Of a stretch of 64,000 bases of DNA, positions 1-64,000 are shown piece after piece. Below the pieces are notes generated by a model. It was not told where the DNA came from and ran no database searches. It saw nothing but the letters and a program-made list of their open reading frames with translations. The DNA is taken from the IMG/VR virus record IMGVR_UViG_3300045988_127492, positions 1 to 64,000 of that record. One strand, given 5' to 3'. Both the position numbers and the translations under genes were made by a program. Numbering within the stretch: the stretch's first letter is position 1; each line of letters opens with the position of its first letter. Source of the DNA: a virus.

Positions 1-945
1 AAAGCTCCTGATGAGCAAAGCGTGCAGTTAGCACTTAGATACTTAGATAAACCTTTTTTCCAAGATCTTTATGATAAATCTATACTCGAAGCTGCCAATA
101 CAATGTCTGGTAAAGGGAAAAACAATACTTGGACCAGCTATATAAAAAATATATCTATGCCGCAATACAATACATTAACTTGGAAAGATGGTGATTGTGG
201 TAATAGCTCTGCTCTTCTACCTGCTATTGGTACAGTAGACAATTCTGATGAAGTCAAAAAGATGTACAAAACTAATAAGAGAACTGTTATTTCAGCTCTA
301 GGATATGATCCATTTGAATCTGCAGCTGATATAGACAAACCACTAATGTATGGAAAATTAGTTGGTTTCCTCGATGAGAGCACACAAGATGATGAGTTGA
401 AACTTGGTGCTTGTGTAGAAATTGTACATAGTCTTAATCAATCTGAAAAAATCAATACTGTAATTAACGCTCTACAGAAAACTCCTGAATCTATTATTAA
501 AAATTCTGCTACTATTAAAGCTCTTGAGGCCACTAAGAAAGATATTATGAAAACTACACTTGATCTGGCCCGTGATAACGGAATCAGTATCAAACATAGT
601 AATCATAATACTAAAGGTGCTAATACTTGGACCGGAAAAGTAAAAGAGCTAAAAGAAATGAAGCTACGTGAACAGGAAGTAAATGCTTTTGATATAGGAA
701 CTTCTCAAGGTATGCTGCAAGTTGCAGAAGCCAGTACTGCTGCCATCATGAAACAGTTGGCATTAGATGAGAATGACTATACTGAAATGATAGCTACTCA
801 GCGTCAGAGACTGGTGGAATTAGAGAATAAATGTGATGCTGCTGTTGAAGAAGCTCGTATTCTTCGCAGAGAAAATGATGATCTAAAAGATTTTCTCAGG
901 AAGAAAAAACTGATTGATCAAAATGATGAGGTGATTTTGGAATGA
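1..945 (+). CDS. Hypothetical protein, 5' end outside window (small-terminase position)
   Basis: Frame 1 is open from nt 1 (KAPDEQS precedes the GTG at 22). It stops at TGA 943-945, overlapping the terL ATG (ATGA coupling). The C-terminus is charged and heptad-like. Function is inferred from position only. Confidence 0.45.
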   Translation, partial: KAPDEQSVQLALRYLDKPFFQDLYDKSILEAANTMSGKGKNNTWTSYIKNISMPQYNTLTWKDGDCGNSSALLPAIGTVDNSDEVKKMYKTNKRTVISALGYDPFESAADIDKPLMYGKLVGFLDESTQDDELKLGACVEIVHSLNQSEKINTVINALQKTPESIIKNSATIKALEATKKDIMKTTLDLARDNGISIKHSNHNTKGANTWTGKVKELKEMKLREQEVNAFDIGTSQGMLQVAEASTAAIMKQLALDENDYTEMIATQRQRLVELENKCDAAVEEARILRRENDDLKDFLRKKKLIDQNDEVILE

Positions 946-1493
946 AACAGACAGAATCTGGTATCTGGGTTCCTGATACACCTACTATTTTCGTTAAACC
1001 TACAGAAGAAATCATTTCTCAGCGTAAATTGGAAGGAATGCAAAAGCTTGCCGAGATTAGACAATGGGGACTCCGGAACCCAACTAAATTTATGGAGCGC
1101 TTCATTGGTGTTGATCTTTTAGATGTTCAGAATTATACATTTATGAATTCTTGGGACAAAATGTATGCTTTATGGCTATGCACGAGAAATTACGGCAAGT
1201 CCACCATCTTGGCTTTGTATTATATGACAAGAGGAATGCTACTTAATAACTGTAGATGCTACATATGTGCCGGTACCAGTGATCAGTCTATAGAAACATT
1301 TGAAAAGATTGTATCTATAGCTAAAAATGAAATTGAGTCATTCACTGGTTTGACAGATGTATTTAGAAATGAAGTTGTTATTAATATGACCAATAATGAT
1401 GGTTTTATAAGAAATCCTGCAGGTTTCACTTATAGATTATATAATGGTAGCTTCGTTAAAACACTTAACAGTAACGTCAACGCAAAAAGAGGT
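942..1493 (+). CDS. terL: Terminase large subunit, exon 1 (ATPase N-terminal part)
   Basis: Walker A-like CTRNYGKST. The frame hits a stop 10 codons after the predicted 5' splice site (NAKRG|KKYNTVLYK*). The missing Walker B and nuclease part is found at 2763. Confidence 0.8.
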
Positions 1494-2762
1494 AAAAAAT
1501 ACAATACGGTTTTATATAAATAAATCTTAGGAGGAACGTATAATGCCAAACAAAAACTGGGACACTGCTGAAGTGTCTTTTTTAATTGCAAATTATAATA
1601 CACTTTCAAATGAAGAAATAGGTATTTACTTAAACAGAAGTACAGGTGCCATAACAGCTAAATGCTGCCAACTTGGATTAAAAAAGAAACAGACCTGGTC
1701 AGACAGCGAAATTTCTTATTTAAAAAGTAATTATAATTTTCTTACGCAAGAACAAATAGCTAATTACTTAGGACGCACTAAAAGTGCTGTAAATATAAAG
1801 GCTAGTAAATTAGGATTAAAAAAAAGATATGAATATAACCATGATTATTTTGAATGTATAGATTCTGAAGATAAAGCTTATTGGTTAGGTTTTATTTGGG
1901 CTGATGGGGCTTTATTTAAAAATGAAAAAGCTAACTCAGGAGAACTGTCTATTGAATTGCAATTACAAGATAAAGAACATTTAAAAAAATTCAATAAAAG
2001 TATAGACGGAAATTTACAAGTAAAAGAGAGAACACGATCAAATTGTTTCAGTGGGAAATACAAAGATAATGTATATACTACTTGTTTTATTCGTGTACAT
2101 AGCATCAAGATCGTCAATGACTTAATTAAATTAGGATGTACTCCAAATAAATCAGCAACTATTGGATTACCAGATTTGCCTGAAAATTTAATGTGGCATT
2201 TCATTAGAGGCTACTTCGATGGTGACGGCTGTGTAGTTTATCAAGATCACAAAACCAATGTAAGATGTGACTTCACTTCTATCTCTTCTTCTTTAGTCAA
2301 CCAACTCAGAACATGGTTATACCAACATGGAATCAATTCATATATTACACATGATAAAAATAAATTAAGATTGTGCATCGCTGGCAGAGACTATAATCTT
2401 CTATTCTTATCTAAAATCTATGACAATTCTACAATCTATTTATCTAGGAAATATCAAAAACAACTTCAAATCAGAAATCATATCACTCAACAAAAATCAG
2501 CTTAATTGCCTCGTTTATTGGTAACAATAAATTACGAAAGTCAAATGGGAAAGAAAACTGGAAGTGCTGAAATGCGAACCAGACTGGAAGGCTGTATTTA
2601 AAAGTACAGTCACAGGCAGAGCATAGAGAATGAACCTGTGAAAACAGAATATAATTTCTCCAAGAGTCCCCATCTCCTTACTAAGGATGAAAAGGTATGC
2701 CGAACTTATAAGAAATACAATTATAAGAATTAGAAGATAAAAAGCTTCTAAGATAACATATG
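1494..2762 (+). mobile_element. Group I-like intron in terL carrying a LAGLIDADG endonuclease gene
   Basis: Exon 1 ends in U (GGT 1491-1493) and nt 2762 is G. A stop at 2754-2756 confines the 3' splice site to 2757-2766. Ligation gives in-frame NAKRG|KRAEAVCFDESG. Candidate guide GCCTC 2508-2512 pairs with exon GAGGT 1489-1493 (U.G at the splice site). A 257-nt noncoding tail follows the ORF. Core elements are less obvious than in the other introns. Confidence 0.7.
1543..2505 (+). CDS. LAGLIDADG homing endonuclease (double motif) with two N-terminal Myb/SANT-like HTH repeats
   Basis: Motifs YWLGFIWADGAL and FIRGYFDGDGCV. Tandem about 45-aa repeats W(D/S)..E(V/I)S(F/Y)L..NYN.L..E(E/Q)I..YL.R(S/T)..A...K...LGLKK. 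RBS AGGAGG 8 nt upstream of the ATG. The frame differs from terL. Confidence 0.85.
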   Translation: MPNKNWDTAEVSFLIANYNTLSNEEIGIYLNRSTGAITAKCCQLGLKKKQTWSDSEISYLKSNYNFLTQEQIANYLGRTKSAVNIKASKLGLKKRYEYNHDYFECIDSEDKAYWLGFIWADGALFKNEKANSGELSIELQLQDKEHLKKFNKSIDGNLQVKERTRSNCFSGKYKDNVYTTCFIRVHSIKIVNDLIKLGCTPNKSATIGLPDLPENLMWHFIRGYFDGDGCVVYQDHKTNVRCDFTSISSSLVNQLRTWLYQHGINSYITHDKNKLRLCIAGRDYNLLFLSKIYDNSTIYLSRKYQKQLQIRNHITQQKSA

Positions 2763-4217
2763 AAAAGAGCTGAAGCAGTTTGTTTTGATGAATCTGGTTT
2801 CCTGGATGAAGAAGTATTTCAGGTTATTGAACCATATACAGCTCAGGATAAGAACTTTAAAATGGGTGGAAATATAAATGTTACTACTCTGCCTAAAGAA
2901 TTACCTAATCAATTACTCTATACATCAAGTGCCAGCACTACTGATTCATATTTTTATAAAAAGTACAAAGAATACAGTAAAGCTATGATTTGGGGCTCTA
3001 AAGATCATTTTGTAGCAGATATAAATTGTGAAGTTATGTTTAATGCTACATATAGAGGTAAAATTTATCCAGCCTCATTGTTGACTAAAGAAAAAGTTGA
3101 CAATGCGATGCGTGAGAATAAAGAAAAAGCTCTCCGTGAGTATTACAATATATTCACATCTGATGGTGGCGCTGACGCTATCTTCAAACGTTCTATGATT
3201 GTTAAAAACTCTTCTATTCGTCCCCCAATTATGTTTAATGATACAAAAGATAGATTATTTGCTCTGGCTTATGACCCTGCCAGATCAATGGATAACTCTT
3301 TTGTTTTAGTTGGTGAATACTACAAAGATTCTTCAGACAACTGGCGAATGCGTATAGCAAATGGTATCAACTTTATGGACCTTAGTAAAAAAGATAAGAC
3401 TCCTATGCGTACACCAGAACAGGTCAAAAAATTGAAACAACTGATTCTTGACTATAACGGTGATGGAGTTGATGACTATACAAACATAAGTAATATCTTT
3501 ATAGATGCTGGTTCTGGTGGTGCTGGTGTTAATATTGCAGATTATCTTATGGAAGATTGGTACGAAGATGGTCATGAAGGAGATCCTAAATATTTACATA
3601 GAGGGCTTATAGATAGAGAACAGTCTGCAGATTATGTAAAGAAGTTTCCTAATGCCGTAGATAAAATCAGACTACTACCCCCTGCCATGTATAAGTCTAT
3701 TATCTATGAAGCAGCAATTGAAATGATGCGATTAGATTTAATAGATTTTACTGCTGAATATGACAATAAGGGGTATCTGACTATGATTGACATAGATGAA
3801 AAAGAAATGGAAAAAGCAAAGAAGGAACTACTTTCTCAGTATAAAGATAAATCTATGTCTAAGGCAGAATTGGAACGTTTAGTTGAAGAAGAGCTTCAGG
3901 AAAGGAATCTTGCTTCAACTAAAATTTATAAATTATCTCCTGATGAGGAACTCGGTCTTGTGCAGATAGATAGTTTAAAAGAGGAACTTGTGAATATGGT
4001 TAGAAAGAAAAGAGAGTCTGGAAAAGATGGCTTTGAGCTGTCTACAGAAAAAGCCAATAAATTACATGATGATAGAGCCTACTGCTTCGCTCTATTAGCA
4101 TTCGGCCTCTCAGAACTTCGTAGAGAACATATCAAAAATAAAAAACGACCTAAAAAAGAAAATATAGCTGCTGCTATGCCAATCCGTAAAGGTATAGTAA
4201 GAAAAATGTTTAGTTAG
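2763..4217 (+). CDS. terL: Terminase large subunit, exon 2 (Walker B plus nuclease domain)
   Basis: Begins KRAEAVCFDESGFLDEE (Walker B hhhhDE). No credible RBS at ATG 2760 and a stop codon lies just upstream, so it is not an independent gene. Spliced product is 668 aa. Confidence 0.8.
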   Translation, partial: KRAEAVCFDESGFLDEEVFQVIEPYTAQDKNFKMGGNINVTTLPKELPNQLLYTSSASTTDSYFYKKYKEYSKAMIWGSKDHFVADINCEVMFNATYRGKIYPASLLTKEKVDNAMRENKEKALREYYNIFTSDGGADAIFKRSMIVKNSSIRPPIMFNDTKDRLFALAYDPARSMDNSFVLVGEYYKDSSDNWRMRIANGINFMDLSKKDKTPMRTPEQVKKLKQLILDYNGDGVDDYTNISNIFIDAGSGGAGVNIADYLMEDWYEDGHEGDPKYLHRGLIDREQSADYVKKFPNAVDKIRLLPPAMYKSIIYEAAIEMMRLDLIDFTAEYDNKGYLTMIDIDEKEMEKAKKELLSQYKDKSMSKAELERLVEEELQERNLASTKIYKLSPDEELGLVQIDSLKEELVNMVRKKRESGKDGFELSTEKANKLHDDRAYCFALLAFGLSELRREHIKNKKRPKKENIAAAMPIRKGIVRKMFS

Positions 4218-4228
4218 GAGGTGGGACA

Positions 4229-5773
4229 TTGGCTATTAAAGAGGGAAAAACAACTCAAGAGATAAAAAATTATGCTCTTAAGCAACAGGCATTACAAGAA
4301 AAATTTGCTCAAGTGAAACAGGCTGTGCAGCTTATTGACTTAACAAAAACAGAAACAAGAACATTTACTGTATTTAGTAAAGATAAACTGCGTCAGTATA
4401 TGCAGAACCCTAAGACCAATGAATCTAACCTTCGTAATTTGAGTAGATTCTTATATAGGGTTTCTCATAACTATAGAAGGCTTATCTCCTATCAGGCAGA
4501 AATGGTAGATTTAACAGCTCTCAATGTTATTCCTCAGATTGATTTTACTGAGGATACACATGATGATGAAAAAATAAAGACAAGCTATTTCAATACTTTA
4601 GTACAGCTTGATAAGATGAACATGCAGTCAGAAATTCTAAAGTGTCTATTGATTGCATGGCGTGAAGATACATTTTATGGTTATACATATGAAGATGACT
4701 CTGGTTTCTTCATTTATCCTCTTGACGGAGATTACTGTAAAGTATCTTCTGTCAACTATGATGGCACTCTTAATTGTGCTTTTGATTTTAGTTATTTCAG
4801 AAGTCATACTGCCGACTTAGAATACTGGGACTCTGAATTCAATTCTAAATATAATTCTTTCCAAAATGATAACACTCTTCGTTGGCAAGAGCTGGATCCA
4901 GAAAGAACTTTTGTAATAAAAGTTAATATTGATGATCCAACACTTAACATGCCACCTCTTTCTGGTTTGTTCGAACCACTTATAGATCTTATTGATCTCC
5001 AAAGTATTCAGTCGGTAAAAGATGACCTATCAATCTATAAACTTCTGGTTGCAAGATTGGAAACACTTACTAATTCTGATGAGCCAGATGATTTCTCAGT
5101 AGATATTGATACAGCTATTGAATATTACAATAGACTGGTCGAATCTCTCCCAGACTGCGTATCTGCAGCTATTTCTCCTCTTAAAATTGAGCCTATAGAG
5201 TTCCAAGGTGATCAAACTCAGGATGTTAACAGAATTGCTACCGCCACTTCGAATCTATTTAAAAATTCTGGTGGTGCACAGATTCTTGATAACGATAAAA
5301 TCTCAGGTACAACTGCTTTTACTGCTGCTATCCTTTGCGACACAATGATGGCTATTAAAACTGTTCTTCCACAAATAGAAGAACGAGTTAACAGATATCT
5401 TACTTTTGCTATTGGAGATGACCATGCCAAAGTAAAATATTTTGAAGTATCACCTTATACAAAGGCTTCTAAAAAGGAAGAACTTATGAAATCTGGAGAT
5501 CGAGGGGTGCCAGTAAAATTAGCAGTTGCTGCTCTTGATGGTATCTCACCTCTTGATGCTCTTTCTATGGATTATTTGGAAAATACTATTCTAAGACTTC
5601 ATGAAACTTGGATCCCTTTCAGTACTTCTTATACTCAAAGTGGTTCTGCTTCACAGCAAGTAATTGATGGTGAAACAGATGCCACAAAAGGCGGAAGGCC
5701 CCAATCTGATAACCTTACGGATGAAGGTGAAAAAAGTAGAGAATCAGAGAAATCCAGTGAACAGGAGGGATGA
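4229..5773 (+). CDS. Portal protein (by position and size)
   Basis: 514-aa ORF directly after terL. TTG start follows AGGAGGTGGG. Acidic Ser/Glu-rich C-terminus. There is no motif-level proof. Confidence 0.6.
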   Translation: MAIKEGKTTQEIKNYALKQQALQEKFAQVKQAVQLIDLTKTETRTFTVFSKDKLRQYMQNPKTNESNLRNLSRFLYRVSHNYRRLISYQAEMVDLTALNVIPQIDFTEDTHDDEKIKTSYFNTLVQLDKMNMQSEILKCLLIAWREDTFYGYTYEDDSGFFIYPLDGDYCKVSSVNYDGTLNCAFDFSYFRSHTADLEYWDSEFNSKYNSFQNDNTLRWQELDPERTFVIKVNIDDPTLNMPPLSGLFEPLIDLIDLQSIQSVKDDLSIYKLLVARLETLTNSDEPDDFSVDIDTAIEYYNRLVESLPDCVSAAISPLKIEPIEFQGDQTQDVNRIATATSNLFKNSGGAQILDNDKISGTTAFTAAILCDTMMAIKTVLPQIEERVNRYLTFAIGDDHAKVKYFEVSPYTKASKKEELMKSGDRGVPVKLAVAALDGISPLDALSMDYLENTILRLHETWIPFSTSYTQSGSASQQVIDGETDATKGGRPQSDNLTDEGEKSRESEKSSEQEG

Positions 5774-5776
5774 TAG

Positions 5777-5962
5777 GTGAATAAACACTTTATACGAACT
5801 GCCGACCTGGAAACTGCAGATATTTTAAAGTCTATCGGATTTCCTCAGGTTGGATATAACAAAGGTATCTATACATTTGCAAATTGTCCATTTCTTTCTT
5901 TTGCAAATGTAAACATAGATATAAACAAGCTAACTTATACCGATATTTATTGCGCAAGTTAG
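5777..5962 (+). CDS. Small hypothetical protein (61 aa)
   Basis: GTG start after AGGAGGGA. Its pattern (ADLETADILKSIGF...IYTF) weakly resembles the small ORFs at 15505 and 44214. Confidence 0.35.
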   Translation: MNKHFIRTADLETADILKSIGFPQVGYNKGIYTFANCPFLSFANVNIDINKLTYTDIYCAS

Positions 5963-6010
5963 TACTCCTCTTCTATGAGGATGAAAATACATAATAGAAA
6001 GGAGGCTAGC

Positions 6011-7609
6011 ATGAAAAAGAAAGTACTTACATTAGATGATCTTTATTCTTTTTTTGAACAAAGGAATCAGACAACTGTATTCAGTGCTAAAGAATCTGGG
6101 TATAATATTGCAGTTCAGGTTCCGGCAAAATTTGAATTAGAAGATTCTGATGAAGATGATGGTTTTTTACGAACTAAATTCAAAGTAAATCATTTGTATG
6201 AGAATAGAAATAAATCTTACATATCTGAAGAAGCTCAGTTAGAAGCTTTACCGTCTTTGCATTATAGGCCAGTTCTAGCCGCAATTACCACTTTATCCGA
6301 TGGAACTACTGATTTTACTTCCCATGCTATGGAATTTGACGATGAAGGAAACATTACATACATTGAGCAACCTATTGGTGTTTTTGTCAATCCTGAAGGA
6401 TATCATCTTGAGTATGATAAAGATCATGATAAAACATATGTTATTGCCGATGCGGTAATTTATAACGATTATTGTGCTCCAGCATGTGAAATTATTCAGC
6501 GTAAACAAGGAAGTAAAGTAAGTTGTGAATTAAGTATTTCAGAACTCTCTTTTGACACTAAGGATAAAGTGCTTCACTTAGATAAATTCAGATATAATGG
6601 TGTAACTTGTTTAGGCACTGATCCTATCACCGAGAAACCCGTTGAAGAAGGTATGGAGGGTGCCAGATTAGATATTGCTGATTTCAGTGAAGAGAATAAT
6701 AGTCTTTTTACTAATACAGAAGAAAAATTACTAAAGGTTATTCAGTCTTTGCAGGAGACTCTTGCTAAGTTTGAAATTGAAGAACCAACGAAAGGAGGAA
6801 ACCAAACGTTGAAACTCAATGAATTATTAGAGAAATACTCTAAAACTGTTGAAGACCTTGACTTTGATTATGAGTCTATGTCCGATGAAGAGTTAGAGGC
6901 TAAGTTTGCTGAATTATTCGAAGAAACTGAGGATTCAGAAGAACCTACAGAAGATCCAGCTGCCGATCCTGAACCGGAAGCTGACCCAGAACCAGAAGAT
7001 AATTCAGAATTTAGTAATAAAAAGAAATACACCAAGAAAGAGAATGGTAATACTGAAGTTACTTTTGAAATTAGTCATGAAGATGTAAGAAGTGCATTAT
7101 ATACTCTTCTGTCTACTTTGGAAGAAAATGATGACGAATGGTATTTTATTAATGCAACATATGATGATTATTTTGTATACAGCAACTGGGATGAAAGTAA
7201 AATCTTCCGTCAGGGCTATACAAAAGATGGTGATGCAGTATCTCTCTCAGATGAAAGAACAGAATTATTTAAAGAGTATCTTACACTTTCAGAAAAAAGT
7301 GAAATAGAAGAACTCAGAAGTAACTATGCTGCTCTTCAGAATAGAGTTAATGAGTACGAATCAAAAGATAAAGAAGCTGTTCTTGGTGCTGAAATTTACA
7401 CTGAATTAAAAGATAGAGAAGATTTTAAAGATCTGATTAAAAATCAGGCTATCTACAGTGTTGACGAGGTACAGACAAAAGCTGATGCTATTTTAGGTAA
7501 ATATGTTAAAGAAAAAGGCACTTTCAACTATCAGCAGAAACCGAGTGCTATTGGTTTTACTGAACCTAAGAGAGCAAAGAAACCATATGGAAGTTTATTC
7601 AAAGATTGA
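6011..7609 (+). CDS. Scaffold-like / prohead-processing protein (acidic, coiled-coil)
   Basis: ATG 6011 after AAAGGAGG; 532 aa. Low-complexity acidic tract EEPTEDPAADPEPEADPEPED and a charged helical C-terminal half. It lies between the portal and capsid genes. Confidence 0.45.
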   Translation: MKKKVLTLDDLYSFFEQRNQTTVFSAKESGYNIAVQVPAKFELEDSDEDDGFLRTKFKVNHLYENRNKSYISEEAQLEALPSLHYRPVLAAITTLSDGTTDFTSHAMEFDDEGNITYIEQPIGVFVNPEGYHLEYDKDHDKTYVIADAVIYNDYCAPACEIIQRKQGSKVSCELSISELSFDTKDKVLHLDKFRYNGVTCLGTDPITEKPVEEGMEGARLDIADFSEENNSLFTNTEEKLLKVIQSLQETLAKFEIEEPTKGGNQTLKLNELLEKYSKTVEDLDFDYESMSDEELEAKFAELFEETEDSEEPTEDPAADPEPEADPEPEDNSEFSNKKKYTKKENGNTEVTFEISHEDVRSALYTLLSTLEENDDEWYFINATYDDYFVYSNWDESKIFRQGYTKDGDAVSLSDERTELFKEYLTLSEKSEIEELRSNYAALQNRVNEYESKDKEAVLGAEIYTELKDREDFKDLIKNQAIYSVDEVQTKADAILGKYVKEKGTFNYQQKPSAIGFTEPKRAKKPYGSLFKD

Positions 7610-7631
7610 GCTATCAAATAGCTCTTTTTTA
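7608..7631 (+). terminator. Rho-independent terminator
   Basis: GAGCTAT-CAA-ATAGCTC hairpin followed by TTTTTT. Confidence 0.6.
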
Positions 7632-7663
7632 TTGCCTAAAAATATTTAAAGGAGGAAATAAAA

Positions 7664-8137
7664 ATGGCATCAAATTTTCAGAAATTTATGAGTTCTGCTG
7701 CAAAACATGCTGTTGCTGGTAGCTCTAAGCTGAAAGCCACTACTGCAGGACATATTTATAACATTCAGATTGAAGAAGACCTGGACAATGGATCAATTGT
7801 TGCAAAAGGTGCGTATGTAAAACCGGAAACATATAAAGCTAAAGAGTCTACTGGTTTTAAGGGTAAAGTGCTTGATAAAGCTGCTAATGGCAACTGGTAC
7901 GTAGAGGTTGAGGAACCAGGAGATGCTCTGTTAGTACTTCAGGTACCAATGTTATATGAAGAGTACACTACTGCTCTTAAACATGAAAGTAATTTCTATA
8001 ACGCAAGCGGTGACATCGTTCGTGCATATGAACTGTACGTAGGTGATGTATTTGAAGTATCAGCTGAGGGCATTTCAGGTGTTATTGCTAAAGATGCAAC
8101 TGTAACTGTAACAAGCAAAAAGCTGACTATCGGTTAA
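7664..8137 (+). CDS. Hypothetical head-module protein (157 aa)
   Basis: Strong RBS AAAGGAGGAAA. Sits immediately upstream of the capsid gene; a decoration or auxiliary head protein is possible. Confidence 0.5.
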   Translation: MASNFQKFMSSAAKHAVAGSSKLKATTAGHIYNIQIEEDLDNGSIVAKGAYVKPETYKAKESTGFKGKVLDKAANGNWYVEVEEPGDALLVLQVPMLYEEYTTALKHESNFYNASGDIVRAYELYVGDVFEVSAEGISGVIAKDATVTVTSKKLTIG

Positions 8138-8155
8138 TGAAAGGAGGAATACATA

Positions 8156-8616
8156 ATGAAACTTAATTTTTCTAGTAATGAAGTAAGAAATATTTTTGCT
8201 GAAAATGATTATGCAGAGTACTCCCAGCTTATGTTTGATACAGCTATGGGAGAAGAAAAAGTATCTACAAAAGATGCTAATGAAAAAATCCGAGAGATTA
8301 TGTTCTCTGTACTGGGCGTAGATGAAAACTGCTCAAGAAAAGAACTTAGAAAAGCTATTCGTAGACATAAAATTGATGTATTTGAAGTTATTGAGGAAAC
8401 AGTAGAGAATCTGCTTGTTTCTGGTTGGGGAGAAAACCCGTTCTTCAATGAATTTGTAGAAATTAAATCTATGGCTGACGGTGATACTAATGAGTTCTAT
8501 GTACCAGATGAAGTCATTCTGACAGTGTCTGAGCTTTCCGGTAACCATCATGATATTATTAGGCAGCGTCTGGCAGAAGGACAGACATTCTCTGTTAGAA
8601 CATCATGGTATGGGAT
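8156..8616 (+). CDS. Major capsid protein, exon 1
   Basis: RBS GAAAGGAGGAA. Ends ...SVRTSWYG(I), with a stop 3 codons past the splice site. Spliced length is 359 aa. Confidence 0.75.
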
Positions 8617-9856
8617 TAACTTTTAGTCCCCAAGTACTGTAAAGTGCTTTGCACAAACTAACGCATTGAATTGCTGGAATTTCTTAAAGCTAATTACACT
8701 ACAACGTAAGTATGAAATAAAACTAAGCGTGAATGTTATGAAAATAGAAAGAAGTAATTAGATGATACAAGGTTAAATCCTAAATATCAAGAGCACTCAA
8801 CACCTATAACAGGTGTTTTTATTATGCTTAAAATAGAGAATCAGCAGCCAAGTCCCGAATAGGGAAAGGTTCAACGACTATCTGGAAACAGAGTAGAACT
8901 ACAAGCGATTGGTAGTTCGAAGTGGTGCGCACCCTCAATTAGGGTGAAGATATAGTCTAATCTTTAGTGAAAGCTAAAGGGCTTTTAGCCAACACAGAGT
9001 AGCGTCTGAATTAATATCATTTTTCAAAATAATTATATAAGGAAGTATACATGCAAGAAAAACTATGTGGCATTTATTGTATAGAAAATATACTCAACAA
9101 TAAAAAATATATTGGTATGTCAAGAGATATAAAACGTAGATGGTCTGAGCATAAAACAGAATTAAACTCTCATACTCATGTCAATCAGTATTTACAAGCT
9201 GCCTGGGATAAGTACGGCAAAGAAAATTTTAAGTTTTATGTTATTGAACTATGTGATGAAGAGGATCTCAGTGAACAGGAATGTCATTATATACGTTTTT
9301 ATAGATCATTATCGCATGAAAATGGATATAATCTGACCACTGGCGGAGAAAATACTTCTATCGGCAAATCAGTAATATCATTAAAAGATGGGGCTATCTA
9401 CAATTATGTAAACGATGCAGCTCAAAATGCCAATGTTCAGTCAGTAACTATGATTTCATGGTGTCGTCAAAAACATAACTATATGTATTTAGATGAGTAT
9501 AACGCTCTTTCGCAAGATGAGAAAGAATATTGGAAAAACTTTGATTGGAAAGAATTTGATCATAAAAAATTAAGTCAAGTACATTCTCGAGAAAATCTCT
9601 CAGCAACTACCCTTAAGAAACTAAGTCAAGCAACATCTGGAGATAAAAATCCAAGAGCGCTTAAAGTGTATTGTCCACAATTAAATGAAACATTTGATTG
9701 TATAAAATATGCATCAGATAAGTATGGAGTTAATAGAGGAAGTATAACTTCTTGTATTAAAGGCAGACTTAAAAGTGCCGGTAAACATCCCGTTACCGGA
9801 GAAAAACTAACATGGGAACTAATTGAAAAATGATATTAAAGTGTTAAATATAAATG
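8617..9856 (+). mobile_element. Group I intron in the major capsid gene, with a GIY-YIG endonuclease gene
   Basis: P1: exon GGGAT 8612-8616 pairs with GTCCC 8626-8630 (U.G). P10: TTTTA 8621-8625 pairs with exon 2 TAAAA 9857-9861. Omega-G is at 9856. P-like GAATTGCTGGAAT 8668-8680, Q-like AATCAGCAGCC 8839-8849, R GGTTCAACGACTAT 8868-8881, S GAAGATATAGTCT 8946-8958. Ligation gives in-frame SWYGIKIYAEYELFMAGRIDW. Confidence 0.85.
9051..9833 (+). CDS. GIY-YIG homing endonuclease (I-TevI-like architecture)
   Basis: GIYCIEN...KKYIGMS...RRWSEHK N-terminal GIY-YIG module. C-terminal NUMOD-like DNA-binding repeats (e.g. KVYCPQLNETFDCIKYASDKYGVNRGSITSCIKG). Lies after the S element, in the 3' part of the intron. 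Confidence 0.85.
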   Translation: MQEKLCGIYCIENILNNKKYIGMSRDIKRRWSEHKTELNSHTHVNQYLQAAWDKYGKENFKFYVIELCDEEDLSEQECHYIRFYRSLSHENGYNLTTGGENTSIGKSVISLKDGAIYNYVNDAAQNANVQSVTMISWCRQKHNYMYLDEYNALSQDEKEYWKNFDWKEFDHKKLSQVHSRENLSATTLKKLSQATSGDKNPRALKVYCPQLNETFDCIKYASDKYGVNRGSITSCIKGRLKSAGKHPVTGEKLTWELIEK

Positions 9857-10475
9857 TAAAATTTACGCAGAATATGAGCTGTTTATGGCAGGTCGTATTG
9901 ACTGGGCTGGATTTGTACAGAAAATCTATGAAGCCTTTGATAAGAAAATCAACGATATGGTATATGCGGCTGTAATGGCAGCAGGTGAGAAGGTTCTCCC
10001 GTCTACACAGTTCAATAAGACAGGTACACTTTCATCAACAACAAAAGATGAGTTTATGACTCTGATCGAAGATGTACAGATGGCTACAGGTGATGAAGTA
10101 GTTGTTATGGGTACCAAATCTGCTCTTGCAAAACTTTCTGCTATGGAAGATATTACCTGGGTATCTAATGCAATGAAAGATGAAAGACACACTACAGGCC
10201 GTTTAGGTATGTTTGAAGGTATTCGTCTTGTTGAAATTCCACAGAGATTTGCTAACAATGACACAAGTAAAAAGTTAGTAGATAATACTAAACTTCTGAT
10301 TATGCCAGTAGCTGATAACAAATTTATCAAGATCTACAATGAAGGCGATGCTCAGATTAAAGAAGTATCTGATGGAAATACAAATATGGATAAAACTAAT
10401 GAGTATGAATATCAGATTAAAATGGGTGTGGCCACAATTATTGGAAAGCGTTTCGGAGTTTGGACACTTAAATAA
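9857..10475 (+). CDS. Major capsid protein, exon 2
   Basis: The frame is open only from 9840. There is no RBS at ATG 9885. The sequence continues the capsid protein (…AGRIDWAGFVQKIYEAF...GVATIIGKRFGVWTLK). Confidence 0.75.
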
Positions 10476-10484
10476 AAAACTATT

Positions 10485-10511
10485 TAAAGAGGTGGAATTA
10501 CCACCTCTTTA
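10485..10511 (+). terminator. Hairpin terminator after the capsid gene
   Basis: TAAAGAGGTGG-AATTA-CCACCTCTTTA, a perfect 11-bp stem. The U-tract is weak. Confidence 0.5.
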
Positions 10512-10534
10512 ACTGATTAAAAAGGAGTAATAAC

Positions 10535-11071
10535 ATGGCAACAAGAAGAGCTGCAACAAAAGCTGTTGCTACTACTGAAAATACTACAAAGGAAACAGCT
10601 CCTGTTAAAACTACTAAAAAGTTTGAACAGAACGAACTTATTGAATGTCGTTCTTTAGTACAGGGAACATTATTTATGCCTGGTAAACAAAGTGATATTC
10701 TATACCGTTGGGATGGATATGGAGATGTTCGTGAAGTAGAATATAGAGATTTGTACTCTCTTAAATCTAGCCGATCACCATATATTTATGATCCATGTTT
10801 CCAGATTGAGAATGATGAATTATTAGAGGATCCTAGATGGAAAGATGTAAAAGATCTTTATGATAATCTTTATGATGCTTCTGATATTAATCAGTTTCTC
10901 GCTCTCCCACCAGCTCAGTTTAAGAAAGCACTTGCTGAAGTTCCTAGGGGACTTAAAACAGCAATTAAAATTGAGGTAGCAACTAGACTGGATAATGGTA
11001 CATTCGATTCTATTCAGAAAGTACGTGCTGTAGATGAAATTTGTGGTACAGAGTTAGAAAAAATGATTTAG
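10535..11071 (+). CDS. Hypothetical head-module protein (178 aa, basic N-terminus)
   Basis: RBS AAAAGGAG. Positioned after the capsid gene. Confidence 0.5.
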   Translation: MATRRAATKAVATTENTTKETAPVKTTKKFEQNELIECRSLVQGTLFMPGKQSDILYRWDGYGDVREVEYRDLYSLKSSRSPYIYDPCFQIENDELLEDPRWKDVKDLYDNLYDASDINQFLALPPAQFKKALAEVPRGLKTAIKIEVATRLDNGTFDSIQKVRAVDEICGTELEKMI

Positions 11072-11081
11072 GAGGTATCAT

Positions 11082-11519
11082 ATGACCTCTTATGAAACAG
11101 TATTTAAACGATTTGAAAATAAAGTCGAAGACATAAAAGTATTGAAATTAGCATCTGATGACTGGACGGAATTGTGCTTAGAATGGCTAAATAGTGCTAT
11201 TGCAATGATTGAACTTGATCAATTAAAAATAGAACATGATTTAACTAAAAAGAATGATGTTCTGTTTGAGTTTGAGGATACTCTTACTAACGGTGAAATA
11301 GAGGTCATTGCTTTATACATGGTCGTTGCTTGGTATGATATTCGTTTGAATTCTTTAGAACATACTAATATGTTCTATGGTTCAAAAGATGAAAAATGGA
11401 CTAGTCAAAAAGAACATGCCAACTATATTATGAGTATTCAAAAGAAATATAAAAAGGAAGCCAGAAAATATTTTAGGAATCACTCTTCCAGAAGTAATTC
11501 TTATCTGGATGGTGAGTGA
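11082..11519 (+). CDS. Head-tail connector/adaptor candidate
   Basis: RBS TAGGAGG. First of five tightly overlapping ORFs between the capsid and tail genes. Call is by position only. Confidence 0.4.
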   Translation: MTSYETVFKRFENKVEDIKVLKLASDDWTELCLEWLNSAIAMIELDQLKIEHDLTKKNDVLFEFEDTLTNGEIEVIALYMVVAWYDIRLNSLEHTNMFYGSKDEKWTSQKEHANYIMSIQKKYKKEARKYFRNHSSRSNSYLDGE

Positions 11520-11835
11520 TATGAAATACAAATATGGAACTTTTAATGATAATCAGTTTTCTGATTATATAGAAATACTACATAATAAGATTCATTGGCT
11601 TTTAATCTATCAGGAAAACGGTTATCCAAAACTTGATAAATATTTTGATAACCTGCAATTATATATTGCAGCATTGGCTGAATTAATACCATCACCTTAT
11701 GTGGTTGATTTAGCTAATACAATAGAATGTGCCAAACTTGAATTTAATAATTCTAATTTCAACCACCAGAAATATAGAAAAATAATTCTTGATGCGCACT
11801 CTATCATAGATAAGATAGGTGATAACCATGAGTGA
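11509..11835 (+). CDS. Hypothetical neck-module protein
   Basis: Overlaps the upstream stop. An alternative ATG lies at 11521. Confidence 0.4.
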   Translation: MVSDMKYKYGTFNDNQFSDYIEILHNKIHWLLIYQENGYPKLDKYFDNLQLYIAALAELIPSPYVVDLANTIECAKLEFNNSNFNHQKYRKIILDAHSIIDKIGDNHE

Positions 11836-12886
11836 TATCTTCAGAAAAAGAATGGCTTTATGCGGTGATACAGTGTCAGACAGTATTCGTACTCAGTCAG
11901 ACGAAATTATGCAGAAGACTTTCACTAATGATTTAGGTTACAGACAGTGTAAACTATATTCTAGGACTATGGAATACTTAGAAGATGTTGAAATCAAATA
12001 TCAGTATTCTCAAGTCTATACAATCAATAAAGACCAGGTTGAGTATCTGGCTCAATTCAGACCTGGCTATTTCCCTGAAAAGAAATATATGGACCAAGAT
12101 GGCATTGAACGTTTTGGTTTTTATCTTGAAATACCTGATAAGAATACAGGTGTCCATGAACTATGGCTTATCTTAGGAAAGAATGATAAGAACTCTTTCA
12201 TAAGATATAACATTCTTAAATGTAATTGGATGTTTAAGTGGGTAAAAAATAAACAGATTTATAGTTGCTTCGGAATCATTAGAAATCGTAATAATTATAA
12301 CAGTGGTGTTTGGAGTGATGGATTCTTTACATCAGTAGATAATCAGTCACAGTTCATTGTTCCTACTACTCCAACTACAGAGACAATTGATTATAATGAT
12401 CGTTTTATGTTGAGTGATTCTATGGTCAGACCTTTAGTTTTTGAAGTTTCAAAAATTGAAGATGCATTCCCATGCGGAGTCACGAAAATAACATTGAAAC
12501 AGGATCATTTTAATAAGAACACAGATAATACTGAACTACGAATTTGTGATTATTACGATTCTCCAGTAACTCCTCAAGAGCCAATCATAGAGGATATCAC
12601 TTTATCATGTTCAGGTTCTACTAGAGCTTTAAGAGTTGGTGGTTCTAAGAGAAATATTTCTATTATCAGTGATACTAAAGGACTTATTGTTACTTGGTCT
12701 TATGAATTTAATGGAAATAAACTGTCTGTTGAAGAATTGACTAATGACTTTGAAATCTCTGAAGGTGAGAATACATTAAGTATAAAAGCTTTATTAAACT
12801 ATGATAATTTAGGAAAAGTAATAAAAATTACTGCTACTCTTCCAAATAAACAGCCATCTTCTATTGAATTGGAGGTGATGCGATGA
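11828..12886 (+). CDS. Hypothetical virion protein (about 352 aa)
   Basis: ATG 11828 overlaps the upstream stop. The C-terminal about 100 aa look beta-rich and Ig-like. Confidence 0.45.
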   Translation: MSDIFRKRMALCGDTVSDSIRTQSDEIMQKTFTNDLGYRQCKLYSRTMEYLEDVEIKYQYSQVYTINKDQVEYLAQFRPGYFPEKKYMDQDGIERFGFYLEIPDKNTGVHELWLILGKNDKNSFIRYNILKCNWMFKWVKNKQIYSCFGIIRNRNNYNSGVWSDGFFTSVDNQSQFIVPTTPTTETIDYNDRFMLSDSMVRPLVFEVSKIEDAFPCGVTKITLKQDHFNKNTDNTELRICDYYDSPVTPQEPIIEDITLSCSGSTRALRVGGSKRNISIISDTKGLIVTWSYEFNGNKLSVEELTNDFEISEGENTLSIKALLNYDNLGKVIKITATLPNKQPSSIELEVMR

Positions 12887-13449
12887 CTCAAGAGCGAATT
12901 GAAAGACTACTCTCTTGTAGGAGTGAACAAGGATTTGATAGCATTTCTTATGATAAGCGAAAGATTTTAGAGGACTTATATAAGGACTCAGATATAATTG
13001 AAGTTTTGAATAATAAAGAACTTCAGGCTTTAAATGCATGTCCTGAAGATTACTACAATGTAAATATTTATTCTTTCCTAAAAATTCCAGAAGCACAAAG
13101 TACTGTTAAAAACTTTCTTTGTTTTGAAGTGAATGATACTGAAATTGTATACTCAAATAAAATCATGGTCTCAAAGCAGATCATTTTCCGAACTATAAGT
13201 CACCAGGATGATGTCAATACTTTATGGGGTATTAATCGACAGGACTTGCTGGCAGCTTTAGTTAAAGAAAGATTTCAATGGTCAAACATACTTGGCACTC
13301 AGTTGGTAAAGACATATGATTCTGGTAAAGTAGCTGAAAATGGTTATTATTATAGAAACATGTATTTTGAACAGACTGCTCCGAATGATATTCAAAATAG
13401 GCTTAAGAGTAATCGCTTAGATAAATTAGGTCGTGATTATTATGGATAA
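12883..13449 (+). CDS. Hypothetical neck/tail-completion candidate
   Basis: RBS GGAGGTG with ATGA-type coupling. Confidence 0.4.
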   Translation: MTQERIERLLSCRSEQGFDSISYDKRKILEDLYKDSDIIEVLNNKELQALNACPEDYYNVNIYSFLKIPEAQSTVKNFLCFEVNDTEIVYSNKIMVSKQIIFRTISHQDDVNTLWGINRQDLLAALVKERFQWSNILGTQLVKTYDSGKVAENGYYYRNMYFEQTAPNDIQNRLKSNRLDKLGRDYYG

Positions 13450-14233
13450 GCTTCTCATTTATTTAGGTGAGGGCCTTAAAATCAATGATCAGATTACTAT
13501 TTATCAGCCCTCTATTCTTGATATAGCTAAATATGGAGAAAATCATTATTTTAATGTAGTTTATAAAATATGCTCTATACCTTCTGACTATAAATCAGAA
13601 CTATGGGATCTGGGCTATAACTATAGTAAGTTGGATGATTTTGATTTATTTGTTCTTCTTACTCGTGACATAGACGTTGAAGATACGCGCCTTCTTCTAG
13701 GGGATACTATCTCACTAAAAGATATGACACCTTTAGTTAATCCAGAAACTCATAATTTAGTCTTATATGATGAAAACACTGAGTTAGTAATTACTCGTGA
13801 TATATACACGGAAATGATATCTTTCATCCGTGAAATGCACAACATTCACCCTAAGCGTGAACGAGCTGCAAACAAAGAAACTCTGCAACTATTAGTAGAT
13901 GAAGATAGAAGGAAAAAAATTCAAAGAGCAAAAGAAGCTTCTCAAGAATCCTCACCGGGTTCTTTTTTATTACCTCTAATTTCATCTATGGTAAATAGTC
14001 CTGGTTTCAAATATGACATTAATAGTCTTAAAAGTCTTGGAATCTATGCATTTTTAGATTCTGTCCAAAGGATTCAGGCCATTAATACTGCTGCTTCCAT
14101 TTCTGCAGGAATGTACAGCGGAATGGTTGATATGTCTAAGAATCCAAATCTACTCAAGCAATTAAATTGGTTGCGTGACTTATCTAATGAACATTCTTCT
14201 TCGAGCAATGTGCAAGTCACTAAAACCGAATAA
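13442..14233 (+). CDS. Hypothetical protein (about 263 aa)
   Basis: ATG 13442 overlaps the upstream stop (ATGGATAA). Confidence 0.4.
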   Translation: MDKLLIYLGEGLKINDQITIYQPSILDIAKYGENHYFNVVYKICSIPSDYKSELWDLGYNYSKLDDFDLFVLLTRDIDVEDTRLLLGDTISLKDMTPLVNPETHNLVLYDENTELVITRDIYTEMISFIREMHNIHPKRERAANKETLQLLVDEDRRKKIQRAKEASQESSPGSFLLPLISSMVNSPGFKYDINSLKSLGIYAFLDSVQRIQAINTAASISAGMYSGMVDMSKNPNLLKQLNWLRDLSNEHSSSSNVQVTKTE

Positions 14234-14254
14234 TAAATCAAGGAGGAAATTATT

Positions 14255-15055
14255 ATGGCAAATTTTGATTCTCTGGTTATTGATAGAGTCTTAGAAATTG
14301 TTGGTGAAAATAGTGACGGCGAACTGCTCTACCTGTTAAACAACCTGTCTAATGTTTCTATTAATACAACTTCTGAAAGTAAAGATAAAACAGATGCTCT
14401 CGGTGTACTGATTAAGAGATTCTATACATCCAAATCTGTAGAAGTATCTGCTGATTGTAACTTACTTTCTTTCTCTATGTTATCTCAGACTTTTGGTACA
14501 GACAAGGTTGTAGCTTCAAAAGAATCTAAATTCTTAGCACCGAAAATCTTACATATTGATACTACAGGTATCAAAGAGTATACAATTCCGACAAAGCTGA
14601 AACCGAAGGCTCCGCTGACAAAACTGTATGCTCTGGAAGCGAATGGAACTTTAGGAAAAGCCTATACTGCTTCTTCTACTGCTGCCGCAACTGCAACTGA
14701 ATTTGTATACGATGAAAGTACTGGAAAGATTACTCTTCCAACTGGAGTAACAGGTACTTTGATTGCTAAATATGAATATGAAACAGAAAGTGGCGTTAAA
14801 GTTACTAATGAATCCGATAAGTTCCCGACAACTTCTTCTCTGACAATGAAAGTTCTCGTTGCAGATACATGTTCTGTAGATGTTGTTCGTGCAGCTTATA
14901 TTGTATTCCCTAGCTTCCAGGTATCTCCAGACTGCGATCTGACACTGGAAACTGATAGCACAATCTCCTTCTCTGGTGTAGCTCAGAAAGATTACTGCCA
15001 GACAGGTGCTCCACTGTATTACATTGTAATGACAGAGGATGACGTAGAGGAATAA
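14255..15055 (+). CDS. Major tail protein candidate
   Basis: Strong RBS AAGGAGGAAA; 266 aa, Thr/Ser/Val-rich. A strong terminator follows. It is the last structural gene before the chaperone and tape-measure block once the inserted cassette is ignored. Confidence 0.5.
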   Translation: MANFDSLVIDRVLEIVGENSDGELLYLLNNLSNVSINTTSESKDKTDALGVLIKRFYTSKSVEVSADCNLLSFSMLSQTFGTDKVVASKESKFLAPKILHIDTTGIKEYTIPTKLKPKAPLTKLYALEANGTLGKAYTASSTAAATATEFVYDESTGKITLPTGVTGTLIAKYEYETESGVKVTNESDKFPTTSSLTMKVLVADTCSVDVVRAAYIVFPSFQVSPDCDLTLETDSTISFSGVAQKDYCQTGAPLYYIVMTEDDVEE

Positions 15056-15070
15056 TCCTTGAATTGTTAT

Positions 15071-15096
15071 ACCCCGGATTCGTCCGGGGTATTTCT
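15071..15096 (+). terminator. Rho-independent terminator
   Basis: ACCCCGGA-TTCG-TCCGGGGT hairpin followed by ATTTCT. Confidence 0.6.
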
Positions 15097-15120
15097 AATG
15101 AAGAAAAGGAGGAATACTCG

Positions 15121-15438
15121 ATGAAATCAAAACCAAGAATTTGTGTAACTTGCGGCGCTACTTATGAGTATTGTCCTAAGTGCTCAAAGGATGCTGATAA
15201 ACCTGTTTGGATGGTAGCTTTTCATACAGAGGAATGTAGAAAAGTATATAACATCATAGCAAGATATAACACTACTGATTTATCCAAAGAGGATGCAAAA
15301 AAAGAACTCTCTGATATTGTTTCTCATAAAGTAAGTTTCTCTGCTCCTATTCAGGAAAAGATTGACGAGATTATGAAAGAAGAAACAGTACAGGCGAAAC
15401 CTACTGTAAAACGTAGAAAAATAGTGACGGAAAATTAA
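15121..15438 (+). CDS. Small zinc-ribbon protein (105 aa)
   Basis: ATG after AAGGAGGAA. CVTCG...CPKCS pair and a Lys/Arg-rich C-terminus. Confidence 0.5.
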   Translation: MKSKPRICVTCGATYEYCPKCSKDADKPVWMVAFHTEECRKVYNIIARYNTTDLSKEDAKKELSDIVSHKVSFSAPIQEKIDEIMKEETVQAKPTVKRRKIVTEN

Positions 15439-15449
15439 ATACTTTATTG

Positions 15450-15492
15450 AGGGGAAAGCCGCACTATTTTTGCAGTTTCCCCTTATTTTTTT
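15450..15492 (+). terminator. Rho-independent terminator
   Basis: GGGGAAAG...(loop)...GTTTCCCC followed by TTATTTTTTT. Confidence 0.55.
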
Positions 15493-15504
15493 CGGAGGAA
15501 TTAA

Positions 15505-15732
15505 ATGGAGATTGTAATACCTAAAATAAAAGGAATACCATACGATCCTAATAAAGTGGTCCGTATATTAAATACACAGCAGACAGCTGCATATTTAAAA
15601 CATGGAGCAGAATTATTAGATGTATATCAAAGTGTTGATACCAAAACAGGCACTCCTCTTTTAGTTTATATCTTCGATAGAAGTAAAACTAAAGAACTTT
15701 ATGATCTATGGTGTAAACATGAATTGAAATGA
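15505..15732 (+). CDS. Small protein (75 aa), paralog-like to 44214..44393
   Basis: RBS CGGAGGAA. Pattern ...QQTAAYLKHGAELLDV...LLVYIFDRSKTKELYDLW resembles small phage proteins I recall as DUF5659 (unverified). Confidence 0.5.
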   Translation: MEIVIPKIKGIPYDPNKVVRILNTQQTAAYLKHGAELLDVYQSVDTKTGTPLLVYIFDRSKTKELYDLWCKHELK

Positions 15733-15750
15733 TGATAAAAGGGGTTAAGT

Positions 15751-17256
15751 ATGAAAAATAGTGAACATACAAAATATTGTTACCTAAAATCAAATTATAA
15801 TATCGAATGTGAACCTTTTACTAATATTGAAACTAATATTAGTATTAAAATTTTTAATGGGGAAATATATACGTCTATCGCAAAATTATATAATAGTATT
15901 AAACATTTAGAAGACATTAAAGAAAAAATTTTTAATTCAAAAGAGACTTTACAAAATGTATTTATACAAAATAATTCTATACATATAAATATTGAAACAA
16001 AAGAAGGACAAACTTATTCAACTACAATAGGTGGTTATAAACGGCTCTATAAGCATAGAGTTGTATTTCAAAATATTGTCAAGAATAATGAAGACATATT
16101 ATTGTCTACTTATATAGGTGCTCAAACTAAAGTACTTATAGATTTTAAATGCGGTCATGAACCTAATTTTGTAACACCTAATAGTTATTTATCTGGATCT
16201 AGGTGCCCAATATGTGCCAATAGAATAACACTTCCTTACATAAATGATTGTTATACCACTGCACCTGAACTGTTACAATATTTTGTAGATGAGAAAGACG
16301 CTATAGGAATGAGCGCAAATGATATCAATAAGCGTTTATATAAATGTCCTAAATGCAATTGTGTCAAAGAAGATACTTTGCACAATATTAAAAGTTTTGG
16401 CTTTAGTTGTCCCGTGTGTTCTGATGGAATTTCTTATCCTGAAAAATTAATGTATAGTATATTGACACAGTTAAAAATTGATTTTGAAATACATAAAACT
16501 TTTAAATGGTGCAAATTTAAAATACATGAAAAAGAACATTTTGGTATATATGATTTTGTAATAAATAATTTAAAATTAATTATAGAAATGGATGGACGCT
16601 TTCATTATTCAGATAATAATAGATCTGGTAATTCTTTAAGAGATTCAAAAGAACTAGACTTTGAAAAGGATAAGCTTGCTATTGAGAATGGATATAAAAT
16701 AATTCGTATTGATTGTAATTATAAATCCATATCCAATAGATTCGATCATATCAAAAATAGTATAGTTAATAGCCTAAATGATTTTCTCAATTTAAAAAAA
16801 ATTGATTGGGAAACTGCTCAACAATATGCTTTGAATTCTAATTTAATAATTGCTTGTCAGTTATGGGAAGAAGGATTTAATAGTGCAGAAATTGCCCAAA
16901 AATTGCAATTAAATATTAGTACTATTATAAACTATTTAAAAATTGGTAAAGAGAATAATATATGCGGCTATACAAGAACCCAAGCTTATAAACGCCGAGA
17001 TATAAAATCACAATTAAAATTGAATAAATATGTAAAAGTTTTAGATTCCAATAACAAATTAATTGGAATCTTTTTTAATTTGGATAGTTTCATCCAAAAT
17101 TACTTTGAATTAACAGGCATAAAAATATCAAAAAGAAATATTCGTGAAGTGCTAAATGGCACGCATAAAAGCACACATAAATTGTATTTTGTAGAAATAT
17201 CTCAAAAAGAATATCGTGAACTTTCCAAATTATCTGAAATCATAAAGGATAACTAA
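15751..17256 (+). CDS. Free-standing homing-endonuclease-like protein (zinc ribbons + PD-(D/E)xK/Vsr-like core + HTH)
   Basis: Repeated CxxC pairs (CGHE...CPIC, CPKC...CPVC). YDFVINNLKLIIEMDGRFHY is a DUF559/Vsr-like nuclease motif. HTH at FNSAEIAQKLQLNISTIINYL. The C-terminus has a NUMOD1/IENR1-like segment. Confidence 0.6.
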   Translation: MKNSEHTKYCYLKSNYNIECEPFTNIETNISIKIFNGEIYTSIAKLYNSIKHLEDIKEKIFNSKETLQNVFIQNNSIHINIETKEGQTYSTTIGGYKRLYKHRVVFQNIVKNNEDILLSTYIGAQTKVLIDFKCGHEPNFVTPNSYLSGSRCPICANRITLPYINDCYTTAPELLQYFVDEKDAIGMSANDINKRLYKCPKCNCVKEDTLHNIKSFGFSCPVCSDGISYPEKLMYSILTQLKIDFEIHKTFKWCKFKIHEKEHFGIYDFVINNLKLIIEMDGRFHYSDNNRSGNSLRDSKELDFEKDKLAIENGYKIIRIDCNYKSISNRFDHIKNSIVNSLNDFLNLKKIDWETAQQYALNSNLIIACQLWEEGFNSAEIAQKLQLNISTIINYLKIGKENNICGYTRTQAYKRRDIKSQLKLNKYVKVLDSNNKLIGIFFNLDSFIQNYFELTGIKISKRNIREVLNGTHKSTHKLYFVEISQKEYRELSKLSEIIKDN

Positions 17257-17261
17257 AATAT

Positions 17262-17744
17262 ATGAGGAACTATAAAAAAAGATCTAAGTATGGTGTCGAT
17301 CAAACAACTAAGGGTAAACAGAATCGTACTGTTATGGATAGAAAAACAAAAAAAGAAGTATGTTTCGACTCTCTATTAGAGAAGCGATTTTATGAGGACA
17401 TCATATGTACTGGATTAGACTCCGGTGAAATTATAGATTACGAACTACAAAAGAAATATAAATTACAACCGTCTTTCAAACATAACGGAAAGACTATACG
17501 CGCAATAGATTATGTTGCTGACTTTTGGGTTAAATATTCAGATGGCAGCGAACGTGTTTATGATACAAAAGGTGGAATGGTTGATCCTTCTGCCAAGATC
17601 AAAAGGAAACTGATGTATTATATCTATCCTGATTTGGACTATGTATGGATTACTCATACTAAGTCTACCGGTTGGATTGATTGGGATGAAAATGAAGCTC
17701 TAAAAAGGGCTAGGAAGAAAGAGGGAAAAAAGGATGGAAATTAA
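17262..17744 (+). CDS. DUF1064-like PD-(D/E)xK nuclease (RecU/resolvase-like)
   Basis: FDSLLEKRFYEDI...IDYVADFWV...VYDTKGG matches the recalled DUF1064 pattern (F.S..E...Y.aDF...D.KG). Unverified. Confidence 0.5.
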   Translation: MRNYKKRSKYGVDQTTKGKQNRTVMDRKTKKEVCFDSLLEKRFYEDIICTGLDSGEIIDYELQKKYKLQPSFKHNGKTIRAIDYVADFWVKYSDGSERVYDTKGGMVDPSAKIKRKLMYYIYPDLDYVWITHTKSTGWIDWDENEALKRARKKEGKKDGN

Positions 17745-18246
17745 TATTTTAGAATTTGTAAACGAGTATAAGAAAGATCCGGCGGAAGCCTTAAAAAAAC
17801 TTGAAGTTGAAAATTATGTGCCATTTACTACTAAAAAGGCACTTATAGATACAGTTATTGAAAGTATCCTTGAATACGATACTGCTCTTCTTACATATGA
17901 ACCAATGAATAAACATTTAAACTTTTCTCTGTCATGTGTAGTGATTTATACAAATCTTACTTATGGAGATGAAGAAGGTCTTGATGCCTATGATGCGTTA
18001 GTGTCTTCTGGTCTCTTAGATAAAATCATTGAAATGATTGGTGTAGATTATGGTGACATGGTTGCTATGTTTGAAGAAACACTCTCTGCCCGTATTTCAT
18101 TCACAAACTCTATTTCTAATAGATTCAGTGCGTTTATTGGTGTATTAGAAAAAGTTTTTGAGAATGCATCTCCGGAAGATTTAAATTATTTACGAAAGTT
18201 GGCTGATACAGATGGGGACAATACCACAGCTAAGAAAGCTGATTGA
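17734..18246 (+). CDS. Tail assembly chaperone candidate (G-like)
   Basis: Acidic 170-aa ORF, the first of two ORFs immediately upstream of the tape measure. Confidence 0.45.
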   Translation: MEINILEFVNEYKKDPAEALKKLEVENYVPFTTKKALIDTVIESILEYDTALLTYEPMNKHLNFSLSCVVIYTNLTYGDEEGLDAYDALVSSGLLDKIIEMIGVDYGDMVAMFEETLSARISFTNSISNRFSAFIGVLEKVFENASPEDLNYLRKLADTDGDNTTAKKAD

Positions 18247-18676
18247 CCAAGGGATAACTATTGGTCTACAGCAATTTATTAACGATTACAAGCCCAAGAT
18301 GGAAAGAGATGCTCAACAGTCAGAAGAAAAATATTATAATGACTACTCTTCTTGGGCTGACGGATATAGACATTATGATTTAAAAAATATTCATACAATT
18401 ACAGGCTTTGCTTATAGTCGAAGTGCAGAGCTTAGAGCACGATTTGATTCAAGTAATATGTCTGGAGGTCATGGTATATGGACCCCTTTAAGTAACTATG
18501 TTGCCGATCCAGAAACAGTTTTCTCCTGGGGATTTGAAACAGGTAATCATGGATTCCATGTAACAAAGACTCCTATCAGAACTTACTGGGAGCAATACTT
18601 CCGTGCAAGAAAAGCCCAAGCAAAAGGGCAAGCTACAAAATTCGTTATCAGCGGATTACATTCTGTTGGTTTATAA
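18212..18676 (+). CDS. Second chaperone-position ORF (T-like), +1 frame relative to 17734
   Basis: Overlaps the upstream ORF by 35 nt and has no Shine-Dalgarno. Its frame is open from 18185. Confidence 0.4.
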   Translation: MGTIPQLRKLIDQGITIGLQQFINDYKPKMERDAQQSEEKYYNDYSSWADGYRHYDLKNIHTITGFAYSRSAELRARFDSSNMSGGHGIWTPLSNYVADPETVFSWGFETGNHGFHVTKTPIRTYWEQYFRARKAQAKGQATKFVISGLHSVGL

Positions 18677-18690
18677 AGTGAGGTGAGAAA

Positions 18691-20580
18691 ATGGCTGATT
18701 ATACAATAAATGTAGGCGTAGAGGTTAACGATAGTAAATTAGATGCGCTAGAGACACGAATTAATTCTTTAAAAGAAAAAGAAGTTACTCTTAATGTTGG
18801 GTTAGGCAATACTAAACAGTTAACTAAAAATGCTCAGACAGCAGTACAGACAATTAGCAAAGCAACTGCTAAAGCTGCTAAGAATAGTCCTACTATCAAA
18901 GGTGCTAATCTTATAGAGCAGATAGTAAATCCTGAAGATGCTCTGAAATCTATGTCTAAGAGTGTTAAGGACTTAGCTAAATATGGAGAAAAATTAGATT
19001 TAGGAGAAGTCACTCTATCAGTTAATCAGGGTATCATGGGTGAACTGGATGGACTTCAGAATAAATTAAATAGCATCAAAGAAACTGCTAAGAGCATGGG
19101 TTCTATCCAACTTACTGTTGGAGACAATATTAAAACAGAAAATGGAAAAATAGTTGTTGGAGAATCAAAAAGTTCTACTACTGGTTCTGCAAAGTCTGTA
19201 GGATTGAGTCTTAAGCAAGCACAGGCTGAAATCAAGAAAAACATGAAGACCATCGGCACTCTACAAGAACAGTATGTTGGTGGCATCATTGATAAAGCTA
19301 CATATAAACAATCAAAAAAGACTATAGGTCAGAGGAATGCTCAGTTAGCTAAACAGATTCAGACTCAAGGTACTGCTTCAGACTGGGTTACTTCTGCAGC
19401 CGATTTTAGGCAAGCACAAATTAAGAATCAGGCAGCATATAAAGCAATGACATCTAGTGCTAATGAATATGACAAAGTAATTAGTGACTTAGGTGAAAAG
19501 CAGAAAACATTTAACAAAGCAGCTGAAGTATACAATTCTGGTAAAGCACCTTTAAATAAAACCTTAGGGGAAGGTTATCAGAAACGACTTGATTCTTTCA
19601 ATGATACATATAGACAGTTACAAGAGTCTCACGAAAAACTTGCTACTCTTACCGGAGAAGAACGAGATACAGAAAAAGTTCGATTCAATGCACTTAAGTC
19701 TGAAGCTAATCGTCAAGCCAAGCAGCTTAACAATGTAAATCAGTTCATTTCAAAAACACCTAATAAATATAGTAGATCAGAATATGTAGGTATTGATTTA
19801 GATAAAGCTTCAGATACTGTTCGAACCAAAATGGAACAAATGTCAGCGGAACTTGCTAAAGGTAGTAAATATACCACTGAGTTCAATGCAGCTCAGGGAA
19901 AAATGTATACCACTATTGATAGGGGTTCCGGTGTATTTGAGAAATATCAATTAGCATACAAAGAGGGACCAGGTAACGTAGACCAATCTCTTACTAAGGT
20001 TTCTCAAAGTGTAAAACCTCTTTCTAGTTATGTTTCTGAAATGGGACAAAAGTTCCGTAGTCTTAGTCAGTATCTTATCAGTAATTTTGGATTCCAAGCA
20101 CTTCAAACTGGTGTCACTTCTGGCGTTACTTCCATAAAAGAATTAAATTCAGCAATGACTGAATTAAAGAAGACATCTTCTGGTACAAAAAAAGAATACA
20201 GCGATTTTACTGCTCAGGCTAAAGTAGATGCCGAAGCTATCGGTAGTACAACTACTCAGATCACCAATAGTGCCGCTGACTACTCTCGTCTTGGTTATAC
20301 TCTGAGTGATTCTCAGACTTTAGCTAAAAATACTGGTATTCTGAAAAATGTATCAGAATTTGATTCTATAGATGATGCCACTTCTGCAATGATTTCTATG
20401 ATGAAAGCATACGACGTAAAAGTTGATGATTCCATGGATCTCATTGATAAAATGAATCTTGTTGGTAATAACTATGCCATTTCTACAGATGGTATTGCTA
20501 CTGCTCTGCAGAATTCAGGTTCAGCTTTAGTAGCAGCGGGAAACGACTTTGATAAGTCAGTTGCCCTTGTAACTGCAGCT
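18691..20580 (+). CDS. Tape measure protein, exon 1 (630 aa)
   Basis: RBS GTGAGGTGAG. Long helical Lys/Gln/Ala-rich sequence that enters the conserved TMP core (...NYAISTDGIATALQNSGSALVAAGNDFDKSVALVTAA). Confidence 0.8.
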
Positions 20581-21439
20581 ATGACACAAAATGGCTGTGT
20601 ATATAGAAATATATACTACGAATACATCTAACTGCTGGAAACCCCTTAGAGCCTTATACCACAATATAGAGGAAACTACTATATGATGGTTTAAAAACAT
20701 AAGGATTGGGAAATCAGCAACTAAACTCCTAAGTTTTTTAATATGGAGGAAGCTCAACGACTATTCTCGTGAAGAGCTATGAACTTAGAGAATACATATT
20801 CATAGCAATAGAAGTACGGCGCAATCGCAAATGGCGTAGGTGAAAACCCTTTAAATGGAAATGGTGTACCCTTAACAGATAAAGCTGAAGGTGAAGATAT
20901 AGTCTATACAATATAGAAATATATTGAAATGTTAATTAATTATAAGGATAACAATGAAAAAATTTGATAAAGAATATTCAACTCAATATACACCCGAAGG
21001 ATAAATTAAAATATGACAATATTGCAAAATATATAAGAGGTCGTTTATTACCTTGGATTAATCAGCAGAAACAAAAATGTAATTATATTTGTGCTATTGC
21101 AGGAAAAAGAAGTAATATCGTTCTACATCATATTTATAGTTTCAATAAAATTCTTGAAGAGGCAATCAGTATTCTAAATTTTCCCATTTTAGATAACATA
21201 AATGAATATAGCAACAAACAACTTGATTCTTTATATGATAAATTTATAGAAATACAATCAAATTATAATTCATACGTCTGTATAGAAGACAGCATACATA
21301 AAAAATTTCATTCTATATATGGATATGGAAACAATACACCGGAACAGTGGAATGAATTTTTAGAAACTTATAATAAACAAATTGCATAAATAAAATTAAT
21401 TAATATTTGTAAGGTTTTGCGAACCTTATTACTAAATAG
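20581..21439 (+). mobile_element. Group I intron 1 in the tape measure gene, with an HNH endonuclease gene
   Basis: P1: exon CAGCT 20576-20580 pairs with GGCTG 20593-20597 (U.G, extendable by two wobbles). A TAG at 21437-21439 fixes the 3' splice site after G 21439. P-like TAACTGCTGGAAACC 20629-20643, Q-like AAATCAGCAAC 20711-20721, R GCTCAACGACTAT 20752-20764, S GAAGATATAGTCT 20893-20905. The junction TAA|NSVVQDPSQVGAGLRT restores the TMP core. Confidence 0.85.
20964..21389 (+). CDS. HNH-type homing endonuclease (possibly frameshifted start)
   Basis: C..C...HH...N...H..FH pattern (CNYICAIAG...VLHHIYSFN...IHKKFHSIYG). There is no in-frame ATG. An ATG at 20954 with RBS AAGGAT is out of frame by 1 nt across an A6 run. 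Confidence 0.6.
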   Translation: MIKNIQLNIHPKDKLKYDNIAKYIRGRLLPWINQQKQKCNYICAIAGKRSNIVLHHIYSFNKILEEAISILNFPILDNINEYSNKQLDSLYDKFIEIQSNYNSYVCIEDSIHKKFHSIYGYGNNTPEQWNEFLETYNKQIA

Positions 21440-22081
21440 AACAGTGTTGTACAGGACCCGTCTCAGGTAGGTGCTGGTCTTAGAACAATCGCATTACGTC
21501 TTAGAGGTACTTCTGCTGAAGAACTCACTTCTATGGGTGAAGATACAGAAGGTCTCGTAGAGACTACTTCTAAACTTAATTCAAATATCAAGGCTCTTAC
21601 TGCTGTTAATGGTAAAGCAGGCGTTTCTATTCTTGATATGAACGGAAACTATAGAGATACGTATGATATTTTAAAAGATATCTCTCAGGTATGGGGTGAT
21701 ATTGAGAAACAAGATTTAGCAGATGGTCAGAATAGACAAGCTGCTCTGCTTGAAATGATGGCAGGTAAAAACAGAAGTAATATCCTTGCTAGTATTTTAC
21801 AGCATCCTGAATTACTTACAGATGTTTATAATGACTCTGCAAATAATTATCAGAATTCAGCTCAGAATGAGCTTAATACATATCTTGATTCTATTGAAGC
21901 TAAAACACTTAAAATTCAAGAATCTTGGGCTCAGTTATGGCAAACCGATAGAGCAACAAGTGCTTACAAAGGTATATTAGATTTTGGAAATGGAGCAATC
22001 AATGCTTTAGGCAAAATAGGTATAGATAATGTAATAGGTAGTGCAGCCGGTATTGGATTATCTAAACTTGGAAACTGGGGT
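21440..22081 (+). CDS. Tape measure protein, exon 2 (214 aa)
   Basis: The frame is open only from 21440. NSVVQDPSQVGAGLRTIALRLRG continues the TMP core. Ends ...LSKLGNWG. Confidence 0.8.
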
Positions 22082-22515
22082 GGGACAAATTATCAGTTGG
22101 CCCTTTAGAAAACGCCCCATGTAATCTGGTGGTGACACGGAACGATCTTATTATATAAGAAAGGGATTACTAAGCAAACAACCGAAACTGTCTTTATTCG
22201 AAGGAATAAAGAAATGCTTTTAATTTAGCATTCAGGGTGAACCGAAGTATATACTACTCCCCTATTACAGTAATGTGATAGGTATAGTAACAACGTATAT
22301 ATATGGGTGGTCTGCAGCGAAGCTTCTTTATTTTATAGAGAAGAACGTTCATCGACTATAATGGGAACTTGGTCTCCGGATCAAGAAGGAATAGTCAGGA
22401 CTGTTAGGCAGCTTACGCCGAATAAATTAAAGGGTAAATACATCTTACTCTTGTAAGCAATCTTACCTTATGTGCAAAGGTGATGTAGGCACAATTTTTT
22501 CAAAGAGGTGACAAT

Positions 22516-22653
22516 ATGTCCGATAAAAAGGAAACAATGTTTAAAGCTAAAGAAAAACATCAAATAATTGATTCTCCAATTATAAGAGGTATTTCACACA
22601 GTATAAAAGAAATAAAAGAGCAAAAGACTACTCAGTCTCCTGCTCTTTCTTAA
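22516..22653 (+). CDS. Intron-borne micro-ORF (45 aa)
   Basis: RBS AAAGAGGTGA 6 nt before the ATG. It occupies the slot where the sister introns carry the endonuclease gene. Lys-rich, with no recognisable motif. Confidence 0.3.
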   Translation: MSDKKETMFKAKEKHQIIDSPIIRGISHSIKEIKEQKTTQSPALS

Positions 22654-22738
22654 TATAATACGTACAATCTTCATTTTCAAAGTAAGGACATTCCTCTTCT
22701 TTACATTCTTTGTAGAGAGGACATTCTAATATTTCCAT
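22628..22738 (-). CDS. Intron-borne micro-ORF (36 aa, acidic, 4 Cys)
   Basis: RBS GGAGGTAAAG 3 nt before the ATG. Sequence MEILECPLYKECKEEECPYFENEDCTYYIKKEQETE. Its 3' end overlaps ORF 22516..22653 convergently by 26 nt. Confidence 0.3.
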   Translation of the reverse strand: MEILECPLYKECKEEECPYFENEDCTYYIKKEQETE

Positions 22739-22783
22739 AATCTTTACCTCCATAATATAGTTTTGAAAGTAGGTGACAAATTA

Positions 22784-22990
22784 ATGAATAAAAATAACGA
22801 TTCATCTCATTACACAGAAATTCCCATTGTAGAAATTACTGCTGAAGAAGTAATAGCATATATTAATTCTTTCTTTAAACCAAAAGATAACAATCATTCT
22901 ATTCATGAAGTCTCTGTTCCAATTAAATGTCAAAATTGTTCTCTTCATGAAAATCGGATGGGTTGTACCCAATGTAGTCGAGATTGTTAA
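22784..22990 (+). CDS. Intron-borne small protein (68 aa) with Cys-rich C-terminus
   Basis: RBS AGGTGA. C-terminus KCQNCSLHENRMGCTQCSRDC (CxxC...CxxCxxxC). Confidence 0.4.
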   Translation: MNKNNDSSHYTEIPIVEITAEEVIAYINSFFKPKDNNHSIHEVSVPIKCQNCSLHENRMGCTQCSRDC

Positions 22991-23027
22991 CTTTTCTATA
23001 GTATTGTGCAGAGTGTTAGAGTACAGA

Positions 23028-23055
23028 AAGGAGAACTGTGGTAGCAGTTCTCCTT
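23028..23055. terminator. Bidirectional hairpin terminator inside the intron cargo
   Basis: AAGGAGAACTG-TGGTAG-CAGTTCTCCTT, a perfect 11-bp stem with T-rich or A-rich flanks. Sits between convergent ORFs. Confidence 0.55.
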
Positions 23056-23127
23056 CTATTAAAAATTTTAAAAAGAGAAATATATATGACGAAGTAATTA
23101 AATGATAAAGTAGAACATTATTAGCGA

Positions 23128-23313
23128 TTAGTCAACTTTTTTATTCTTGTATTGTCTTTTCATCATCCCGGTGATAAATTTGACTTTCTCATCAGATAAT
23201 TCTGGATGATTGCAAATTTGATCAACAGTATGATTTTTCGAGTTGTAATATAGACTAGCTAATATTACAACAAGTAAAAGACTACTAAGAGATATTATTA
23301 TTCCAGTATTCAT
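23128..23313 (-). CDS. Small single-pass membrane protein (61 aa)
   Basis: Strong RBS GGGGGTGAAAAG. N-terminal TM helix IIISLSSLLLVVILASLYY and Lys-rich tail. The 102-aa version in the ORF track starts at a TTG without an RBS. Confidence 0.5.
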   Translation of the reverse strand: MNTGIIISLSSLLLVVILASLYYNSKNHTVDQICNHPELSDEKVKFITGMMKRQYKNKKVD

Positions 23314-23560
23314 ATTCTTCTTTTCACCCCCTTCCCTTATAAATTTCTTTATTGGGGAAGTGTATTGCCCAGAACGGGCAGATTCTTCGTCCGCATCAGC
23401 AATACAGAATGTATGCCAACACTTCTGCATGATCAAAAGAAATGATCAAGTATATTATCGTGCAGCGAGTTATAATGCAGCACCTATAACCATAATATAC
23501 CTAGTAGTATAATAACAATATTCGACAACTTTGTATATACAGAACATTAGTTTATTATAA

Positions 23561-24064
23561 TCAAAACTTAGCTCCACATTGTCCACACTGATAAGTTTTA
23601 CCCAGATCACCTGTACCAAGTCTTCCGAAGAGTCCTACTTTGAGAATTTTTCTTGTTGCAGTGATCTTGTTAAGGTTTGTGCTGCCGCAGATTGGACACT
23701 TAGGAACACCTACATTGCCATTTTGCTGACTTCTCATCCATTTGAGTGTCTGTTTATTTTGTTCTTCTACACCTTCAGGAGACTCACTGTATTCTCTTTT
23801 ACCTACAGCAATAGAACTTGAACTTCCGTCAAGTTTGCCGTAGAAGTATTTTTTACGGAGCATTTCATCAGTCACTTTAAAACTAGGATAATCACCATCA
23901 TGTGCCTTTTTATACTCTTCTGTTACTTCAATAAGCGCACTAGAATAATCTATACCAGTACCTATAAAAGTTCCAGTTTCGCAGGTAAGACATTTATCGC
24001 CAATTTTATTAATAGAAGACATACTAACTTTACCGCAATTATTGCAGAATAATAATTCATCCAT
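23561..24064 (-). CDS. Double zinc-ribbon protein (167 aa)
   Basis: RBS GGAGAAAAG. N-terminal CNNCG...CLTCE and C-terminal CPICG...CGQCG, separated by a charged linker. Confidence 0.6.
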   Translation of the reverse strand: MDELLFCNNCGKVSMSSINKIGDKCLTCETGTFIGTGIDYSSALIEVTEEYKKAHDGDYPSFKVTDEMLRKKYFYGKLDGSSSSIAVGKREYSESPEGVEEQNKQTLKWMRSQQNGNVGVPKCPICGSTNLNKITATRKILKVGLFGRLGTGDLGKTYQCGQCGAKF

Positions 24065-24103
24065 ACTATTCTTTTCTCCATATAATAACCTAAGATTTAT
24101 TAT

Positions 24104-24132
24104 ATTATATCATACAGTTCGGTTTTCGCCAA
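24104..24132 (-). promoter_or_regulatory. Candidate sigma70-type promoter for the antisense cargo genes
   Basis: Minus strand: extended -10 TGATATAAT (rc of 24104-24112), 17-nt spacer, -35 TTGGCG (rc of 24127-24132). It straddles the 3' splice site, so the -35 lies in TMP exon 3. Confidence 0.4.
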
Positions 24133-27100
24133 GAATGAAGATGGAGGAATTCTACCGCAGACCAGACGTTCTCAAAGAAATAATTTAATTGCTCAAGGCA
24201 ATCAAGAAGTTCAGAGTAATAAAAAAGCATATGAAGATGATTTAAGAGCATTAAATAATTTAAATAGAGAACTTAATAATAATGGTAAAGAAATCGTAGA
24301 TGTAAATAAGCGTCGTGAAATTGCTAATAAAACATTAGAAGAAGCTAGCGACAGAGCTAAGTCCTATGGTTTACAGATTGCTAATAATACAAAAAATCTT
24401 TCTGATTTCAAACGTGAGAATGAAATTAAAGACGAGCCAACTAAGATGGAAAGTTTTACTTCTGGTCTTAAAGGGATCGCTTCATCTGCTCTTTCAGCTG
24501 TAGGTAATACCGTTATTTCAGCTGTAGGTGGACTTGCTGCAGAAAAATTAATTTCTTTAGCATTCCAAGGTATTGATGCCTTGGTTCATTGGGATGACAA
24601 TATTATTGCTAAAGGCCAGGAAGCGAAAGAAACTATTCTTTCGCAGAATGAAGCCTATAAAAATCAGAAATCTCAATTAGGAGAACTCCAGGAACAATAT
24701 ACAAAATTAGCATCAGGTGTCCGTATATCTGGAAATGCTATAAAAAATGTCAGTCTTTCAGATGATGAGTTTCAATCATTCCTTGATACAAGCAATCAAA
24801 TTGCTAATATTGCACCATCTATGGTTGACAATTGGGATTCTGAAGGAAATGCGATTCTTAAATTTGGAACTAGCGCCAAGGAAACTAATCAGCAAATTTC
24901 AGATTATATTCAACTTCAACGAGATGTAACACATTTATCTATTAAAGATAACTTACAAAATGAATATAAAGGCGTAGTCAAAGATGCGGAGAAAGTTGCT
25001 GAAAAAGTTGCATCTTTAGAAAATCAAAAAGACAATGCGGACAATGTCACTTCTAGTTGGGCTGAATTAAAAGATGCGATGGACTCAAATGATTCTATTA
25101 CTACCATTACCACGCATGGCTCTCAAGAAAAAGAGGTCAGAAAATTATTAAGTAAATATGGCATCACACCTATGGTAAGTAGTGACGAAAATGGTGAGTC
25201 TTATACTATAGATACATCAGGCCTTTCTTCGAATGATAGAGAGGAATTAAAAACTTCTCTGGAAGCAAAAGAAGAATATGCTCAAGGTAACGCAAATTTA
25301 ATTGAATCAGAAAAAGCAGTTCAAGAAGCGGTACAAACTTCTAAATGGAAAGATTTGCTTCCAAGTTTACAAGCATATGTTGAATCATCAAATATGTTTG
25401 ATAACATGGATTCAGATGTTGCAGAAAGAGCTAAAAATGGCATTAACACAATGCTATCCAATATTGATATTTCTCAAATGGCAGACCAAATAAAAGATGC
25501 TGGTGATATTGATGATTGGATTGATAAGACTTTAATCGCTCCTATGACATCAGGTTCAAAAGATGTACAAAAAGCTTGGGCTGACCTTTTTTCATTAGAA
25601 GATTCTTATGGTGCCGAAGGCTCAAAGATGACAGTTGGAGAATGGGCTAAGAAAAGAAATGAATATCTTGAGACCATCTCTAAAGGTACTGGTGAAAGCG
25701 TTAGTAGTCTCGCTAAAAAAATGGGATATAAAACTGACGATGGTTGGAGCATCAAAAGTCAGAATGATATTGCAGCTGCCCGTTTATATGGAAAAAACTA
25801 CGATGAAGACCAAAGAAAAGAAATAGGTAATTACTTAAATGGTCTTACTAAAGATAACTATGAAATTGCCATTGATTTACTTATTAATGGTGATGACAAG
25901 TTCTCATCTTTAAAAGAGTTTAGAAGTAAAGTCGACGAAGCAATAGGTGCAGCTCAAGAAGATGCCGAGAAAGCTACTGTATCTTTAGATGCTATGACAA
26001 CTGCTATTACGTCAGCTAAAACTGGTCTCTCGTCTATTAGTACTATTCTCACTGAAACTACTTCTGCAGGTGGAGTTTCATCTGATAACAGAACATCTCT
26101 GATGGCTATGTTCTCCGGTGTAAAAAATGGTGATGAGGAAGTAAATCTCAACAGACTGTTTTCTACTACTGCCGATGGAGTAAAACTCAACGTAGATGCT
26201 CTAAAAGATTATATCCATTACCAACAGGAAGCTACTGATAAGAAGTTCTCTAAAGGTATTGAAAATCAAATCGGTGATTTAAAAGACCTTCGAACAGCAT
26301 GGCAGAATGCTACTGGAGATGAAAAAGATACTGCTCTTGAAAACTTGAAGAATGCGCAGGATGATTATGTTGCTTATATGCAGCAACAGTCTGAATGGCA
26401 AGCAATCAAGAAACAGCAGGATGATCTACTCTCTCAGTATACTCAGTGGCAGACTGCTCAGAGTACAGAGAATGCCGGAGATAGATATAATAATATTTAT
26501 TCTGGTTTAAAAAATGCTAAAGATGCATATGATAAAGGCCTTGTAGGTACAGACGATTTCAAAACATTCGCTGCACTCATCTCTCCTACTGGTTCAGACG
26601 ATGCTAAAAACTTCGCTGAGAACTATGGTAAAGCAGTAAGATATCTCACTGAAGATAAAACAGGAGTTAATAATTTCTTAGCTGACCTTAAAGCTAAAGG
26701 TATGGCTTCATATGATAAGTCCGATGATAGATGGTCATTTAATATAGATGACATGGATAGAGCAGCTCAGTCTCTTGGTATTGGTACTGAGTTTATGAAA
26801 GCAAACTTCGGTCGTCTTCGTGACTATGGTATTGATAATAACTTTATTAGTTCTACAGAAGAAGGTATCAGTAGAGTTAAAGAACTGAGTTTGGCATTAG
26901 CCGAAGAAGAAAAACGCCTTGACAGCTTAGATGATAACTTAGCTACAAACGATACAACAAGAAGTGCTTCTCAGAAGAAAATTGCACAGTACAAAGAGGA
27001 TCTGAAAGAAACAACAGAAAATCTTTCTGAATATTATGGCGAAGATTATACTCAGCAAGCCGCTGCTGATTTCGATGGAGCTGCCATAGCTGTTCAGCAG

Positions 27101-30100
27101 TTAGATAAGTCTATTGACAAAGTAAAAAAAGATAGTACTCTTACTGCTGCTGAGAAAAACTCCATGATTTCTAAAATGATTGCTGAACAGACAGAGCTTG
27201 CTGCAGAGCAATATAGTAGTATTGAAGACCTTCGAAATCATGATACTTCCTCTCTCACTGAAGGGTTAGATATTGATTCAACTGCAACAGTTTCAGCTAT
27301 TGAACAGATTAATCAGGCATATGAGGATCAAAATACAGAGGTAACTGATCTTATTGACACTCTTAGCCAGTATAGTTCTGAGCAGTTAGAAGGCATTAAT
27401 TTTAATGATGGTAAATGGGATACCGAATTAGGCGATGCTGAGAAAGCTGTTGAGTCCTTATGTGATAAGCTCGGATTGACTAAAGATCAGACACAGGAAG
27501 TTATTAATGCACTGAAAGAAGCAGAAAAATTAAAAGATAGCACTGATTCTTCAGATGAATCCAGCGAAACAAAAGAGATTAAAAATGATGCTAAGGAAGC
27601 ACAAGAAGATTTTAATTCTCTTACTGGTAAAACATATAAGATTGATTTAGATACCACTGACTTAGATACCGCTCATAAACAAGTAACAGATTTAAGCTCA
27701 GAAGTAGATAAATATAGAGATCGTGACGGAAAATATCATTCTGAAATTTCTGGTGGCGAAGACCTTCAAACTATGTATACAGGGGCTATTTCACATGAAC
27801 AAGATGTAGAATATAGTTCAACTGCCATGTCTCAAGCCGATTCTAGCTCTAGTATTGTAAAAGCCGCTCAAGACTTTATGCAAGCTAAGAATGAGATGGA
27901 TATTCAAACTCAGCTATACCAGAAAGGTATGGACAATACCCTTGACCAAGCTACTCAGGATGCCAACGCAGCATTTGAGACTTTACAACAAGCTCAGACT
28001 GACTCAGGTATTAAATTAGTAGATACTGATAATATTCAGACTGCTGAAGACCAATTGCTTCAGATGTCAAATGATGACATTCAGGCCAAAGTAGACGTTC
28101 AGGCAGACACTAGCGAAGCTGAATCAGATATTAGCAACCTTCAGAACCTACAAGGCTCTACTATTACAATGACTTGTGATGTAGCCAATGAAGAAAGTTT
28201 TGAACAGGCAAAATCTACGATTGAGTCTATGCCTACAGGTACTACTGCTACTGTTGATATAGAGGTTAATGGCGAAGAGGACGTAGAAAAAGCCACAGAA
28301 CTAATTGAATCCGCACCTACTAATGGTAGCGAATTCGTTGTTAATTGCCATGTAGAAAATGCAGAAGATTTGGAGAAATTAACTGCCGCAACTGATGCCG
28401 CAAATGCCAAAGGAGCAAATATTAAATTAAATGCTAGTGTTGGTGAGGTGGACACTTCTACCGTTTCAGTTGATACAGAAGTTCCTGTCAAAGGCAAACT
28501 TGAAATGGAACCTTACTCTGGAGAAGCTGTTGAAGTAAATGCCAAGGCTAACATTACTGGTGTTGTTGGTGGAGAAGGTGTCGAAGTAAGTCTTAATGCC
28601 AAAGCAAATGTTACAGAAGCACCGACTGTTCCTGATACTACTGTTAAGGCAACCGCACACGTTGATGAAGCACCAGAAGTACCAGATGCAAATGGTAATG
28701 CTCACTATGAAAATGACTTGCCAACTGACGCAGGTAATATTTCTGGATTTGCTCACTATGACACAGATCTTCCAACTTCTGCTCCAGATATTACAGGAAC
28801 CGTTACATATTATGCTCACATTGTAGGTGCTCCATCGGGGGGATCTACTCACGGTGGTAGCGGTGGTAACTTTGCTTCTGGTACTATGACATCAGTTGCC
28901 TATGCTTCTGGTTCTGCATACAATGTTCTTAATATGAAACCACTCTCTTCTGCTTATGACAAAGGAGACGTTGCTTTAAAAGAAGATCAAAAGGCATTAG
29001 TCAATGAACAGAAGAAAAATGGACACTCTGAATCCATAGTACGTGATGGCGTGTGGAGTTTAATTCCTGGAGGGGCTCATTTCGAAAACCTCAAGAAAGG
29101 TGACATTATCTTCTCTGCTCAACAGACAGACGATCTGTTAAAACACGGTGCAACTCCGGGACATGCTAGAACGTATGCACAAGGTACTACTTCCAGAGTA
29201 ACTCTTGCTCCTGCTTTTGCTTCTGGTTCTACTAATACAGAACTCGACAATAAGATCAAAGAAGTAAGTACTCAAGCTAAAGACTGGATTAGTGTAGCTC
29301 TTGATCGTTTGGAGAGAATTGTTGAAAAGTACAAAGACATTGCCGAAAGTAATTATACCAATTACAAATCTTCCGAAAGAAATTATAACAAAGCTCTTAC
29401 TGCTATAAAACAGCAACTGAAAACTCAAAAAAATTCTAGGGCAGCATATGTAAATAAAGCAAATGAAGTTGCTTCCGCAGTAGGCCTTTCTGAAGATTTA
29501 AAAAGAAAAGTCCAGAATGGTACTATCAACATAGAAACCTTGTCTGAAGATAACAAAAAACGTGTTGAAGCATATCAAGAATGGTATGAGAAGATTTTAG
29601 ATTGCGACAAAGCCATACGACAGCTTACTATATCACAAAAAGATTTAGCCAAAGCTAAAGTAGACCGTGTTATTGATGCTTATGACACTGTTATAGGGAA
29701 ACGTGAAAATAAAGCTGACTATTATAAAGCCCAGCAAGAATTAAGAGTTACACAAGGATATAATCAAAAGCCCGGTTCTAAATATGAACAGTATATGAAG
29801 AAAGAGCTTTATTATACAAATGAGCAAAAGCGACTTACCGATCAAGAAATAAATACTTATAAAGGTAAGATGAAAGAATATCTTTCTGAAAATGGGCATA
29901 GAACAGTTGATCCAGAATATCAAAAAATGAAAAAGCAACTTTATGCTTTACAAACTACTTCTGTTAAGTTGGCAAATGAAGCTGCACAGTTAGTTCAGGC
30001 TCTACAGGATAATCGTGAACAAATAAAGCAATGGGCTGTTGACCGTTGGAATCGTGCTGGATCAAAACAGGATGCTGCAATTGATTATAAACTATCTACA

Positions 30101-32410
30101 GATAATCCCGATTTACAGATTGCAGAGAAAGATTATACCGAACGAATTAAAACAAACAACAATCAAATAGGGACTCTCCAAAAGTTACGAGAGGAAAAAG
30201 CAGAATACTATGATGCGTATTTCAGCAGCGGAAATAATGAGGAAGCGCAGAAGTATTTGGATGAGATTGCTAAGATCGACGAACAGATATTAAATCTTGG
30301 TACAAGCACAGAAGAGCTGAAAAATAAAATCATGGAACTGCGTTGGAAACCGTTTGAAGACGCACAAAGTGATCTATCAAATGTAATAAATGAATATCAG
30401 ACTATGCAGAAACTTCTTGGTGACACTGAAAGCTTCTACAATGATGATGGTTCGTTTACTGAAAATGGGTTAACTAATATCCTTCTCATTCAAGAATCTA
30501 TAGATGCTACTAAACAGAAAATTGCTAACTATAGAGAAGCACTAGATAAATTAGACGAGCAGTATAAAAATGGATGTTATAGTCAAGAAGAATACCAGCA
30601 GAAATCTCAAGAGCTGCTAAATGGAATACAACAGGAATCAGTTGCTCTTTCCGATTTACAGCAAAATATGCTTTCAATGTACGAAACTCAGGCTAAGACG
30701 GAAAATGATTTATTGCAAAAAAATATTGATAAACGTCTGGAAGCATTAGATGCGAAAGAAAAGTATTATGATTATGATAAAACTTTAAAAAAGAAATCAA
30801 AAGATATTAATGCTTTAAAAGCACAGATTGCTGCACTCGAAGGTACTTCTAATGCTGCCGGCAAGGCCAGATTGGAAAAATTAAAAGCAGAACTTGCAGA
30901 TGCCGAAGATGATATGCAGGATACTGTACATCAGCACGAAACCGAAATGAAAAAGACTGGTTTAGAAAATCTTCAAACAGATGCAGAGAATGCGCTTGAT
31001 AATACATTAGAGGCTCTAAAAAAGAATACCAGTTTCCAAGAAGCAGTTATTAATAATATGCTGGACAACGTGAAATTAAATTATGACAGTACGTATAGTC
31101 ATTTACACGATGTCATGGATCAGTATGGATTAAAGGTTTCTAATACTTTTGATAAATTAATTTCAAAATCTGCTGATTTTAATACTTCTTTAGCGTCTCA
31201 AACCAAAGCTATGCAAGAAGTTATCAATATGGCTACTAATCTTCCAACTGGCGGTGTCAGCAATGGACAAGGTGGTACAAATGGCACAGCAGATGGAGCA
31301 GTTAAAGACACTGCAAATAATAATCAAACTGCTAGTGGCGCAGGAAAACAAGATGACCTTGACAATATAACTTATACATTCGCATTAAACAAATCAGCAA
31401 TTTATCTTACACCAAATGAATCTTATACACTACAAGTGAAATGGTCTCCTAAAGTTCCTTTGCATTCAGATGTCACTTGGTCTAGCAATAAAACAAATAT
31501 TGCTAAAGTTTCATCATCAGGTAAAGTTACTGCTACTAAAGGAGTGCAATCTTCTAGCAATGGGAAAACAACAGGAACATTAGTTGGTGGAGTTGAAAAA
31601 ACATATAAAGCCATTATTACTGCCAAAACAGACTTTGGTTCAAAAACTTGTGCTGTTTATGTAATGCCTCTTGAACATTATAATGCTATTCATGATTATG
31701 CAAATAAGAGAGGACTGACTGTTTCTGATGACGAGATGCAGACAGCGCTTAAATATGCATACAAAAATGGTGGAAAGGAATCTTACCAGTCTAACGTAGC
31801 TGTAGATGGGTTTGTAAAAACAAAACTTAATAAATGGTTTAATAATCTCCCAGAAAGTTCAGGAAATGATAGTGATATTCCTTCTGATACAAGTGCTCTG
31901 GTTTCATATTTTATTGGCAAAGGTAAGAATGTTAATGGTAGTAATCTACAAGAACTTGCAAATATTTTAGGTATTAAAACTCCAGGAGTAACGGCTTATG
32001 ATACATGGAGTAGTACTTTGAAAAATAAAATTCTAAAAGCATATAAATCATATGGTTTTGCTACAGGTGGAATTATCAATAAACTTATTCCCGCTGATAT
32101 GAATACCCTTTTAGGTAAGGCTATTATTAGCAATGGTGATCAAGGATTTATTGGAGCCAAAGTTGGCGAGACGGTAATGACCGAAGAGTTTACTCGTCTA
32201 TTAAAACCGTCTATTACTGCAATGAATGGTTTTACCAGTATGTTTAGTCCATACACTCCACCTACTACCGCTAATGATTACACCATTAATAATGAAATAA
32301 ATATCAATGTAGCAAATATGAATAGTGATTTAGATATTCGGGATGTTGCAAATAAAGTCTCTACAATTATTAATAAGAATATGACCAGAGACTGGAAAAA
32401 ACTTAGATAA
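24122..32410 (+). CDS. Tape measure protein, exon 3 (2762 aa)
   Basis: The frame is open from 24089 with no RBS at ATG 24446. Very long coiled-coil-like Glu/Lys/Gln/Asp-rich sequence. Degenerate repeats near 28.5-28.8 kb. Ig-like (Big_2-type) segment at about 31360-31670. Confidence 0.85.
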   Translation, partial: VFAKNEDGGILPQTRRSQRNNLIAQGNQEVQSNKKAYEDDLRALNNLNRELNNNGKEIVDVNKRREIANKTLEEASDRAKSYGLQIANNTKNLSDFKRENEIKDEPTKMESFTSGLKGIASSALSAVGNTVISAVGGLAAEKLISLAFQGIDALVHWDDNIIAKGQEAKETILSQNEAYKNQKSQLGELQEQYTKLASGVRISGNAIKNVSLSDDEFQSFLDTSNQIANIAPSMVDNWDSEGNAILKFGTSAKETNQQISDYIQLQRDVTHLSIKDNLQNEYKGVVKDAEKVAEKVASLENQKDNADNVTSSWAELKDAMDSNDSITTITTHGSQEKEVRKLLSKYGITPMVSSDENGESYTIDTSGLSSNDREELKTSLEAKEEYAQGNANLIESEKAVQEAVQTSKWKDLLPSLQAYVESSNMFDNMDSDVAERAKNGINTMLSNIDISQMADQIKDAGDIDDWIDKTLIAPMTSGSKDVQKAWADLFSLEDSYGAEGSKMTVGEWAKKRNEYLETISKGTGESVSSLAKKMGYKTDDGWSIKSQNDIAAARLYGKNYDEDQRKEIGNYLNGLTKDNYEIAIDLLINGDDKFSSLKEFRSKVDEAIGAAQEDAEKATVSLDAMTTAITSAKTGLSSISTILTETTSAGGVSSDNRTSLMAMFSGVKNGDEEVNLNRLFSTTADGVKLNVDALKDYIHYQQEATDKKFSKGIENQIGDLKDLRTAWQNATGDEKDTALENLKNAQDDYVAYMQQQSEWQAIKKQQDDLLSQYTQWQTAQSTENAGDRYNNIYSGLKNAKDAYDKGLVGTDDFKTFAALISPTGSDDAKNFAENYGKAVRYLTEDKTGVNNFLADLKAKGMASYDKSDDRWSFNIDDMDRAAQSLGIGTEFMKANFGRLRDYGIDNNFISSTEEGISRVKELSLALAEEEKRLDSLDDNLATNDTTRSASQKKIAQYKEDLKETTENLSEYYGEDYTQQAAADFDGAAIAVQQLDKSIDKVKKDSTLTAAEKNSMISKMIAEQTELAAEQYSSIEDLRNHDTSSLTEGLDIDSTATVSAIEQINQAYEDQNTEVTDLIDTLSQYSSEQLEGINFNDGKWDTELGDAEKAVESLCDKLGLTKDQTQEVINALKEAEKLKDSTDSSDESSETKEIKNDAKEAQEDFNSLTGKTYKIDLDTTDLDTAHKQVTDLSSEVDKYRDRDGKYHSEISGGEDLQTMYTGAISHEQDVEYSSTAMSQADSSSSIVKAAQDFMQAKNEMDIQTQLYQKGMDNTLDQATQDANAAFETLQQAQTDSGIKLVDTDNIQTAEDQLLQMSNDDIQAKVDVQADTSEAESDISNLQNLQGSTITMTCDVANEESFEQAKSTIESMPTGTTATVDIEVNGEEDVEKATELIESAPTNGSEFVVNCHVENAEDLEKLTAATDAANAKGANIKLNASVGEVDTSTVSVDTEVPVKGKLEMEPYSGEAVEVNAKANITGVVGGEGVEVSLNAKANVTEAPTVPDTTVKATAHVDEAPEVPDANGNAHYENDLPTDAGNISGFAHYDTDLPTSAPDITGTVTYYAHIVGAPSGGSTHGGSGGNFASGTMTSVAYASGSAYNVLNMKPLSSAYDKGDVALKEDQKALVNEQKKNGHSESIVRDGVWSLIPGGAHFENLKKGDIIFSAQQTDDLLKHGATPGHARTYAQGTTSRVTLAPAFASGSTNTELDNKIKEVSTQAKDWISVALDRLERIVEKYKDIAESNYTNYKSSERNYNKALTAIKQQLKTQKNSRAAYVNKANEVASAVGLSEDLKRKVQNGTINIETLSEDNKKRVEAYQEWYEKILDCDKAIRQLTISQKDLAKAKVDRVIDAYDTVIGKRENKADYYKAQQELRVTQGYNQKPGSKYEQYMKKELYYTNEQKRLTDQEINTYKGKMKEYLSENGHRTVDPEYQKMKKQLYALQTTSVKLANEAAQLVQALQDNREQIKQWAVDRWNRAGSKQDAAIDYKLSTDNPDLQIAEKDYTERIKTNNNQIGTLQKLREEKAEYYDAYFSSGNNEEAQKYLDEIAKIDEQILNLGTSTEELKNKIMELRWKPFEDAQSDLSNVINEYQTMQKLLGDTESFYNDDGSFTENGLTNILLIQESIDATKQKIANYREALDKLDEQYKNGCYSQEEYQQKSQELLNGIQQESVALSDLQQNMLSMYETQAKTENDLLQKNIDKRLEALDAKEKYYDYDKTLKKKSKDINALKAQIAALEGTSNAAGKARLEKLKAELADAEDDMQDTVHQHETEMKKTGLENLQTDAENALDNTLEALKKNTSFQEAVINNMLDNVKLNYDSTYSHLHDVMDQYGLKVSNTFDKLISKSADFNTSLASQTKAMQEVINMATNLPTGGVSNGQGGTNGTADGAVKDTANNNQTASGAGKQDDLDNITYTFALNKSAIYLTPNESYTLQVKWSPKVPLHSDVTWSSNKTNIAKVSSSGKVTATKGVQSSSNGKTTGTLVGGVEKTYKAIITAKTDFGSKTCAVYVMPLEHYNAIHDYANKRGLTVSDDEMQTALKYAYKNGGKESYQSNVAVDGFVKTKLNKWFNNLPESSGNDSDIPSDTSALVSYFIGKGKNVNGSNLQELANILGIKTPGVTAYDTWSSTLKNKILKAYKSYGFATGGIINKLIPADMNTLLGKAIISNGDQGFIGAKVGETVMTEEFTRLLKPSITAMNGFTSMFSPYTPPTTANDYTINNEININVANMNSDLDIRDVANKVSTIINKNMTRDWKKLR

Positions 32411-32411
32411 T

Positions 32412-32437
32412 AAAAGGACTGCTTCGGCAGTTCTTTT
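32412..32437 (+). terminator. Hairpin (possible partial terminator) after the tape measure gene
   Basis: AAAAGGACTGC-TTCG-GCAGTTCTTTT, with one G.U pair. Confidence 0.45.
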
Positions 32438-32471
32438 ATTATACAAAAATATAAATGAAAGAGGTGAATAA

Positions 32472-33308
32472 ATGTTACAATTTGAATTCGATGGACACAG
32501 TTCTAATGAATACGGAATTATAGTGACTGCTATTACAGACAATGATAATCTTGAAAGCAGGACCTTACAATTAGGAGAAAAAAATAGATATAGAGTAAGA
32601 GAGAATCATTTTGGTACGGTATATGAAGGTAATTATAGTTTTACTATTAGCATTATGAAGAATCCTTGCCTTAGCGTAAATATAGAACCTGAATCAACAA
32701 ACAATTCTTATTACTTATCTTCCGATGATGTTCGCATTATTAATGGCTGGTTGACCTCTCCTCAAACACCAAGACTACTTAAAATAACTGGTGGAGATTA
32801 CTTCTGTGAGAATATAGAATTTTTCGCCACATTTACAGAAGTGGGTACTGATCATGTAATATCTCCATTTGAAATGAATTTTACAGTGACATGCGATAGT
32901 CCTTATGGGTATACTCCTGAGATTACACACACTATCACCTCTTCTTCTACTCTTACAAAAAATTATACAATCAATAATACTTCTGACTGTTATGAAGATT
33001 ATATTTATCCTCTCATCAAAATTTCCCCAAAAAGTCACGGATCCATAACACTTCAAAATACAACTGACAACAATGGCACAATGAAAATTAATGCTTTGAA
33101 AAATGATGAATTTTATATTGATTGCCAACATTTAAAAATATATGACATTACTAATTCACTTATAAGTTTTGAAGATTTAGGTGTAAATGATATAGATAAT
33201 ATATATTGGCTTAGATTAGCTCACGGTGAAAATGTTTTAAATTTCACTGGAGATGCATCATTTGAAATTGTTTACAGAGAGCCAAGAAAGGTAGGTGTAT
33301 TTGCTTGA
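32472..33308 (+). CDS. Distal tail protein (Dit-like)
   Basis: RBS AAAGAGGTGA; 278 aa. N-terminus MLQFEFDGHSSNEYGIIV is typical of siphovirus tail-family proteins. Lies directly after the TMP. Confidence 0.6.
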   Translation: MLQFEFDGHSSNEYGIIVTAITDNDNLESRTLQLGEKNRYRVRENHFGTVYEGNYSFTISIMKNPCLSVNIEPESTNNSYYLSSDDVRIINGWLTSPQTPRLLKITGGDYFCENIEFFATFTEVGTDHVISPFEMNFTVTCDSPYGYTPEITHTITSSSTLTKNYTINNTSDCYEDYIYPLIKISPKSHGSITLQNTTDNNGTMKINALKNDEFYIDCQHLKIYDITNSLISFEDLGVNDIDNIYWLRLAHGENVLNFTGDASFEIVYREPRKVGVFA

Positions 33309-36300
33309 AAGTAAAGCATAAATATGATATTTATGGACGCACCGAACCTTCTATCATCTATTTAGCTAAACCTGGTAAAAGATTACATTGTGCTCTTAAT
33401 GGAGTTGATACCTCTACTGTTTCACTATCTTTAAAAACCAACAATACAGCGGAATTAACTTTTACTGTAGATAAATATGTAGACAATATTATCACTGATG
33501 GTTATGAAGAATTAGATGAATTAATGGAACTGTATTGCGATGGTATATGGTTTAAGATTGTAGATCCACCTACTATTAATAATGATGGATTACGCGAAAC
33601 TAAAGAAATCACAGCTGAGTCTTATGAAATTATGCTTACCCAATATAGATTAAAAAATTTTAAAATCAATATGGGTGAGAAAGATTCTTATGAGATGATA
33701 TATCAAGCTTCTCATGACGCTGACAAATTTTATCAGATTAAATTTTGCGATCCAGAAAATGAAGATTTAAGTTTTTTACATTTGGTGTTAAAACATGCAG
33801 ATGTTCCAGGCTGGCATATTGGATATGTAGATAATATCACACCAGATGATGATGGAAAATTGCTTCCTGATAATATATGCAATTTTGATGTAGATGATCA
33901 AAATGTATACGCTTTTTTAACTCAAGAGACAGCTCAAGCTTATAAATGTGTATTCGAGTTTGATACCGTAAACATGACTATAAACGTTTATAGACCTGAC
34001 AGTTTAGGTAAAGATACAAATGTAATCTTAGGATTCAGAAATATCCAGAACAGTATATCTATTTCCAGAGAAGAAAATCTAGTTACTCAGTTCTATGTTG
34101 AGGGGCTTGACAGTTATAATATTGATGCAGTTAACTTTGGTGATTCTGTAATTACAGACCTCTCCTATTTTGTGCGTGAGCCGTATATGAACGCTACGCT
34201 ACAAGAAAAATATAATGCATGGCAAGATTATAGAGAATCTCGCAGAGAAGAGTTTATGAATCTATCCAGAGAATATAACCAGAATCTGGAAGTTCTTACT
34301 GAACTGACAAATAGAGTTCCTGTTGATTCTGCTCAGACGAACTGGTTTGGAAAAACAGTTGAAGAATTAAAAGATGCATATGATTCTAATATGGCTATCA
34401 TCAAAGGTTTTGAATCTCTCTATGTTGACGATGAGAAAAACTTTGATTTAGATGCTTTAAAGAAATCATCTGATTGGCCTATGTATGAATCTATTATGAA
34501 CTACACTCTTCCTGCTATTGTTGCTGCATTACAAGCACAAGATGAGACCGTGGATGGATTTGGCAAGGGAAATATTATTTCTTGTGTTAACCCTGTAGTT
34601 CTTGGACAAGATTGGTATACTGTTGGTTCTGGTACTTCTACTTTTAAAGCTGTACAGGTTGATGATGCACCAGCATATGGCATTACTCGTGGTATAGAAA
34701 TAACAGGTACAGATGGTGGCATTTATCAGCATAATATCAACATCGAACCATCTCAGAGATATACTCTTAGTTGTTTTGTAAAAGGTTCTGGTACATTCTA
34801 TCTTGGTTATGGCAATACTGGCGAAGATAGAAAAAACATTTCTTATGACATTACTTCTTCTTGGACAAGAGTCTATACTTCTTTTAAACTCTCTTCTCAT
34901 CTTATTGATGTAGCATTTACTGGAAGTTCTGATTTCACCGTATGTGGTATGCAGCTCGAAATGGGTGATTCACCAAGTCAGTTTGGATATTTCACACAGT
35001 CTGAAAATATCATGAAAGCTTACGAGACAGATTGGAAGCTTTACGGTATTTCAGAACTAAAAGTAAAGATTTCTACATATGATGGTTGTATTAAAGAACT
35101 AAAAAAGAACGGATATGACAATGAATATAACTCTTTAGCTGGCTATGAAGAAGCGTATTTTACACAGATGCATCAGAAATATCTTGATTACCTCAATCTA
35201 AAAGAACAAGCTGAAGCCGCTCTAACGGAACGTCAGGCAGAATATGACGTTGCTGAAAAACCTGAAATTCAGGAAAAGCGAAATCAAATTGCTAAAGATG
35301 TGTTAATTGAAAATTACGGTAAAGTGCAAACTCAGTATCCGGCTTTTACAGATACAGAAATGTATATTATTAAAAGTCTATATAATCAATCTATTTATAC
35401 AAATGAAAACATTATTGTCACCACTCTTGACAGTACTGCTGATGCTGTAGATAAATCCAAAGTTCTTTATGATGATGCAATAGAAGAACTATACGTAGAA
35501 TCACATCCACAGTATACGTACACTGATGATATCGAAAATATATACACTCTTCCTGAGTTCAAAGAGTATCACGAACAGTTAAATGTGAATGATTTTGTAC
35601 GTGTAGGACTTTCTGACACTTCCTATGTTAAACTAAGAGTAATTGAAATTACTTATAATCCTTGTGACTTAGACGAATCAATGGAAATTACTTTTAGCAA
35701 TATGATTCAATATAAAGCTAAAAGAAATGATTATAATTCTCTTTTAAACGATGTGATCAATGCTTCTGATAGAACTGGCGGTCGTATTAACTCAGTCAAT
35801 AAATCTACTACTTCTGATTATGTAATCACTGCGGATGTTATCAAACAGATCTTTTCAAATCCTCTCTTCAACTCTATGCTCGGTGGGGCTACTACTGGAG
35901 GAGCCGGATCAAGCGGAACAGTTACTGCTGATGCAATTGTCGCAGAGCTTGTTAAGGCTAAGGAAGGTGTATTTGATAAACTTACTGTTGATACTGCTTT
36001 CATGACATATTTAGATGCAAACCTCATTTCAGCAGATACTATTACTACAAGGATTCTTAATGCAGAACAGGCCAACATTGAAAAATTATCAGCCACCTTG
36101 ATTGAAGCTAACCAAATTTCAGCTGATATGGCAAACATTAAAAATCTCATTGCAGGTAATGCAGGTGTTGGAGAATTACATACCATTCATCTTACTGCAG
36201 AAAATGTAGAGATTGATCAGGCTGTTATTACTGATCTTATCGCAAAGAAAATTGCTGTTGGAGATTTAATGGCACAAAATGCTCTTGCAAATCAGATTGT

Positions 36301-38854
36301 GCTTGTCTCTAAAAATAATAAACCTACTATTGCATTCCAAGAAAGTACACAGCAGTTCTATGATTCTGCTGGCAATATTCGTGTACAAATTGGTATGGAT
36401 GGCAATGGAAATTTCAACTTCATTGTTAAAAATGGTAATAAAGCCGCTCTCTTCGATGAGAATGGTATTACTCAGACTGGTATCCCAAACAATACAATTC
36501 TTGGAGATATGATTAACAATGCAACAATTACTAAGGATAAACTTGGATTCCAAGTAATAGAGCCTAATAAACAAGGTGGCATTGATATCACAAACATTTA
36601 CGATGGCAAAGGTAATCAATGGTGGGGAATCGAAAAGACTACTATTACAGATGATTACACGAAACAGATCAAAAATGTTACGGATACGCTTACTGGACAG
36701 ATTGAAACGAAGGTAAGCAATACTGATTATCTCAAAGATCAAGAAGCCATTCAAACTGAATTCTCAGACATCAAGCAAGATGTTTCTGGTATTACTTCTA
36801 CTGTAAGCAGTATGAGGACTGACCTTTCTGATGCTCAGGGAAAAATTACTGCAAACTCATCTTCTATCACCCAGAACGCTGACAAAATTTCATTTATGGT
36901 TACAGGCGACAAAGAGTCTGAATTCCAAGTTACAAATAAATTTATTCAGATGATTTCTGACACAATTGGTATTAAAGCAAATAACATCAACATCGACGGT
37001 ATTATTACTGCTATGAACAATAGTATTGATAGTAGTACTACAAGAATCAATGGTGGAATCATTGATACCAATACTGTAAATGCCATGCTTATTGCTGCTC
37101 AGTCATTGCAATCTAAGAATTATCAGGGACCATCTACGGCTGACGGAATTTATGCTCAAGCAGGACTTCAGATTAACATGGAAACTGGATCTATGAAAGC
37201 AAAGAATTTTGCTGTTGATGGTGAAGGTAATGCTTATTTTAAAGGTAACGGTGAATTTGAAGGTAAAATCATTGCTTCTTCTGGTCAGATTGCGGATTGT
37301 ACAATTGATAAAGGAAAATTTACGGTACCTTTTGCAAACATTACTGGTACTTTATCCTCAAATCAAATTGCAGCAAATTCTATTTCTGCTGACAAACTAA
37401 CAACAAATAATATCGTTGGGACAAATGGATGGATCAATCTTGCGACCGGGACGTTTGATTATGGAAATGGAAAGTTTGTATGGGATGGTACAACTGCAAG
37501 TATTGAAGGAAAAATCAAATCCACAATTGGATCAATTGGTTGTTGGACACTTGATGATGATTCAATTTACAGAACTAATAAAGAGTTTGCTGCTTCTGAC
37601 GGAATGTATTTTGGAGTTTCCGGATTATCAATCAGTGATAAGTTCAAAGTAACCTCAGATGGAGTTCTCGCGGCAACAGGAAGTAATATCAGCGGCGATA
37701 TTAATGCTACGAATATGACTGCAAAAGGTAGTTATTCTATCTATTATAATACAACTAATGGTATACCTACGGATTCAGATAAGATAATTACAGCAATTAA
37801 CTGGGAAGATTATAATGATAAGTCTGTTCTATTTGGGTTTGCAGATGATGATCATGTTGAAGTTACAGGAATGTCCGTGACGAAATCAAATAGATCTATT
37901 GTGTTTGGAGGAGAATCTATTCAGCTCAATGGGATAGTCTATGTGACAGGTACAAATGGTTCTATCCCGTACCAAAATATTACCTGGAATCCTCCAAGCT
38001 CCACAGTTTTCTCGTGTAATGGTTATGGACATCATCATACAATCCTTCCTACCGGAACAGGCACGAATGCAATAGGTATAAGTAATACAAGTGATGACCC
38101 TGATGTAAGTGCAGAATGGAGCATTGTTCCTTATATATTAAATACACCAATTGATGACACTGGACGGTACACTGGCGAAAACATCTCAATTTCAAAAGAC
38201 GCCTCAGCGGCTATGAATATCGGTTCAGCAAAATATAATTTCAAATGCGTATATACAAAATCATTGAATCTAAATGGAAAATCATACAGTATTATAGATA
38301 GTATATATAATGCACAAGGATATGGTATTCGTGCTAATTATAATAGTACTGCAAAAGAGCATCGAATTCTGCCATCTCATAATGATGAAAATGCCGACGG
38401 ACTCGTTACTCTTGGATCAAATGGTACGAGTTTTAAATCTATTTGGTGTAGTCAAAGTAGTATTAATTCTAAATCAGATCGGAATATGAAAGAGGACATA
38501 AAAGAATATAATGAGACTATTGAGCAAGCATATATGGAGTTCCAACCAGTTTCTTACAAATTCAAAAACTTCAGCAAAGCGACTAATCATGATCGCACTC
38601 ATTATGGTCTCATCGCCCAGGGTGTTGAAGAGACCTTACATAAGTACGGAATCACTAACGAAGAGGCAGGATTTTTATTAATTGACCAACTTGAAGAACC
38701 TAATGAGGCCGGGAATATGGTGAATTACGGATTAAGATATGGTGAATTTATTCCTTTGAACATGCATATGACCCAGAAAGCACATCGTAGAATTGATTCA
38801 CTTGAAAAAGAAATTCTTTCACTTAAGGATGAAATTAAAAAACTGCAGAAATAA
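33305..38854 (+). CDS. Tail-associated lysin / tail fibre protein (Tal-like, 1849 aa) with C-terminal S74 intramolecular chaperone domain
   Basis: TTG start overlaps the Dit stop (TTGA). The N-terminal domain is in the Tal position. A jelly-roll/CBM-like segment (…YTLSCFVKGSGTFYLGYGN…) is present. The C-terminus SDRNMKEDI...HYGLIAQGVEE...YGLRYGEFIPL plus a coiled coil matches peptidase S74 autoproteolytic chaperone domains. Confidence 0.7.
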   Translation: MKVKHKYDIYGRTEPSIIYLAKPGKRLHCALNGVDTSTVSLSLKTNNTAELTFTVDKYVDNIITDGYEELDELMELYCDGIWFKIVDPPTINNDGLRETKEITAESYEIMLTQYRLKNFKINMGEKDSYEMIYQASHDADKFYQIKFCDPENEDLSFLHLVLKHADVPGWHIGYVDNITPDDDGKLLPDNICNFDVDDQNVYAFLTQETAQAYKCVFEFDTVNMTINVYRPDSLGKDTNVILGFRNIQNSISISREENLVTQFYVEGLDSYNIDAVNFGDSVITDLSYFVREPYMNATLQEKYNAWQDYRESRREEFMNLSREYNQNLEVLTELTNRVPVDSAQTNWFGKTVEELKDAYDSNMAIIKGFESLYVDDEKNFDLDALKKSSDWPMYESIMNYTLPAIVAALQAQDETVDGFGKGNIISCVNPVVLGQDWYTVGSGTSTFKAVQVDDAPAYGITRGIEITGTDGGIYQHNINIEPSQRYTLSCFVKGSGTFYLGYGNTGEDRKNISYDITSSWTRVYTSFKLSSHLIDVAFTGSSDFTVCGMQLEMGDSPSQFGYFTQSENIMKAYETDWKLYGISELKVKISTYDGCIKELKKNGYDNEYNSLAGYEEAYFTQMHQKYLDYLNLKEQAEAALTERQAEYDVAEKPEIQEKRNQIAKDVLIENYGKVQTQYPAFTDTEMYIIKSLYNQSIYTNENIIVTTLDSTADAVDKSKVLYDDAIEELYVESHPQYTYTDDIENIYTLPEFKEYHEQLNVNDFVRVGLSDTSYVKLRVIEITYNPCDLDESMEITFSNMIQYKAKRNDYNSLLNDVINASDRTGGRINSVNKSTTSDYVITADVIKQIFSNPLFNSMLGGATTGGAGSSGTVTADAIVAELVKAKEGVFDKLTVDTAFMTYLDANLISADTITTRILNAEQANIEKLSATLIEANQISADMANIKNLIAGNAGVGELHTIHLTAENVEIDQAVITDLIAKKIAVGDLMAQNALANQIVLVSKNNKPTIAFQESTQQFYDSAGNIRVQIGMDGNGNFNFIVKNGNKAALFDENGITQTGIPNNTILGDMINNATITKDKLGFQVIEPNKQGGIDITNIYDGKGNQWWGIEKTTITDDYTKQIKNVTDTLTGQIETKVSNTDYLKDQEAIQTEFSDIKQDVSGITSTVSSMRTDLSDAQGKITANSSSITQNADKISFMVTGDKESEFQVTNKFIQMISDTIGIKANNINIDGIITAMNNSIDSSTTRINGGIIDTNTVNAMLIAAQSLQSKNYQGPSTADGIYAQAGLQINMETGSMKAKNFAVDGEGNAYFKGNGEFEGKIIASSGQIADCTIDKGKFTVPFANITGTLSSNQIAANSISADKLTTNNIVGTNGWINLATGTFDYGNGKFVWDGTTASIEGKIKSTIGSIGCWTLDDDSIYRTNKEFAASDGMYFGVSGLSISDKFKVTSDGVLAATGSNISGDINATNMTAKGSYSIYYNTTNGIPTDSDKIITAINWEDYNDKSVLFGFADDDHVEVTGMSVTKSNRSIVFGGESIQLNGIVYVTGTNGSIPYQNITWNPPSSTVFSCNGYGHHHTILPTGTGTNAIGISNTSDDPDVSAEWSIVPYILNTPIDDTGRYTGENISISKDASAAMNIGSAKYNFKCVYTKSLNLNGKSYSIIDSIYNAQGYGIRANYNSTAKEHRILPSHNDENADGLVTLGSNGTSFKSIWCSQSSINSKSDRNMKEDIKEYNETIEQAYMEFQPVSYKFKNFSKATNHDRTHYGLIAQGVEETLHKYGITNEEAGFLLIDQLEEPNEAGNMVNYGLRYGEFIPLNMHMTQKAHRRIDSLEKEILSLKDEIKKLQK

Positions 38855-38855
38855 A

Positions 38856-38890
38856 GAAAGGTCATGAGCATTCATGGCCTTTTCTTATGC
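38856..38890 (+). terminator. Rho-independent terminator
   Basis: GAAAGGTCATGA-GCAT-TCATGGCCTTTC followed by TTAT. Confidence 0.55.
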
Positions 38891-38904
38891 AAAGAAGGTG
38901 AACT

Positions 38905-39282
38905 ATGACAAATCAAGAATACGAAGATAAATTAAAAAAAATCAAAGAAAAAAATCAACAGATTGAGATGAAACAAAAGCTAAAGGATGCCAAGGTTAAA
39001 AGATTTAATTGGAAGAAACCAAATACAAGTAAACTTATTGTATTTGTAGTCTTTGCTATCAGTTTACAGATACTTTGGTTTAGCGAACACATGATAAGTC
39101 TTACTGGAGATACAAGTTATATGTATGCTCTTATTGGTATTCCAGCGGCGCTTATCCCAACAGTCATCTCATATTTTAATAAGGCTAAAATCGAGAACAT
39201 CTCAGACTCTGGCTACGTTTATGAGGCTCGAATGGCAGAACTTAATCAGCAAGACACTTCAGATGATGAAGCTGTCGGTTAG
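38905..39282 (+). CDS. Membrane protein with two TM helices (holin-like candidate)
   Basis: RBS GAAGGTGA. Charged N-terminus, then LIVFVVFAISLQILWF and YALIGIPAALIPTVISYF. Confidence 0.4.
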   Translation: MTNQEYEDKLKKIKEKNQQIEMKQKLKDAKVKRFNWKKPNTSKLIVFVVFAISLQILWFSEHMISLTGDTSYMYALIGIPAALIPTVISYFNKAKIENISDSGYVYEARMAELNQQDTSDDEAVG

Positions 39283-39291
39283 GAGGAAATT

Positions 39292-39690
39292 ATGAATATT
39301 AAACAGGGTATTCAGGACGTATTATATTTAATCATTACTGGTATTCTCCCATTGCTTATTACTTATGGAGTCCTTTTCCTGAAAGTAAAAATCAAAGAGC
39401 AGGAAAAGAAACTGGAAAATGATCAGCTCGTGAAATATATTGATGCTGCTACTGATGCTATCAGTAAAGCTGTATTGACAGTCAATCAGACCTACGTAGA
39501 TTCTCTAAAGAAACAGGGCAAGTTTGACGCTGAAGCAGCAAAGATAGCAAAACAGATGGCAATTGATAAGGCTAAAGCCCTTATTACAGAGGACTCTAAA
39601 GCAGCTATTGAAACATTATACTCAGATTTCGAAGCATATCTTAATGATGCTATCGAAGAACTTGTCCGTGAGAATAAAATTTCAAAATAA
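39292..39690 (+). CDS. LL-H-family holin-like protein
   Basis: N-terminal TM helix (LIITGILPLLITYGVLFL), then ...VNQTYVDSLKKQGKFDAEAAK..., which matches my recollection of the phage_holin_6/LL-H family (unverified). Confidence 0.5.
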   Translation: MNIKQGIQDVLYLIITGILPLLITYGVLFLKVKIKEQEKKLENDQLVKYIDAATDAISKAVLTVNQTYVDSLKKQGKFDAEAAKIAKQMAIDKAKALITEDSKAAIETLYSDFEAYLNDAIEELVRENKISK

Positions 39691-39711
39691 CCTATAAGGA
39701 GTACAAGGATT

Positions 39712-40155
39712 ATGAAGAAAACTATTGTAAATGCAGACATTATGGCAATGTATAAAACATTAAATTCTATGAAGAGTCGTGCGGATTTAATCGCAGGAGA
39801 TGTTGATGTATTTTGGGCGAATACAATGAACCTGAAGACTCTTAAGACTCAGGTAGATAAAATCTCAGAGGTCGAGCAGGAGTTAGTTAATTCTTATTTT
39901 ACAGAAGAAAACTCACATCCTATTGTTGACGAAAACGGTAATGAAACAGGAAATCGTGCTCTGAATGATGACATAAAAGATAAAATCATCCCTGAAATCC
40001 AAGAAAGTCTGCAGAAAATTTATGATAAAACATGTGAACTTGATATTGAGATGATTCCAGAGGAATCTCTCAAGAAAATGCTCAAAGCAAATGAAGACAA
40101 ACTGTCTATGCTTGATATGACAGTCATGTATGAATTTGTAGAAAAAGATAAATAA
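39712..40155 (+). CDS. Hypothetical protein (147 aa)
   Basis: RBS TAAGGAG. Acidic and helical. Confidence 0.45.
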   Translation: MKKTIVNADIMAMYKTLNSMKSRADLIAGDVDVFWANTMNLKTLKTQVDKISEVEQELVNSYFTEENSHPIVDENGNETGNRALNDDIKDKIIPEIQESLQKIYDKTCELDIEMIPEESLKKMLKANEDKLSMLDMTVMYEFVEKDK

Positions 40156-40191
40156 CCCATTCTACACTGAAAACAATGAAAGGAGGAAGCT

Positions 40192-40902
40192 ATGTATACA
40201 TTAAAAATTACAGATGAAAATACTGTTATAACAACAGTAAAAGAATCTATTGTAGAAAGAAGTAATGCGGTAGATAAGATTCAGATCATAACCAATAAAA
40301 TGTATCGAGATCAGATTGATATGACTGATGCTACTGTATATATGAAATATACACTTCCTGTCACAAAGACAATCAAAATGACAAAGTTGATTGCGCACGA
40401 TACCAATTATGAGACAAATTATATTCAGTATATCATTCCTGCGGATGCTCGAATTACTGCTGAACCGGGAGACATCGAGGTTACTTTTACATTTTATAAA
40501 CTTGTAAAGAATTTAGACGAATCTACAACATCTTATGTGCGTAAAACACAGTCTGGTATTATCAGTATTACTCCTCTTGTTCCATTCGATAAATATATTC
40601 CTGATGAAATGCTAGATGGCTTAGACAAACAGATATTGTCCCTAATGGCAAGACAAAAAGATATTGAGGCGCTAAACGAAGCCATTTACAATGGTCTTGT
40701 AAAAGAGTTAGACATTCGATACGACGCTGAAAACGACAGGATTACATTGACTAATAGAGAAGGTGATACCGGTAAAGGTATTAAAATTGAAGACCTCTCT
40801 TCTATTGTTGCAGAAGGAATGTCAGGAAAAGATCCGGACGGCGAACAAGATGGCGTTGTTAATCTTGATAATGTAGTACAGTTAGATAATTTATTAAAAT
40901 AA
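40192..40902 (+). CDS. Hypothetical tail-module protein (236 aa)
   Basis: RBS AAAGGAGGAAG. Lies upstream of the fibre gene. Confidence 0.45.
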   Translation: MYTLKITDENTVITTVKESIVERSNAVDKIQIITNKMYRDQIDMTDATVYMKYTLPVTKTIKMTKLIAHDTNYETNYIQYIIPADARITAEPGDIEVTFTFYKLVKNLDESTTSYVRKTQSGIISITPLVPFDKYIPDEMLDGLDKQILSLMARQKDIEALNEAIYNGLVKELDIRYDAENDRITLTNREGDTGKGIKIEDLSSIVAEGMSGKDPDGEQDGVVNLDNVVQLDNLLK

Positions 40903-40917
40903 AGGTAGGTGATTTGT

Positions 40918-43494
40918 ATGGCATTGATTCCTGTATTTTACACTGCATCTACAAAAGATATAGCAGAAAAATCATATGAACAAGGAATTTTAAAATATCC
41001 AGGAATATGCTGGATACAAGATATTGAAACTATTGTATATGTATCATCTGATAATGAGCTACATTATGCAAAAGGAAATGAACAGATTGACAAAGTTATA
41101 GGTGCAGTTTCTGGACATTTGCCAGCACTTAATGATGACGGAAGTTTGGTCGACTCCGGCAAATCGGTTAATGACTTCGAAGCTGCCGGTGCTGCTGCAT
41201 CTGCTTTAGCTGATGCAAAATCATATATAAATAAAAAGATCTCAGAATTAATTAATGGTGCTCCTGAGACGGCAGATACATTAAAAGAATTAAGCGATCT
41301 TGTTTCTCAGAATAAAGACGTAATTACTTCTTTAGATACCTTGCTGTCTAAAAAAGCAGATATAACAGCAATTCCCACCACTCTTCCAAATCCTAATGCA
41401 TTAACATTTTCCGGACTAGTTGAAGGTAATTACGATGGCTCTGAAGCTGTGAATATTGAAGTACCACAGGATATATGGATTCATGTAACTATAGATTCTT
41501 CTGGACATATTAGCGAAAGAGATACAACATTTGAAAAAATTGATAACTATTATACATCTCATCCAAGTAACAATATATTCATGTCATGTTTAATAGATAA
41601 TATTGAATATATTGGGACATTGGAATCTGCTTCTCCGGGAAATAGTTATACGTTTGGAGTTATGTCTTGTCCCACAGTAGATGCAACAGTTAATGGAATA
41701 ACTAAAAAAAGTATTACAATATATGAAAATGATGGTTATGGTATAGATAATGTTATATTAAGCATACCTTCTGTTAGAGTTAGTGGGGGTATTACTTTTG
41801 AAAGAGCTGTGTGTAAACTTCTTGCGAGAGCTAATATTGGTTACGTAATACGCCCAGGTAGTTATGATGGTGGTGATTATTACTTGGTTATCAAAACTAA
41901 TTTTGATAGAGGACGTGGAGGATGCCTAGTATATGATAGATATGGAACATTTAAATCATATAGATACACTTTAATGAACGGTGAGGAGTGGACTATTACT
42001 CCTACCAGTTCTCCTAACATTATCTCAATAACTACAAAAAATGGAAAATATTATAGCTCACATAACTTTAATGAGATAAAAAAAATAAATCCAGAAAATA
42101 TGCTTGTTTGTTATAACAATGCATACGGACGTTTAGTATCAATGGATGATAATAAGGCTATATTTAAGATTCTAAAGTCTACTGTCGTTCCTTTCGACGT
42201 ATATATCCGCATTAATTCTGATGATTCTGTTGAAGTTAAACAAGGAATCCCATATGCTGATTTAAATAAAAGTGATGATAACACATATACTCTTGATCTA
42301 TCAGAGATATTTATGAACTATGACTTTGCTATAATTTATTATGATGATACAACACAATCCTCTTATTTAGGAAAAATGTACAAAAACACAAATGATGGGA
42401 CAATATTTAGAATATGGCTGAAAACTGAAATCATGGATGTTACGGTTAATCTTAGTGAAATAAATGATGATACCGATTTATCAGCGGTGCCTGTTACAGT
42501 AGAAAAGAAAAGTATAGTACCGTCTACTTTACCTAACCCTAATAAACTTACGTTTGAGGGTGCTGTAACTGCTGAATATGATGGTTCTGGTGCTGTAACT
42601 GTATCTATTCCAGAAGTAAATGATGCTGTTATTAATTCATCTGATACTTGGAGTTCCCAAAAGATTTATAATGAGATCGCTCCATTAAAGAAATCCCTAG
42701 AAGACGGTATACAATCCGACTGGAACCAAAACGATGACACTGCTGTTAATTATGTTAAAAACAGACCATTTTACACATATTACGTTGAAGCTACTTTTAA
42801 TTACAATCCAGATGAGGACGACAATATACTCGAAGGATTTGTACCATTTAAAGAAGGGGATAATGTTACCGTCAAGATTGATGGTATAGAATATTCAAAG
42901 AGAGCATGCTCTATGCAAGACGGCGGTGATACAACAATAGTCTATATCGGAGACGATCCGAGTAACCAAGATTCCTTTAACTGGAGTATTGGTTGTGTTT
43001 ATGATCCATTGGAAAATGCAGTAATAGCATTCATCTCGAAAGAACCTCATTCTATAACATATAAAAAAGAACAGTTTCATACAATTGATCCAAGATATAT
43101 CCCTGTTTCAACGAGAATATTACAAACAGACGAGGATGTTTTTGGTAGTAGCATAATATCAGGAACACGAATTGCGTCAACTCGTGCGAATCCATATCCA
43201 AATAAAGAAACATTAACCAAACTGTCCGTGGAAACTTTTAATAAAATGCTGAACAGATCTATAAGACTACCCGATTTTGTCAACGTAGAGGGAAATATAG
43301 CATCTATTAGACGGTCAGGCGGGAAAATATACGTTACATGGTCAAGTGTTGGTTTTTATTATCAAAATAAAGTTGGACTAGCAGGTGCTAATCATAATTT
43401 CTTTGAGGCTGTAATATGCGAAGATGATGCCAATCCAGGTACTATTATATCAAAATATGGATTTGTTACCATTTCTGATAAGACGATATCCTAA
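40918..43494 (+). CDS. Tail fibre / receptor-binding protein candidate
   Basis: ATG after AAAGGTAGGTGA. Internal duplicated motif LPNPNALTFSG..YDGSEAVNIEVP (about 41380-41470) and LPNPNKLTFEGAV.AEYDGSGAVTVSIPE (about 42525-42615), a pattern common in fibre proteins. Confidence 0.55.
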   Translation: MALIPVFYTASTKDIAEKSYEQGILKYPGICWIQDIETIVYVSSDNELHYAKGNEQIDKVIGAVSGHLPALNDDGSLVDSGKSVNDFEAAGAAASALADAKSYINKKISELINGAPETADTLKELSDLVSQNKDVITSLDTLLSKKADITAIPTTLPNPNALTFSGLVEGNYDGSEAVNIEVPQDIWIHVTIDSSGHISERDTTFEKIDNYYTSHPSNNIFMSCLIDNIEYIGTLESASPGNSYTFGVMSCPTVDATVNGITKKSITIYENDGYGIDNVILSIPSVRVSGGITFERAVCKLLARANIGYVIRPGSYDGGDYYLVIKTNFDRGRGGCLVYDRYGTFKSYRYTLMNGEEWTITPTSSPNIISITTKNGKYYSSHNFNEIKKINPENMLVCYNNAYGRLVSMDDNKAIFKILKSTVVPFDVYIRINSDDSVEVKQGIPYADLNKSDDNTYTLDLSEIFMNYDFAIIYYDDTTQSSYLGKMYKNTNDGTIFRIWLKTEIMDVTVNLSEINDDTDLSAVPVTVEKKSIVPSTLPNPNKLTFEGAVTAEYDGSGAVTVSIPEVNDAVINSSDTWSSQKIYNEIAPLKKSLEDGIQSDWNQNDDTAVNYVKNRPFYTYYVEATFNYNPDEDDNILEGFVPFKEGDNVTVKIDGIEYSKRACSMQDGGDTTIVYIGDDPSNQDSFNWSIGCVYDPLENAVIAFISKEPHSITYKKEQFHTIDPRYIPVSTRILQTDEDVFGSSIISGTRIASTRANPYPNKETLTKLSVETFNKMLNRSIRLPDFVNVEGNIASIRRSGGKIYVTWSSVGFYYQNKVGLAGANHNFFEAVICEDDANPGTIISKYGFVTISDKTIS

Positions 43495-43600
43495 TATTTT
43501 TAATTAACAGGAGAAATTTGATAGTAATTTGGACGTTTCTGCGTATTAATATATACTAAAATATGTAAGTGAAATTAAAACTACATAAGAATAATAGGAA

Positions 43601-44023
43601 CTATCGAGTTGACTTGATTGATAAACATATAGGCAGGATGGTAACTGCTACTCTCCTGCCTATGAATATCATTTGTGGATTTCTAATAATAAGGTACGAA
43701 TCTGTTTGTAATACATTGAGAGGGCTATCGTTATCTCCGATTGCAACAAATCTATTTGTATCGTTTTCAATAAGTTTTCTGATATAATCAAATGCATGTA
43801 AAGTATGTATAAAGCTTTGCATCTGTTCATATGTGATAACATGTACATCATCTGCCATCTCAAATATAAGAATTTTGAGACCTTTTCGATGCTTATACGT
43901 TTTAATGAAGTCATTAATTTCTTTTTCATCAGAAGTGTTAATTTCATCTACTACATAGCTTTCGATGTGGTCGATTCTTATACAGAGTAACTTGATGTAA
44001 TTTTTAATCTCGTATAACGCCAT
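43601..44023 (-). CDS. Reverse-strand hypothetical protein (140 aa), moron-like
   Basis: Strong RBS AAAGGAGGTGGAAAA. It is the only minus-strand gene between 24.1 and 49.5 kb. No recognisable motif. Confidence 0.5.
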   Translation of the reverse strand: MALYEIKNYIKLLCIRIDHIESYVVDEINTSDEKEINDFIKTYKHRKGLKILIFEMADDVHVITYEQMQSFIHTLHAFDYIRKLIENDTNRFVAIGDNDSPLNVLQTDSYLIIRNPQMIFIGRRVAVTILPICLSIKSTR

Positions 44024-44157
44024 TGTTTTCCACCTCCTTTCTGGTCATGGTAGGAAAATTATATATGTAATACGATACAATTTCATTAGTAAACGATTGG
44101 TAAAAATGGAAATGAATGGTAAATAAAAGATAGTTTTCATAACTTAAAGCAAATTAT

Positions 44158-44195
44158 GAGAGTCTTGTGTGATAACAAGGCTCTTTATTTTTATA
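44158..44195 (+). terminator. Rho-independent terminator (plus orientation)
   Basis: GAGAGTCTTGT-GTGATA-ACAAGGCTCTT, an 11-bp stem with two G.U pairs, then TATTTTT. Confidence 0.5.
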
Positions 44196-44213
44196 GAAAA
44201 ATGAGGTGAACGA

Positions 44214-44393
44214 ATGAAAAGAGAAACACCTTTATATTGTTGCTATTCTCTTGAACAGAGAAAATTTTTAACTAAGAAAAATATCAAATATGAAATTGTA
44301 GGATTGAATCCAAATAATCAACAAATGTTTTGGGTTTATATCAGAAGTAAGGAATTAAATGATGCTTTGAATTTATGGACTGCTAGGAAATAG
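44214..44393 (+). CDS. Small protein (59 aa), paralog-like to 15505..15732
   Basis: RBS GAGGTGAA. Sequence MKRETPLYCCYSLEQRKFLTKKNIKYEIVGLNPNNQQMFWVYIRSKELNDALNLWTARK. Below the 60-aa cutoff of the ORF track. Confidence 0.45.
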   Translation: MKRETPLYCCYSLEQRKFLTKKNIKYEIVGLNPNNQQMFWVYIRSKELNDALNLWTARK

Positions 44394-44433
44394 CGGTTCT
44401 TTTTTATGTTTAATTTTGAGGAGGAATTTTATT

Positions 44434-45441
44434 ATGGGAAACGATTGTTATACTGTTTACAAACATACAACACCAAATAATAAATATTACATTGGAATTA
44501 CCGGTCAAAACCCATTAAAACGTTGGCAAAATGGATATGGATATAAAGGCCAAATATTTTTTTATGCTATTCAAAAATATGGTTGGGATAATATCACGCA
44601 TGAAATCATTAAAGAAAATCTCACTGAAGAAGAAGCCCAACAATTAGAAATAGAGTTGATAGCTAAATATAGAAGTAATCAAGCCGATTTTGGATATAAT
44701 GTTTCATCCGGAGGTAAAGGAACTCATCATGCAAATACTGGATGCATGGATGAAAATAATTTAAAACATTATTCTCGTCCTGTAAATCAATATGATATAA
44801 AATTCAATTTTATTTCTAGTTATATAAGCATTGCTGATGCGGCATTAAAGACAAATACAAATCCATATGCATTATCTAACGCATGTAATCAACGTTTATT
44901 AACTGCTAATGGTTATATATGGATACATAAAGATTGTGACAATCTACAATATAGAGAAAAACTAAAACAAAAACTATTTGATAATAAACATTATAATAAT
45001 CAGTCAACATATGCATGCAGACCTGTTATATGTTTTGATTATCAACTAAATTATATCTGTACATACAAAAGTATTAATTCTGCTAAAACAGCAATTAATA
45101 AAAATAACGGGCAACCGATATTTCTTTCTTGTGTTTCTCAGCAATACTCAGCTTACGGATATGTGTGGCGTTTTGCTGATGAAATTTCAGATCTGTCAAT
45201 TTTTCAAAAAGATAATTCTTATCTCATCCCCAATAAATACAAAACCATTCTCAAATTTAATTTAAATAAAGACTTTATTTGTAAATATGAAAATTCTATA
45301 GCTGCTTCAAAAGACGAAGATAATAACATCACGACTAGCAGAGTTATTGAAATATGTAAGCGAAATAGAAACTACTGTAATGGCTATATTTACCGATTTG
45401 AGGATGATTGTGAATTTAACATTCAAAAGGAGGCTGCATAA
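44434..45441 (+). CDS. Free-standing GIY-YIG homing endonuclease
   Basis: RBS GAGGAGGAA. CYTVYKHTTPNNKYYIGIT...KRWQNGYGY is the GIY-YIG module. Three C-terminal IENR1/NUMOD1-like repeats (...ANGYIWIHK, ...AYGYVWRFA, ...CNGYIYRFE). Confidence 0.8.
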   Translation: MGNDCYTVYKHTTPNNKYYIGITGQNPLKRWQNGYGYKGQIFFYAIQKYGWDNITHEIIKENLTEEEAQQLEIELIAKYRSNQADFGYNVSSGGKGTHHANTGCMDENNLKHYSRPVNQYDIKFNFISSYISIADAALKTNTNPYALSNACNQRLLTANGYIWIHKDCDNLQYREKLKQKLFDNKHYNNQSTYACRPVICFDYQLNYICTYKSINSAKTAINKNNGQPIFLSCVSQQYSAYGYVWRFADEISDLSIFQKDNSYLIPNKYKTILKFNLNKDFICKYENSIAASKDEDNNITTSRVIEICKRNRNYCNGYIYRFEDDCEFNIQKEAA

Positions 45442-45442
45442 T

Positions 45443-47128
45443 ATGGCAACAAAATTACTAGATATTAGTTTCTGGCAGGATACTTTAGATTTTGCCAAAA
45501 TCAAAAAAGCTGGATACGATAATATTATTCTTCGTGCAGGATATGGAACTACTATTGATTCCAAATTCAATGAGTATGCTAATGCTTGTAAAAAAAATAA
45601 CATTAATATTGTAGCTGTATATTGGTTTATATATGCTACAAACACTTCCGAAGTAAAAGCCAATGCAAATAAATGCTTAGAAGTAATTAAAGCATATAAA
45701 CCTAAAATCGTATTCGCCGACTTTGAATATGACACTGTTACGAAGGCTGCTAAGAAAGGTGTAAAACTTGGTGCAAAAGAATGTGATAGTTTTACTATTG
45801 AATTTTGCGAAACAGTTAAAAAAGCAGGATATACTCCAGGATACTATGCCAATACAGATTATTACAAGAATATGTACTCTTCTGTAAAAAACAAAGGTTA
45901 TGTATTCTGGTTAGCTCATTATAAATCAGATTATTCATATCATGAACCACCTATTAAATGTGATTTCTTTCAGTACACAGACAGAGGTACTGTACCTGGT
46001 CTAACAGGTAAAAAATTTGATACTAACGTCTGTTTCTCTGAGAAATATCTCTCTAAAACTTCTTCCACTTCTACAAATAAACCCAACACAAAACCTACAA
46101 CATCCTCTATAACAATTGATCAAGCAATTGATGCTCTTATTGCTACTGCTAGAGCTGAAGTTGGGTATTTAGAGAAAAAATCTAATTCTCAGCTTGATAG
46201 TAAGATTGCGAATGCAGGTTCTGCTAACTATACTAAGTACTGGAGAGACGTAAAACCAGAATGGAATGGATATGCGTGGTGTGCAGCGTTCGTCTCTTGG
46301 CTTATGATGAAAACATTCGGCTTAGAAACAGCTAAAAAGCTTCTTAAACATTGGCCTTATACATACTGTCCAGCTATGAAAGACTATTTCACATTATATG
46401 CAAATCCTCAGCGAGGAGATATTGTAATTTTTTATCGCAAAGGTAAATTTGCTCATACAGGATTAGTTACTAAAGTCGAAGGTGATAAATTCTATACTAT
46501 CGAAGGAAATACTTCTTCAGGATCAGAAATTATCCCAAATGGTGGTGCTGTATGTGCCAAAAGTTATTACAATTCTCAGCTTCCGGGTACAAAGTTCTGT
46601 AGACCGGATTACTCTATTGTCACATCTATTCTGACTTCTAATACCACTTCTAACAGTTCCAATCCAGCCTCAAATCCAGTATACGCAGCATGGGTAGGTT
46701 CTTGTACAGCTAACGGAACAGACGTGTTCTCAGGTGCTACAGGAGCTTCTAAGTTAGCTACATATCCTAAGCTGAACAAGGGAAATCTTGTTGATGTTAT
46801 CGGTGAATCCGGATCAAGATATCAGGTTCGTATCGCGGCAAAATATATCGGCTATGTAGAGAAATCTAACATCAAAAATCCTAATGCTGCTACAACAACT
46901 ACTAAGAAATATCCTTTTGTAGGAAAAGTAACTGCAAATGAACTCAATGTTCGTACTGGTGCAGGTAAAAGCTATAGTAATTTATCAGCTTATCCCATAC
47001 TTAAAATGGACAACTTGGTAGATGTCCTCCGTGCTACAAAAGATACCGCCGGTACAAAGTGGTATAAGATCAAAATTGCAGGTAAATATACTGGTTATGT
47101 TTCCGCTCAGTATATTACTAAGGTATAA
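45443..47128 (+). CDS. Endolysin: GH25 muramidase + CHAP amidase/peptidase + 2x SH3
   Basis: ATG 45443 after AAAGGAGG. LLDISFWQD...ILRAGYG is GH25-like. WCAAFVSW...HTGLV...EGNTS is the CHAP Cys/His. Two SH3_3-like repeats end in ...YIGYVEKSNI and ...YTGYVSAQYI. Confidence 0.85.
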   Translation: MATKLLDISFWQDTLDFAKIKKAGYDNIILRAGYGTTIDSKFNEYANACKKNNINIVAVYWFIYATNTSEVKANANKCLEVIKAYKPKIVFADFEYDTVTKAAKKGVKLGAKECDSFTIEFCETVKKAGYTPGYYANTDYYKNMYSSVKNKGYVFWLAHYKSDYSYHEPPIKCDFFQYTDRGTVPGLTGKKFDTNVCFSEKYLSKTSSTSTNKPNTKPTTSSITIDQAIDALIATARAEVGYLEKKSNSQLDSKIANAGSANYTKYWRDVKPEWNGYAWCAAFVSWLMMKTFGLETAKKLLKHWPYTYCPAMKDYFTLYANPQRGDIVIFYRKGKFAHTGLVTKVEGDKFYTIEGNTSSGSEIIPNGGAVCAKSYYNSQLPGTKFCRPDYSIVTSILTSNTTSNSSNPASNPVYAAWVGSCTANGTDVFSGATGASKLATYPKLNKGNLVDVIGESGSRYQVRIAAKYIGYVEKSNIKNPNAATTTTKKYPFVGKVTANELNVRTGAGKSYSNLSAYPILKMDNLVDVLRATKDTAGTKWYKIKIAGKYTGYVSAQYITKV

Positions 47129-47140
47129 AGGAGGCACAAC

Positions 47141-47689
47141 ATGGGAATAGAGCAAATTCAGAAAATCCATGAGTTTGGTGAGATAAATGTTGTCATTGTT
47201 GTGCTTCTTGTTGCTGCATTAGTTATTGCTCTTAAAGCTGGTTGGGAAAAGTTATTAGATGCACTTGGACTTGAAACTAAGTCTTCTCTGGAGAAGAAAG
47301 CTCTGGAAACTAAGATAGCTGAACTTGAAAAAAAGATTGCAGATTTTGAACAAAGTCAGCACACATACCATGATCAGTCTATCAGTATTAGAGATGATCT
47401 AAAGACAAATCAATCTACTCTAAGTGCTCAACTTACTGATCTGACGAACTTAATGCAAAACTTTATTCACAACCAAGATGAATGTACTGTAGCATCATTT
47501 AGAAGTTCTCTCTGGAGAATGCATAGAGATTTTATGTCTCAGGGATATATTACACCAGATGGATTAAAAACATTTCTGGAAATGGGGAAATTGTACGAGA
47601 AGGCCGGTGGAAATGATATTTATCATGAGAAGCTTCTTCCTGATATTGAATCATTGGAGGTTAGATATACAAAAGACAGTGTACTATAG
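47141..47689 (+). CDS. Membrane-anchored coiled-coil protein (lysis accessory / holin candidate)
   Basis: RBS AAAGGAGG. N-terminal TM helix VVIVVLLVAALVIAL, then a heptad-rich region. Lies immediately after the endolysin. Confidence 0.4.
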   Translation: MGIEQIQKIHEFGEINVVIVVLLVAALVIALKAGWEKLLDALGLETKSSLEKKALETKIAELEKKIADFEQSQHTYHDQSISIRDDLKTNQSTLSAQLTDLTNLMQNFIHNQDECTVASFRSSLWRMHRDFMSQGYITPDGLKTFLEMGKLYEKAGGNDIYHEKLLPDIESLEVRYTKDSVL

Positions 47690-47706
47690 GGAGATTATGT
47701 GCTAAA

Positions 47707-47940
47707 ATGAAAAAGTATACAAACGAATCAAAGCGAAATGATTATAAATGGTTCACACTTCATAAAGAAGATTTGTACAATAGATACGGACATAAATACA
47801 TTGCTATTCGTAATAAGCGTATACTTGGAGCTTTTAGTAATTCATATGATGCATATACATCTATTAAACCATCAGGAACATATTCTGTATATGAATTACT
47901 TGATCCTAAAGAACCAATAAAAATTTATATTCCGCAGTAA
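47707..47940 (+). CDS. Small protein (77 aa), DUF5678-like pattern
   Basis: NDYKWFTLHKEDLYNRYGHKYIAIRNKRILG resembles the W..n...L...Y.gKwVAI motif I recall for DUF5678 (unverified). It ends 10 nt before the protease gene. Confidence 0.45.
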   Translation: MKKYTNESKRNDYKWFTLHKEDLYNRYGHKYIAIRNKRILGAFSNSYDAYTSIKPSGTYSVYELLDPKEPIKIYIPQ

Positions 47941-47950
47941 GAGAGACATT

Positions 47951-48415
47951 ATGAAAGCCAAATCGTTTACATATATCACAAGAGAAAAACCACGACAATT
48001 GATAACTATAGTAAAAATACATTCAAAATATGCCAAACAGTATAATGATATTAATAAGCCATGGAGAGCTTTATGGGATACTGGAGCAACAAATTCATGT
48101 ATTTCATCTAATGTTGTTAATTATTTAAATTTAGAAGTAAATGATTCTGCTTCGATTCAAACCGCTGGTGGGATTTATCATACCAAACAATATCTTATAG
48201 ATGTTGAACTAACAAATGGTGTAATTATAGAGGATATTCCTATGTTTAATGCTGAATTAGACGGTTATGACATGTTAATAGGAATGGATATAATATGTCA
48301 AGGTGATTTTTCTATTACTTCATCAAATAGTCTTACAAAATTCTCATTTCGAATACCGCATAAGAAACATGTGGATTATTCAATTAATGAGAAGAAAGCT
48401 TCTTTAAAATTGTAA
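47951..48415 (+). CDS. Retropepsin-like (clan AA) aspartic protease
   Basis: Catalytic signature ALWDTGATNSCIS (hydrophobic-D-T-G-A) plus downstream MLIGMDII, as in retroviral-type single-lobe pepsins. Confidence 0.6.
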   Translation: MKAKSFTYITREKPRQLITIVKIHSKYAKQYNDINKPWRALWDTGATNSCISSNVVNYLNLEVNDSASIQTAGGIYHTKQYLIDVELTNGVIIEDIPMFNAELDGYDMLIGMDIICQGDFSITSSNSLTKFSFRIPHKKHVDYSINEKKASLKL

Positions 48416-48422
48416 AGTTTAT

Positions 48423-48458
48423 GGGTAGTCAGGCGTTATGCTTGGCTACCCATTTTTT
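48423..48458 (+). terminator. Rho-independent terminator ending the late/lysis operon
   Basis: GGGTAGTCAGG-CGTTATG-CTTGGCTACCC followed by ATTTTTTT. Confidence 0.65.
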
Positions 48459-48497
48459 TACTTTTATGTTATACTACTCTCTCAGAGAGGTGAACAA

Positions 48498-48701
48498 ATG
48501 AAAAGATATGAATATAAACCAGGCTTCTGCAAGCTGCTCCACTATAACGGATTATGGAGAGTTGAATGTCAATGAGTACCTGGACATTTCAGAAAAGTGA
48601 AGATGGTCTGTCCATGTATCAAAGACGGATGTGGTCAGGATTGTGAAGTGTTTGAAACTGTAGCTGATGTTAAGGATCCGAGTATGGAATGGCATATGTG
48701 A
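48498..48701 (+). pseudogene. Cys-rich small ORF interrupted by one in-frame TGA (codon 26)
   Basis: RBS GAGAGGTGA. Reads MKRYEYKPGFCKLLHYNGLWRVECQ-[TGA 48573-48575]-VPGHFRKVKMVCPCIKDGCGQDCEVFETVADVKDPSMEWHM. The local sequence is visibly less AT-rich than the rest of the window. Confidence 0.25.
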
Positions 48702-48857
48702 AACGAATCGGGAGATATGATTGGATGAGTCCGTTTTTCGTCGATTTATTTCGATAAATATTTAGTATTTGCGACCAATTTCCGACAAAATTTCCTTCTT
48801 AAATAATGTATAGTAAACGTACATTATATATCGAATTTAGAGGAGGAAACATGAATT

Positions 48858-49139
48858 ATGGTGAATTACGGTAACGCAGATTTTATTTATGACCTTATGA
48901 CAGGAGTATATAATCGAAGGATTATAAAAGATTCTTTAAAGGATATTGTTCCGGAAGATAAACTTTTCGAGAGTGCCATGGGTGAGATATACGAAGCCAG
49001 GATTCGGATCTGCGATAAGATGGGATTAGAGTTGGATGAAAATACAGATCTGAATATCATCACGGACAATTATTCCGCGCTCTGTAGATATCTCTGCCGC
49101 AAAATGTTCTTATACGGTACAAACCTGCAGAAAATATAA
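48858..49139 (+). CDS. Hypothetical protein (93 aa)
   Basis: RBS GAGGAGGAAA. No recognisable motif. Followed by a hairpin terminator. Confidence 0.45.
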   Translation: MVNYGNADFIYDLMTGVYNRRIIKDSLKDIVPEDKLFESAMGEIYEARIRICDKMGLELDENTDLNIITDNYSALCRYLCRKMFLYGTNLQKI

Positions 49140-49186
49140 TTATTTAGTACATACACACTTATTCAGGCGTAAAATTTAAACGAACT

Positions 49187-49230
49187 AAAAAGGACAGTCG
49201 AGCGTAATACTCTTCTGTCCTTTGTTTTTA
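49187..49230 (+). terminator. Rho-independent terminator
   Basis: AAAAAGGACAG...(17-nt loop)...CTGTCCTTT followed by GTTTTT. Confidence 0.5.
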
Positions 49231-49299
49231 CCGGAATGTTGCTATCAATATATCATCTACCTCCTCTGATAGTTATTTTTAGGAAAATCTTCTCATTGT

Positions 49300-49567
49300 A
49301 CTGCTTGATTTGTTGACACCATCTGTACACCATTTTGGTGTCAGGTTACGTGAAGATATAATACAATACGTGAATATCAATTCCTTAAATTCAATAGTTG
49401 ATGCTGAAAAGTGGATATGTTACTACGATCTAAAAAACGCTTGTATGAATGTCTTCTACTTATATTTTATTCTGCATAATGCTTGAAGCGCATGGATATG
49501 TAATGACCTGAGATGTGTTTTACACCATTTTTACACCGTTTAATTAAGATAAGCAATTATGAGGCAT
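49300..49567. other. Candidate attP region with arm-type repeats
   Basis: Noncoding stretch abutting the int 3' end. TACACC(A/G)TT occurs at 49326, 49521 and 49532. Inverted repeat TGACACCA 49314-49321 / TGGTGTCA 49336-49343. Direct repeat TACGTGAA at 49347 and 49367. Confidence 0.35.
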
Positions 49568-50746
49568 TTAGAAGTCTGTAATAGATACCATCATGTTTTC
49601 AAGTAATTTGATATCCGAATTTTTTTTATCTTCTAAAACATCAGTATAAATATCCATTGTCATTTTTAAGGAAGAGTGCCCAAGATATGCCTGTACTGTC
49701 TTAGGTGGAACACCTGCTTCAAAGCAACGTGTAGCAAATGTGTGTCTAAATGTATGAGTAGTAAAATATGGCATAGGCACTTGATTATTTTTTTTTCGTT
49801 CTTCATTAACCTTATTTATTACTCTTTTTATATTGTTTGTGTATGTAGTTGGATGTATTGGACCATTTAAACTTGAAACAAATAATAGATTTCCGACTAT
49901 ATCTTGGTGTTTTGGAGGATACGGGAGTTGTTGAACCTGTTTCATTTGATCTTGAACTGCTTTCCTGCAAATACTATTCATTGGAACTTGGCGGAAACTT
50001 GCTTTTGTTTTTGGTGGATGAATTTCAAATTCTGTAGTTCCGTTTTTACTTAAATATACAATAGTTTTGTTTACATCAATTACATTGTTTGCAAAATCAA
50101 TATCTTCAAATGTTAGTGAACATAATTCACCACAACGTAACCCTGTATTAATTGCTACAACAAATAAGTTATAATAAAAACTTTCTTTAGCAGCTTGGAA
50201 AAAGTCTTTTTGTTCTTTTACAGGTAAAACATATGTGCGTTGCGATTTTGTACCAGTTACTTTAATTCCTCTAACTGGATTCTGACGACATAAATTATTA
50301 TCTATTGCGTAACTAAACATATTAAATAATTCTGATCTTATATATTCAACACGACTTTTAGACATATTTTTTCCTAAAGTGTTAAAAAAATCTGTTATCA
50401 TTATATTTGTTATAGAAGTTAATGGTGTATTTCCAAAAACTGGCTCAATATGATGTTTGTATGTAGATTTTAATGAAAATATAGATGAAGAACGTAATGT
50501 AGGTTCTTTATACACTCTCATCCATTTTTCATACCACTGCCCCAGCGTCATATTTGGATTAGCTACATTATTCATATTATAGTCATCGACAACCTCAGTC
50601 ATCAAAGCATTTTTAACTTCTTTCAAAGTCTTTCCATACACACATTCACGTTTCCCGAACCTATTTACAAATCGGGCTTGATATCTACCGTCCTTTCTCT
50701 GTGTGATACCTTTTCCAAGTTCTTTACCTTTTAAATCTTTTCCCAT
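49568..50746 (-). CDS. int: Tyrosine recombinase / phage integrase
   Basis: 392 aa. C-terminal catalytic signature ...HTFRHTFATR...LGHSSLKMTMDIYT (R-H-R-Y family). The N-terminus has a SAM-like/arm-binding region. Confidence 0.9.
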   Translation of the reverse strand: MGKDLKGKELGKGITQRKDGRYQARFVNRFGKRECVYGKTLKEVKNALMTEVVDDYNMNNVANPNMTLGQWYEKWMRVYKEPTLRSSSIFSLKSTYKHHIEPVFGNTPLTSITNIMITDFFNTLGKNMSKSRVEYIRSELFNMFSYAIDNNLCRQNPVRGIKVTGTKSQRTYVLPVKEQKDFFQAAKESFYYNLFVVAINTGLRCGELCSLTFEDIDFANNVIDVNKTIVYLSKNGTTEFEIHPPKTKASFRQVPMNSICRKAVQDQMKQVQQLPYPPKHQDIVGNLLFVSSLNGPIHPTTYTNNIKRVINKVNEERKKNNQVPMPYFTTHTFRHTFATRCFEAGVPPKTVQAYLGHSSLKMTMDIYTDVLEDKKNSDIKLLENMMVSITDF

Positions 50747-50762
50747 TATACATCATCCTTTC

Positions 50763-50816
50763 GTCCGTATGTACAATGAGAGACTTTCCCACATTTATCA
50801 TATCATACATACGGAC
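50763..50816 (-). promoter_or_regulatory. 11-bp perfect inverted repeat between xis and int
   Basis: GTCCGTATGTA 50763-50773 and TACATACGGAC 50806-50816 with a 32-nt spacer. On the minus-strand RNA the stem ends directly at the int RBS (GAAAGGATGA). Confidence 0.35.
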
Positions 50817-50825
50817 TTCTTTCAA

Positions 50826-51023
50826 TCATAGATAGACAATACTATCTAGGTATTTCTCAAATCTTTGACGCTTTATTAAACATCTGTTCCCGGAATACAT
50901 TACGAATGTACATCCAGGCTCTTTTACAAGCTCACGAAGCTTGTTCTTTCCTATATTAAAGTATTGAGCAGCCTCATCTATGGTCAGAGCATATTTCTCA
51001 GACAGCTGTATCATTTTGATCAC
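50826..51023 (-). CDS. xis: Excisionase-family DNA-binding protein
   Basis: 65 aa. LTIDEAAQYFNIGKNKLRELV is a MerR/excisionase-type HTH. Lies immediately upstream of int on the same strand. Confidence 0.65.
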   Translation of the reverse strand: MIKMIQLSEKYALTIDEAAQYFNIGKNKLRELVKEPGCTFVMYSGNRCLIKRQRFEKYLDSIVYL

Positions 51024-51552
51024 ACTCTTCTAGTTTTACATAAGAAAGTACTATATGAGCCAATGCCTTAGGAGTAGCTGTATATCCCTGATTTTCTATC
51101 ACATAGTCTACTTCATCCTCAATCCCATCAAACTGCCCCACGTCAGACAAATTTCTTCTGTAGGCTTCCTCAATATCATCACCACGCTCCAGAATTTTAA
51201 TAAACCTGTCTCTTCGAGGAACATCAATATAAAAAGACACAATATTTAAATCTTCATTCTTTTTTAATTGTCTAAGCCCATGAGGAGTTAGTACAACTAC
51301 TTTATCATTAGTACAATCTTTTTTAGCTGTTCCATACTGCCAGTCTCTATAAGAAGCATGTTCTGCAAACATGCCTCTTTCTTTCATGGAGTTAAATTGT
51401 TCCTCTGTAACAAAATGGTATGTCTCTCCGTCTATATCTTCTTTTCTCATAGGTCTAGTAGTATATGTAACTATTTTGTTATATCCCATAGTCACGAGTT
51501 CTTTTTCAATGGAAGATTTACCAGATGCTGATTCTCCTACAAGTACAATCAT
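50998..51552 (-). CDS. Guanylate-kinase-like nucleoside monophosphate kinase
   Basis: ATG 51552 after AAGGAGATGG overlaps the upstream stop (ATGA). P-loop GESASGKSS and YTTRPMR..E.DG..YHFV, a GMP-kinase signature. Confidence 0.65.
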   Translation of the reverse strand: MIVLVGESASGKSSIEKELVTMGYNKIVTYTTRPMRKEDIDGETYHFVTEEQFNSMKERGMFAEHASYRDWQYGTAKKDCTNDKVVVLTPHGLRQLKKNEDLNIVSFYIDVPRRDRFIKILERGDDIEEAYRRNLSDVGQFDGIEDEVDYVIENQGYTATPKALAHIVLSYVKLEECDQNDTAV

Positions 51553-52235
51553 GCTGCCACCATCTCCTTCTTCGTATAAGTAATTAAATCTTCTGCATAT
51601 GGCAAAGTTAAAATCCAATCACAGAATGTATGCCATTCACTTAATTTATGAGCTTTTCTGTCAAAATACATAGCACGTAGATTCTCATAACTAAAAGTTA
51701 ATGTTCGTGTCTGTAACCAACCATCAGGGAGCCAACGTACTAAAGCCTTCCAATAACGTTTATCTTTAGTTTCAAGAAACTTTTGTCTATAATACTCACA
51801 TTTATTAATAATATCTGTTGGATCCTCAATCTCAGGATCAAAGTCATCAGTTTCAAAGCACTCTAAAGTAATAGGTGTACTAGCAAGTTTATGCATTGTA
51901 CTGGAACTATTCGCTACAGTTCCTACTTTATATGTATCATATTCTTTCCACCAGTAGAGAGGACCTGTAACCGTGACACACACAAGAATCTGTCTCATAA
52001 ATTTTCTATGTGTCGAACCAGCATTAATAAGCCTCTGACATAAATCCATATCATTTGGACCAATAATGTAATCCACCATTCCACACTGATCGTAAGATCC
52101 ATTATCAAATGGACAATCAGCACAATCAGCAAGCATACAGTCAACACTATCACTCTTAGCATGAGACATCATAGGCAATCTCATTCCATAAAGTGCTTCT
52201 TCAAAGTTATATACATGTGTTCTTTCAAATTTCAT
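51549..52235 (-). CDS. ThyX-like (flavin-dependent thymidylate-synthase-like) protein, divergent
   Basis: HRKFMRQILVCVTVTGPLYWWKEYDTYKVGTVANSSSTMH aligns by eye to the ThyX core (H.S.lEH..f.F.i...SR....ql.RHR......S.RY), but the RHR / S-R-Y residues are replaced. Tentative. Confidence 0.3.
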   Translation of the reverse strand: MKFERTHVYNFEEALYGMRLPMMSHAKSDSVDCMLADCADCPFDNGSYDQCGMVDYIIGPNDMDLCQRLINAGSTHRKFMRQILVCVTVTGPLYWWKEYDTYKVGTVANSSSTMHKLASTPITLECFETDDFDPEIEDPTDIINKCEYYRQKFLETKDKRYWKALVRWLPDGWLQTRTLTFSYENLRAMYFDRKAHKLSEWHTFCDWILTLPYAEDLITYTKKEMVAA

Positions 52236-52238
52236 ACG

Positions 52239-52466
52239 TTAAACCCTCCAATAGCCAATCTCATCACAAAAAGCATCTACTTCTTTAGTTGGTCCTAAGA
52301 CATTAACTTCCATCTCTTTGGGCAGTCCCAAGGACAACACACCTAAAACAGACTTCATGTCAATGATGTATCTACCAACTTTTGCATCTATATCACAGTT
52401 CTTATATTTATTTGCTATAGAAACTATCTTTGTAGCATCTGATGAATCATTTAGTCGAATTTTCAT
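52239..52466 (-). CDS. HPr-domain-like small protein (75 aa)
   Basis: ATG 52466 after GAAAGGATAA. ...DATKIVSIANKYKNCDIDAKVGRYIIDMKSVLGVLSLGLPKEMEVNVLG... follows the HPr fold pattern but lacks the phospho-His context. Confidence 0.35.
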   Translation of the reverse strand: MKIRLNDSSDATKIVSIANKYKNCDIDAKVGRYIIDMKSVLGVLSLGLPKEMEVNVLGPTKEVDAFCDEIGYWRV

Positions 52467-52586
52467 ATTTATCCTTTCTTTTTGTCGAATAAAATGATAT
52501 AGTGCGTATGGTTGTTCTGTATACTTCATTAACACACAACCAACACACATTTTTCTTAGAGGTACTATATTAGTACCTCTATTTTT

Positions 52587-53102
52587 TTATTTCCCAGTAC
52601 TTCCAAATCCACCATTACGAGTTTCTTCAGTCTTATCATCTTCTGTAATTCCATAAGGTAAGAAAATCCCCTGACAGAAGCCATCACCTTTAGCTACTTT
52701 CATAGTCTTAGCACCCTCATTAGTTAATTTGACCATGATGTGTCCTTCATTGTCTGAGTAGAAATAATCGCTATCAATAATTCCTACAGTGTTTTCGAGT
52801 CTTACTCTATATTTGAATCCAAGCCCACTTCTTGGGAAAAGCATCAGAACCCAATCATCATTCATGCCACAACGAATACCTGTCGGAATCTTAATTGTTT
52901 CTCCTGGTTCTAACACAAACGACAGTGGAGAATAGAAATCATAACCAGCACTACCCTTAGTCGCTCTCTGAGGAAGTTCAATAGGGTAATATGCATCTTT
53001 AATTGATTTATCAGTAATCATTGATGGCTTACCGAATGAATCTTTCCATGCTGCTTCAAACTGTTCATAAGATACCTTTTCAAATTTTGCTACTCTTTTC
53101 AT
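52587..53102 (-). CDS. dut: dUTP diphosphatase (trimeric dUTPase family)
   Basis: Motifs GSAGYDF, PRSGLG, GIIDSDY and RNGGFGSTG. Confidence 0.8.
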   Translation of the reverse strand: MKRVAKFEKVSYEQFEAAWKDSFGKPSMITDKSIKDAYYPIELPQRATKGSAGYDFYSPLSFVLEPGETIKIPTGIRCGMNDDWVLMLFPRSGLGFKYRVRLENTVGIIDSDYFYSDNEGHIMVKLTNEGAKTMKVAKGDGFCQGIFLPYGITEDDKTEETRNGGFGSTGK

Positions 53103-53791
53103 TTACAAATCTCCTTTTTTAAATACTCAATATATTTATCCCACTCACCTAATGAGTAGATATATTCTTTAGTTCTCAGACACTTTTTCTTCATATCTTT
53201 TTTCAAGTCAATTGATCTATATTGCTTACTTTTTTGAAGTTTATTGCTCAAAAAAGCGTCAGTTACCCTAGAGACTAACAAGTAATCCTTGTTGTCCATA
53301 GAATCCAAAATGGCATTGTATTTTGTTAAATCTTCCTCAGGAATAGGGTAATCATATTTGGGTAAGTTCTTAGTCGAGAAAGGACTAATATCAGATCCTG
53401 CAGTTGCAGGTTTGAGAAAAGATGCTATGTACTCTAGCTTACGAGCATGGAATTTAAATTCTATCTCTTTATCATTCTCCATAATACTTCGCACAGTACC
53501 TTCATCTTCAAGTGCTTTATATAGTTCTGTATAAGTTTTATACTCCGGTAATCCTACATCTTTAGCTATAGCTTTTAAAATATTATGCCCTCTTCCTATA
53601 GATGGAATATAAGCTACAAGAGTAGAAAAACCATAATGATATATTTGGGCACCTCCATAACATTTGATGTAAATATCATCAAAACTTGGGTCTATTCCTC
53701 CAGAATCATCTCTGGGGTAATCATTAGTACTTTGATCTATTTCGGCTTTTAGCCTGTATGTACCTTTATATTTCATTAAATATTTTGACAT
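53099..53791 (-). CDS. Hypothetical protein (230 aa)
   Basis: Overlaps both neighbours, consistent with operon coupling. No motif recognised. Confidence 0.5.
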   Translation of the reverse strand: MSKYLMKYKGTYRLKAEIDQSTNDYPRDDSGGIDPSFDDIYIKCYGGAQIYHYGFSTLVAYIPSIGRGHNILKAIAKDVGLPEYKTYTELYKALEDEGTVRSIMENDKEIEFKFHARKLEYIASFLKPATAGSDISPFSTKNLPKYDYPIPEEDLTKYNAILDSMDNKDYLLVSRVTDAFLSNKLQKSKQYRSIDLKKDMKKKCLRTKEYIYSLGEWDKYIEYLKKEICK

Positions 53792-54534
53792 ACTTTTTCC
53801 TTTTCAAATAATTTCTCAATGCCAGTTACATTGTTACCATGATTCATAGTCTTAGCTAGCTCTTTCTGCCACAGAACTTTCCATTCATCTGGTGCTTGAT
53901 ATTCACTTACTAGGACTATATTTTTTTCACTCATCAATTCAGCCCATGACCAAAACCTGTCATAATCAAAATTTAATGATGTATTGTATTGCTTGGTCCC
54001 TTTATAAGGAATATCACAATAAAACAGACAATTTTCATAGCCTGTATAAAGTTCTTCATAATCCCCAGAAGCAAAATCTATTCCTGAAAGGGTTGGTATT
54101 TGCTTTATAAAATTTCTCTTAGCTTCATCGTAATAATTTCTTTTACTTCTACCATCTAAAAATCCTTGACCATTAAAGCCACCATCATAAAATCTCCCAG
54201 AGTAACTTGCAAAGAAACCTATTACACCTATATACCACTGGGGATAATCAGTAAAATCAGCAGCATAATAAGCTTTTCTACAATCACTGTATAAATCTTT
54301 TGTCACTACATTGGGGAGGTCAGAAAGATGTTCTCTATTTTTGAAAAGTTCTATAAGATATGGATTGTTGTCAGATGCAATTTTTTTATCACACTTAATC
54401 TTATCAATAATATTACAGCCACCACAAAATGGCTCTATATACGTTGTAATCTCATTTTTATCTATTTTATCTTGAATAATTGGAACTATGTCTTTTGCTA
54501 TTCTGGACTTACTGCCCATATATTTCAAATTCAT
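53776..54534 (-). CDS. dam: N6-adenine DNA methyltransferase (Dam/D12 class)
   Basis: N-terminal KYMGSKSRIAKDI. Motif I EPFCGGCN. Motif IV DIPY (DPPY variant). Confidence 0.75.
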   Translation of the reverse strand: MNLKYMGSKSRIAKDIVPIIQDKIDKNEITTYIEPFCGGCNIIDKIKCDKKIASDNNPYLIELFKNREHLSDLPNVVTKDLYSDCRKAYYAADFTDYPQWYIGVIGFFASYSGRFYDGGFNGQGFLDGRSKRNYYDEAKRNFIKQIPTLSGIDFASGDYEELYTGYENCLFYCDIPYKGTKQYNTSLNFDYDRFWSWAELMSEKNIVLVSEYQAPDEWKVLWQKELAKTMNHGNNVTGIEKLFEKEKVCQNI

Positions 54535-54620
54535 TTACCAGAAAGTGACATGTCCTTAGTGCGCACCTAACTTTTATCCTTTCTGTTTAAATATTTATTA
54601 ATTTGTCATCGTAATCTGTT

Positions 54621-54809
54621 TTATGATTCTCTTGAATCGGTTCCCTTTTTAAATCCAAAGAAAGAAACATTCTCTTTAAATATATAATCGTCATTGATGT
54701 AGTAACATGGATGTTCTTTTGTCCTAATAAAAAAGCATTCCTCTTGTGTTAACTCGCAACAATTGAACAAGTAACTCTCTCTGTAATAATCACAATTGAG
54801 ACAATCCAT
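54621..54809 (-). CDS. Small Cys-rich protein (62 aa)
   Basis: CLNC...CC...C...C pattern. Sits within the operon. Confidence 0.4.
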   Translation of the reverse strand: MDCLNCDYYRESYLFNCCELTQEECFFIRTKEHPCYYINDDYIFKENVSFFGFKKGTDSRES

Positions 54810-54813
54810 TAAA

Positions 54814-55074
54814 TCACTGTCCTATCATTTCTTTAGTAATTTCTTTATATATTGGTCTACTTCCACTTTTATATTTATTTGATTGTAAAATTTCTAAGAT
54901 TAATTCCTCTTTATCTGCATTAAACCCCACTGTAAATTTAGAAAACAGTATACCTCCTGGCACCCAAAACGGAGGGCTAATTTTTACTGATTTAACACTT
55001 TTTAATCTTTTAATACAGTCATGGTATGAATATAGTGGGTTCACTTGATAATACTTTCTATTTCTCCAATCCAC
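54814..55074 (-). CDS. Hypothetical protein (86 aa)
   Basis: Tightly packed in the early operon. Confidence 0.4.
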   Translation of the reverse strand: MDWRNRKYYQVNPLYSYHDCIKRLKSVKSVKISPPFWVPGGILFSKFTVGFNADKEELILEILQSNKYKSGSRPIYKEITKEMIGQ

Positions 55075-55075
55075 T

Positions 55076-55567
55076 TTATCTTCTAAACTCCTCTGCTAAG
55101 ATTTCAAATTCCACATCATCATGTAATTTTCCATCCATTAATTTACATATTTGTCTGTGATAAGCACATTCTCTGCCACCATGTTTCTTAATGAAATTCC
55201 TATATCCACGAATAGCAGGATTGTCGGCTACACAGCTCCAACATAATCTATTCAAATGGTACTTCTCGAAAATATCATATATGACCTGATATAAATCTTT
55301 AGCGAATAACATATTACCTTTATCAAAACTGATTGCACCAAAACGATCGGCACTCATTGTTACAAAGCTAACAGAATATGAAATATATCCTAATATATTG
55401 CCGTCTTCATCAACAGAAACAAAATGGTGAGAATCATAATTATTATCTGGAATATCTGGTTCCCCAGTTCCGGCCCAGCCAGAATAATACATATACTCTT
55501 CGTTATACCAAGTTTCTATATACTTCTTTTTTATTTCTTCTCTATATAGTTGTGCTGGTTTAATCAT
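55076..55567 (-). CDS. GNAT-like acetyltransferase candidate
   Basis: ATG 55567 after GAGGAG. The C-terminal pattern ...LCWSCVADNPAIRGYRNFIKKHGG...DGKLHDDVEFEIL resembles RimJ/RimL-type GNAT proteins. Confidence 0.4.
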   Translation of the reverse strand: MIKPAQLYREEIKKKYIETWYNEEYMYYSGWAGTGEPDIPDNNYDSHHFVSVDEDGNILGYISYSVSFVTMSADRFGAISFDKGNMLFAKDLYQVIYDIFEKYHLNRLCWSCVADNPAIRGYRNFIKKHGGRECAYHRQICKLMDGKLHDDVEFEILAEEFRR

Positions 55568-55568
55568 G

Positions 55569-55838
55569 TTAATACTCCTCATAGTCAGTCTCATCACTGA
55601 TATTCAATTTATACTTTTCAGCTTCATGCACTTTATTTAGAGCAACTTTTCTACTATCAAATACAACCTCTCCTACGGTGTCAAACCCTAAAAGATACGC
55701 ATGTTTATCTCTTTTGTCTATACCTACAAAGTAGGTGTCTGCGACTGTACGGACAGTCAAGTCACAGACATCATAAACACCTACTGTAGGAAAGATTTTA
55801 GTATAATAGAGTTTGTCACCTTTCTCTATTATCTTCAT
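55569..55838 (-). CDS. Hypothetical protein (89 aa)
   Basis: Its start overlaps the nrdJ stop. Confidence 0.4.
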   Translation of the reverse strand: MKIIEKGDKLYYTKIFPTVGVYDVCDLTVRTVADTYFVGIDKRDKHAYLLGFDTVGEVVFDSRKVALNKVHEAEKYKLNISDETDYEEY

Positions 55839-57631
55839 TAGTCACATTTACTCCATCCACAATTTTTACAAGTGTTACAACCACCTTCAAAAACTAATTC
55901 TCCTCCACACTGAGGACATTTAGCTTTAGAAATAGGCATAATCTTAGGTGTAACAACTTCTGATTCTTTCTCTTCAACATCTGGATATCCTACTTCATCC
56001 ATCATTTCTTCATACATTTCAAGGAGAGCATTTCCAATAGCTACAGGACAACTACTTCCTTTAGATGTATCATGTTTAGTAGCAGTTCTTACCGCATATG
56101 ATGGACAAGTACCAGAAGATTTCAACTGATCTACAATAGAATAAACATCAATTCCACCTCTAGCAGCTAATGAAATCATTCTTGATAACCCAATCATGAA
56201 ATTGTTACATCCACCGGAGGAACCTTTACTAAAATAAGTTTCAAGTAACTGTCCATTGTCAGGATCAAAGAATGCTTCACAATGGAGTGTTCCACAACCT
56301 GTTCTAAGAGTTCGTTTCTTACCTACACAATTGTCATCTGCTTTGATAATCATTCCTCTTTCTAAAGAATGAGGTGTTTCAACAGATTCTTCTGTATCAT
56401 TCTTAATAGTAAGAATACCAGCTCTCTTACATCCATCTCTAAAAATGGTCACACCCTTTAGTCCAGCATCCCACGCTGTCATATACAGATCTTCTACCTG
56501 TTCAACTGTAAAATCATTTGGAACATTGACAGTAGAACTAATAGAAGCGTCAATATGTGACTGCCAGATACTCTGCATATAAATTCTGTTTTTATAGTCA
56601 AGTGTTTGAGCTGTTACAAAATAATCTGGTAATTCTAAATCGTCTTTCAGTCCATGTTCGTCCATATATTTCTTTACAATTGGTGTGTATACTTTGTAGT
56701 ATTCATCATGACCTTTAAGGGATTCTGTTTTACGAGTGTAATAATTTGCAAAGATAGGCTCAATACCACCAGACACACCAAGCATTGTTGAAAGTGATCC
56801 GGTTGGTGCAATAGTAAGCAACTGAGAGTTTCTAAGTCCAAAAGACTCAACTAACTCTTTTGTCTTTCCTAAGGCATTCTTACTATAAAATGCAGACTGC
56901 TCAACAGCTTCTGGCTTATATTTTGGATACGGGCCATATGTTTTAGCTAATATAGCAGAAGTTCTAATAGCCGTATCTGCCATTGTATGACCAATCATGT
57001 CACAAAGATCAATAGCTTCTGGACTGCCATATTTGATACCTAATTTAATAAGCAAATCAGCAAGTCCAAAGATTCCAAGCCCAATCTGTCTCCAATCATA
57101 CACTGATTGTCTTTGCTCTTTCAGTGGATGAAGCGGTAGCCCCTCATCTAATACTTCATTAAGAGCAATTACCGATTCTTTCACGCAATATTTAAAGCTA
57201 TTAAAATCAAAGCCTGTATCACATGTAAATTCTGATAAATTGATGCTACCTAAAAGGCACGAACCTCCCGCTGGCAACGGCTCTTCTGCACAAGGATTAG
57301 TTCCTGCATACTCAAACTCATCATCACAGCTAAGTAAGTTCCAGTTATTGATTCTATCCCAGAAAAGCATTCCAGGTTCAGCATAATCCCAGTTCATTTC
57401 GCACATTTTATGAAACATTTCATATGCATCAATCTCTTTAGTAATTGTTTCACCAGTCTCTAATCTGGTGAATGAAAGTGTAAATGGAGTTCTATTCTTT
57501 ACTGCCGCCATAAATTTGTCTGTAATTCTGATAGAGATATTAGCTTTTGTAACTCTATCAAGGTCTGATTTAATTCCAATAAATTCTTCTAAATCTGGAT
57601 GCTCGCAAGATAAACTGAGCATCAAAGCCCC
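55838..57631 (-). CDS. nrdJ: Class II (B12-dependent) ribonucleotide reductase, exon 2
   Basis: GALMLSLSCEHPDLEEFI...NPCAEEPLPAGGSCLLGSINL... is the RNR catalytic core. C-terminal zinc ribbon CPQCGG...CNTCKNCG. Confidence 0.85.
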   Translation of the reverse strand, partial: GALMLSLSCEHPDLEEFIGIKSDLDRVTKANISIRITDKFMAAVKNRTPFTLSFTRLETGETITKEIDAYEMFHKMCEMNWDYAEPGMLFWDRINNWNLLSCDDEFEYAGTNPCAEEPLPAGGSCLLGSINLSEFTCDTGFDFNSFKYCVKESVIALNEVLDEGLPLHPLKEQRQSVYDWRQIGLGIFGLADLLIKLGIKYGSPEAIDLCDMIGHTMADTAIRTSAILAKTYGPYPKYKPEAVEQSAFYSKNALGKTKELVESFGLRNSQLLTIAPTGSLSTMLGVSGGIEPIFANYYTRKTESLKGHDEYYKVYTPIVKKYMDEHGLKDDLELPDYFVTAQTLDYKNRIYMQSIWQSHIDASISSTVNVPNDFTVEQVEDLYMTAWDAGLKGVTIFRDGCKRAGILTIKNDTEESVETPHSLERGMIIKADDNCVGKKRTLRTGCGTLHCEAFFDPDNGQLLETYFSKGSSGGCNNFMIGLSRMISLAARGGIDVYSIVDQLKSSGTCPSYAVRTATKHDTSKGSSCPVAIGNALLEMYEEMMDEVGYPDVEEKESEVVTPKIMPISKAKCPQCGGELVFEGGCNTCKNCGWSKCD

Positions 57632-58606
57632 CATTTATGGACTATCTCTTAATTAATTTAAAAATCAATCTTGGATACTATTGCGGTTATTAAGAAAACT
57701 TGCATTTTCTCCGCTAGTCTCTACACCTTCCTACTCTGTAGGCTCGGCACGGTATTATTAAGCAATACGCTTACCTTCACCGTTTTCTTCCAATTCAAGA
57801 CGCAGGGCTTTATATTTTAAATACTTTCGTTTTAATATGATAAATGATTCATTTGGGTAAATATATTCTAGAAATGTTAAGACATCGGATAAATTTGCAA
57901 ATTCTAAGACATAACACTTTTCGTTTCCTTTTGGACGAAGTGTTGTAGAAATATTAAGTTTTTTAATTAAATACTGTTGAACCCCTTCTAATATTTTTAA
58001 TTGTGATGTAAAACTTATTTTTTGCCATAGTCTATTTTTATCTTTTCTACGACCAAAGGTTAAACATCCATCTGCATCAAAGAGTCCTTGTATCAAATAT
58101 CTCTCCAAATCATCCCTTACTCTAGGATAATGTCTATCTACTTTTAATCTTCCACCTGTAAATTTTAATATATCTACAATCTTTTTTTGTAATCTCGCTC
58201 TAGGAAATCTTCTTGTCTTTTTATCAACGGTATGATCATAATTAATATTAGCTTGTAAAATTTTTGATATATATTCTACAATTTCTTTATCATTCATCGT
58301 TGTTGATATTTCAACCGAGTTTTTTTCATCAATTGCTGCGTCAGCAAGTATAAATCCTAATATATATGCCTTTTCTTTTGTGTCAATCTTTTCAAACTTA
58401 TAACTATCATATTTTCTATATTTGGATTTATCATTTAACCCATATTTAGAAATCCAATATGATATAGTTCTGTGATTTAATCCACAATCTTTTTCAATTT
58501 GTCGTGTTGACATTCCTTTATTTAAACATTTTTCCAAATAATCTTTATTCATATGTATTTACTCCTTCTACTTTTACGCATTTCGATGGATAGCATTTAA
58601 TCATTT
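57632..58606 (-). mobile_element. Group I intron in nrdJ, with a LAGLIDADG endonuclease gene
   Basis: On the minus strand, exon 1 ends ...AGA CGT (U) and the intron ends ...CATAAATG (G = complement of 57632). Ligation gives GQSGRR|GALM at the conserved RNR motif. R-like GTAGAGACTAGCGG (rc of 57711-57724) and S-like AAGAGATAGTCCA (rc of 57638-57650) share the GACTA/TAGTC P7 pairing. P1 support is weak (ACGT/GCGT only). Confidence 0.8.
57758..58552 (-). CDS. LAGLIDADG homing endonuclease (double motif) with N-terminal HTH
   Basis: AYILGFILADAAI and YLIQGLFDADGCL. Own RBS (GAAGGAG). Starts about 55 nt after the 5' splice site. Confidence 0.85.
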   Translation of the reverse strand: MNKDYLEKCLNKGMSTRQIEKDCGLNHRTISYWISKYGLNDKSKYRKYDSYKFEKIDTKEKAYILGFILADAAIDEKNSVEISTTMNDKEIVEYISKILQANINYDHTVDKKTRRFPRARLQKKIVDILKFTGGRLKVDRHYPRVRDDLERYLIQGLFDADGCLTFGRRKDKNRLWQKISFTSQLKILEGVQQYLIKKLNISTTLRPKGNEKCYVLEFANLSDVLTFLEYIYPNESFIILKRKYLKYKALRLELEENGEGKRIA

Positions 58607-59056
58607 ACGTCTTCCGCTCTGTCCGATTAGACCAGTAACCATAGAATATAAATCCATAAATGAGACAGAGCCAGTTGTTTCTTTAGCAGCATTATTTACT
58701 CTTGCTCCCCTAGGAGAAAGCTTACTAATATCTACACCGCAACCGCCACCATAACTATATGTACGTGCCAGTTTCTTAGCACAATCAAAGATACTCTCAA
58801 TGTTGTCTTCAGGTGGCTCAATCACATAACAGTTGCTGAGACTAATCTTACGTCCTTTATTTTCAAGACCTCTATTAGCAAGAATACGTCCACCGAATAA
58901 GAACTTTTTCTCTCTAATTAACTGAGCAATTGTTGTATTGCCACCAGACACACGAGAAATCCACTCATCAAAGGTTTCGTTGTTAGATCTGTATTTTCCT
59001 TCCCAGATATCTTTTCCTAACTGATTGTCTTTTCCTAACCATTCCTGTACTGTCAT
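58607..59056 (-). CDS. nrdJ: Class II ribonucleotide reductase, exon 1
   Basis: ATG 59056 lies 7 nt after AAGGAG; an alternative ATG is at 59062. ...FLFGGRILANRG...SNCYV...GGGCGVDIS.LSPRGA... A stop follows one codon after the splice site. Confidence 0.85.
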
Positions 59057-59067
59057 ACACATTCTCC

Positions 59068-59493
59068 TTAATCATAATAATTAACAATATAATCAATAGC
59101 TTCATTTAATGTCTCAAATACTACGTCGCAATCATCTGGAAGCCATTCATATACATTTTGTTTACCAAAACCAATAATAGGGATTTCTCTATCAACGGCA
59201 TACTGTAATTCCTGTCCAGTTCCAACAGAATTTTCAGTATCATTTAGATTCACTAGAATTAAATCGCAATTCGAAATAAGATACTTTGTGTAGAATGTTT
59301 TAGTTTGTTTACCACTCACACTATTTCCTGTACCTCTAGGGAAATACTGTGTTGGATCGTATAATTTGAATCTAATATCATCTAAATACTTTTCTGCTAG
59401 GATAAACTCTTTTAGTGCATTACCTCTCCAATTAACACCTAAATCAGGAAGTCCCTTACAAGCTCCAGCCAAGTATATTTTTAACTCTTTCAT
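59068..59493 (-). CDS. Nucleoside 2-deoxyribosyltransferase-like protein
   Basis: KIYLAGACKG N-terminus and ...SVGTGQELQYA... resemble the NDT-family Rossmann-like motifs (YLAG ... G...ElG.A). Confidence 0.4.
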   Translation of the reverse strand: MKELKIYLAGACKGLPDLGVNWRGNALKEFILAEKYLDDIRFKLYDPTQYFPRGTGNSVSGKQTKTFYTKYLISNCDLILVNLNDTENSVGTGQELQYAVDREIPIIGFGKQNVYEWLPDDCDVVFETLNEAIDYIVNYYD

Positions 59494-59494
59494 C

Positions 59495-59731
59495 CTACTC
59501 CTCCATCATATATTTAAGAAATAAAGCTACATCATCCGGATTCTCACAACGAAGTTCTAAGGTATCTAATAACATGTCGCCTGACTGCACTAAAGCAGTC
59601 AAAACAAATCTGCATAGCTGACTATTAAGCACGATGTTGTCACCTTCCGGTGAAATAATATCTACTCTTCCTTTACACTGATCTACTACTTTAAAAAATG
59701 CATCAAAATCTTTAATTCGATTGATTTTCAT
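59495..59731 (-). CDS. Hypothetical protein (78 aa)
   Basis: Operon-coupled, with no clear motif. Confidence 0.4.
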   Translation of the reverse strand: MKINRIKDFDAFFKVVDQCKGRVDIISPEGDNIVLNSQLCRFVLTALVQSGDMLLDTLELRCENPDDVALFLKYMMEE

Positions 59732-59924
59732 TTGTGTCCTCCTTATCTTCTATATATAACTGGTACTCATTTTCTGGACAGCAAGCCGCTTTATACAGTG
59801 TTGCCATAGAGAAAACTTCATCCGGTTTGAATCTATCTATTTCTTTATACCTATAACAAGTTTCTTTCTTATCACATTCCACCGGATTTCCAGTACAAAA
59901 AGTAATATCATGACTAAAACCCAT
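59712..59924 (-). CDS. Small Cys-rich protein (70 aa)
   Basis: C..(8)..C...C ... CC pattern. Confidence 0.4.
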   Translation of the reverse strand: MGFSHDITFCTGNPVECDKKETCYRYKEIDRFKPDEVFSMATLYKAACCPENEYQLYIEDKEDTNENQSN

Positions 59925-60219
59925 AACCCATCTCCTTCAACTTTTTAAACCACTTTTGTAATTTTTCTTCCGTATATAAAAAATCATTATCTTGTAACCA
60001 CTTAACAAAATATTCTTCACTATGAAAGCAATTAGTACATCCATAAGAATAACTTGTATGTTCAAATGGAAGACTGGTGTATATACATTCATATATGTTT
60101 TCTCTGCGAAATTCTAACCCACACTTTTTACACTCTCTCCAGAATATGGGTTTTATTTTCTTTACTCGTATAGATTTCAAATACTTTTGTATTTCAACTT
60201 TCCTTGAATCCCTTTTCAT
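59914..60219 (-). CDS. Zinc-ribbon protein (101 aa)
   Basis: CKKCG ... CTNCFH. Confidence 0.4.
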   Translation of the reverse strand: MKRDSRKVEIQKYLKSIRVKKIKPIFWRECKKCGLEFRRENIYECIYTSLPFEHTSYSYGCTNCFHSEEYFVKWLQDNDFLYTEEKLQKWFKKLKEMGYGF

Positions 60220-60404
60220 AAGATGTCTCCAATCGGTTCGTTGATAAATTTATCAATTGATCTATAGTCCTTAAGCATCGCAATTGCTCTGCTTAAAATA
60301 CCCTCTATTTCACAATATCGAGCGCTATCAGCAATATCTGATAATCTATCAATCACCTGCGTAACTGTCATATTCCTATATGATGGCTCTTTGTATTCGT
60401 CCAT
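60216..60404 (-). CDS. Hypothetical protein (62 aa)
   Basis: Overlapping stop and start with its neighbour. Confidence 0.4.
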   Translation of the reverse strand: MDEYKEPSYRNMTVTQVIDRLSDIADSARYCEIEGILSRAIAMLKDYRSIDKFINEPIGDIL

Positions 60405-60415
60405 TTCTGTACCTC

Positions 60416-62662
60416 CTAAAAATCAAATTTTTTGTTACATAATTCATCTAAATCATCCATAAGATAAGTCTGTCTATGGATAATTTGTTCTTTAGTAATT
60501 GCATATTGTAAAGCCTTAGTCTGAGCACATAATATAAATTTTTTGCTGGCTCTAGTAATCATGGTATATAGAAGTTCTTTGTTGAGCATAATAAACATTG
60601 AAAAGTCTATCCCGCCAATAACCGTATCAAACTGACTTCCTTGGGCTGAATGACAAGTTATTGCATATCCAAGTTCTATATAAGGAGCATGTGATTTAGG
60701 CACTTCTACATAGCCAATTCCTTGAAAATCTATCAGAATATAATCATCTTTTATATCTTTTATGATGCCTAAGTTCCCATTAAAGATATCTACAACTGAG
60801 CCATCAGAATTAATTATCTGATACTTGTTCAGCTTATTTATAACTTTATCTCCTACTTTTAGAGTCCATTGAACTACTCCGCTTTTCATGATTTTATATT
60901 GTTTTTTTGATTTGGGGTTGTATATCTGTTGAGCTATATGATTTAAAGAAGCTACTGAAGATACTCCCTGTTTACAGGGAACAATGATTTGTACGTCCAG
61001 AATTGACTTGATATGTTTAATTTCTTCTTTAAAATACTTCACTATGTTGTGATATGTATTAGATTTATCAGTATAGCAATTGAGTATCATGTCCTGGAGT
61101 TCTCCTCTAGTTTCTTCTCCAGTCCATCCATTAGCAGTTAATTGTTTTCCTTGTCTTACTCGAATACTTTCGGTAATAATAGCTGATTTCTGAGCTTGTC
61201 TATGAATTTTATCAAGGAAGATTGATGAGATATATTTGGATTCAAGCATGTCTGCGGCTACTGCACAACTACCGATAGATTCTAGTTGTCCAACATCACC
61301 AATAAAGATTACTTTTGTTCCAGTAGCACACGCTTTTAGTAACTGTTTAAAGATATATCCATCAATCATGGACATTTCATCTACAACAATTATGTCGTAT
61401 TCCAGTGGATCTGACTCATAATTAAAAGGTGTTCTTGGATCACCGTATCTAAGTTTCAATAACTTATGAATGGTCTGACTTTCTTTACCAGAGGCTTCAC
61501 TAATTCTAGCGGCAGCTCTACCAGCTAAAGCAACTGTTACACTTTCATAATCTTGTAAAATAGTAAGAATGCCATCAATAATACTTGTTTTACCAGTTCC
61601 TCCGTAGCCGGAGATACAACATATTTGATTGTCAAGTACCATCTTGATGCCTTCAATTTGTTGCTCTGTATATTTCCAACCTTGAGCTCTTTCTTTCTTT
61701 TTTATTATTTCTTTCCAGTTTGAATACTGAAATTTATTCGGAGCATTTTTAAGTCTCATTAAATGCTCTGCAATCGAATATTCGAGGTCATAATACCATT
61801 TTAATCCGATTTTAGTTTTATCTTTATTCCATACGATTGTCCCAGAATCTTTTAGGTCATGCATCGCTTCTGCAATATTTAAATCAGGTACATCTTCACC
61901 GATTTTATCTATCAATTCCTGCATAACTTCTTCTGAATAGCTAAAGGATTTTCCATTCTCACCTTGAGCTCTTAAGAATAACTTAATACAAGTTTTTATA
62001 CGGTCTGTACCATAAGGATCAGCTCCATTCTGTAATGCAATATCATCTGCTGTTTTCCAACCGATTCCTCTTATAATCGTCAAATCATACGGATGATTTT
62101 TAACAACGTCAACAGCTCTATCAACGTCTTCATGATAATATTCAATAATTTTCTCTATTAATCTGTCACTGATAGAATATCTAGCTAGGTCTATATATGC
62201 TTTATGTTTATCATAGGTATCATTAAATTTTTCAATCCACCTAGTAGCTACACTTGGTCCGCATCCTTTTATCTTTGTAAGTTCTTCAATATTGCCTTCT
62301 TTTAAGGCTAAATATGGATTATCTAAGGTTTCGTACATTCTCTGTACATATGCAGGAAACAACTTACAAAGAATATATTTTTGACCTCTAATATCAGTTT
62401 CTGCCAAGTCATTATTCATAGAACATTCAAGGATATTTATCTGTTCGCCCCATGTGGAGCTATAATCCATTTCACCTTTTATGTCATAAACTTTTCCCAT
62501 AATAGGGGTATAGATATTGCCTTTTATACAGTATCTCATGCCTTTTGTCAGATTTCCTATAGATACATCTCTCACTGTTGCATAAAATATACCCCAGTGA
62601 GAAGATTCACTATAGTACTTTTGTTCTTCTAAAAGACCTTTGAACTGTACTTGTTCAATCAC
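60416..62662 (-). CDS. RecD-like SF1B DNA helicase
   Basis: Walker A ISGYGGTGKTS, Walker B IIVVDEMSMID, FIGDVGQLESIG, and C-terminal AITCHSAQGSQFD. HhH-like region in the N-terminal half. Confidence 0.8.
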   Translation of the reverse strand: MIEQVQFKGLLEEQKYYSESSHWGIFYATVRDVSIGNLTKGMRYCIKGNIYTPIMGKVYDIKGEMDYSSTWGEQINILECSMNNDLAETDIRGQKYILCKLFPAYVQRMYETLDNPYLALKEGNIEELTKIKGCGPSVATRWIEKFNDTYDKHKAYIDLARYSISDRLIEKIIEYYHEDVDRAVDVVKNHPYDLTIIRGIGWKTADDIALQNGADPYGTDRIKTCIKLFLRAQGENGKSFSYSEEVMQELIDKIGEDVPDLNIAEAMHDLKDSGTIVWNKDKTKIGLKWYYDLEYSIAEHLMRLKNAPNKFQYSNWKEIIKKKERAQGWKYTEQQIEGIKMVLDNQICCISGYGGTGKTSIIDGILTILQDYESVTVALAGRAAARISEASGKESQTIHKLLKLRYGDPRTPFNYESDPLEYDIIVVDEMSMIDGYIFKQLLKACATGTKVIFIGDVGQLESIGSCAVAADMLESKYISSIFLDKIHRQAQKSAIITESIRVRQGKQLTANGWTGEETRGELQDMILNCYTDKSNTYHNIVKYFKEEIKHIKSILDVQIIVPCKQGVSSVASLNHIAQQIYNPKSKKQYKIMKSGVVQWTLKVGDKVINKLNKYQIINSDGSVVDIFNGNLGIIKDIKDDYILIDFQGIGYVEVPKSHAPYIELGYAITCHSAQGSQFDTVIGGIDFSMFIMLNKELLYTMITRASKKFILCAQTKALQYAITKEQIIHRQTYLMDDLDELCNKKFDF

Positions 62663-62670
62663 GGTCTCTA

Positions 62671-64000
62671 TTAATCTTCACCCACTTTCTTTCTATCTGT
62701 TTGAGCCAGTATTGTCCCATCACTATAAATTTCTTCAATTTTATTGGTCGTATGAGTATAAACAGTATCTGCATACTTTGTGACAACAAACTGATCCTCA
62801 CGTCTATAGCCGCAAACAATAATTTTGGAACCTCTTTTAAACCAAGATTCTTCCAAAACCTTTTTCTTATCTGCTTTCTGTTCAGAAATTCTTTTGTTAT
62901 AATAGCTGTACTGACCTTTGTTATATTTACAAGTCACTACACAATGATTAGTGAGTAAAGTTACCAGATGTTTGTTGTTATCAGAATCTAAGACAGTTCC
63001 GGCTAATCGAACTATCTGGAACTTAGGAATATGTTTAATTTCTCCTCTGATTCTCCTCGTGATATATTGATATACTTGAGGACTTTCTGGAAGTGAGTTG
63101 TAGTCTACCACTCCATACTTTGCTTCGTTTAAGTTCCATAACTCATGTCTATCAGGATAATAGCTTAATGACTCCATGTCCCACTGTTCCAACGATCCAG
63201 ATGCATAGGTTGCTATTGTAGAATCAAACTTTTTCTGGTTATATAACTGGAGCGTCTCAGGTAAGGCCATATAATCTTTCAATGGTTGTATAAGAGCATC
63301 CCATTCTTTGTTAAATAGCTTCTCTGAAATAATTACTCCATCTCCTTTTGTTCCTACAATACATGTATTGAAATGTTCCATTAAGAATTCTGTTCCTCTT
63401 TCGTCCAATGCAAAATACCTATCATGATATCCTTTTTTAGGTATCTTTTTACCCTCTTCTATTATGTTTTTTAAGAAGAAACTTTCATGCAGTGCATAAG
63501 CTTTAAAATTCTTAATTCTAATCAATATTTCCATCTCTTTGGGGAAGATATCGTATTCTAATGCAGAATTAAATTGCTGCATAGTCAGTTTGTCTGTAGG
63601 TGCGAATACATTACGAGAAAGAAACTTTTTCATTGTTGCCATACGATCTGGAGAATCAAGTTCGTTGAAACATCCAGCTTTAATTAGAATAATCATTTTA
63701 GCTGTACCAATAATTTTAGTATCTACTAAACGCTTACAAAAATCCTCAAATGCACTATATGGTTGATGCTCTACAATAGCACGAGCTATATCATCACCAA
63801 TTCCACAAAGTCCTTTGAATGAGAAAATGATACGATTGTTCTTTTCATCTGGAACAAAGGAAAACTTTGCTTCATTGATAAGAGGTCTGTCTACTGTGAT
63901 TGAGCGTTGCTTAAAATTAGCAATTGCTGAAGCTATCTTTCCATACTTAGTCGATTTATTATCTTCTATCTCTTCATTGGCACCAGCATCAACAATAAGG
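62671..64000 (-). CDS. dnaE: DNA polymerase III alpha (DnaE-like), C-terminal part; 5' end outside window
   Basis: My manual translation shows the minus-strand frame stays open from 63696 to nt 63999, beyond the ATG used in the ORF track. It reads ...FSFKGLCGIGDDIARAIVEHQPYSAFEDFCKRL...ILIKAGCFNELD (HhH + LIKAGAFD-type motif), followed by an OB-fold-like tail. Confidence 0.7.
   Translation of the reverse strand, partial: LIVDAGANEEIEDNKSTKYGKIASAIANFKQRSITVDRPLINEAKFSFVPDEKNNRIIFSFKGLCGIGDDIARAIVEHQPYSAFEDFCKRLVDTKIIGTAKMIILIKAGCFNELDSPDRMATMKKFLSRNVFAPTDKLTMQQFNSALEYDIFPKEMEILIRIKNFKAYALHESFFLKNIIEEGKKIPKKGYHDRYFALDERGTEFLMEHFNTCIVGTKGDGVIISEKLFNKEWDALIQPLKDYMALPETLQLYNQKKFDSTIATYASGSLEQWDMESLSYYPDRHELWNLNEAKYGVVDYNSLPESPQVYQYITRRIRGEIKHIPKFQIVRLAGTVLDSDNNKHLVTLLTNHCVVTCKYNKGQYSYYNKRISEQKADKKKVLEESWFKRGSKIIVCGYRREDQFVVTKYADTVYTHTTNKIEEIYSDGTILAQTDRKKVGED

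What the first reader, a model, noticed from the sequence alone, without database searches (positions are those of the whole stretch)
18691..32410. Tape measure protein of about 3606 aa assembled from three exons
Exons 18691-20580, 21440-22081 and 24122-32410 sum to 10821 nt, or 3606 codons plus a stop. By the established ruler relationship (about 0.15 nm of tail per TMP residue), a fully helical ruler would give a tail of roughly 0.5 micrometre. The alternative is that large parts of the protein serve other roles. Both introns sit in or just after the conserved TMP core. Each is followed closely by an in-frame stop. Unspliced RNA would therefore yield truncated products of 646 aa (intron 1 retained) or 852 aa (intron 2 retained). 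Splicing efficiency could in principle gate production of the full-length ruler.
Basis: partly seen in the sequence, partly recalled or inferred. Interest (0 to 1): 0.65.

Follow-up and report, generated by a model that had tools for sequence, protein, structure and literature searches.

The report
Giant tail-ruler gene split by introns
A gut-phage gene for a 3606-residue tail tape measure protein is interrupted by two self-splicing group I introns, and the second carries its own backward-facing set of accessory genes; introns in this gene are known, but the gene-carrying intron looks new.

Summary
Exons 18691-20580, 21440-22081 and 24122-32410 join in frame into 3606 codons plus a stop.

Intron 1 (20581-21439) is a canonical group I intron (Rfam 61.9 bits). 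A natural allele lacking it encodes exactly the predicted junction.

Intron 2 (22082-24121) is missed by Rfam but is also group I:
- P1, P10, P2, P6, P8, P9 and a P9.0-like helix covary across diverged relatives.
- Its P6-P7-P3' motif is identical to that of an Rfam-positive intron.

Exon 3 belongs to the same protein. It has no in-frame start for 108 codons, it continues the same TMP profile, and two relatives encode both parts in one uninterrupted ORF of at least 4887 aa.

New here: intron 2 has a compact 5' ribozyme and a 3' splice site 1.6 kb away. In between lies a minus-strand unit whose promoter-like site straddles the 3' splice site, followed by ORFs of 167, 102 and 41 aa and a terminator.

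Introns in TMP genes were described in 2008. The 0.5 µm tail and splicing "gating" remain untested.

The parts
18691..20580 (+). TMP exon 1 (630 codons), holding the N-terminal region and the first half of the TP901-type core
   Evidence: PF10145 at residues 514-627 (8e-10). TIGR01760 at 3.4e-13. phrog_4211 positions 313-758. The protein is identical to the intron-less allele P0001.
20581..21439 (+). Intron 1, a group I intron of 859 nt. The ribozyme core lies at about 20581-20926, followed by a 141-aa ORF (20964-21389) and a short 3' tail ending in G.
   Evidence: Rfam RF00028 scores 61.9 bits over 20569-20926. The intron is absent from L001, whose exon junction is identical at the protein level. 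Eleven synonymous differences cluster in the last 55 nt of exon 1, including the last exon base (T here, C in L001).
20964..21389 (+). Intron-1 ORF of 141 aa, a possible degenerate HNH-type homing endonuclease
   Evidence: There is no significant Pfam, NCBIfam or PADLOC hit, only a weak phrog_5104 match. The His/Cys motifs (…VLHHIYSFN…, …CIEDSIHKKFH…) were read by eye, so the assignment is tentative.
21440..22081 (+). TMP exon 2 (214 codons), the second half of the core
   Evidence: phrog_4211 positions 761-918, which follow directly on exon 1's end at 758. The frame opens exactly at 21440.
22082..24121 (+). Intron 2, a group I intron of 2040 nt with a remote 3' splice site
   Evidence: Evidence comes from the guide sequence, the terminal G, covarying helices and sharp conservation boundaries. 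Homologous introns at the same TMP site measure 1711-3846 nt in the window's lineage, 3462 nt in L007 and 5730-5777 nt in L076, L083 and L087.
22082..22500 (+). Intron-2 ribozyme core. Assigned helices: P1 loop hairpin, P2 22121-22126/22165-22170, P6 22323-22327/22339-22343, P7 22354-22359/22391-22396, P3' 22360-22365, P8 22367-22374/22379-22385, P9 hairpin 22405-22421.
   Evidence: It is 94.5% identical to L002-L005, whereas the adjacent exon-2 DNA barely aligns. RNAalifold finds compensatory changes in 13 of 22 and 16 of 37 predicted pairs. P3, P4 and P5 are only tentatively assigned.
22108..22119 (+). Internal guide sequence. GAAAAC (22108-22113) pairs with the first 6 nt of exon 3 to form P10. 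GCCCCA (22114-22119) pairs with the last 6 nt of exon 2 to form P1, with U·G at the splice site.
   Evidence: Coordinates are. The guide covaries with both exons in L007 (GAAUAU-GCCCAC with GUGGGU and AUAUUC) and in L054/L076/L083/L087 (GAAUAU-GCCGAC with GUCGGU and AUAUUC). The U·G pair is present in 8 of 8 sequences.
22398..22404 (+). 5' strand of a P9.0-like helix (GGACUGU), lying one base (A22397) after P7'
   Evidence: It pairs with 24114-24120 (ACAGUUC). The equivalent pairings are GGACU/AGUUC in L007 and UGAGCU/AGCUCA in the compact relative L117.
24114..24121 (+). 3' strand of the P9.0-like helix (24114-24120) plus the terminal G (24121)
   Evidence: All the homologous introns whose 3' ends were located end in G.
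24104..24132 (-). Promoter-like site for the antisense cassette: TTGGCG, 17-nt spacer, TG-n-TATAAT. The -35 lies in exon 3 and the -10 in the intron tail.
   Evidence: It is the best site in the scan of 22000-24300 (10 of 12 matches, with TG). A site at the same position relative to the 3' splice site is found in L007 (16053->16026) and L076 (15037->15009). The TATAAT is kept in all lineage-A tail variants.
23561..24064 (-). Cargo ORF 1, 167 aa, a protein with two zinc ribbons and unknown function
   Evidence: It has 221 homologues of conserved length (~150-175 aa), and its cysteine pairs are invariant or nearly so. The AF2 model has pLDDT 85. There is no PDB fold match and no significant Pfam, PADLOC or NCBIfam hit.
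23128..23436 (-). Cargo ORF 2, up to 102 aa, with a hydrophobic segment that may be a membrane helix
   Evidence: Listed. ORFs of 100-102 aa occupy the same place in L006, L008, L009 and L023. No family hit.
22628..22753 (-). Cargo ORF 3, 41 aa and Cys-rich (tentative)
   Evidence: Listed. The stretch 22636-22796 is 89-91% identical in L002-L005, where a 36-aa minus-strand gene is called.
22614..22649 (-). Intrinsic-terminator-like hairpin (16-bp stem plus a T run) ending the antisense unit about 120 nt short of the ribozyme core
   Evidence: The same hairpin produced the spurious weak Rfam match at 22608-22651 on the minus strand.
24122..32410 (+). TMP exon 3 (2762 codons plus stop)
   Evidence: It has no in-frame start for 108 codons. 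It matches phrog_4211 at positions 1002-1424 and 1989-2430. It is collinear with the continuous ORFs of L082 and L088. The next gene, 32472-33308, is a Dit (phrog_33, DUF6558).

Best explanation
The region is the tail tape measure gene of an SPbeta-like siphophage of gut Lachnospiraceae. The gene is transcribed as one pre-mRNA. Two self-splicing group I introns are removed to give an mRNA for a single 3606-aa TMP (roughly 400 kDa by my estimate).

Intron 1 is an ordinary, optional, mobile intron with a small ORF in its 3' part.

Intron 2 is a lineage-conserved intron with these features:
- Its catalytic core is packed into the first ~420 nt.
- Its 3' splice site lies 1.6 kb further on.
- The 3' site is recognised by a 12-nt internal guide (P1 plus P10), a P9.0-like helix and the terminal G.

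The DNA between the core and the 3' tail is a variable accessory-gene cassette read from the opposite strand. Its sigma-70-type promoter is built across the 3' splice junction, and a terminator stops antisense transcription before it reaches the ribozyme core. The intron therefore lets accessory genes sit inside an essential structural gene without breaking it.

Shown by sequence comparison: the exon structure, the group I features, the continuity of the protein in relatives, and the cassette anatomy.

Inferred: that splicing happens in vivo, that the promoter and terminator work, and what the cargo does.
For: Exons and frames.

Intron 1:
- Rfam scores 61.9 bits.
- The intron-less allele L001/P0001 has an identical junction, with clustered synonymous changes beside the site.

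Intron 2:
- Conservation boundaries fall exactly at ...GGGGT|GGGAC and ...G|GTTTTC. The non-coding core is 94.5% identical where the exon DNA has diverged.
- The guide sequence pairs with both exons and covaries in two further lineages.
- The guide predicts 3' sites kilobases downstream that land in frame at the head of the big ORF: L007 at 16046, L076 at 15030, L083 at 15054, L087 at 15596.
- RNAalifold finds compensatory changes in 13 of 22 and 16 of 37 pairs, with U·G in 8 of 8 sequences.
- The P9.0-like helix covaries.
- The 21-nt P6'-J6/7-P7-P3' motif is shared with L135, which Rfam scores at 78.8 bits.
- The compact relative L117 (~620 nt) has no cargo.

One protein:
- phrog_4211 is collinear across all three exons.
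- L082 (>=4887 aa) and L088 (>=5173 aa) are continuous and collinear with the spliced protein.
- A Dit gene lies directly downstream.

Cassette:
- Promoter and terminator.
- A promoter-like site straddles the splice site in L007 and L076 as well, and the -10 is conserved in lineage A.
- The 167-aa ORF is a conserved protein family.
- Cargo varies among relatives and includes HEPN, GmrSD_N, DUF3825 and TnpB.

Host: the motif occurs in Lachnospiraceae genomes, and those loci are TMP genes too.
Against: - No RNA or protein data exist for this phage, so splicing is inferred.
- The Rfam group I model does not detect intron 2, even at E<=1.
- I could not assign P3, P4 and P5 with confidence in the window's lineage. 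The region corresponding to P5 in relatives is partly deleted.
- With G·U allowed, 1.3% of shuffles of the intron's first 150 nt also yield a 12-nt guide. The guide alone is therefore only moderately significant, and the weight rests on covariation.
- Overall duplex energies between the core and the 3' tail are not better than shuffles.
- The uninterrupted relatives are distant (26-44% identity), and the alignment does not cover the junction residues themselves.
- Promoter-like sites are not enriched overall in this AT-rich stretch (15 found against 10.6 expected).
- The function of the cargo is unknown.
Confidence: 0.85

Rival explanations
1. There are two genes rather than one. The TMP is the 852-aa product (exons 1 and 2 plus 8 read-through codons). 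'Exon 3' is a separate ~2650-2760-aa tail protein translated on its own. The 2-kb spacer is an intergenic moron island, and the conserved 5' element is a relic or some other RNA.
For: Gene callers annotate it this way in every relative: an ~853-aa protein plus a 2600-2900-aa protein. L003 has a TTG one codon before the junction, and a database protein starts MVFAKNEDGG. Rfam does not call an intron there.
Against: The window has no in-frame ATG/GTG/TTG for 108 codons after 24122, and L002 has none for 70. The L003 TTG is not conserved: the window has TCG and L002 has ACG. The protein sequence is conserved right from the junction (VFAKNE...). The guide sequence pairs with both flanks and covaries. 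One TMP profile runs through all three exons. L082 and L088 encode both parts in a single ORF.
Confidence: 0.07
2. Intron 2 is a decaying intron. The cargo insertion has crippled splicing, so most transcripts give the 852-aa product. The full-length TMP is then made rarely, or by splicing in trans between a 5' transcript and a separately initiated 3' transcript.
For: The 3' splice site lies 1.6 to more than 5 kb from the core. The P4/P5 region of the window's lineage looks reduced compared with relatives. Convergent antisense transcription could interfere.
Against: The core is under strong constraint: it is 94-99% identical across lineage A while the exons diverge. The guide, the P9.0-like helix and the terminal G are maintained in every cargo variant. 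The downstream 2762 codons stay open and conserved although they have no start, which requires productive joining. As far as I recall, a remote 3' junction is compatible with efficient splicing in the T4 sunY (nrdD) intron.
Confidence: 0.06
3. The minus-strand 'cassette' is not expressed. Its ORFs and promoter-like site are chance features of AT-rich intron DNA or remnants of degraded homing endonuclease genes.
For: Promoter-like matches are not enriched in the region. No cargo ORF in the window has a known function.
Against: The 167-aa ORF has 221 homologues down to 34% identity, with conserved length and invariant or nearly invariant Cys pairs. That pattern indicates purifying selection on a protein. 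A promoter-like site with the TG extension sits at the same place in three intron lineages whose tails differ in sequence. A 16-bp terminator hairpin lies at the far end. In relatives the cargo includes recognisable domains on the same minus strand, such as HEPN pEK499_p136.
Confidence: 0.15

Closest known systems
Group I introns TMP-IVS1, IVS2 and IVS3 in tape measure genes of Bacillus cereus-group prophages (Tourasse & Kolstø 2008, PMC2504315)
   Same: These are TP901-like TMP genes of Firmicutes (pro)phages, interrupted by several group I introns at conserved sites. Related introns occupy different sites, and unrelated introns share one site through the same P1/P10 guide. Some lack a homing endonuclease gene. 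The same pattern appears here. An intron 1 relative sits at a second site in L008 and L023-type loci. Different introns occupy the ...NVG|IFK... site or a site 2 nt away.
   Different: The TMPs there are described as over 1200 aa, against 3606 aa here. No antisense cargo or kilobase-distant 3' splice site is reported in the section I read. Intron 2 here is not detected by the Rfam model.
T4 sunY (nrdD) group I intron with a remote 3' splice junction (recalled from memory: Xu & Shub 1989; Michel et al. 1992; not checked in the library)
   Same: The catalytic core is compact and lies at the 5' end. A long insertion follows the core, and the 3' splice site is brought back by short pairings (P9.0, P10) and the terminal G.
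   Different: As I recall, the T4 insertion is a sense-strand homing endonuclease ORF. Here it is a variable multi-gene cassette on the opposite strand with its own promoter and terminator, and it holds no recognisable endonuclease.
Phage 'morons': accessory genes with their own promoter and terminator inserted between late genes (general knowledge)
   Same: It is an autonomous transcription unit of variable content set among structural genes. The cargo in relatives includes defence-type domains: HEPN and GmrSD_N.
   Different: Morons sit between genes. This one sits inside a coding sequence and is tolerated only because the surrounding RNA splices itself out. Its -35 element is made of exon codons.
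SPbeta YomI and other very long tape measure proteins (general knowledge; I recall YomI at 2285 aa and the Thermus phage P74-26 TMP at about 5000 aa)
   Same: The structural module is SPbeta-like: YomU, YomW, YonB and YonD Pfam families occur in syntenic relatives. It has a TP901-type core and a Dit gene downstream.
   Different: As I recall, YomI is encoded without interruption and carries lytic domains. No significant lytic domain was found here, only a weak transglycosylase PHROG hit at E=0.003.

Membership tests
Group I intron (intron 1, 20581-21439) | Match to the curated covariance model (Rfam RF00028) above the gathering score | tested here: met
   61.9 bits against a gathering score of 50, full-length model match over 20569-20926.
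Group I intron (intron 1, 20581-21439) | 5' exon ends in U, intron ends in G, and precise excision restores the host reading frame | tested here: met
   Position 20580 is T and 21439 is G. The intron-less allele L001 encodes the identical junction VALVTAA|NSVVQDP. The TMP profile runs from position 758 to 761 across the junction.
Group I intron (intron 2, 22082-24121) | Match to the curated covariance model (Rfam RF00028) | tested here: not met
   No hit at E<=1 over 21900-24400. However, L135, which shares an identical 21-nt P6'-P7-P3' motif, scores 78.8 bits.
Group I intron (intron 2, 22082-24121) | Internal guide sequence forming P1 with the 5' exon (U·G at the splice site) and P10 with the 3' exon | tested here: met
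   The guide is GAAAAC-GCCCCA at 22108-22119. It covaries with the exons in L007 and in L054/L076/L083/L087. U·G is present in 8 of 8 sequences, and two P1 pairs show double changes.
Group I intron (intron 2, 22082-24121) | Terminal G (omega G) at the 3' end | tested here: met
   The window and all homologous introns whose 3' ends were located end in G.
Group I intron (intron 2, 22082-24121) | Conserved core helices P3-P9, including the P7 G-binding helix, supported by covariation | tested here: inconclusive
   P6, P8, P9 and P2/P2.1 covary. P7 (GACUAU/AUAGUC) is invariant. P3 (22261-22266 with 22360-22365) is plausible. P4 and P5 could not be assigned with confidence in the window's lineage.
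Group I intron (both introns) | Guanosine-dependent self-splicing | not testable with these tools
   This needs in vitro transcription and splicing, or cDNA.
TP901-family phage tail tape measure protein | TMP core domain (PF10145 / TIGR01760) | tested here: met
   PF10145 scores 39.3 bits on exon 1 (cut-off 33.2) and continues into exon 2. TIGR01760 scores 49.3 bits (cut-off 28.8).
TP901-family phage tail tape measure protein | Position in the tail module, after the tail tube and assembly chaperones and immediately before Dit | tested here: met
   The Dit gene (phrog_33, DUF6558) lies at 32472-33308. A YomU tube protein lies upstream in syntenic relatives. The two small ORFs just upstream (17734-18246 and 18212-18676) gave no family hit, so the chaperone assignment is inferred from position.
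TP901-family phage tail tape measure protein | Length sets tail length (ruler function) | not testable with these tools
   This needs EM of virions and deletion mutants.
Intron-encoded homing endonuclease (intron-1 ORF 20964-21389) | Recognisable HNH, GIY-YIG, LAGLIDADG or similar nuclease domain | tested here: not met
   No Pfam, NCBIfam or PADLOC hit. An HNH-like His/Cys pattern was seen only by eye. The flanking synonymous-change tract is consistent with past homing.
Moron-type autonomous accessory cassette (22614-24132, minus strand) | Own promoter and terminator, with gene content that varies among otherwise syntenic relatives | tested here: met
   Consensus promoter and terminator. The promoter position is conserved. 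The content varies. Actual expression was not tested.

The most novel reading that the evidence does not exclude
A family of group I introns at one conserved site of Lachnospiraceae-phage tape measure genes has become a safe harbour for accessory genes. The ribozyme is compacted at the 5' end. Kilobases of exchangeable, antisense-transcribed cargo sit before the 3' splice site, including defence-type genes such as HEPN and GmrSD-like proteins and even a TnpB. The cargo's promoter is built across the splice junction, with the -35 in exon codons and the -10 beside the P9.0 strand. On this reading the intron persists because of what it carries and not through homing. Antisense transcription in the lysogen and sense splicing late in infection would be temporally separated uses of the same DNA.
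Probability: 0.45. Interest if true: 0.72.

Novelty: new variant of a known kind. Interest (0 to 1): 0.55.

Why it matters
Annotation. Gene callers split this TMP into an ~853-aa protein and a 2600-2900-aa 'hypothetical' protein in all the related contigs I examined. As a result, tail-length predictions, TMP-based phage typing and protein-family statistics for this abundant group of human-gut Lachnospiraceae phages are wrong. The Rfam group I model misses intron 2 and the interruptions in eight distant relatives scanned, so such splits may be under-reported.

Biology. If the cassette reading is right, self-splicing introns can shelter multi-gene, independently transcribed accessory islands inside essential genes. 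That would be a new niche for defence or counter-defence genes, and a reason other than homing for an intron to persist. It would also offer a natural design for inserting payloads into phage structural genes without disrupting them.

Tail length. The ~0.5 µm prediction can be tested directly once a host is found. The candidate hosts are Lachnospiraceae such as Lientehia hominis NSJ-141, which carries a related TMP intron.

Tried and rejected
- Rfam scan of 21900-24400 at E<=1. It gave only a spurious 'Plastid-psbA-2' match, which is the antisense terminator hairpin.
- Rfam gathering scan of eight distant relatives. It found nothing, so their interruptions remain unclassified, apart from the guides I read by eye.
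- Megablast of the whole region against GenBank phages. No match.
- tblastn of the junction-2 region against GenBank phages. Only 26-31% hits to the exon-2 part (Brevibacillus Sundance, Enterococcus VRE9, Enterocloster CB473P), which did not settle continuity.
- Whole-exon-3 Pfam and PHROG scans. Both were empty. Only 600-aa chunks revealed the TMP profile.
- PDB sequence search with exon 3. Nothing.
- Cargo function. Pfam, PHROGs, PADLOC and NCBIfam gave only sub-threshold noise. The AF2 model of the 167-aa protein is confident (pLDDT 85), but Foldseek against the PDB gave no match at E<=0.001.
- RNAduplex of the core tail against the intron's 3' tail. Total energies were no better than shuffles. 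Only the short P9.0-like helix is consistent. A second candidate helix (AAUCUUA/UAAGAUU), seen by eye, is contradicted in L002, so I dropped it.
- A group II intron. I considered this because the intron begins GUGGGA if read 1 nt earlier. I rejected it because Rfam finds no domain V, and the boundaries, guide and terminal G are of group I type.
- An intein, or ribosomal bypass or frameshift. I rejected both because of the 2-kb spacer with stops in all frames and genes on the minus strand.
- Hand assignment of P3-P5 in the window's lineage. Not resolved.
Full report
**1. What is in the sequence**

The plus strand between 18691 and 32410 holds three long open stretches:
- 18691-20631
- a frame open from exactly 21440 to 22108
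- a frame open from 24089 to 32410, whose first ATG/GTG/TTG is only at 24446

Joining 18691-20580, 21440-22081 and 24122-32410 gives 1890 + 642 + 8289 = 10821 nt. The translation is 3606 aa with one terminal stop. Translation that reads into the introns stops after 16 and 8 codons, giving 646 and 852 aa.

**2. Intron 1 (20581-21439)**

Rfam's group I model matches 20569-20926 at 61.9 bits, above the gathering score of 50. The 5' exon ends in U and the intron ends in G.

The TMP profile phrog_4211 leaves exon 1 at position 758 and re-enters exon 2 at 761.

A natural intron-less allele exists. P0001 (852 aa, on contig L001) is 100% identical in protein and reads ...VALVTAA|NSVVQDP... without interruption. 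Of the 37 nucleotide differences between the two alleles, 11 are synonymous changes packed into the last 55 nt of exon 1. These include the last exon base, which is T here and C in L001. That pattern is what intron homing with co-conversion would leave.

The 141-aa intron ORF (20964-21389) has no significant family match. An HNH-like pattern is visible only by eye.

**3. Intron 2 (22082-24121)**

Rfam finds nothing here, even at E<=1, so I built the case from comparison.

(a) Conservation boundaries. In relatives whose TMP is about 85% identical in protein, exon-2 DNA barely aligns. From ...AACTGGGGT|GGGAC... onward, however, about 420 non-coding bases are 94.5% identical. Similarity resumes at ...G|GTTTTCGCCAAGAATGAA.

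(b) Guide sequence. At 22108-22119 the intron reads GAAAAC-GCCCCA. GCCCCA pairs with the last six exon-2 bases (UGGGGU, with U·G at the splice site). GAAAAC pairs with the first six exon-3 bases (GUUUUC). This is a textbook P1/P10 internal guide. Within 22500-26000, the only site that combines a G with a six-base P10 pairing is 24122. With G·U allowed, 1.3% of shuffles also give such a guide, so the guide on its own is only moderate evidence.

(c) Covariation of the guide. In diverged introns at the same TMP site, the guide changes together with the exons:
- L007: GUGGGU / GAAUAU-GCCCAC / AUAUUC
- L054, L076, L083, L087: GUCGGU / GAAUAU-GCCGAC / AUAUUC

The guide-predicted 3' sites lie 3.4-5.8 kb downstream and fall in frame at the head of the large ORF. 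Every one of these introns ends in G.

(d) Homology to recognised group I introns. The motif AACGUUCAUCGACUAUAAUGG (P6'-J6/7-P7-P3') is shared with a metagenomic intron that Rfam scores at 78.8 bits (L135). It is also shared with introns in Lachnospiraceae genomes. Those introns are homologous over the whole ribozyme and also sit in TMP genes.

(e) Helix covariation. RNAalifold was run on eight sequences from three lineages. For P1 and the P2 region, 13 of 22 predicted pairs show compensatory double changes. For P6, P7, P8, P9 and P9.1, 16 of 37 do. U·G is present in 8 of 8 sequences and P7 is invariant.

(f) A P9.0-like helix. The bases one position after P7' (GGACUGU, 22398-22404) pair with the bases just before the terminal G (ACAGUUC, 24114-24120). 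The equivalents are GGACU/AGUUC in L007 and UGAGCU/AGCUCA in the compact relative L117. This helix, together with P10, can bring back a 3' splice site that lies 1.6 kb from the core.

I could not assign P3-P5 securely in the window's lineage. The Rfam criterion is formally not met.

**4. Is exon 3 part of the same protein?**

Four lines of evidence say yes.
- There is no in-frame start for 108 codons in the window and for 70 in L002. The TTG that a gene caller uses in L003 is not conserved.
- The protein sequence is conserved from the first exon-3 codon onward.
- Scanned in 600-aa pieces, exon 3 matches the same TMP profile further along: phrog_4211 positions 1002-1424 and 1989-2430, after 313-758 in exon 1 and 761-918 in exon 2.
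- Among 80 related loci from IMG/VR, nearly all show the same split. Two, L082 and L088, have uninterrupted, open-ended ORFs of at least 4887 and at least 5173 aa. L082 aligns collinearly with exon 1-2 residues 454-825 and with four successive parts of exon 3 (E down to 2.5e-30).

The next gene, 32472-33308, is a distal tail protein. Two caveats apply: these continuous relatives are distant, and the alignment skips the junction residues themselves.

**5. What else is inside intron 2**

The 1.5 kb between the core and the 3' tail reads as a minus-strand transcription unit:
- The best promoter-like site in the region is TTGGCG-17-TGaTATAAT at 24132->24104. It straddles the 3' splice site, with its -35 in exon 3.
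- It is followed by ORFs of 167 aa (24064-23561), 102 aa (23436-23128) and 41 aa (22753-22628).
- A 16-bp terminator hairpin at 22649->22614 ends the unit about 120 nt short of the ribozyme core.

A TG-extended promoter-like site sits at the same position relative to the splice site in L007 and L076. The TATAAT is kept in every lineage-A tail variant.

The 167-aa protein has 221 homologues with conserved length and invariant or nearly invariant Cys pairs, so it is a real gene. Its function is unknown.

Across relatives the intron ranges from about 620 nt with no cargo (L117) to 5.7 kb. The cargo differs between them: HEPN pEK499_p136, GmrSD_N plus DUF3825, and an IS605 TnpB. Whether the unit is expressed has not been tested.

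**6. Comparison with what is known**

Group I introns at several sites in TMP genes of Bacillus cereus-group prophages were described in 2008 (PMC2504315). That work already covers unrelated introns sharing one site through the same guide, and introns without endonuclease genes.

A compact 5' core with a remote 3' junction recalls the T4 sunY intron, which I cite from memory and did not check.

My literature searches found no phage group I intron carrying an antisense, independently terminated multi-gene cassette whose promoter overlaps the splice junction. The search covers open-access text only, so absence is weak evidence.

**7.

The ~0.54 µm tail is the product 3606 x 0.15 nm and cannot be tested here. 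Parts of exon 3 are unlikely to be extended helix. These include Gly/Ser-rich and repeat stretches seen in the translation, and a weak Big_2 hit.

No result here supports regulatory 'gating' by splicing. Early in-frame stops are usual in phage group I introns, as far as I know.

**8. Verdict**

- Observation: confirmed.
- Interpretation: the three-exon TMP is supported, while the tail length and the gating idea are unproven.
- Added value: intron 2 is a cargo-bearing variant that is missed by Rfam and by gene callers across a widespread group of gut Lachnospiraceae phages.
- Confidence in the three-exon TMP: 0.85.
- Probability of the functional antisense cassette (the 'safe harbour' reading): about 0.45.

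Noticed in passing
window 8607-8979 (with ORFs 8156-8626, 9051-9833, 9885-10475): A third group I intron (Rfam 78.4 bits) splits a yonB-like gene into 156-aa and 196-aa parts. It carries a 260-aa ORF which, by synteny with L004, is a GIY-YIG homing endonuclease. Relatives carry GIY-YIG or LAGLIDADG ORFs at the same place.
   Followed up: partly
L082:2481-17143 and L088:1381-16901: These are uninterrupted tape measure ORFs of at least 4887 and at least 5173 aa, and both run off the end of the fetched locus. If they are real, they are among the longest TMPs known. I recall the Thermus phage P74-26 TMP as about 5000 aa. By the ruler rule they imply tails of roughly 0.75 µm or more.
   Followed up: partly
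L008:12237-12542; L023, L024, L025, L031, L034 around 10283-12300: Some relatives lack intron 1 at the window's site. Instead they carry a related group I core, with a 382-aa ORF, at a different site inside the exon-2 region. Their first ORF therefore ends at about 746-763 aa.
   Followed up: partly
L045, L050, L053, L057 about 9180-9400: An unrelated intron occupies a site 2 nt downstream of the intron-2 site (...GUCGGCAU|), with its own guide (UUUGAAC-GUACCGAC). Different introns thus converge on the same ...NVG-IFK... motif. I read this by eye only.
   Followed up: no
L007:13834-14928: An IS605-family TnpB (OrfB_IS605 plus the Cas12f-like TNB domain) sits on the plus strand inside the intron-2 homologue.
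   Followed up: partly
L116 (minus strand), motif at 3315-3335 and 6092-6112: One Lachnospiraceae TMP-like gene holds two near-identical copies of the compact intron 2.8 kb apart. Each copy follows the same repeated exon motif ...AKRLTALQNVG. One copy has an extra insertion between P8 and P7'.
   Followed up: no
window 20526-20580 against L001 6108-6162: Eleven synonymous differences cluster in the 55 nt upstream of the intron-1 site between the intron-plus and intron-less alleles, whose proteins are otherwise identical. This looks like a co-conversion or target-immunity footprint.
   Followed up: yes
L003:13913-14506 (-); L076:10585-11559 (+) and 11678-12460 (+): Cargo genes inside intron-2 homologues include HEPN pEK499_p136 (2e-17), a GmrSD_N (DUF262) protein (3e-17) and DUF3825 (6e-67). 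These are defence-type domains.
   Followed up: partly
window 17262-17744: By position, this 160-aa ORF just upstream of the presumed tail chaperones corresponds to the DUF1064 (PF06356) ORF that sits in the same slot in relatives (L001-L006, L008). In L007 that slot holds a weak RusA hit instead. A nuclease-like gene is an odd thing to find inside a tail module.
   Followed up: no
window 49000-64000: GC skew and AT skew switch sign near 49-50 kb. This indicates a change in the direction of transcription, and probably the end of the late structural module.
   Followed up: no

What the first reader, a model, noticed from the sequence alone, without database searches (positions are those of the whole stretch)
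22082..24121. Group I intron in the tape-measure gene whose endonuclease slot holds a five-ORF, two-strand cargo
Seen directly: (i) The TMP frame stops 9 codons after ...NWG (22081). It resumes without ATG or RBS at 24122 (VFAKNEDGG...), and that frame is open only from 24089. (ii) The splice-site pairings are canonical for group I introns. P1 is exon TGGGGT 22076-22081 with intron GCCCCA 22114-22119, ending in a U.G wobble. The adjacent guide GAAAAC 22108-22113 is perfectly complementary to the first 6 nt of the next exon, GTTTTC 24122-24127 (P10). Nt 24121 is G (omega-G). (iii) R-like GTTCATCGACTAT 22347-22359 and S-like GAAGGAATAGTCA 22385-22397 (GACTA/TAGTC = P7) match the two sister introns. 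The whole 2040 nt should therefore be excised as one intron. Where the sister introns carry a GIY-YIG or HNH gene, this one carries about 1.6 kb with five small ORFs on both strands. None has LAGLIDADG, GIY-YIG, HNH or PD-(D/E)xK motifs. The cargo also contains an internal bidirectional terminator and an antisense promoter. To my knowledge, phage group I introns are ORF-less or carry a sense-strand homing endonuclease. A ribozyme carrying an independently transcribed accessory cassette inside an essential tail gene would be unusual. It also raises a mechanistic question, because the ribozyme must fold across a 1.7-kb peripheral insertion that is transcribed convergently.
Basis: partly seen in the sequence, partly recalled or inferred. 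Interest (0 to 1): 0.85.

Follow-up and report, generated by a model that had tools for sequence, protein, structure and literature searches.

The report
Tail-gene intron carrying swappable accessory genes

Summary
The tape-measure frame stops 9 codons after 22081. It resumes at 24122 with no start codon.

UGGGGU/GCCCCA (P1, U.G), GAAAAC/GUUUUC (P10), omega-G 24121 and a new P9.0 (22399-22404 with 24114-24119) are all present. They covary across six related intron lineages: 98.7% of cells are paired and 10 of 22 pairs carry double changes.

The first ~415 nt are 92-96% conserved, against 61-77% for the flanking exons. Distant relatives have an uninterrupted tape measure that aligns across the junction.

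The interpretation needs correcting. The cargo is not inside the ribozyme. It lies 3' of a complete core, as in the two sister introns and in IStrons.

The cargo is a mosaic of cassettes with their own promoters and terminators. It is anchored by a conserved antisense zinc-ribbon gene whose promoter overlaps the 3' splice site. Relatives carry HEPN, TIR, GmrSD_N, NYN, MazF and lipoprotein genes at the same place.

Weak points: Rfam scores only 18 bits, P3 cannot be found in this lineage, and no RNA evidence is available.

Verdict: a real group I intron and a new variant of a known kind. It resembles an IStron in layout but carries accessory genes rather than a transposon.

The parts
22076..22081 (+). 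P1 5' strand (end of exon 2, UGGGGU). The 5' splice site follows U22081, which forms U.G with G22114.
   Evidence: Sequence. P1 covaries in 6 lineages and the U.G pair is invariant.
22082..22497 (+). Conserved ribozyme block. P1 extension hairpin 22082-86/22100-04; in-frame stop 22106-08; P2 22121-26/22165-70, with a GNRA hairpin 22129-38 and P2.1 22146-51/22155-60. Two extra hairpins 22191-22212 and 22213-22232. P4 22233-36/22311-14; P5 22247-54/22295-22302, with hairpin 22261-82. P6 22323-31/22335-43; P7 22354-58/22392-96; P8 22368-74/22379-85 (UCCG loop). P9 22407-19; P9.1 22431-37/22463-69; P9.2 22472-75/22489-92. P3 was not identified.
   Evidence: 92-96% identical in relatives whose exons are 61-77% identical. 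Compensatory changes in P2, P2.1, P6 and P8. RF00028 partial hit 22257-22418, 18.4 bits. Helices were read from the sequence and compared with L100, L031, L105, L039, L128 and L189.
22108..22119 (+). Internal guide sequence: GAAAAC (P10 strand, 22108-13) plus GCCCCA (P1 strand, 22114-19).
22399..22404 (+). P9.0 5' strand (GACUGU), directly after P7.
   Evidence: Pairs with 24114-24119. Conserved in all 28 close relatives, L031 and L105. Compensatory G-C to A-U change in L039.
22516..22653 (+). Cargo gene 1, 45 aa, with a GAGGTG ribosome-binding site.
   Evidence: 51-aa homologues in the cargo of relatives. No family match.
22614..22649 (-). Intrinsic terminator for minus-strand transcription. 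It overlaps the end of cargo gene 2.
   Evidence: The same hairpin follows the core directly in relatives that lack gene 1.
22628..22753 (-). Cargo gene 2, 41 aa, Cys-rich. A promoter-like site lies at 22779..22752.
   Evidence: 36-aa homologues were called in L001-L004.
22763..22990 (+). Cargo gene 3, up to 75 aa (probable ATG at 22784), with a C-terminal CxxC...CxxC.
   Evidence: A similar C-terminus occurs in the cargo ORF L064 11467-11679.
23128..23436 (-). Cargo gene 4. The ORF is 102 aa. The probable start is ATG 23313, giving a ~61-aa small membrane protein.
   Evidence: Nearly identical copies in the cargo of many relatives.
23561..24064 (-). Cargo gene 5, 167 aa, with two zinc ribbons. 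It is the conserved anchor gene next to the 3' splice site.
   Evidence: 131 homologue clusters, all unnamed. Found on the minus strand next to exon B in about 41 of 52 interrupted relatives, including lineages with a different ribozyme. AF2 pLDDT 84, with no PDB fold match.
24104..24132 (-). Sigma-A-type promoter (TTGGCG-17-TGaTATAAT) for the antisense transcription unit. Its -35 element lies in exon 3 and it overlaps the 3' splice site.
   Evidence: top hit. The extended -10 is conserved in relatives, and in L031, L039 and L189.
24114..24121 (+). P9.0 3' strand (ACAGUU 24114-19), then C, then omega-G 24121.
24122..24445 (+). First 108 codons of exon 3, which have no start codon. GUUUUC 24122-27 is the P10 strand.
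   Evidence: tblastn homology starts at residue 1 in 28 of 28 relatives. The frame is open in all of them, with 23-30 synonymous-only codon differences. Several relatives have no start codon until +63 to +210.

Best explanation
Window 22082-24121 is one group I intron in the tape-measure gene of a temperate, uncultured human-gut phage.

**Splicing mechanism**
- The ~415-nt ribozyme at the 5' end is complete before the cargo is transcribed.
- The internal guide sequence selects the 5' splice site (P1, U22081.G22114).
- The 3' splice site lies 1.6 kb further on. It is selected by three short elements: P9.0 (GACUGU/ACAGUU), omega-G 24121 and P10 (GAAAAC/GUUUUC).
- Splicing of the late transcript would join ...LGNWG to VFAKNEDGG.... 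Together with removal of intron 2, this gives a 3,606-aa tape measure. This step is inferred.

**The cargo**
- The stretch between P9.2 and P9.0' tolerates any sequence. In this phage family it has become a hotspot for small accessory genes.
- The cassettes have their own sigma-A-type promoters, ribosome-binding sites and terminators, and most lie on the antisense strand. They can therefore be expressed independently of late transcription, for example from the prophage. This too is inferred.
- The conserved core on one side, and the zinc-ribbon gene plus exon 3 on the other, offer homology arms for swapping cassettes between related phages.
- The function of the anchor zinc-ribbon protein is unknown.
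For: **Exon continuity**
- Exon-3 homology begins exactly at 24122 in 28 of 28 close relatives, always after a G.
- The 108 codons before the first start codon stay open and show synonymous change.
- Nine distant relatives have one uninterrupted tape measure. L037 aligns across the junction.

**Splice-site logic covaries**
- P1 strands: UGGGGU/GCCCCA, AUGGGU/GCCCAU, GCGGGU/GCCCGC, GUGGGU/GCCCAC, GAAGGU/GCCUUC, GUAGGU/GCCUAU.
- P10 strands: GAAAAC/GUUUUC, AAAAAU/AUUUUU, AAAGAU/AUCUUU, AAAUAU/AUAUUU, GAAUAU/AUAUUC.
- 98.7% of cells are paired, 10 of 22 pairs carry double changes, and 0 of 500 shuffles reach these values.

**Core**
- 92-96% conserved against 61-77% for the exons.
- Compensatory changes occur in P2, P2.1, P6 and P8.
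- The R and S elements and P7 are present. RF00028 gives a partial hit on the right strand.
- The L189 intron sits at the same G|(I/V)F site with the same layout. It scores 44 bits, E 4e-10.

**Layout precedent in this window**
- Both Rfam-positive sister introns have their ORF 3' of the core.
- L001 lacks intron 2 exactly.

**Cargo**
- It is a mosaic of cassettes in relatives. There are cassette insertions and deletions between this window and the 97-99% identical L001.
- A promoter and a terminator are predicted.
- Relatives carry HEPN, TIR, GmrSD_N, NYN, and PemK plus HTH domains, and lipoproteins.
- An integrase gene lies in the window.
Against: - RF00028 reaches only 18.4 bits, against a gathering score of 50.
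- P3, a core helix, could not be found. The positional equivalents CAACCG (22179-84) and GGGAAC (22363-68) do not pair, and there is no GUUYYY upstream. P3 covaries cleanly in the sister lineages.
- The helix assignments and the 45-column alignment behind one search were assembled by hand.
- Late transcription must read through the cargo, including the hairpin at 23029-23052 and convergent antisense transcription.
- No spliced junction or intron-less allele of this lineage was found in IMG/VR or in the metagenome contigs (0 hits, against 24 for the unspliced junction). Those collections are DNA, so this says nothing about RNA.
- No cargo gene of this window has an assigned function.
Confidence: 0.8

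Rival explanations
1. Relic intron and a two-piece tape measure. The ribozyme no longer splices. The phage makes an 853-aa N-terminal protein ending in GGTNYQLAL and a separate C-terminal protein. The 2 kb between them is simply an intergenic accessory-gene region.
For: - There is no P3 and only a sub-threshold Rfam score.
- Gene callers annotate relatives as 852-853-aa plus ~2700-aa proteins.
- The GG(T/I)NYQLVL tail is conserved.
Against: - The conserved tail is explained by conserved RNA: the codons overlap the P1 extension hairpin and the guide sequence.
- Exon 3 has 108 conserved, open codons with no start codon. In L002 and L017 the frame opens only 27 nt upstream and the first start codon is at +210.
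- P1, P10 and P9.0 covariation at a 3' site 1-3.8 kb away has no purpose without splicing.
- The core is under much stronger constraint than the exons.
Confidence: 0.08
2. Splicing occurs but is not simple cis self-splicing. Either the internal terminators split the precursor so that the halves are joined in trans, or the ribozyme, with its weak P3, needs a protein cofactor. That cofactor could be the zinc-ribbon protein or a host factor.
For: - Terminator-like hairpins lie inside the cargo (sequence 23029-23052).
- P3 is missing.
- The zinc-ribbon gene is constantly associated with the 3' end of these introns across different ribozyme lineages.
Against: - There is no extended complementarity between the end of the core and the 3' end beyond chance. 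Trans association would therefore rest on about 11 bp.
- No plus-strand promoter for a separate exon-3 transcript was identified.
- L031, L061, L065 and L189 lack the zinc-ribbon gene yet keep the splice-site pairings.
- The protein has no RNA-binding or maturase-like match.
Confidence: 0.08
3. IStron-like or otherwise transposable chimera. The cargo is a degenerate insertion sequence or another mobile element that moved the intron here.
For: - The layout (group I core at the 5' end, 1.6-kb cargo at the 3' end) is that of IStrons (PMC4227781).
- There is a weak Zn_ribbon_IS1595 hit, E 0.0076, below the cutoff.
Against: - No TnpA, TnpB or other transposase domain occurs in any cargo examined.
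- The element sits at one homologous site, G|(I/V)F, in all lineages rather than at scattered sites.
- The cargo content is heterogeneous.
Confidence: 0.02

Closest known systems
IStrons (CdISt1, BcISt1 and others): group I intron plus IS200/IS605 or IS607 element (PMC4227781, PMC3984707)
   Same: - The group I ribozyme is at the 5' end.
- A 1-2 kb block of non-endonuclease genes is embedded near the 3' end.
- The whole 1.4-2.6 kb element is spliced out of the mRNA, as shown in vivo for IStrons.
- Some occur in Clostridium phages.
   Different: - Here the cargo has no transposase or TnpB.
- It is a variable set of small genes, mostly antisense and with their own promoters.
- The element occupies one fixed site in one gene rather than transposing.
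- The ribozyme lacks the IA2 hallmarks P7.1 and P7.2.
Group I introns in tape-measure genes of Bacillus cereus-group prophages (TMP-IVS1 to IVS3; PMC2504315)
   Same: - They are self-splicing-type introns in prophage tape-measure genes.
- Several sites occur per gene.
- Different introns have adapted to the same site through P1 and P10.
- Some lack a complete endonuclease gene.
   Different: That section describes endonuclease genes, complete or not, and no accessory-gene cargo. Here the intron holds 1.6 kb to more than 5 kb of unrelated genes.
Phage T4 nrdD (sunY) intron with a remote 3' splice junction (from memory: Michel et al., Genes Dev 1992)
   Same: The catalytic core is at the 5' end, a long ORF-containing tail follows, and the 3' splice site is far downstream and recognised through short 3'-terminal pairings.
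   Different: The T4 tail encodes one sense-strand endonuclease, with no antisense transcription units and no variable content.
Prophage morons and defence-gene hotspots (general knowledge of lambdoid morons and P2/P4 hotspots)
   Same: - Autonomous promoter-gene-terminator cassettes.
- Variable content between close relatives.
- Defence-type domains (TIR, HEPN, GmrSD_N, toxin-antitoxin, lipoproteins) at the equivalent place in relatives.
   Different: Known hotspots lie between genes. This one lies inside an essential structural gene and depends on RNA splicing to be harmless.

Membership tests
Group I intron | P1: the 5' exon end pairs with an internal guide sequence, with U.G at the splice site | tested here: met
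   UGGGGU/GCCCCA. 6 of 6 pairs hold in 8 sequences, 3 pairs have double changes, and the U.G pair is invariant.
Group I intron | The terminal nucleotide is G (omega-G), and P10 forms between the guide sequence and the 3' exon | tested here: met
   A G precedes the exon in 28 of 28 relatives and in L031, L105, L039 and L189. P10 has 6 of 6 pairs, 3 of them with double changes.
Group I intron | P7 (guanosine-binding helix, R/S elements) with flanking J6/7 and J8/7 | tested here: met
   GACUA 22354-58 pairs with UAGUC 22392-96. The R and S motifs resemble the Rfam consensus and both sister introns. There is no variation, so there is no covariation test.
Group I intron | P4-P6 domain and P8 | tested here: met
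   - P5 covaries: GUAUAUAC/GUAUAUAU, against AUAUUGA/UCAAUAU in L039 and UAUUCAAU/AUUGAAUA in L100.
- P6 stays paired in its long and short forms.
- P8 shows compensatory changes against L100, and wobble changes within the lineage.
- P4 has only 4 bp.
- These assignments were read by eye.
Group I intron | P3, pairing the segment upstream of the P4-P6 domain with the segment 3' of P7 | tested here: not met
   The positional equivalents CAACCG and GGGAAC do not pair, and no alternative is convincing. P3 is present and covaries in L100, L031, L105, L039, L128 and L189.
Group I intron | Score at or above the Rfam RF00028 gathering threshold | tested here: not met
   18.4 bits against 50. The model also misses related interrupted loci and gives 17 bits to L031, but 44 bits to L189.
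Group I intron | Precise excision restores a continuous host gene | tested here: met
   The join is in frame. Uninterrupted homologues align across the junction.
Group I intron | GTP-dependent self-splicing | not testable with these tools
   Needs an RNA experiment.
Mobile group I intron with a homing endonuclease | Intron-encoded LAGLIDADG, GIY-YIG, HNH, His-Cys or PD-(D/E)xK endonuclease | tested here: not met
   There is no such domain in any of the five ORFs, and no fold match for the 167-aa protein.
IStron | An IS200/IS605 or IS607 transposase or TnpB ORF in the 3' part of the intron | tested here: not met
   No transposase families were found. There is only a sub-threshold zinc-ribbon match.
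Moron or accessory-gene hotspot | Autonomous promoter and terminator; content variable between close relatives | tested here: met
   A promoter and a terminator are predicted. The cargo is mosaic. There are cassette insertions and deletions against the 97-99% identical L001. Expression was not tested.

The most novel reading that the evidence does not exclude
The 3' tail of a family of tape-measure group I introns may be a dedicated cargo bay. Gut Firmicutes phages would keep and exchange defence, superinfection-exclusion or counter-defence genes there. These genes would be transcribed antisense from a promoter built into the 3' splice site, and the ribozyme would make the island invisible to the essential tail gene. 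The ubiquitous antisense zinc-ribbon protein could then be a new intron-associated factor for mobility, maintenance or regulation.
Probability: 0.35. Interest if true: 0.8.

Novelty: new variant of a known kind. Interest (0 to 1): 0.62.

Why it matters
**What it would show**
- A self-splicing intron can serve as a neutral landing pad for arbitrary accessory genes inside an essential, highly expressed structural gene. Until now this idea has been tied to transposons, in IStrons.
- It gives a concrete and widespread example. Among 78 related viral contigs, 52 are interrupted at this site. The cargo ranges from about 0.5 kb to about 5 kb and includes TIR, HEPN, GmrSD-like, NYN, toxin-antitoxin and lipoprotein genes.

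**What becomes testable**
- How a 3' splice site is found several kilobases away using about 11 bp plus omega-G.
- How splicing coexists with convergent transcription.
- What the conserved antisense zinc-ribbon gene does.

**Practical consequence**
- Annotators split these tape measures into two genes and miss the intron, because Rfam's model does not reach its threshold.

Tried and rejected
- **Rfam at the gathering threshold.** It finds only the two sister introns. At a permissive threshold the candidate scores 18.4 bits. Nine interrupted relatives gave nothing.
- **Megablast against GenBank phages.** No relative was found. By tblastn the nearest isolates are Brevibacillus phage Sundance and Enterocloster phages, at 26-31% identity. 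The zinc-ribbon protein has no match.
- **P3 search.** RNAduplex and regular-expression searches found nothing convincing. The candidates were:
  - CCCAU/AUGGG, which overlaps the guide sequence;
  - CCUAUUA/UAAUGGG, which lineage variants break;
  - ACCGA/UUGGU, which competes with P8;
  - a strand in the P1 loop, which conflicts with the covarying P1 extension.
- **14-mer search for the 5' P3 region in other contexts.** It gave only chance hits.
- **Long-range pairing bridging the cargo.** It is no better than shuffled sequence.
- **Junction-peptide search in the protein collection.** It was uninformative, because the short query found no candidates, not even known ones.
- **Spliced-junction DNA pattern.** 0 hits in the metagenome and viral contigs, against 24 for the unspliced junction.
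- **Genome collection.** Only distant MAG hits appeared, so the host was not identified.
- **My first pattern search** had a misplaced N and retrieved only the L039 contig.
- **Translational bypass and non-canonical initiation of exon 3.** I considered and rejected both. The gap is 2 kb, there is no usable Shine-Dalgarno and start pair, and protein homology begins at the first exon codon.
Full report
**1. What is at the coordinates**

The window is a low-GC phage. It is temperate, with a tyrosine integrase at 49568-50746, and it also carries a ribonucleotide reductase, a RecD2-like helicase and a GH25-CHAP endolysin.

A TP901-type tape-measure gene starts at 18691 and is broken twice.
- Rfam finds RF00028 at 8607-8979 (78 bits) and at 20569-20926 (62 bits), but not in 22082-24121.
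- Intron 2 is 20581-21439. The contig L001 is 97-99% identical to the window and lacks exactly this stretch. Its 852-aa protein reads ...VALVTAANSVVQDP... straight through.
- In both sister introns the ORF lies 3' of the Rfam-defined core. These are a GIY-YIG gene at 9051-9833 and an unassigned 141-aa ORF at 20964-21389.

**2. The two halves are one gene**

I queried the protein collection with the spliced junction region. The homologues listed that span this region (~830-930 aa) end here, with 852-853 aa the commonest length. Their variable C-terminal region is followed by a conserved tail, GG(T/I)NYQLVL.

The DNA explains this pattern. Just upstream of 22081 the exons of relatives are strongly diverged. 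Just downstream the sequence is almost identical. The conserved tail is therefore translated intron RNA.

Evidence that exon 3 is translated as a continuation of exon 2:
- In 28 of 28 close relatives, tblastn homology to exon 3 starts at its first residue (V/I-F-...). It is always preceded by G and always begins GTTTTY.
- Several relatives have no in-frame start codon until +63 to +210, and their frame opens only 27 nt upstream.
- The 108 start-less codons stay open in all relatives at about 62% nucleotide identity, with 23-30 synonymous-only codon differences.
- Nine more distant relatives have a single uninterrupted tape measure of more than 4000 aa. L037 aligns across the junction: GLSKLGNWG|VFAKN against GLTAIKTFSVSAKD.

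**3. It behaves as a group I intron**

The first 413-419 nt after the 5' splice site are 92-96% identical among relatives whose flanking exons are 61-77% identical. Conservation stops at about 22497, where the cargo begins.

Other lineages interrupt the tape measure at the homologous G|(I/V)F site. I could define both splice sites in L031, L105, L039 and L189, and the 5' site in L100.

| Lineage | P1 (exon / guide) | P10 (guide / exon) |
|---|---|---|
| window | UGGGGU / GCCCCA | GAAAAC / GUUUUC |
| L100 | AUGGGU / GCCCAU | 3' site not available |
| L031 | GCGGGU / GCCCGC | AAAAAU / AUUUUU |
| L105 | GUGGGU / GCCCAC | AAAGAU / AUCUUU |
| L039 | GAAGGU / GCCUUC | AAAUAU / AUAUUU |
| L189 | GUAGGU / GCCUAU | GAAUAU / AUAUUC |

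It is conserved in the close relatives, L031 and L105. It changes compensatorily to GACUA/UAGUC in L039.
- I assembled a 45-column alignment of these elements by hand. On it, 98.7% of cells pair and 10 of 22 pairs carry changes on both sides. No shuffle out of 500 reaches these values, and slid registers drop to 36-52% paired.
- The L189 intron has the same layout, with a 1.3-kb tail and an antisense promoter at its 3' end. It scores 44 bits, E 4e-10, with RF00028.

**4. Ribozyme anatomy in the window**

These helices were read from the sequence and compared with L100, L031, L105, L039, L128 and L189.

| Element | Coordinates | Note |
|---|---|---|
| P1 | 22076-81 / 22114-19 | Extension hairpin 22082-86 / 22100-04, which covaries |
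| Stop codon | 22106-08 | In frame with exon 2 |
| P2 | 22121-26 / 22165-70 | Three-way junction |
| GNRA hairpin in P2 | 22129-38 | GUG-GUGA-CAC, against AUG-GUAA-CAU in L100 |
| P2.1 | 22146-51 / 22155-60 | |
| Two extra hairpins | 22191-22212, 22213-22232 | Shared by the whole subfamily |
| P4 | 22233-36 / 22311-14 | Only 4 bp |
| P5 | 22247-54 / 22295-22302 | Covaries; preceded on its 3' side by the conserved GGUAUAGUAACAACG |
| P6 | 22323-31 / 22335-43 | |
| P7 | 22354-58 / 22392-96 | |
| P8 | 22368-74 / 22379-85 | UCCG loop; compensatory changes against L100 |
| P9 | 22407-19 | |
| P9.1 | 22431-37 / 22463-69 | |
| P9.2 | 22472-75 / 22489-92 | |

Within the lineage, P2 and P2.1 change compensatorily: GUAAUC/GAUUAC becomes GUAACC/GGUUAC, and UCUUAU/AUAAGA becomes UCUCA/UGAGA.

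*The unresolved point is P3.*
- It is clear and covaries in the other lineages: AUUGCU/AGCAAU, AAGCG/CGCUU, AUCACG/CGUGAU and AAUCCC/GGGAUU.
- The equivalent strands here, CAACCG and GGGAAC, do not pair. No convincing partner exists.
- Where they could be read, both strands are the same in all 80 lineage copies examined: the 3' strand in 80 of 80 and the 5' strand in 78 of 80.
- I therefore cannot say the core is canonical. The strong constraint on the block argues that it works. It may do so with a non-standard P3, or with help.

**5. Where the cargo sits**

The cargo (22498 to about 24100) lies between P9.2 and the 3'-terminal P9.0 strand. It is outside the catalytic core.
- The ribozyme does not have to fold across it. 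Only about 11 bp plus omega-G must be found at a distance.
- I found no further long-range pairing beyond chance.
- This is the layout of the two sister introns, and of IStrons, which splice in vivo at 1.4-2.6 kb (PMC4227781). From memory, it is also the layout of the T4 nrdD intron.

**6. What the cargo is**

All five ORFs appear to be real genes, judging by their conservation in relatives. None matches Pfam, PHROGs or PADLOC significantly.

The 167-aa double zinc-ribbon gene on the minus strand is the constant element.
- It has 131 homologue clusters, all unnamed.
- It lies immediately next to exon B in about 41 of 52 interrupted relatives. These include lineages with quite different ribozymes.
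- Its predicted structure (pLDDT 84) has no PDB match.
- Its promoter (TTGGCG-17-TGaTATAAT, 24132..24104) is the best promoter-like site in the region. It overlaps the 3' splice site, and its -35 element lies in exon 3. The extended -10 recurs in L031, L039 and L189.
- A minus-strand terminator lies at 22649..22614.

Between the core and this gene the content is a mosaic of cassettes, shuffled among otherwise similar phages. It differs by insertions and deletions even from the 97-99% identical L001.

Cargo found in relatives:

| Domain or protein type | Locus |
|---|---|
| HEPN (pEK499_p136) | L003 |
| GmrSD_N | L056, L062 |
| NYN | L056 |
| TIR | L070 |
| PemK/MazF plus HTH | L050 |
| Lipoproteins | L031, L061, L065 |

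Intron length runs from about 0.9 kb (L033, no ORF of 70 aa or more) to more than 5 kb.

**7. Interpretation**

The best reading is a functional group I intron whose 3' tail has become a hotspot for accessory genes.
- *Shown:* the gene architecture, the splice-site pairings and their covariation, the conservation pattern, the variability of the cargo, and the predicted promoter and terminator.
- *Inferred:* that splicing actually happens, that late transcription reads through the cargo, and that the cassettes are expressed from the prophage and act in defence or exclusion.
- *Rivals:* a relic intron with a two-piece tape measure; trans-splicing or protein-assisted splicing; and an IStron-like transposon. 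All are less likely, for the reasons given with each.

**8. Known or new**

*Already known*
- Group I introns in prophage tape-measure genes (PMC2504315).
- Group I introns with non-endonuclease cargo at the 3' end, the IStrons (PMC4227781, PMC3984707).

*Apparently new*
- Five full-text searches found no description of a phage group I intron carrying a variable, largely antisense, independently transcribed accessory-gene island.
- No description of the zinc-ribbon gene family was found either.
- The phage family has no cultured close relative. It is common in human-gut assemblies.

I rate it a new variant of a known kind. Interest is moderate to high, limited by the absence of RNA evidence and of any function for the cargo in this window.

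Noticed in passing
window 20581-21439; L001 6160-6162: Intron 2 of the tape-measure gene is polymorphic. L001 is 97-99% identical in the flanks and lacks it exactly, which fixes the junction VALVTAA|NSVVQDP. The 141-aa intron ORF (20964-21389) has no Pfam or PHROG support for the HNH label.
   Followed up: yes
L019, L020, L021, L027, L030 (around 9280-11310): These relatives have a further interruption of about 2 kb earlier in the tape measure. The protein ends ...ILEDLAG, just before the conserved KNR motif, and an R-like motif lies at about 9412. The gene therefore has at least three intron sites in this family.
   Followed up: partly
window 15751-17256: A 501-aa ORF with weak DUF559 (Vsr-like endonuclease) and HTH_40 matches sits between tail genes. 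It is absent from the gene maps of L001-L004, so it is probably a free-standing endonuclease insertion.
   Followed up: partly
window 8607-9880: Intron 1 has an Rfam score of 78 bits and a confirmed GIY-YIG ORF at 9051-9833. It interrupts an unidentified gene (8156-8626 and 9885-10475). I could not reconcile the Rfam P1 register with the reading frames, so its exact splice sites remain open.
   Followed up: partly
window 55838-57634 (minus strand): The ribonucleotide reductase large-subunit ORF begins at position 78 of the Pfam barrel profile and carries a TSCPD domain. The gene may also be split or truncated.
   Followed up: no
window 18691-32410: After removal of both introns the tape measure would be 3,606 aa. 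Distant relatives reach more than 5,000 aa as a single ORF (L036), which implies very long tails.
   Followed up: no
L031-L082 (interrupted loci); window 22191-22232: RF00028 misses a whole set of group I-like introns at the tape-measure site: 0 gathering hits in 9 loci, and 17 bits for L031. Members of this subfamily share two extra hairpins between the 5' strand of P3 and P4, and the motif GGUAUAGUAACAACG before the 3' strand of P5.
   Followed up: partly
A2 alignment, C-terminal 45 residues of the zinc-ribbon protein: The C-terminal ribbon comes in two sharply distinct versions, ...GLFG..GDLGKTYQC..CGAKF and ...GMLGLFSKKINKSFKCN.CGYTW. They are distributed independently of how similar the N-terminal part is, which suggests domain swapping.
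   Followed up: no
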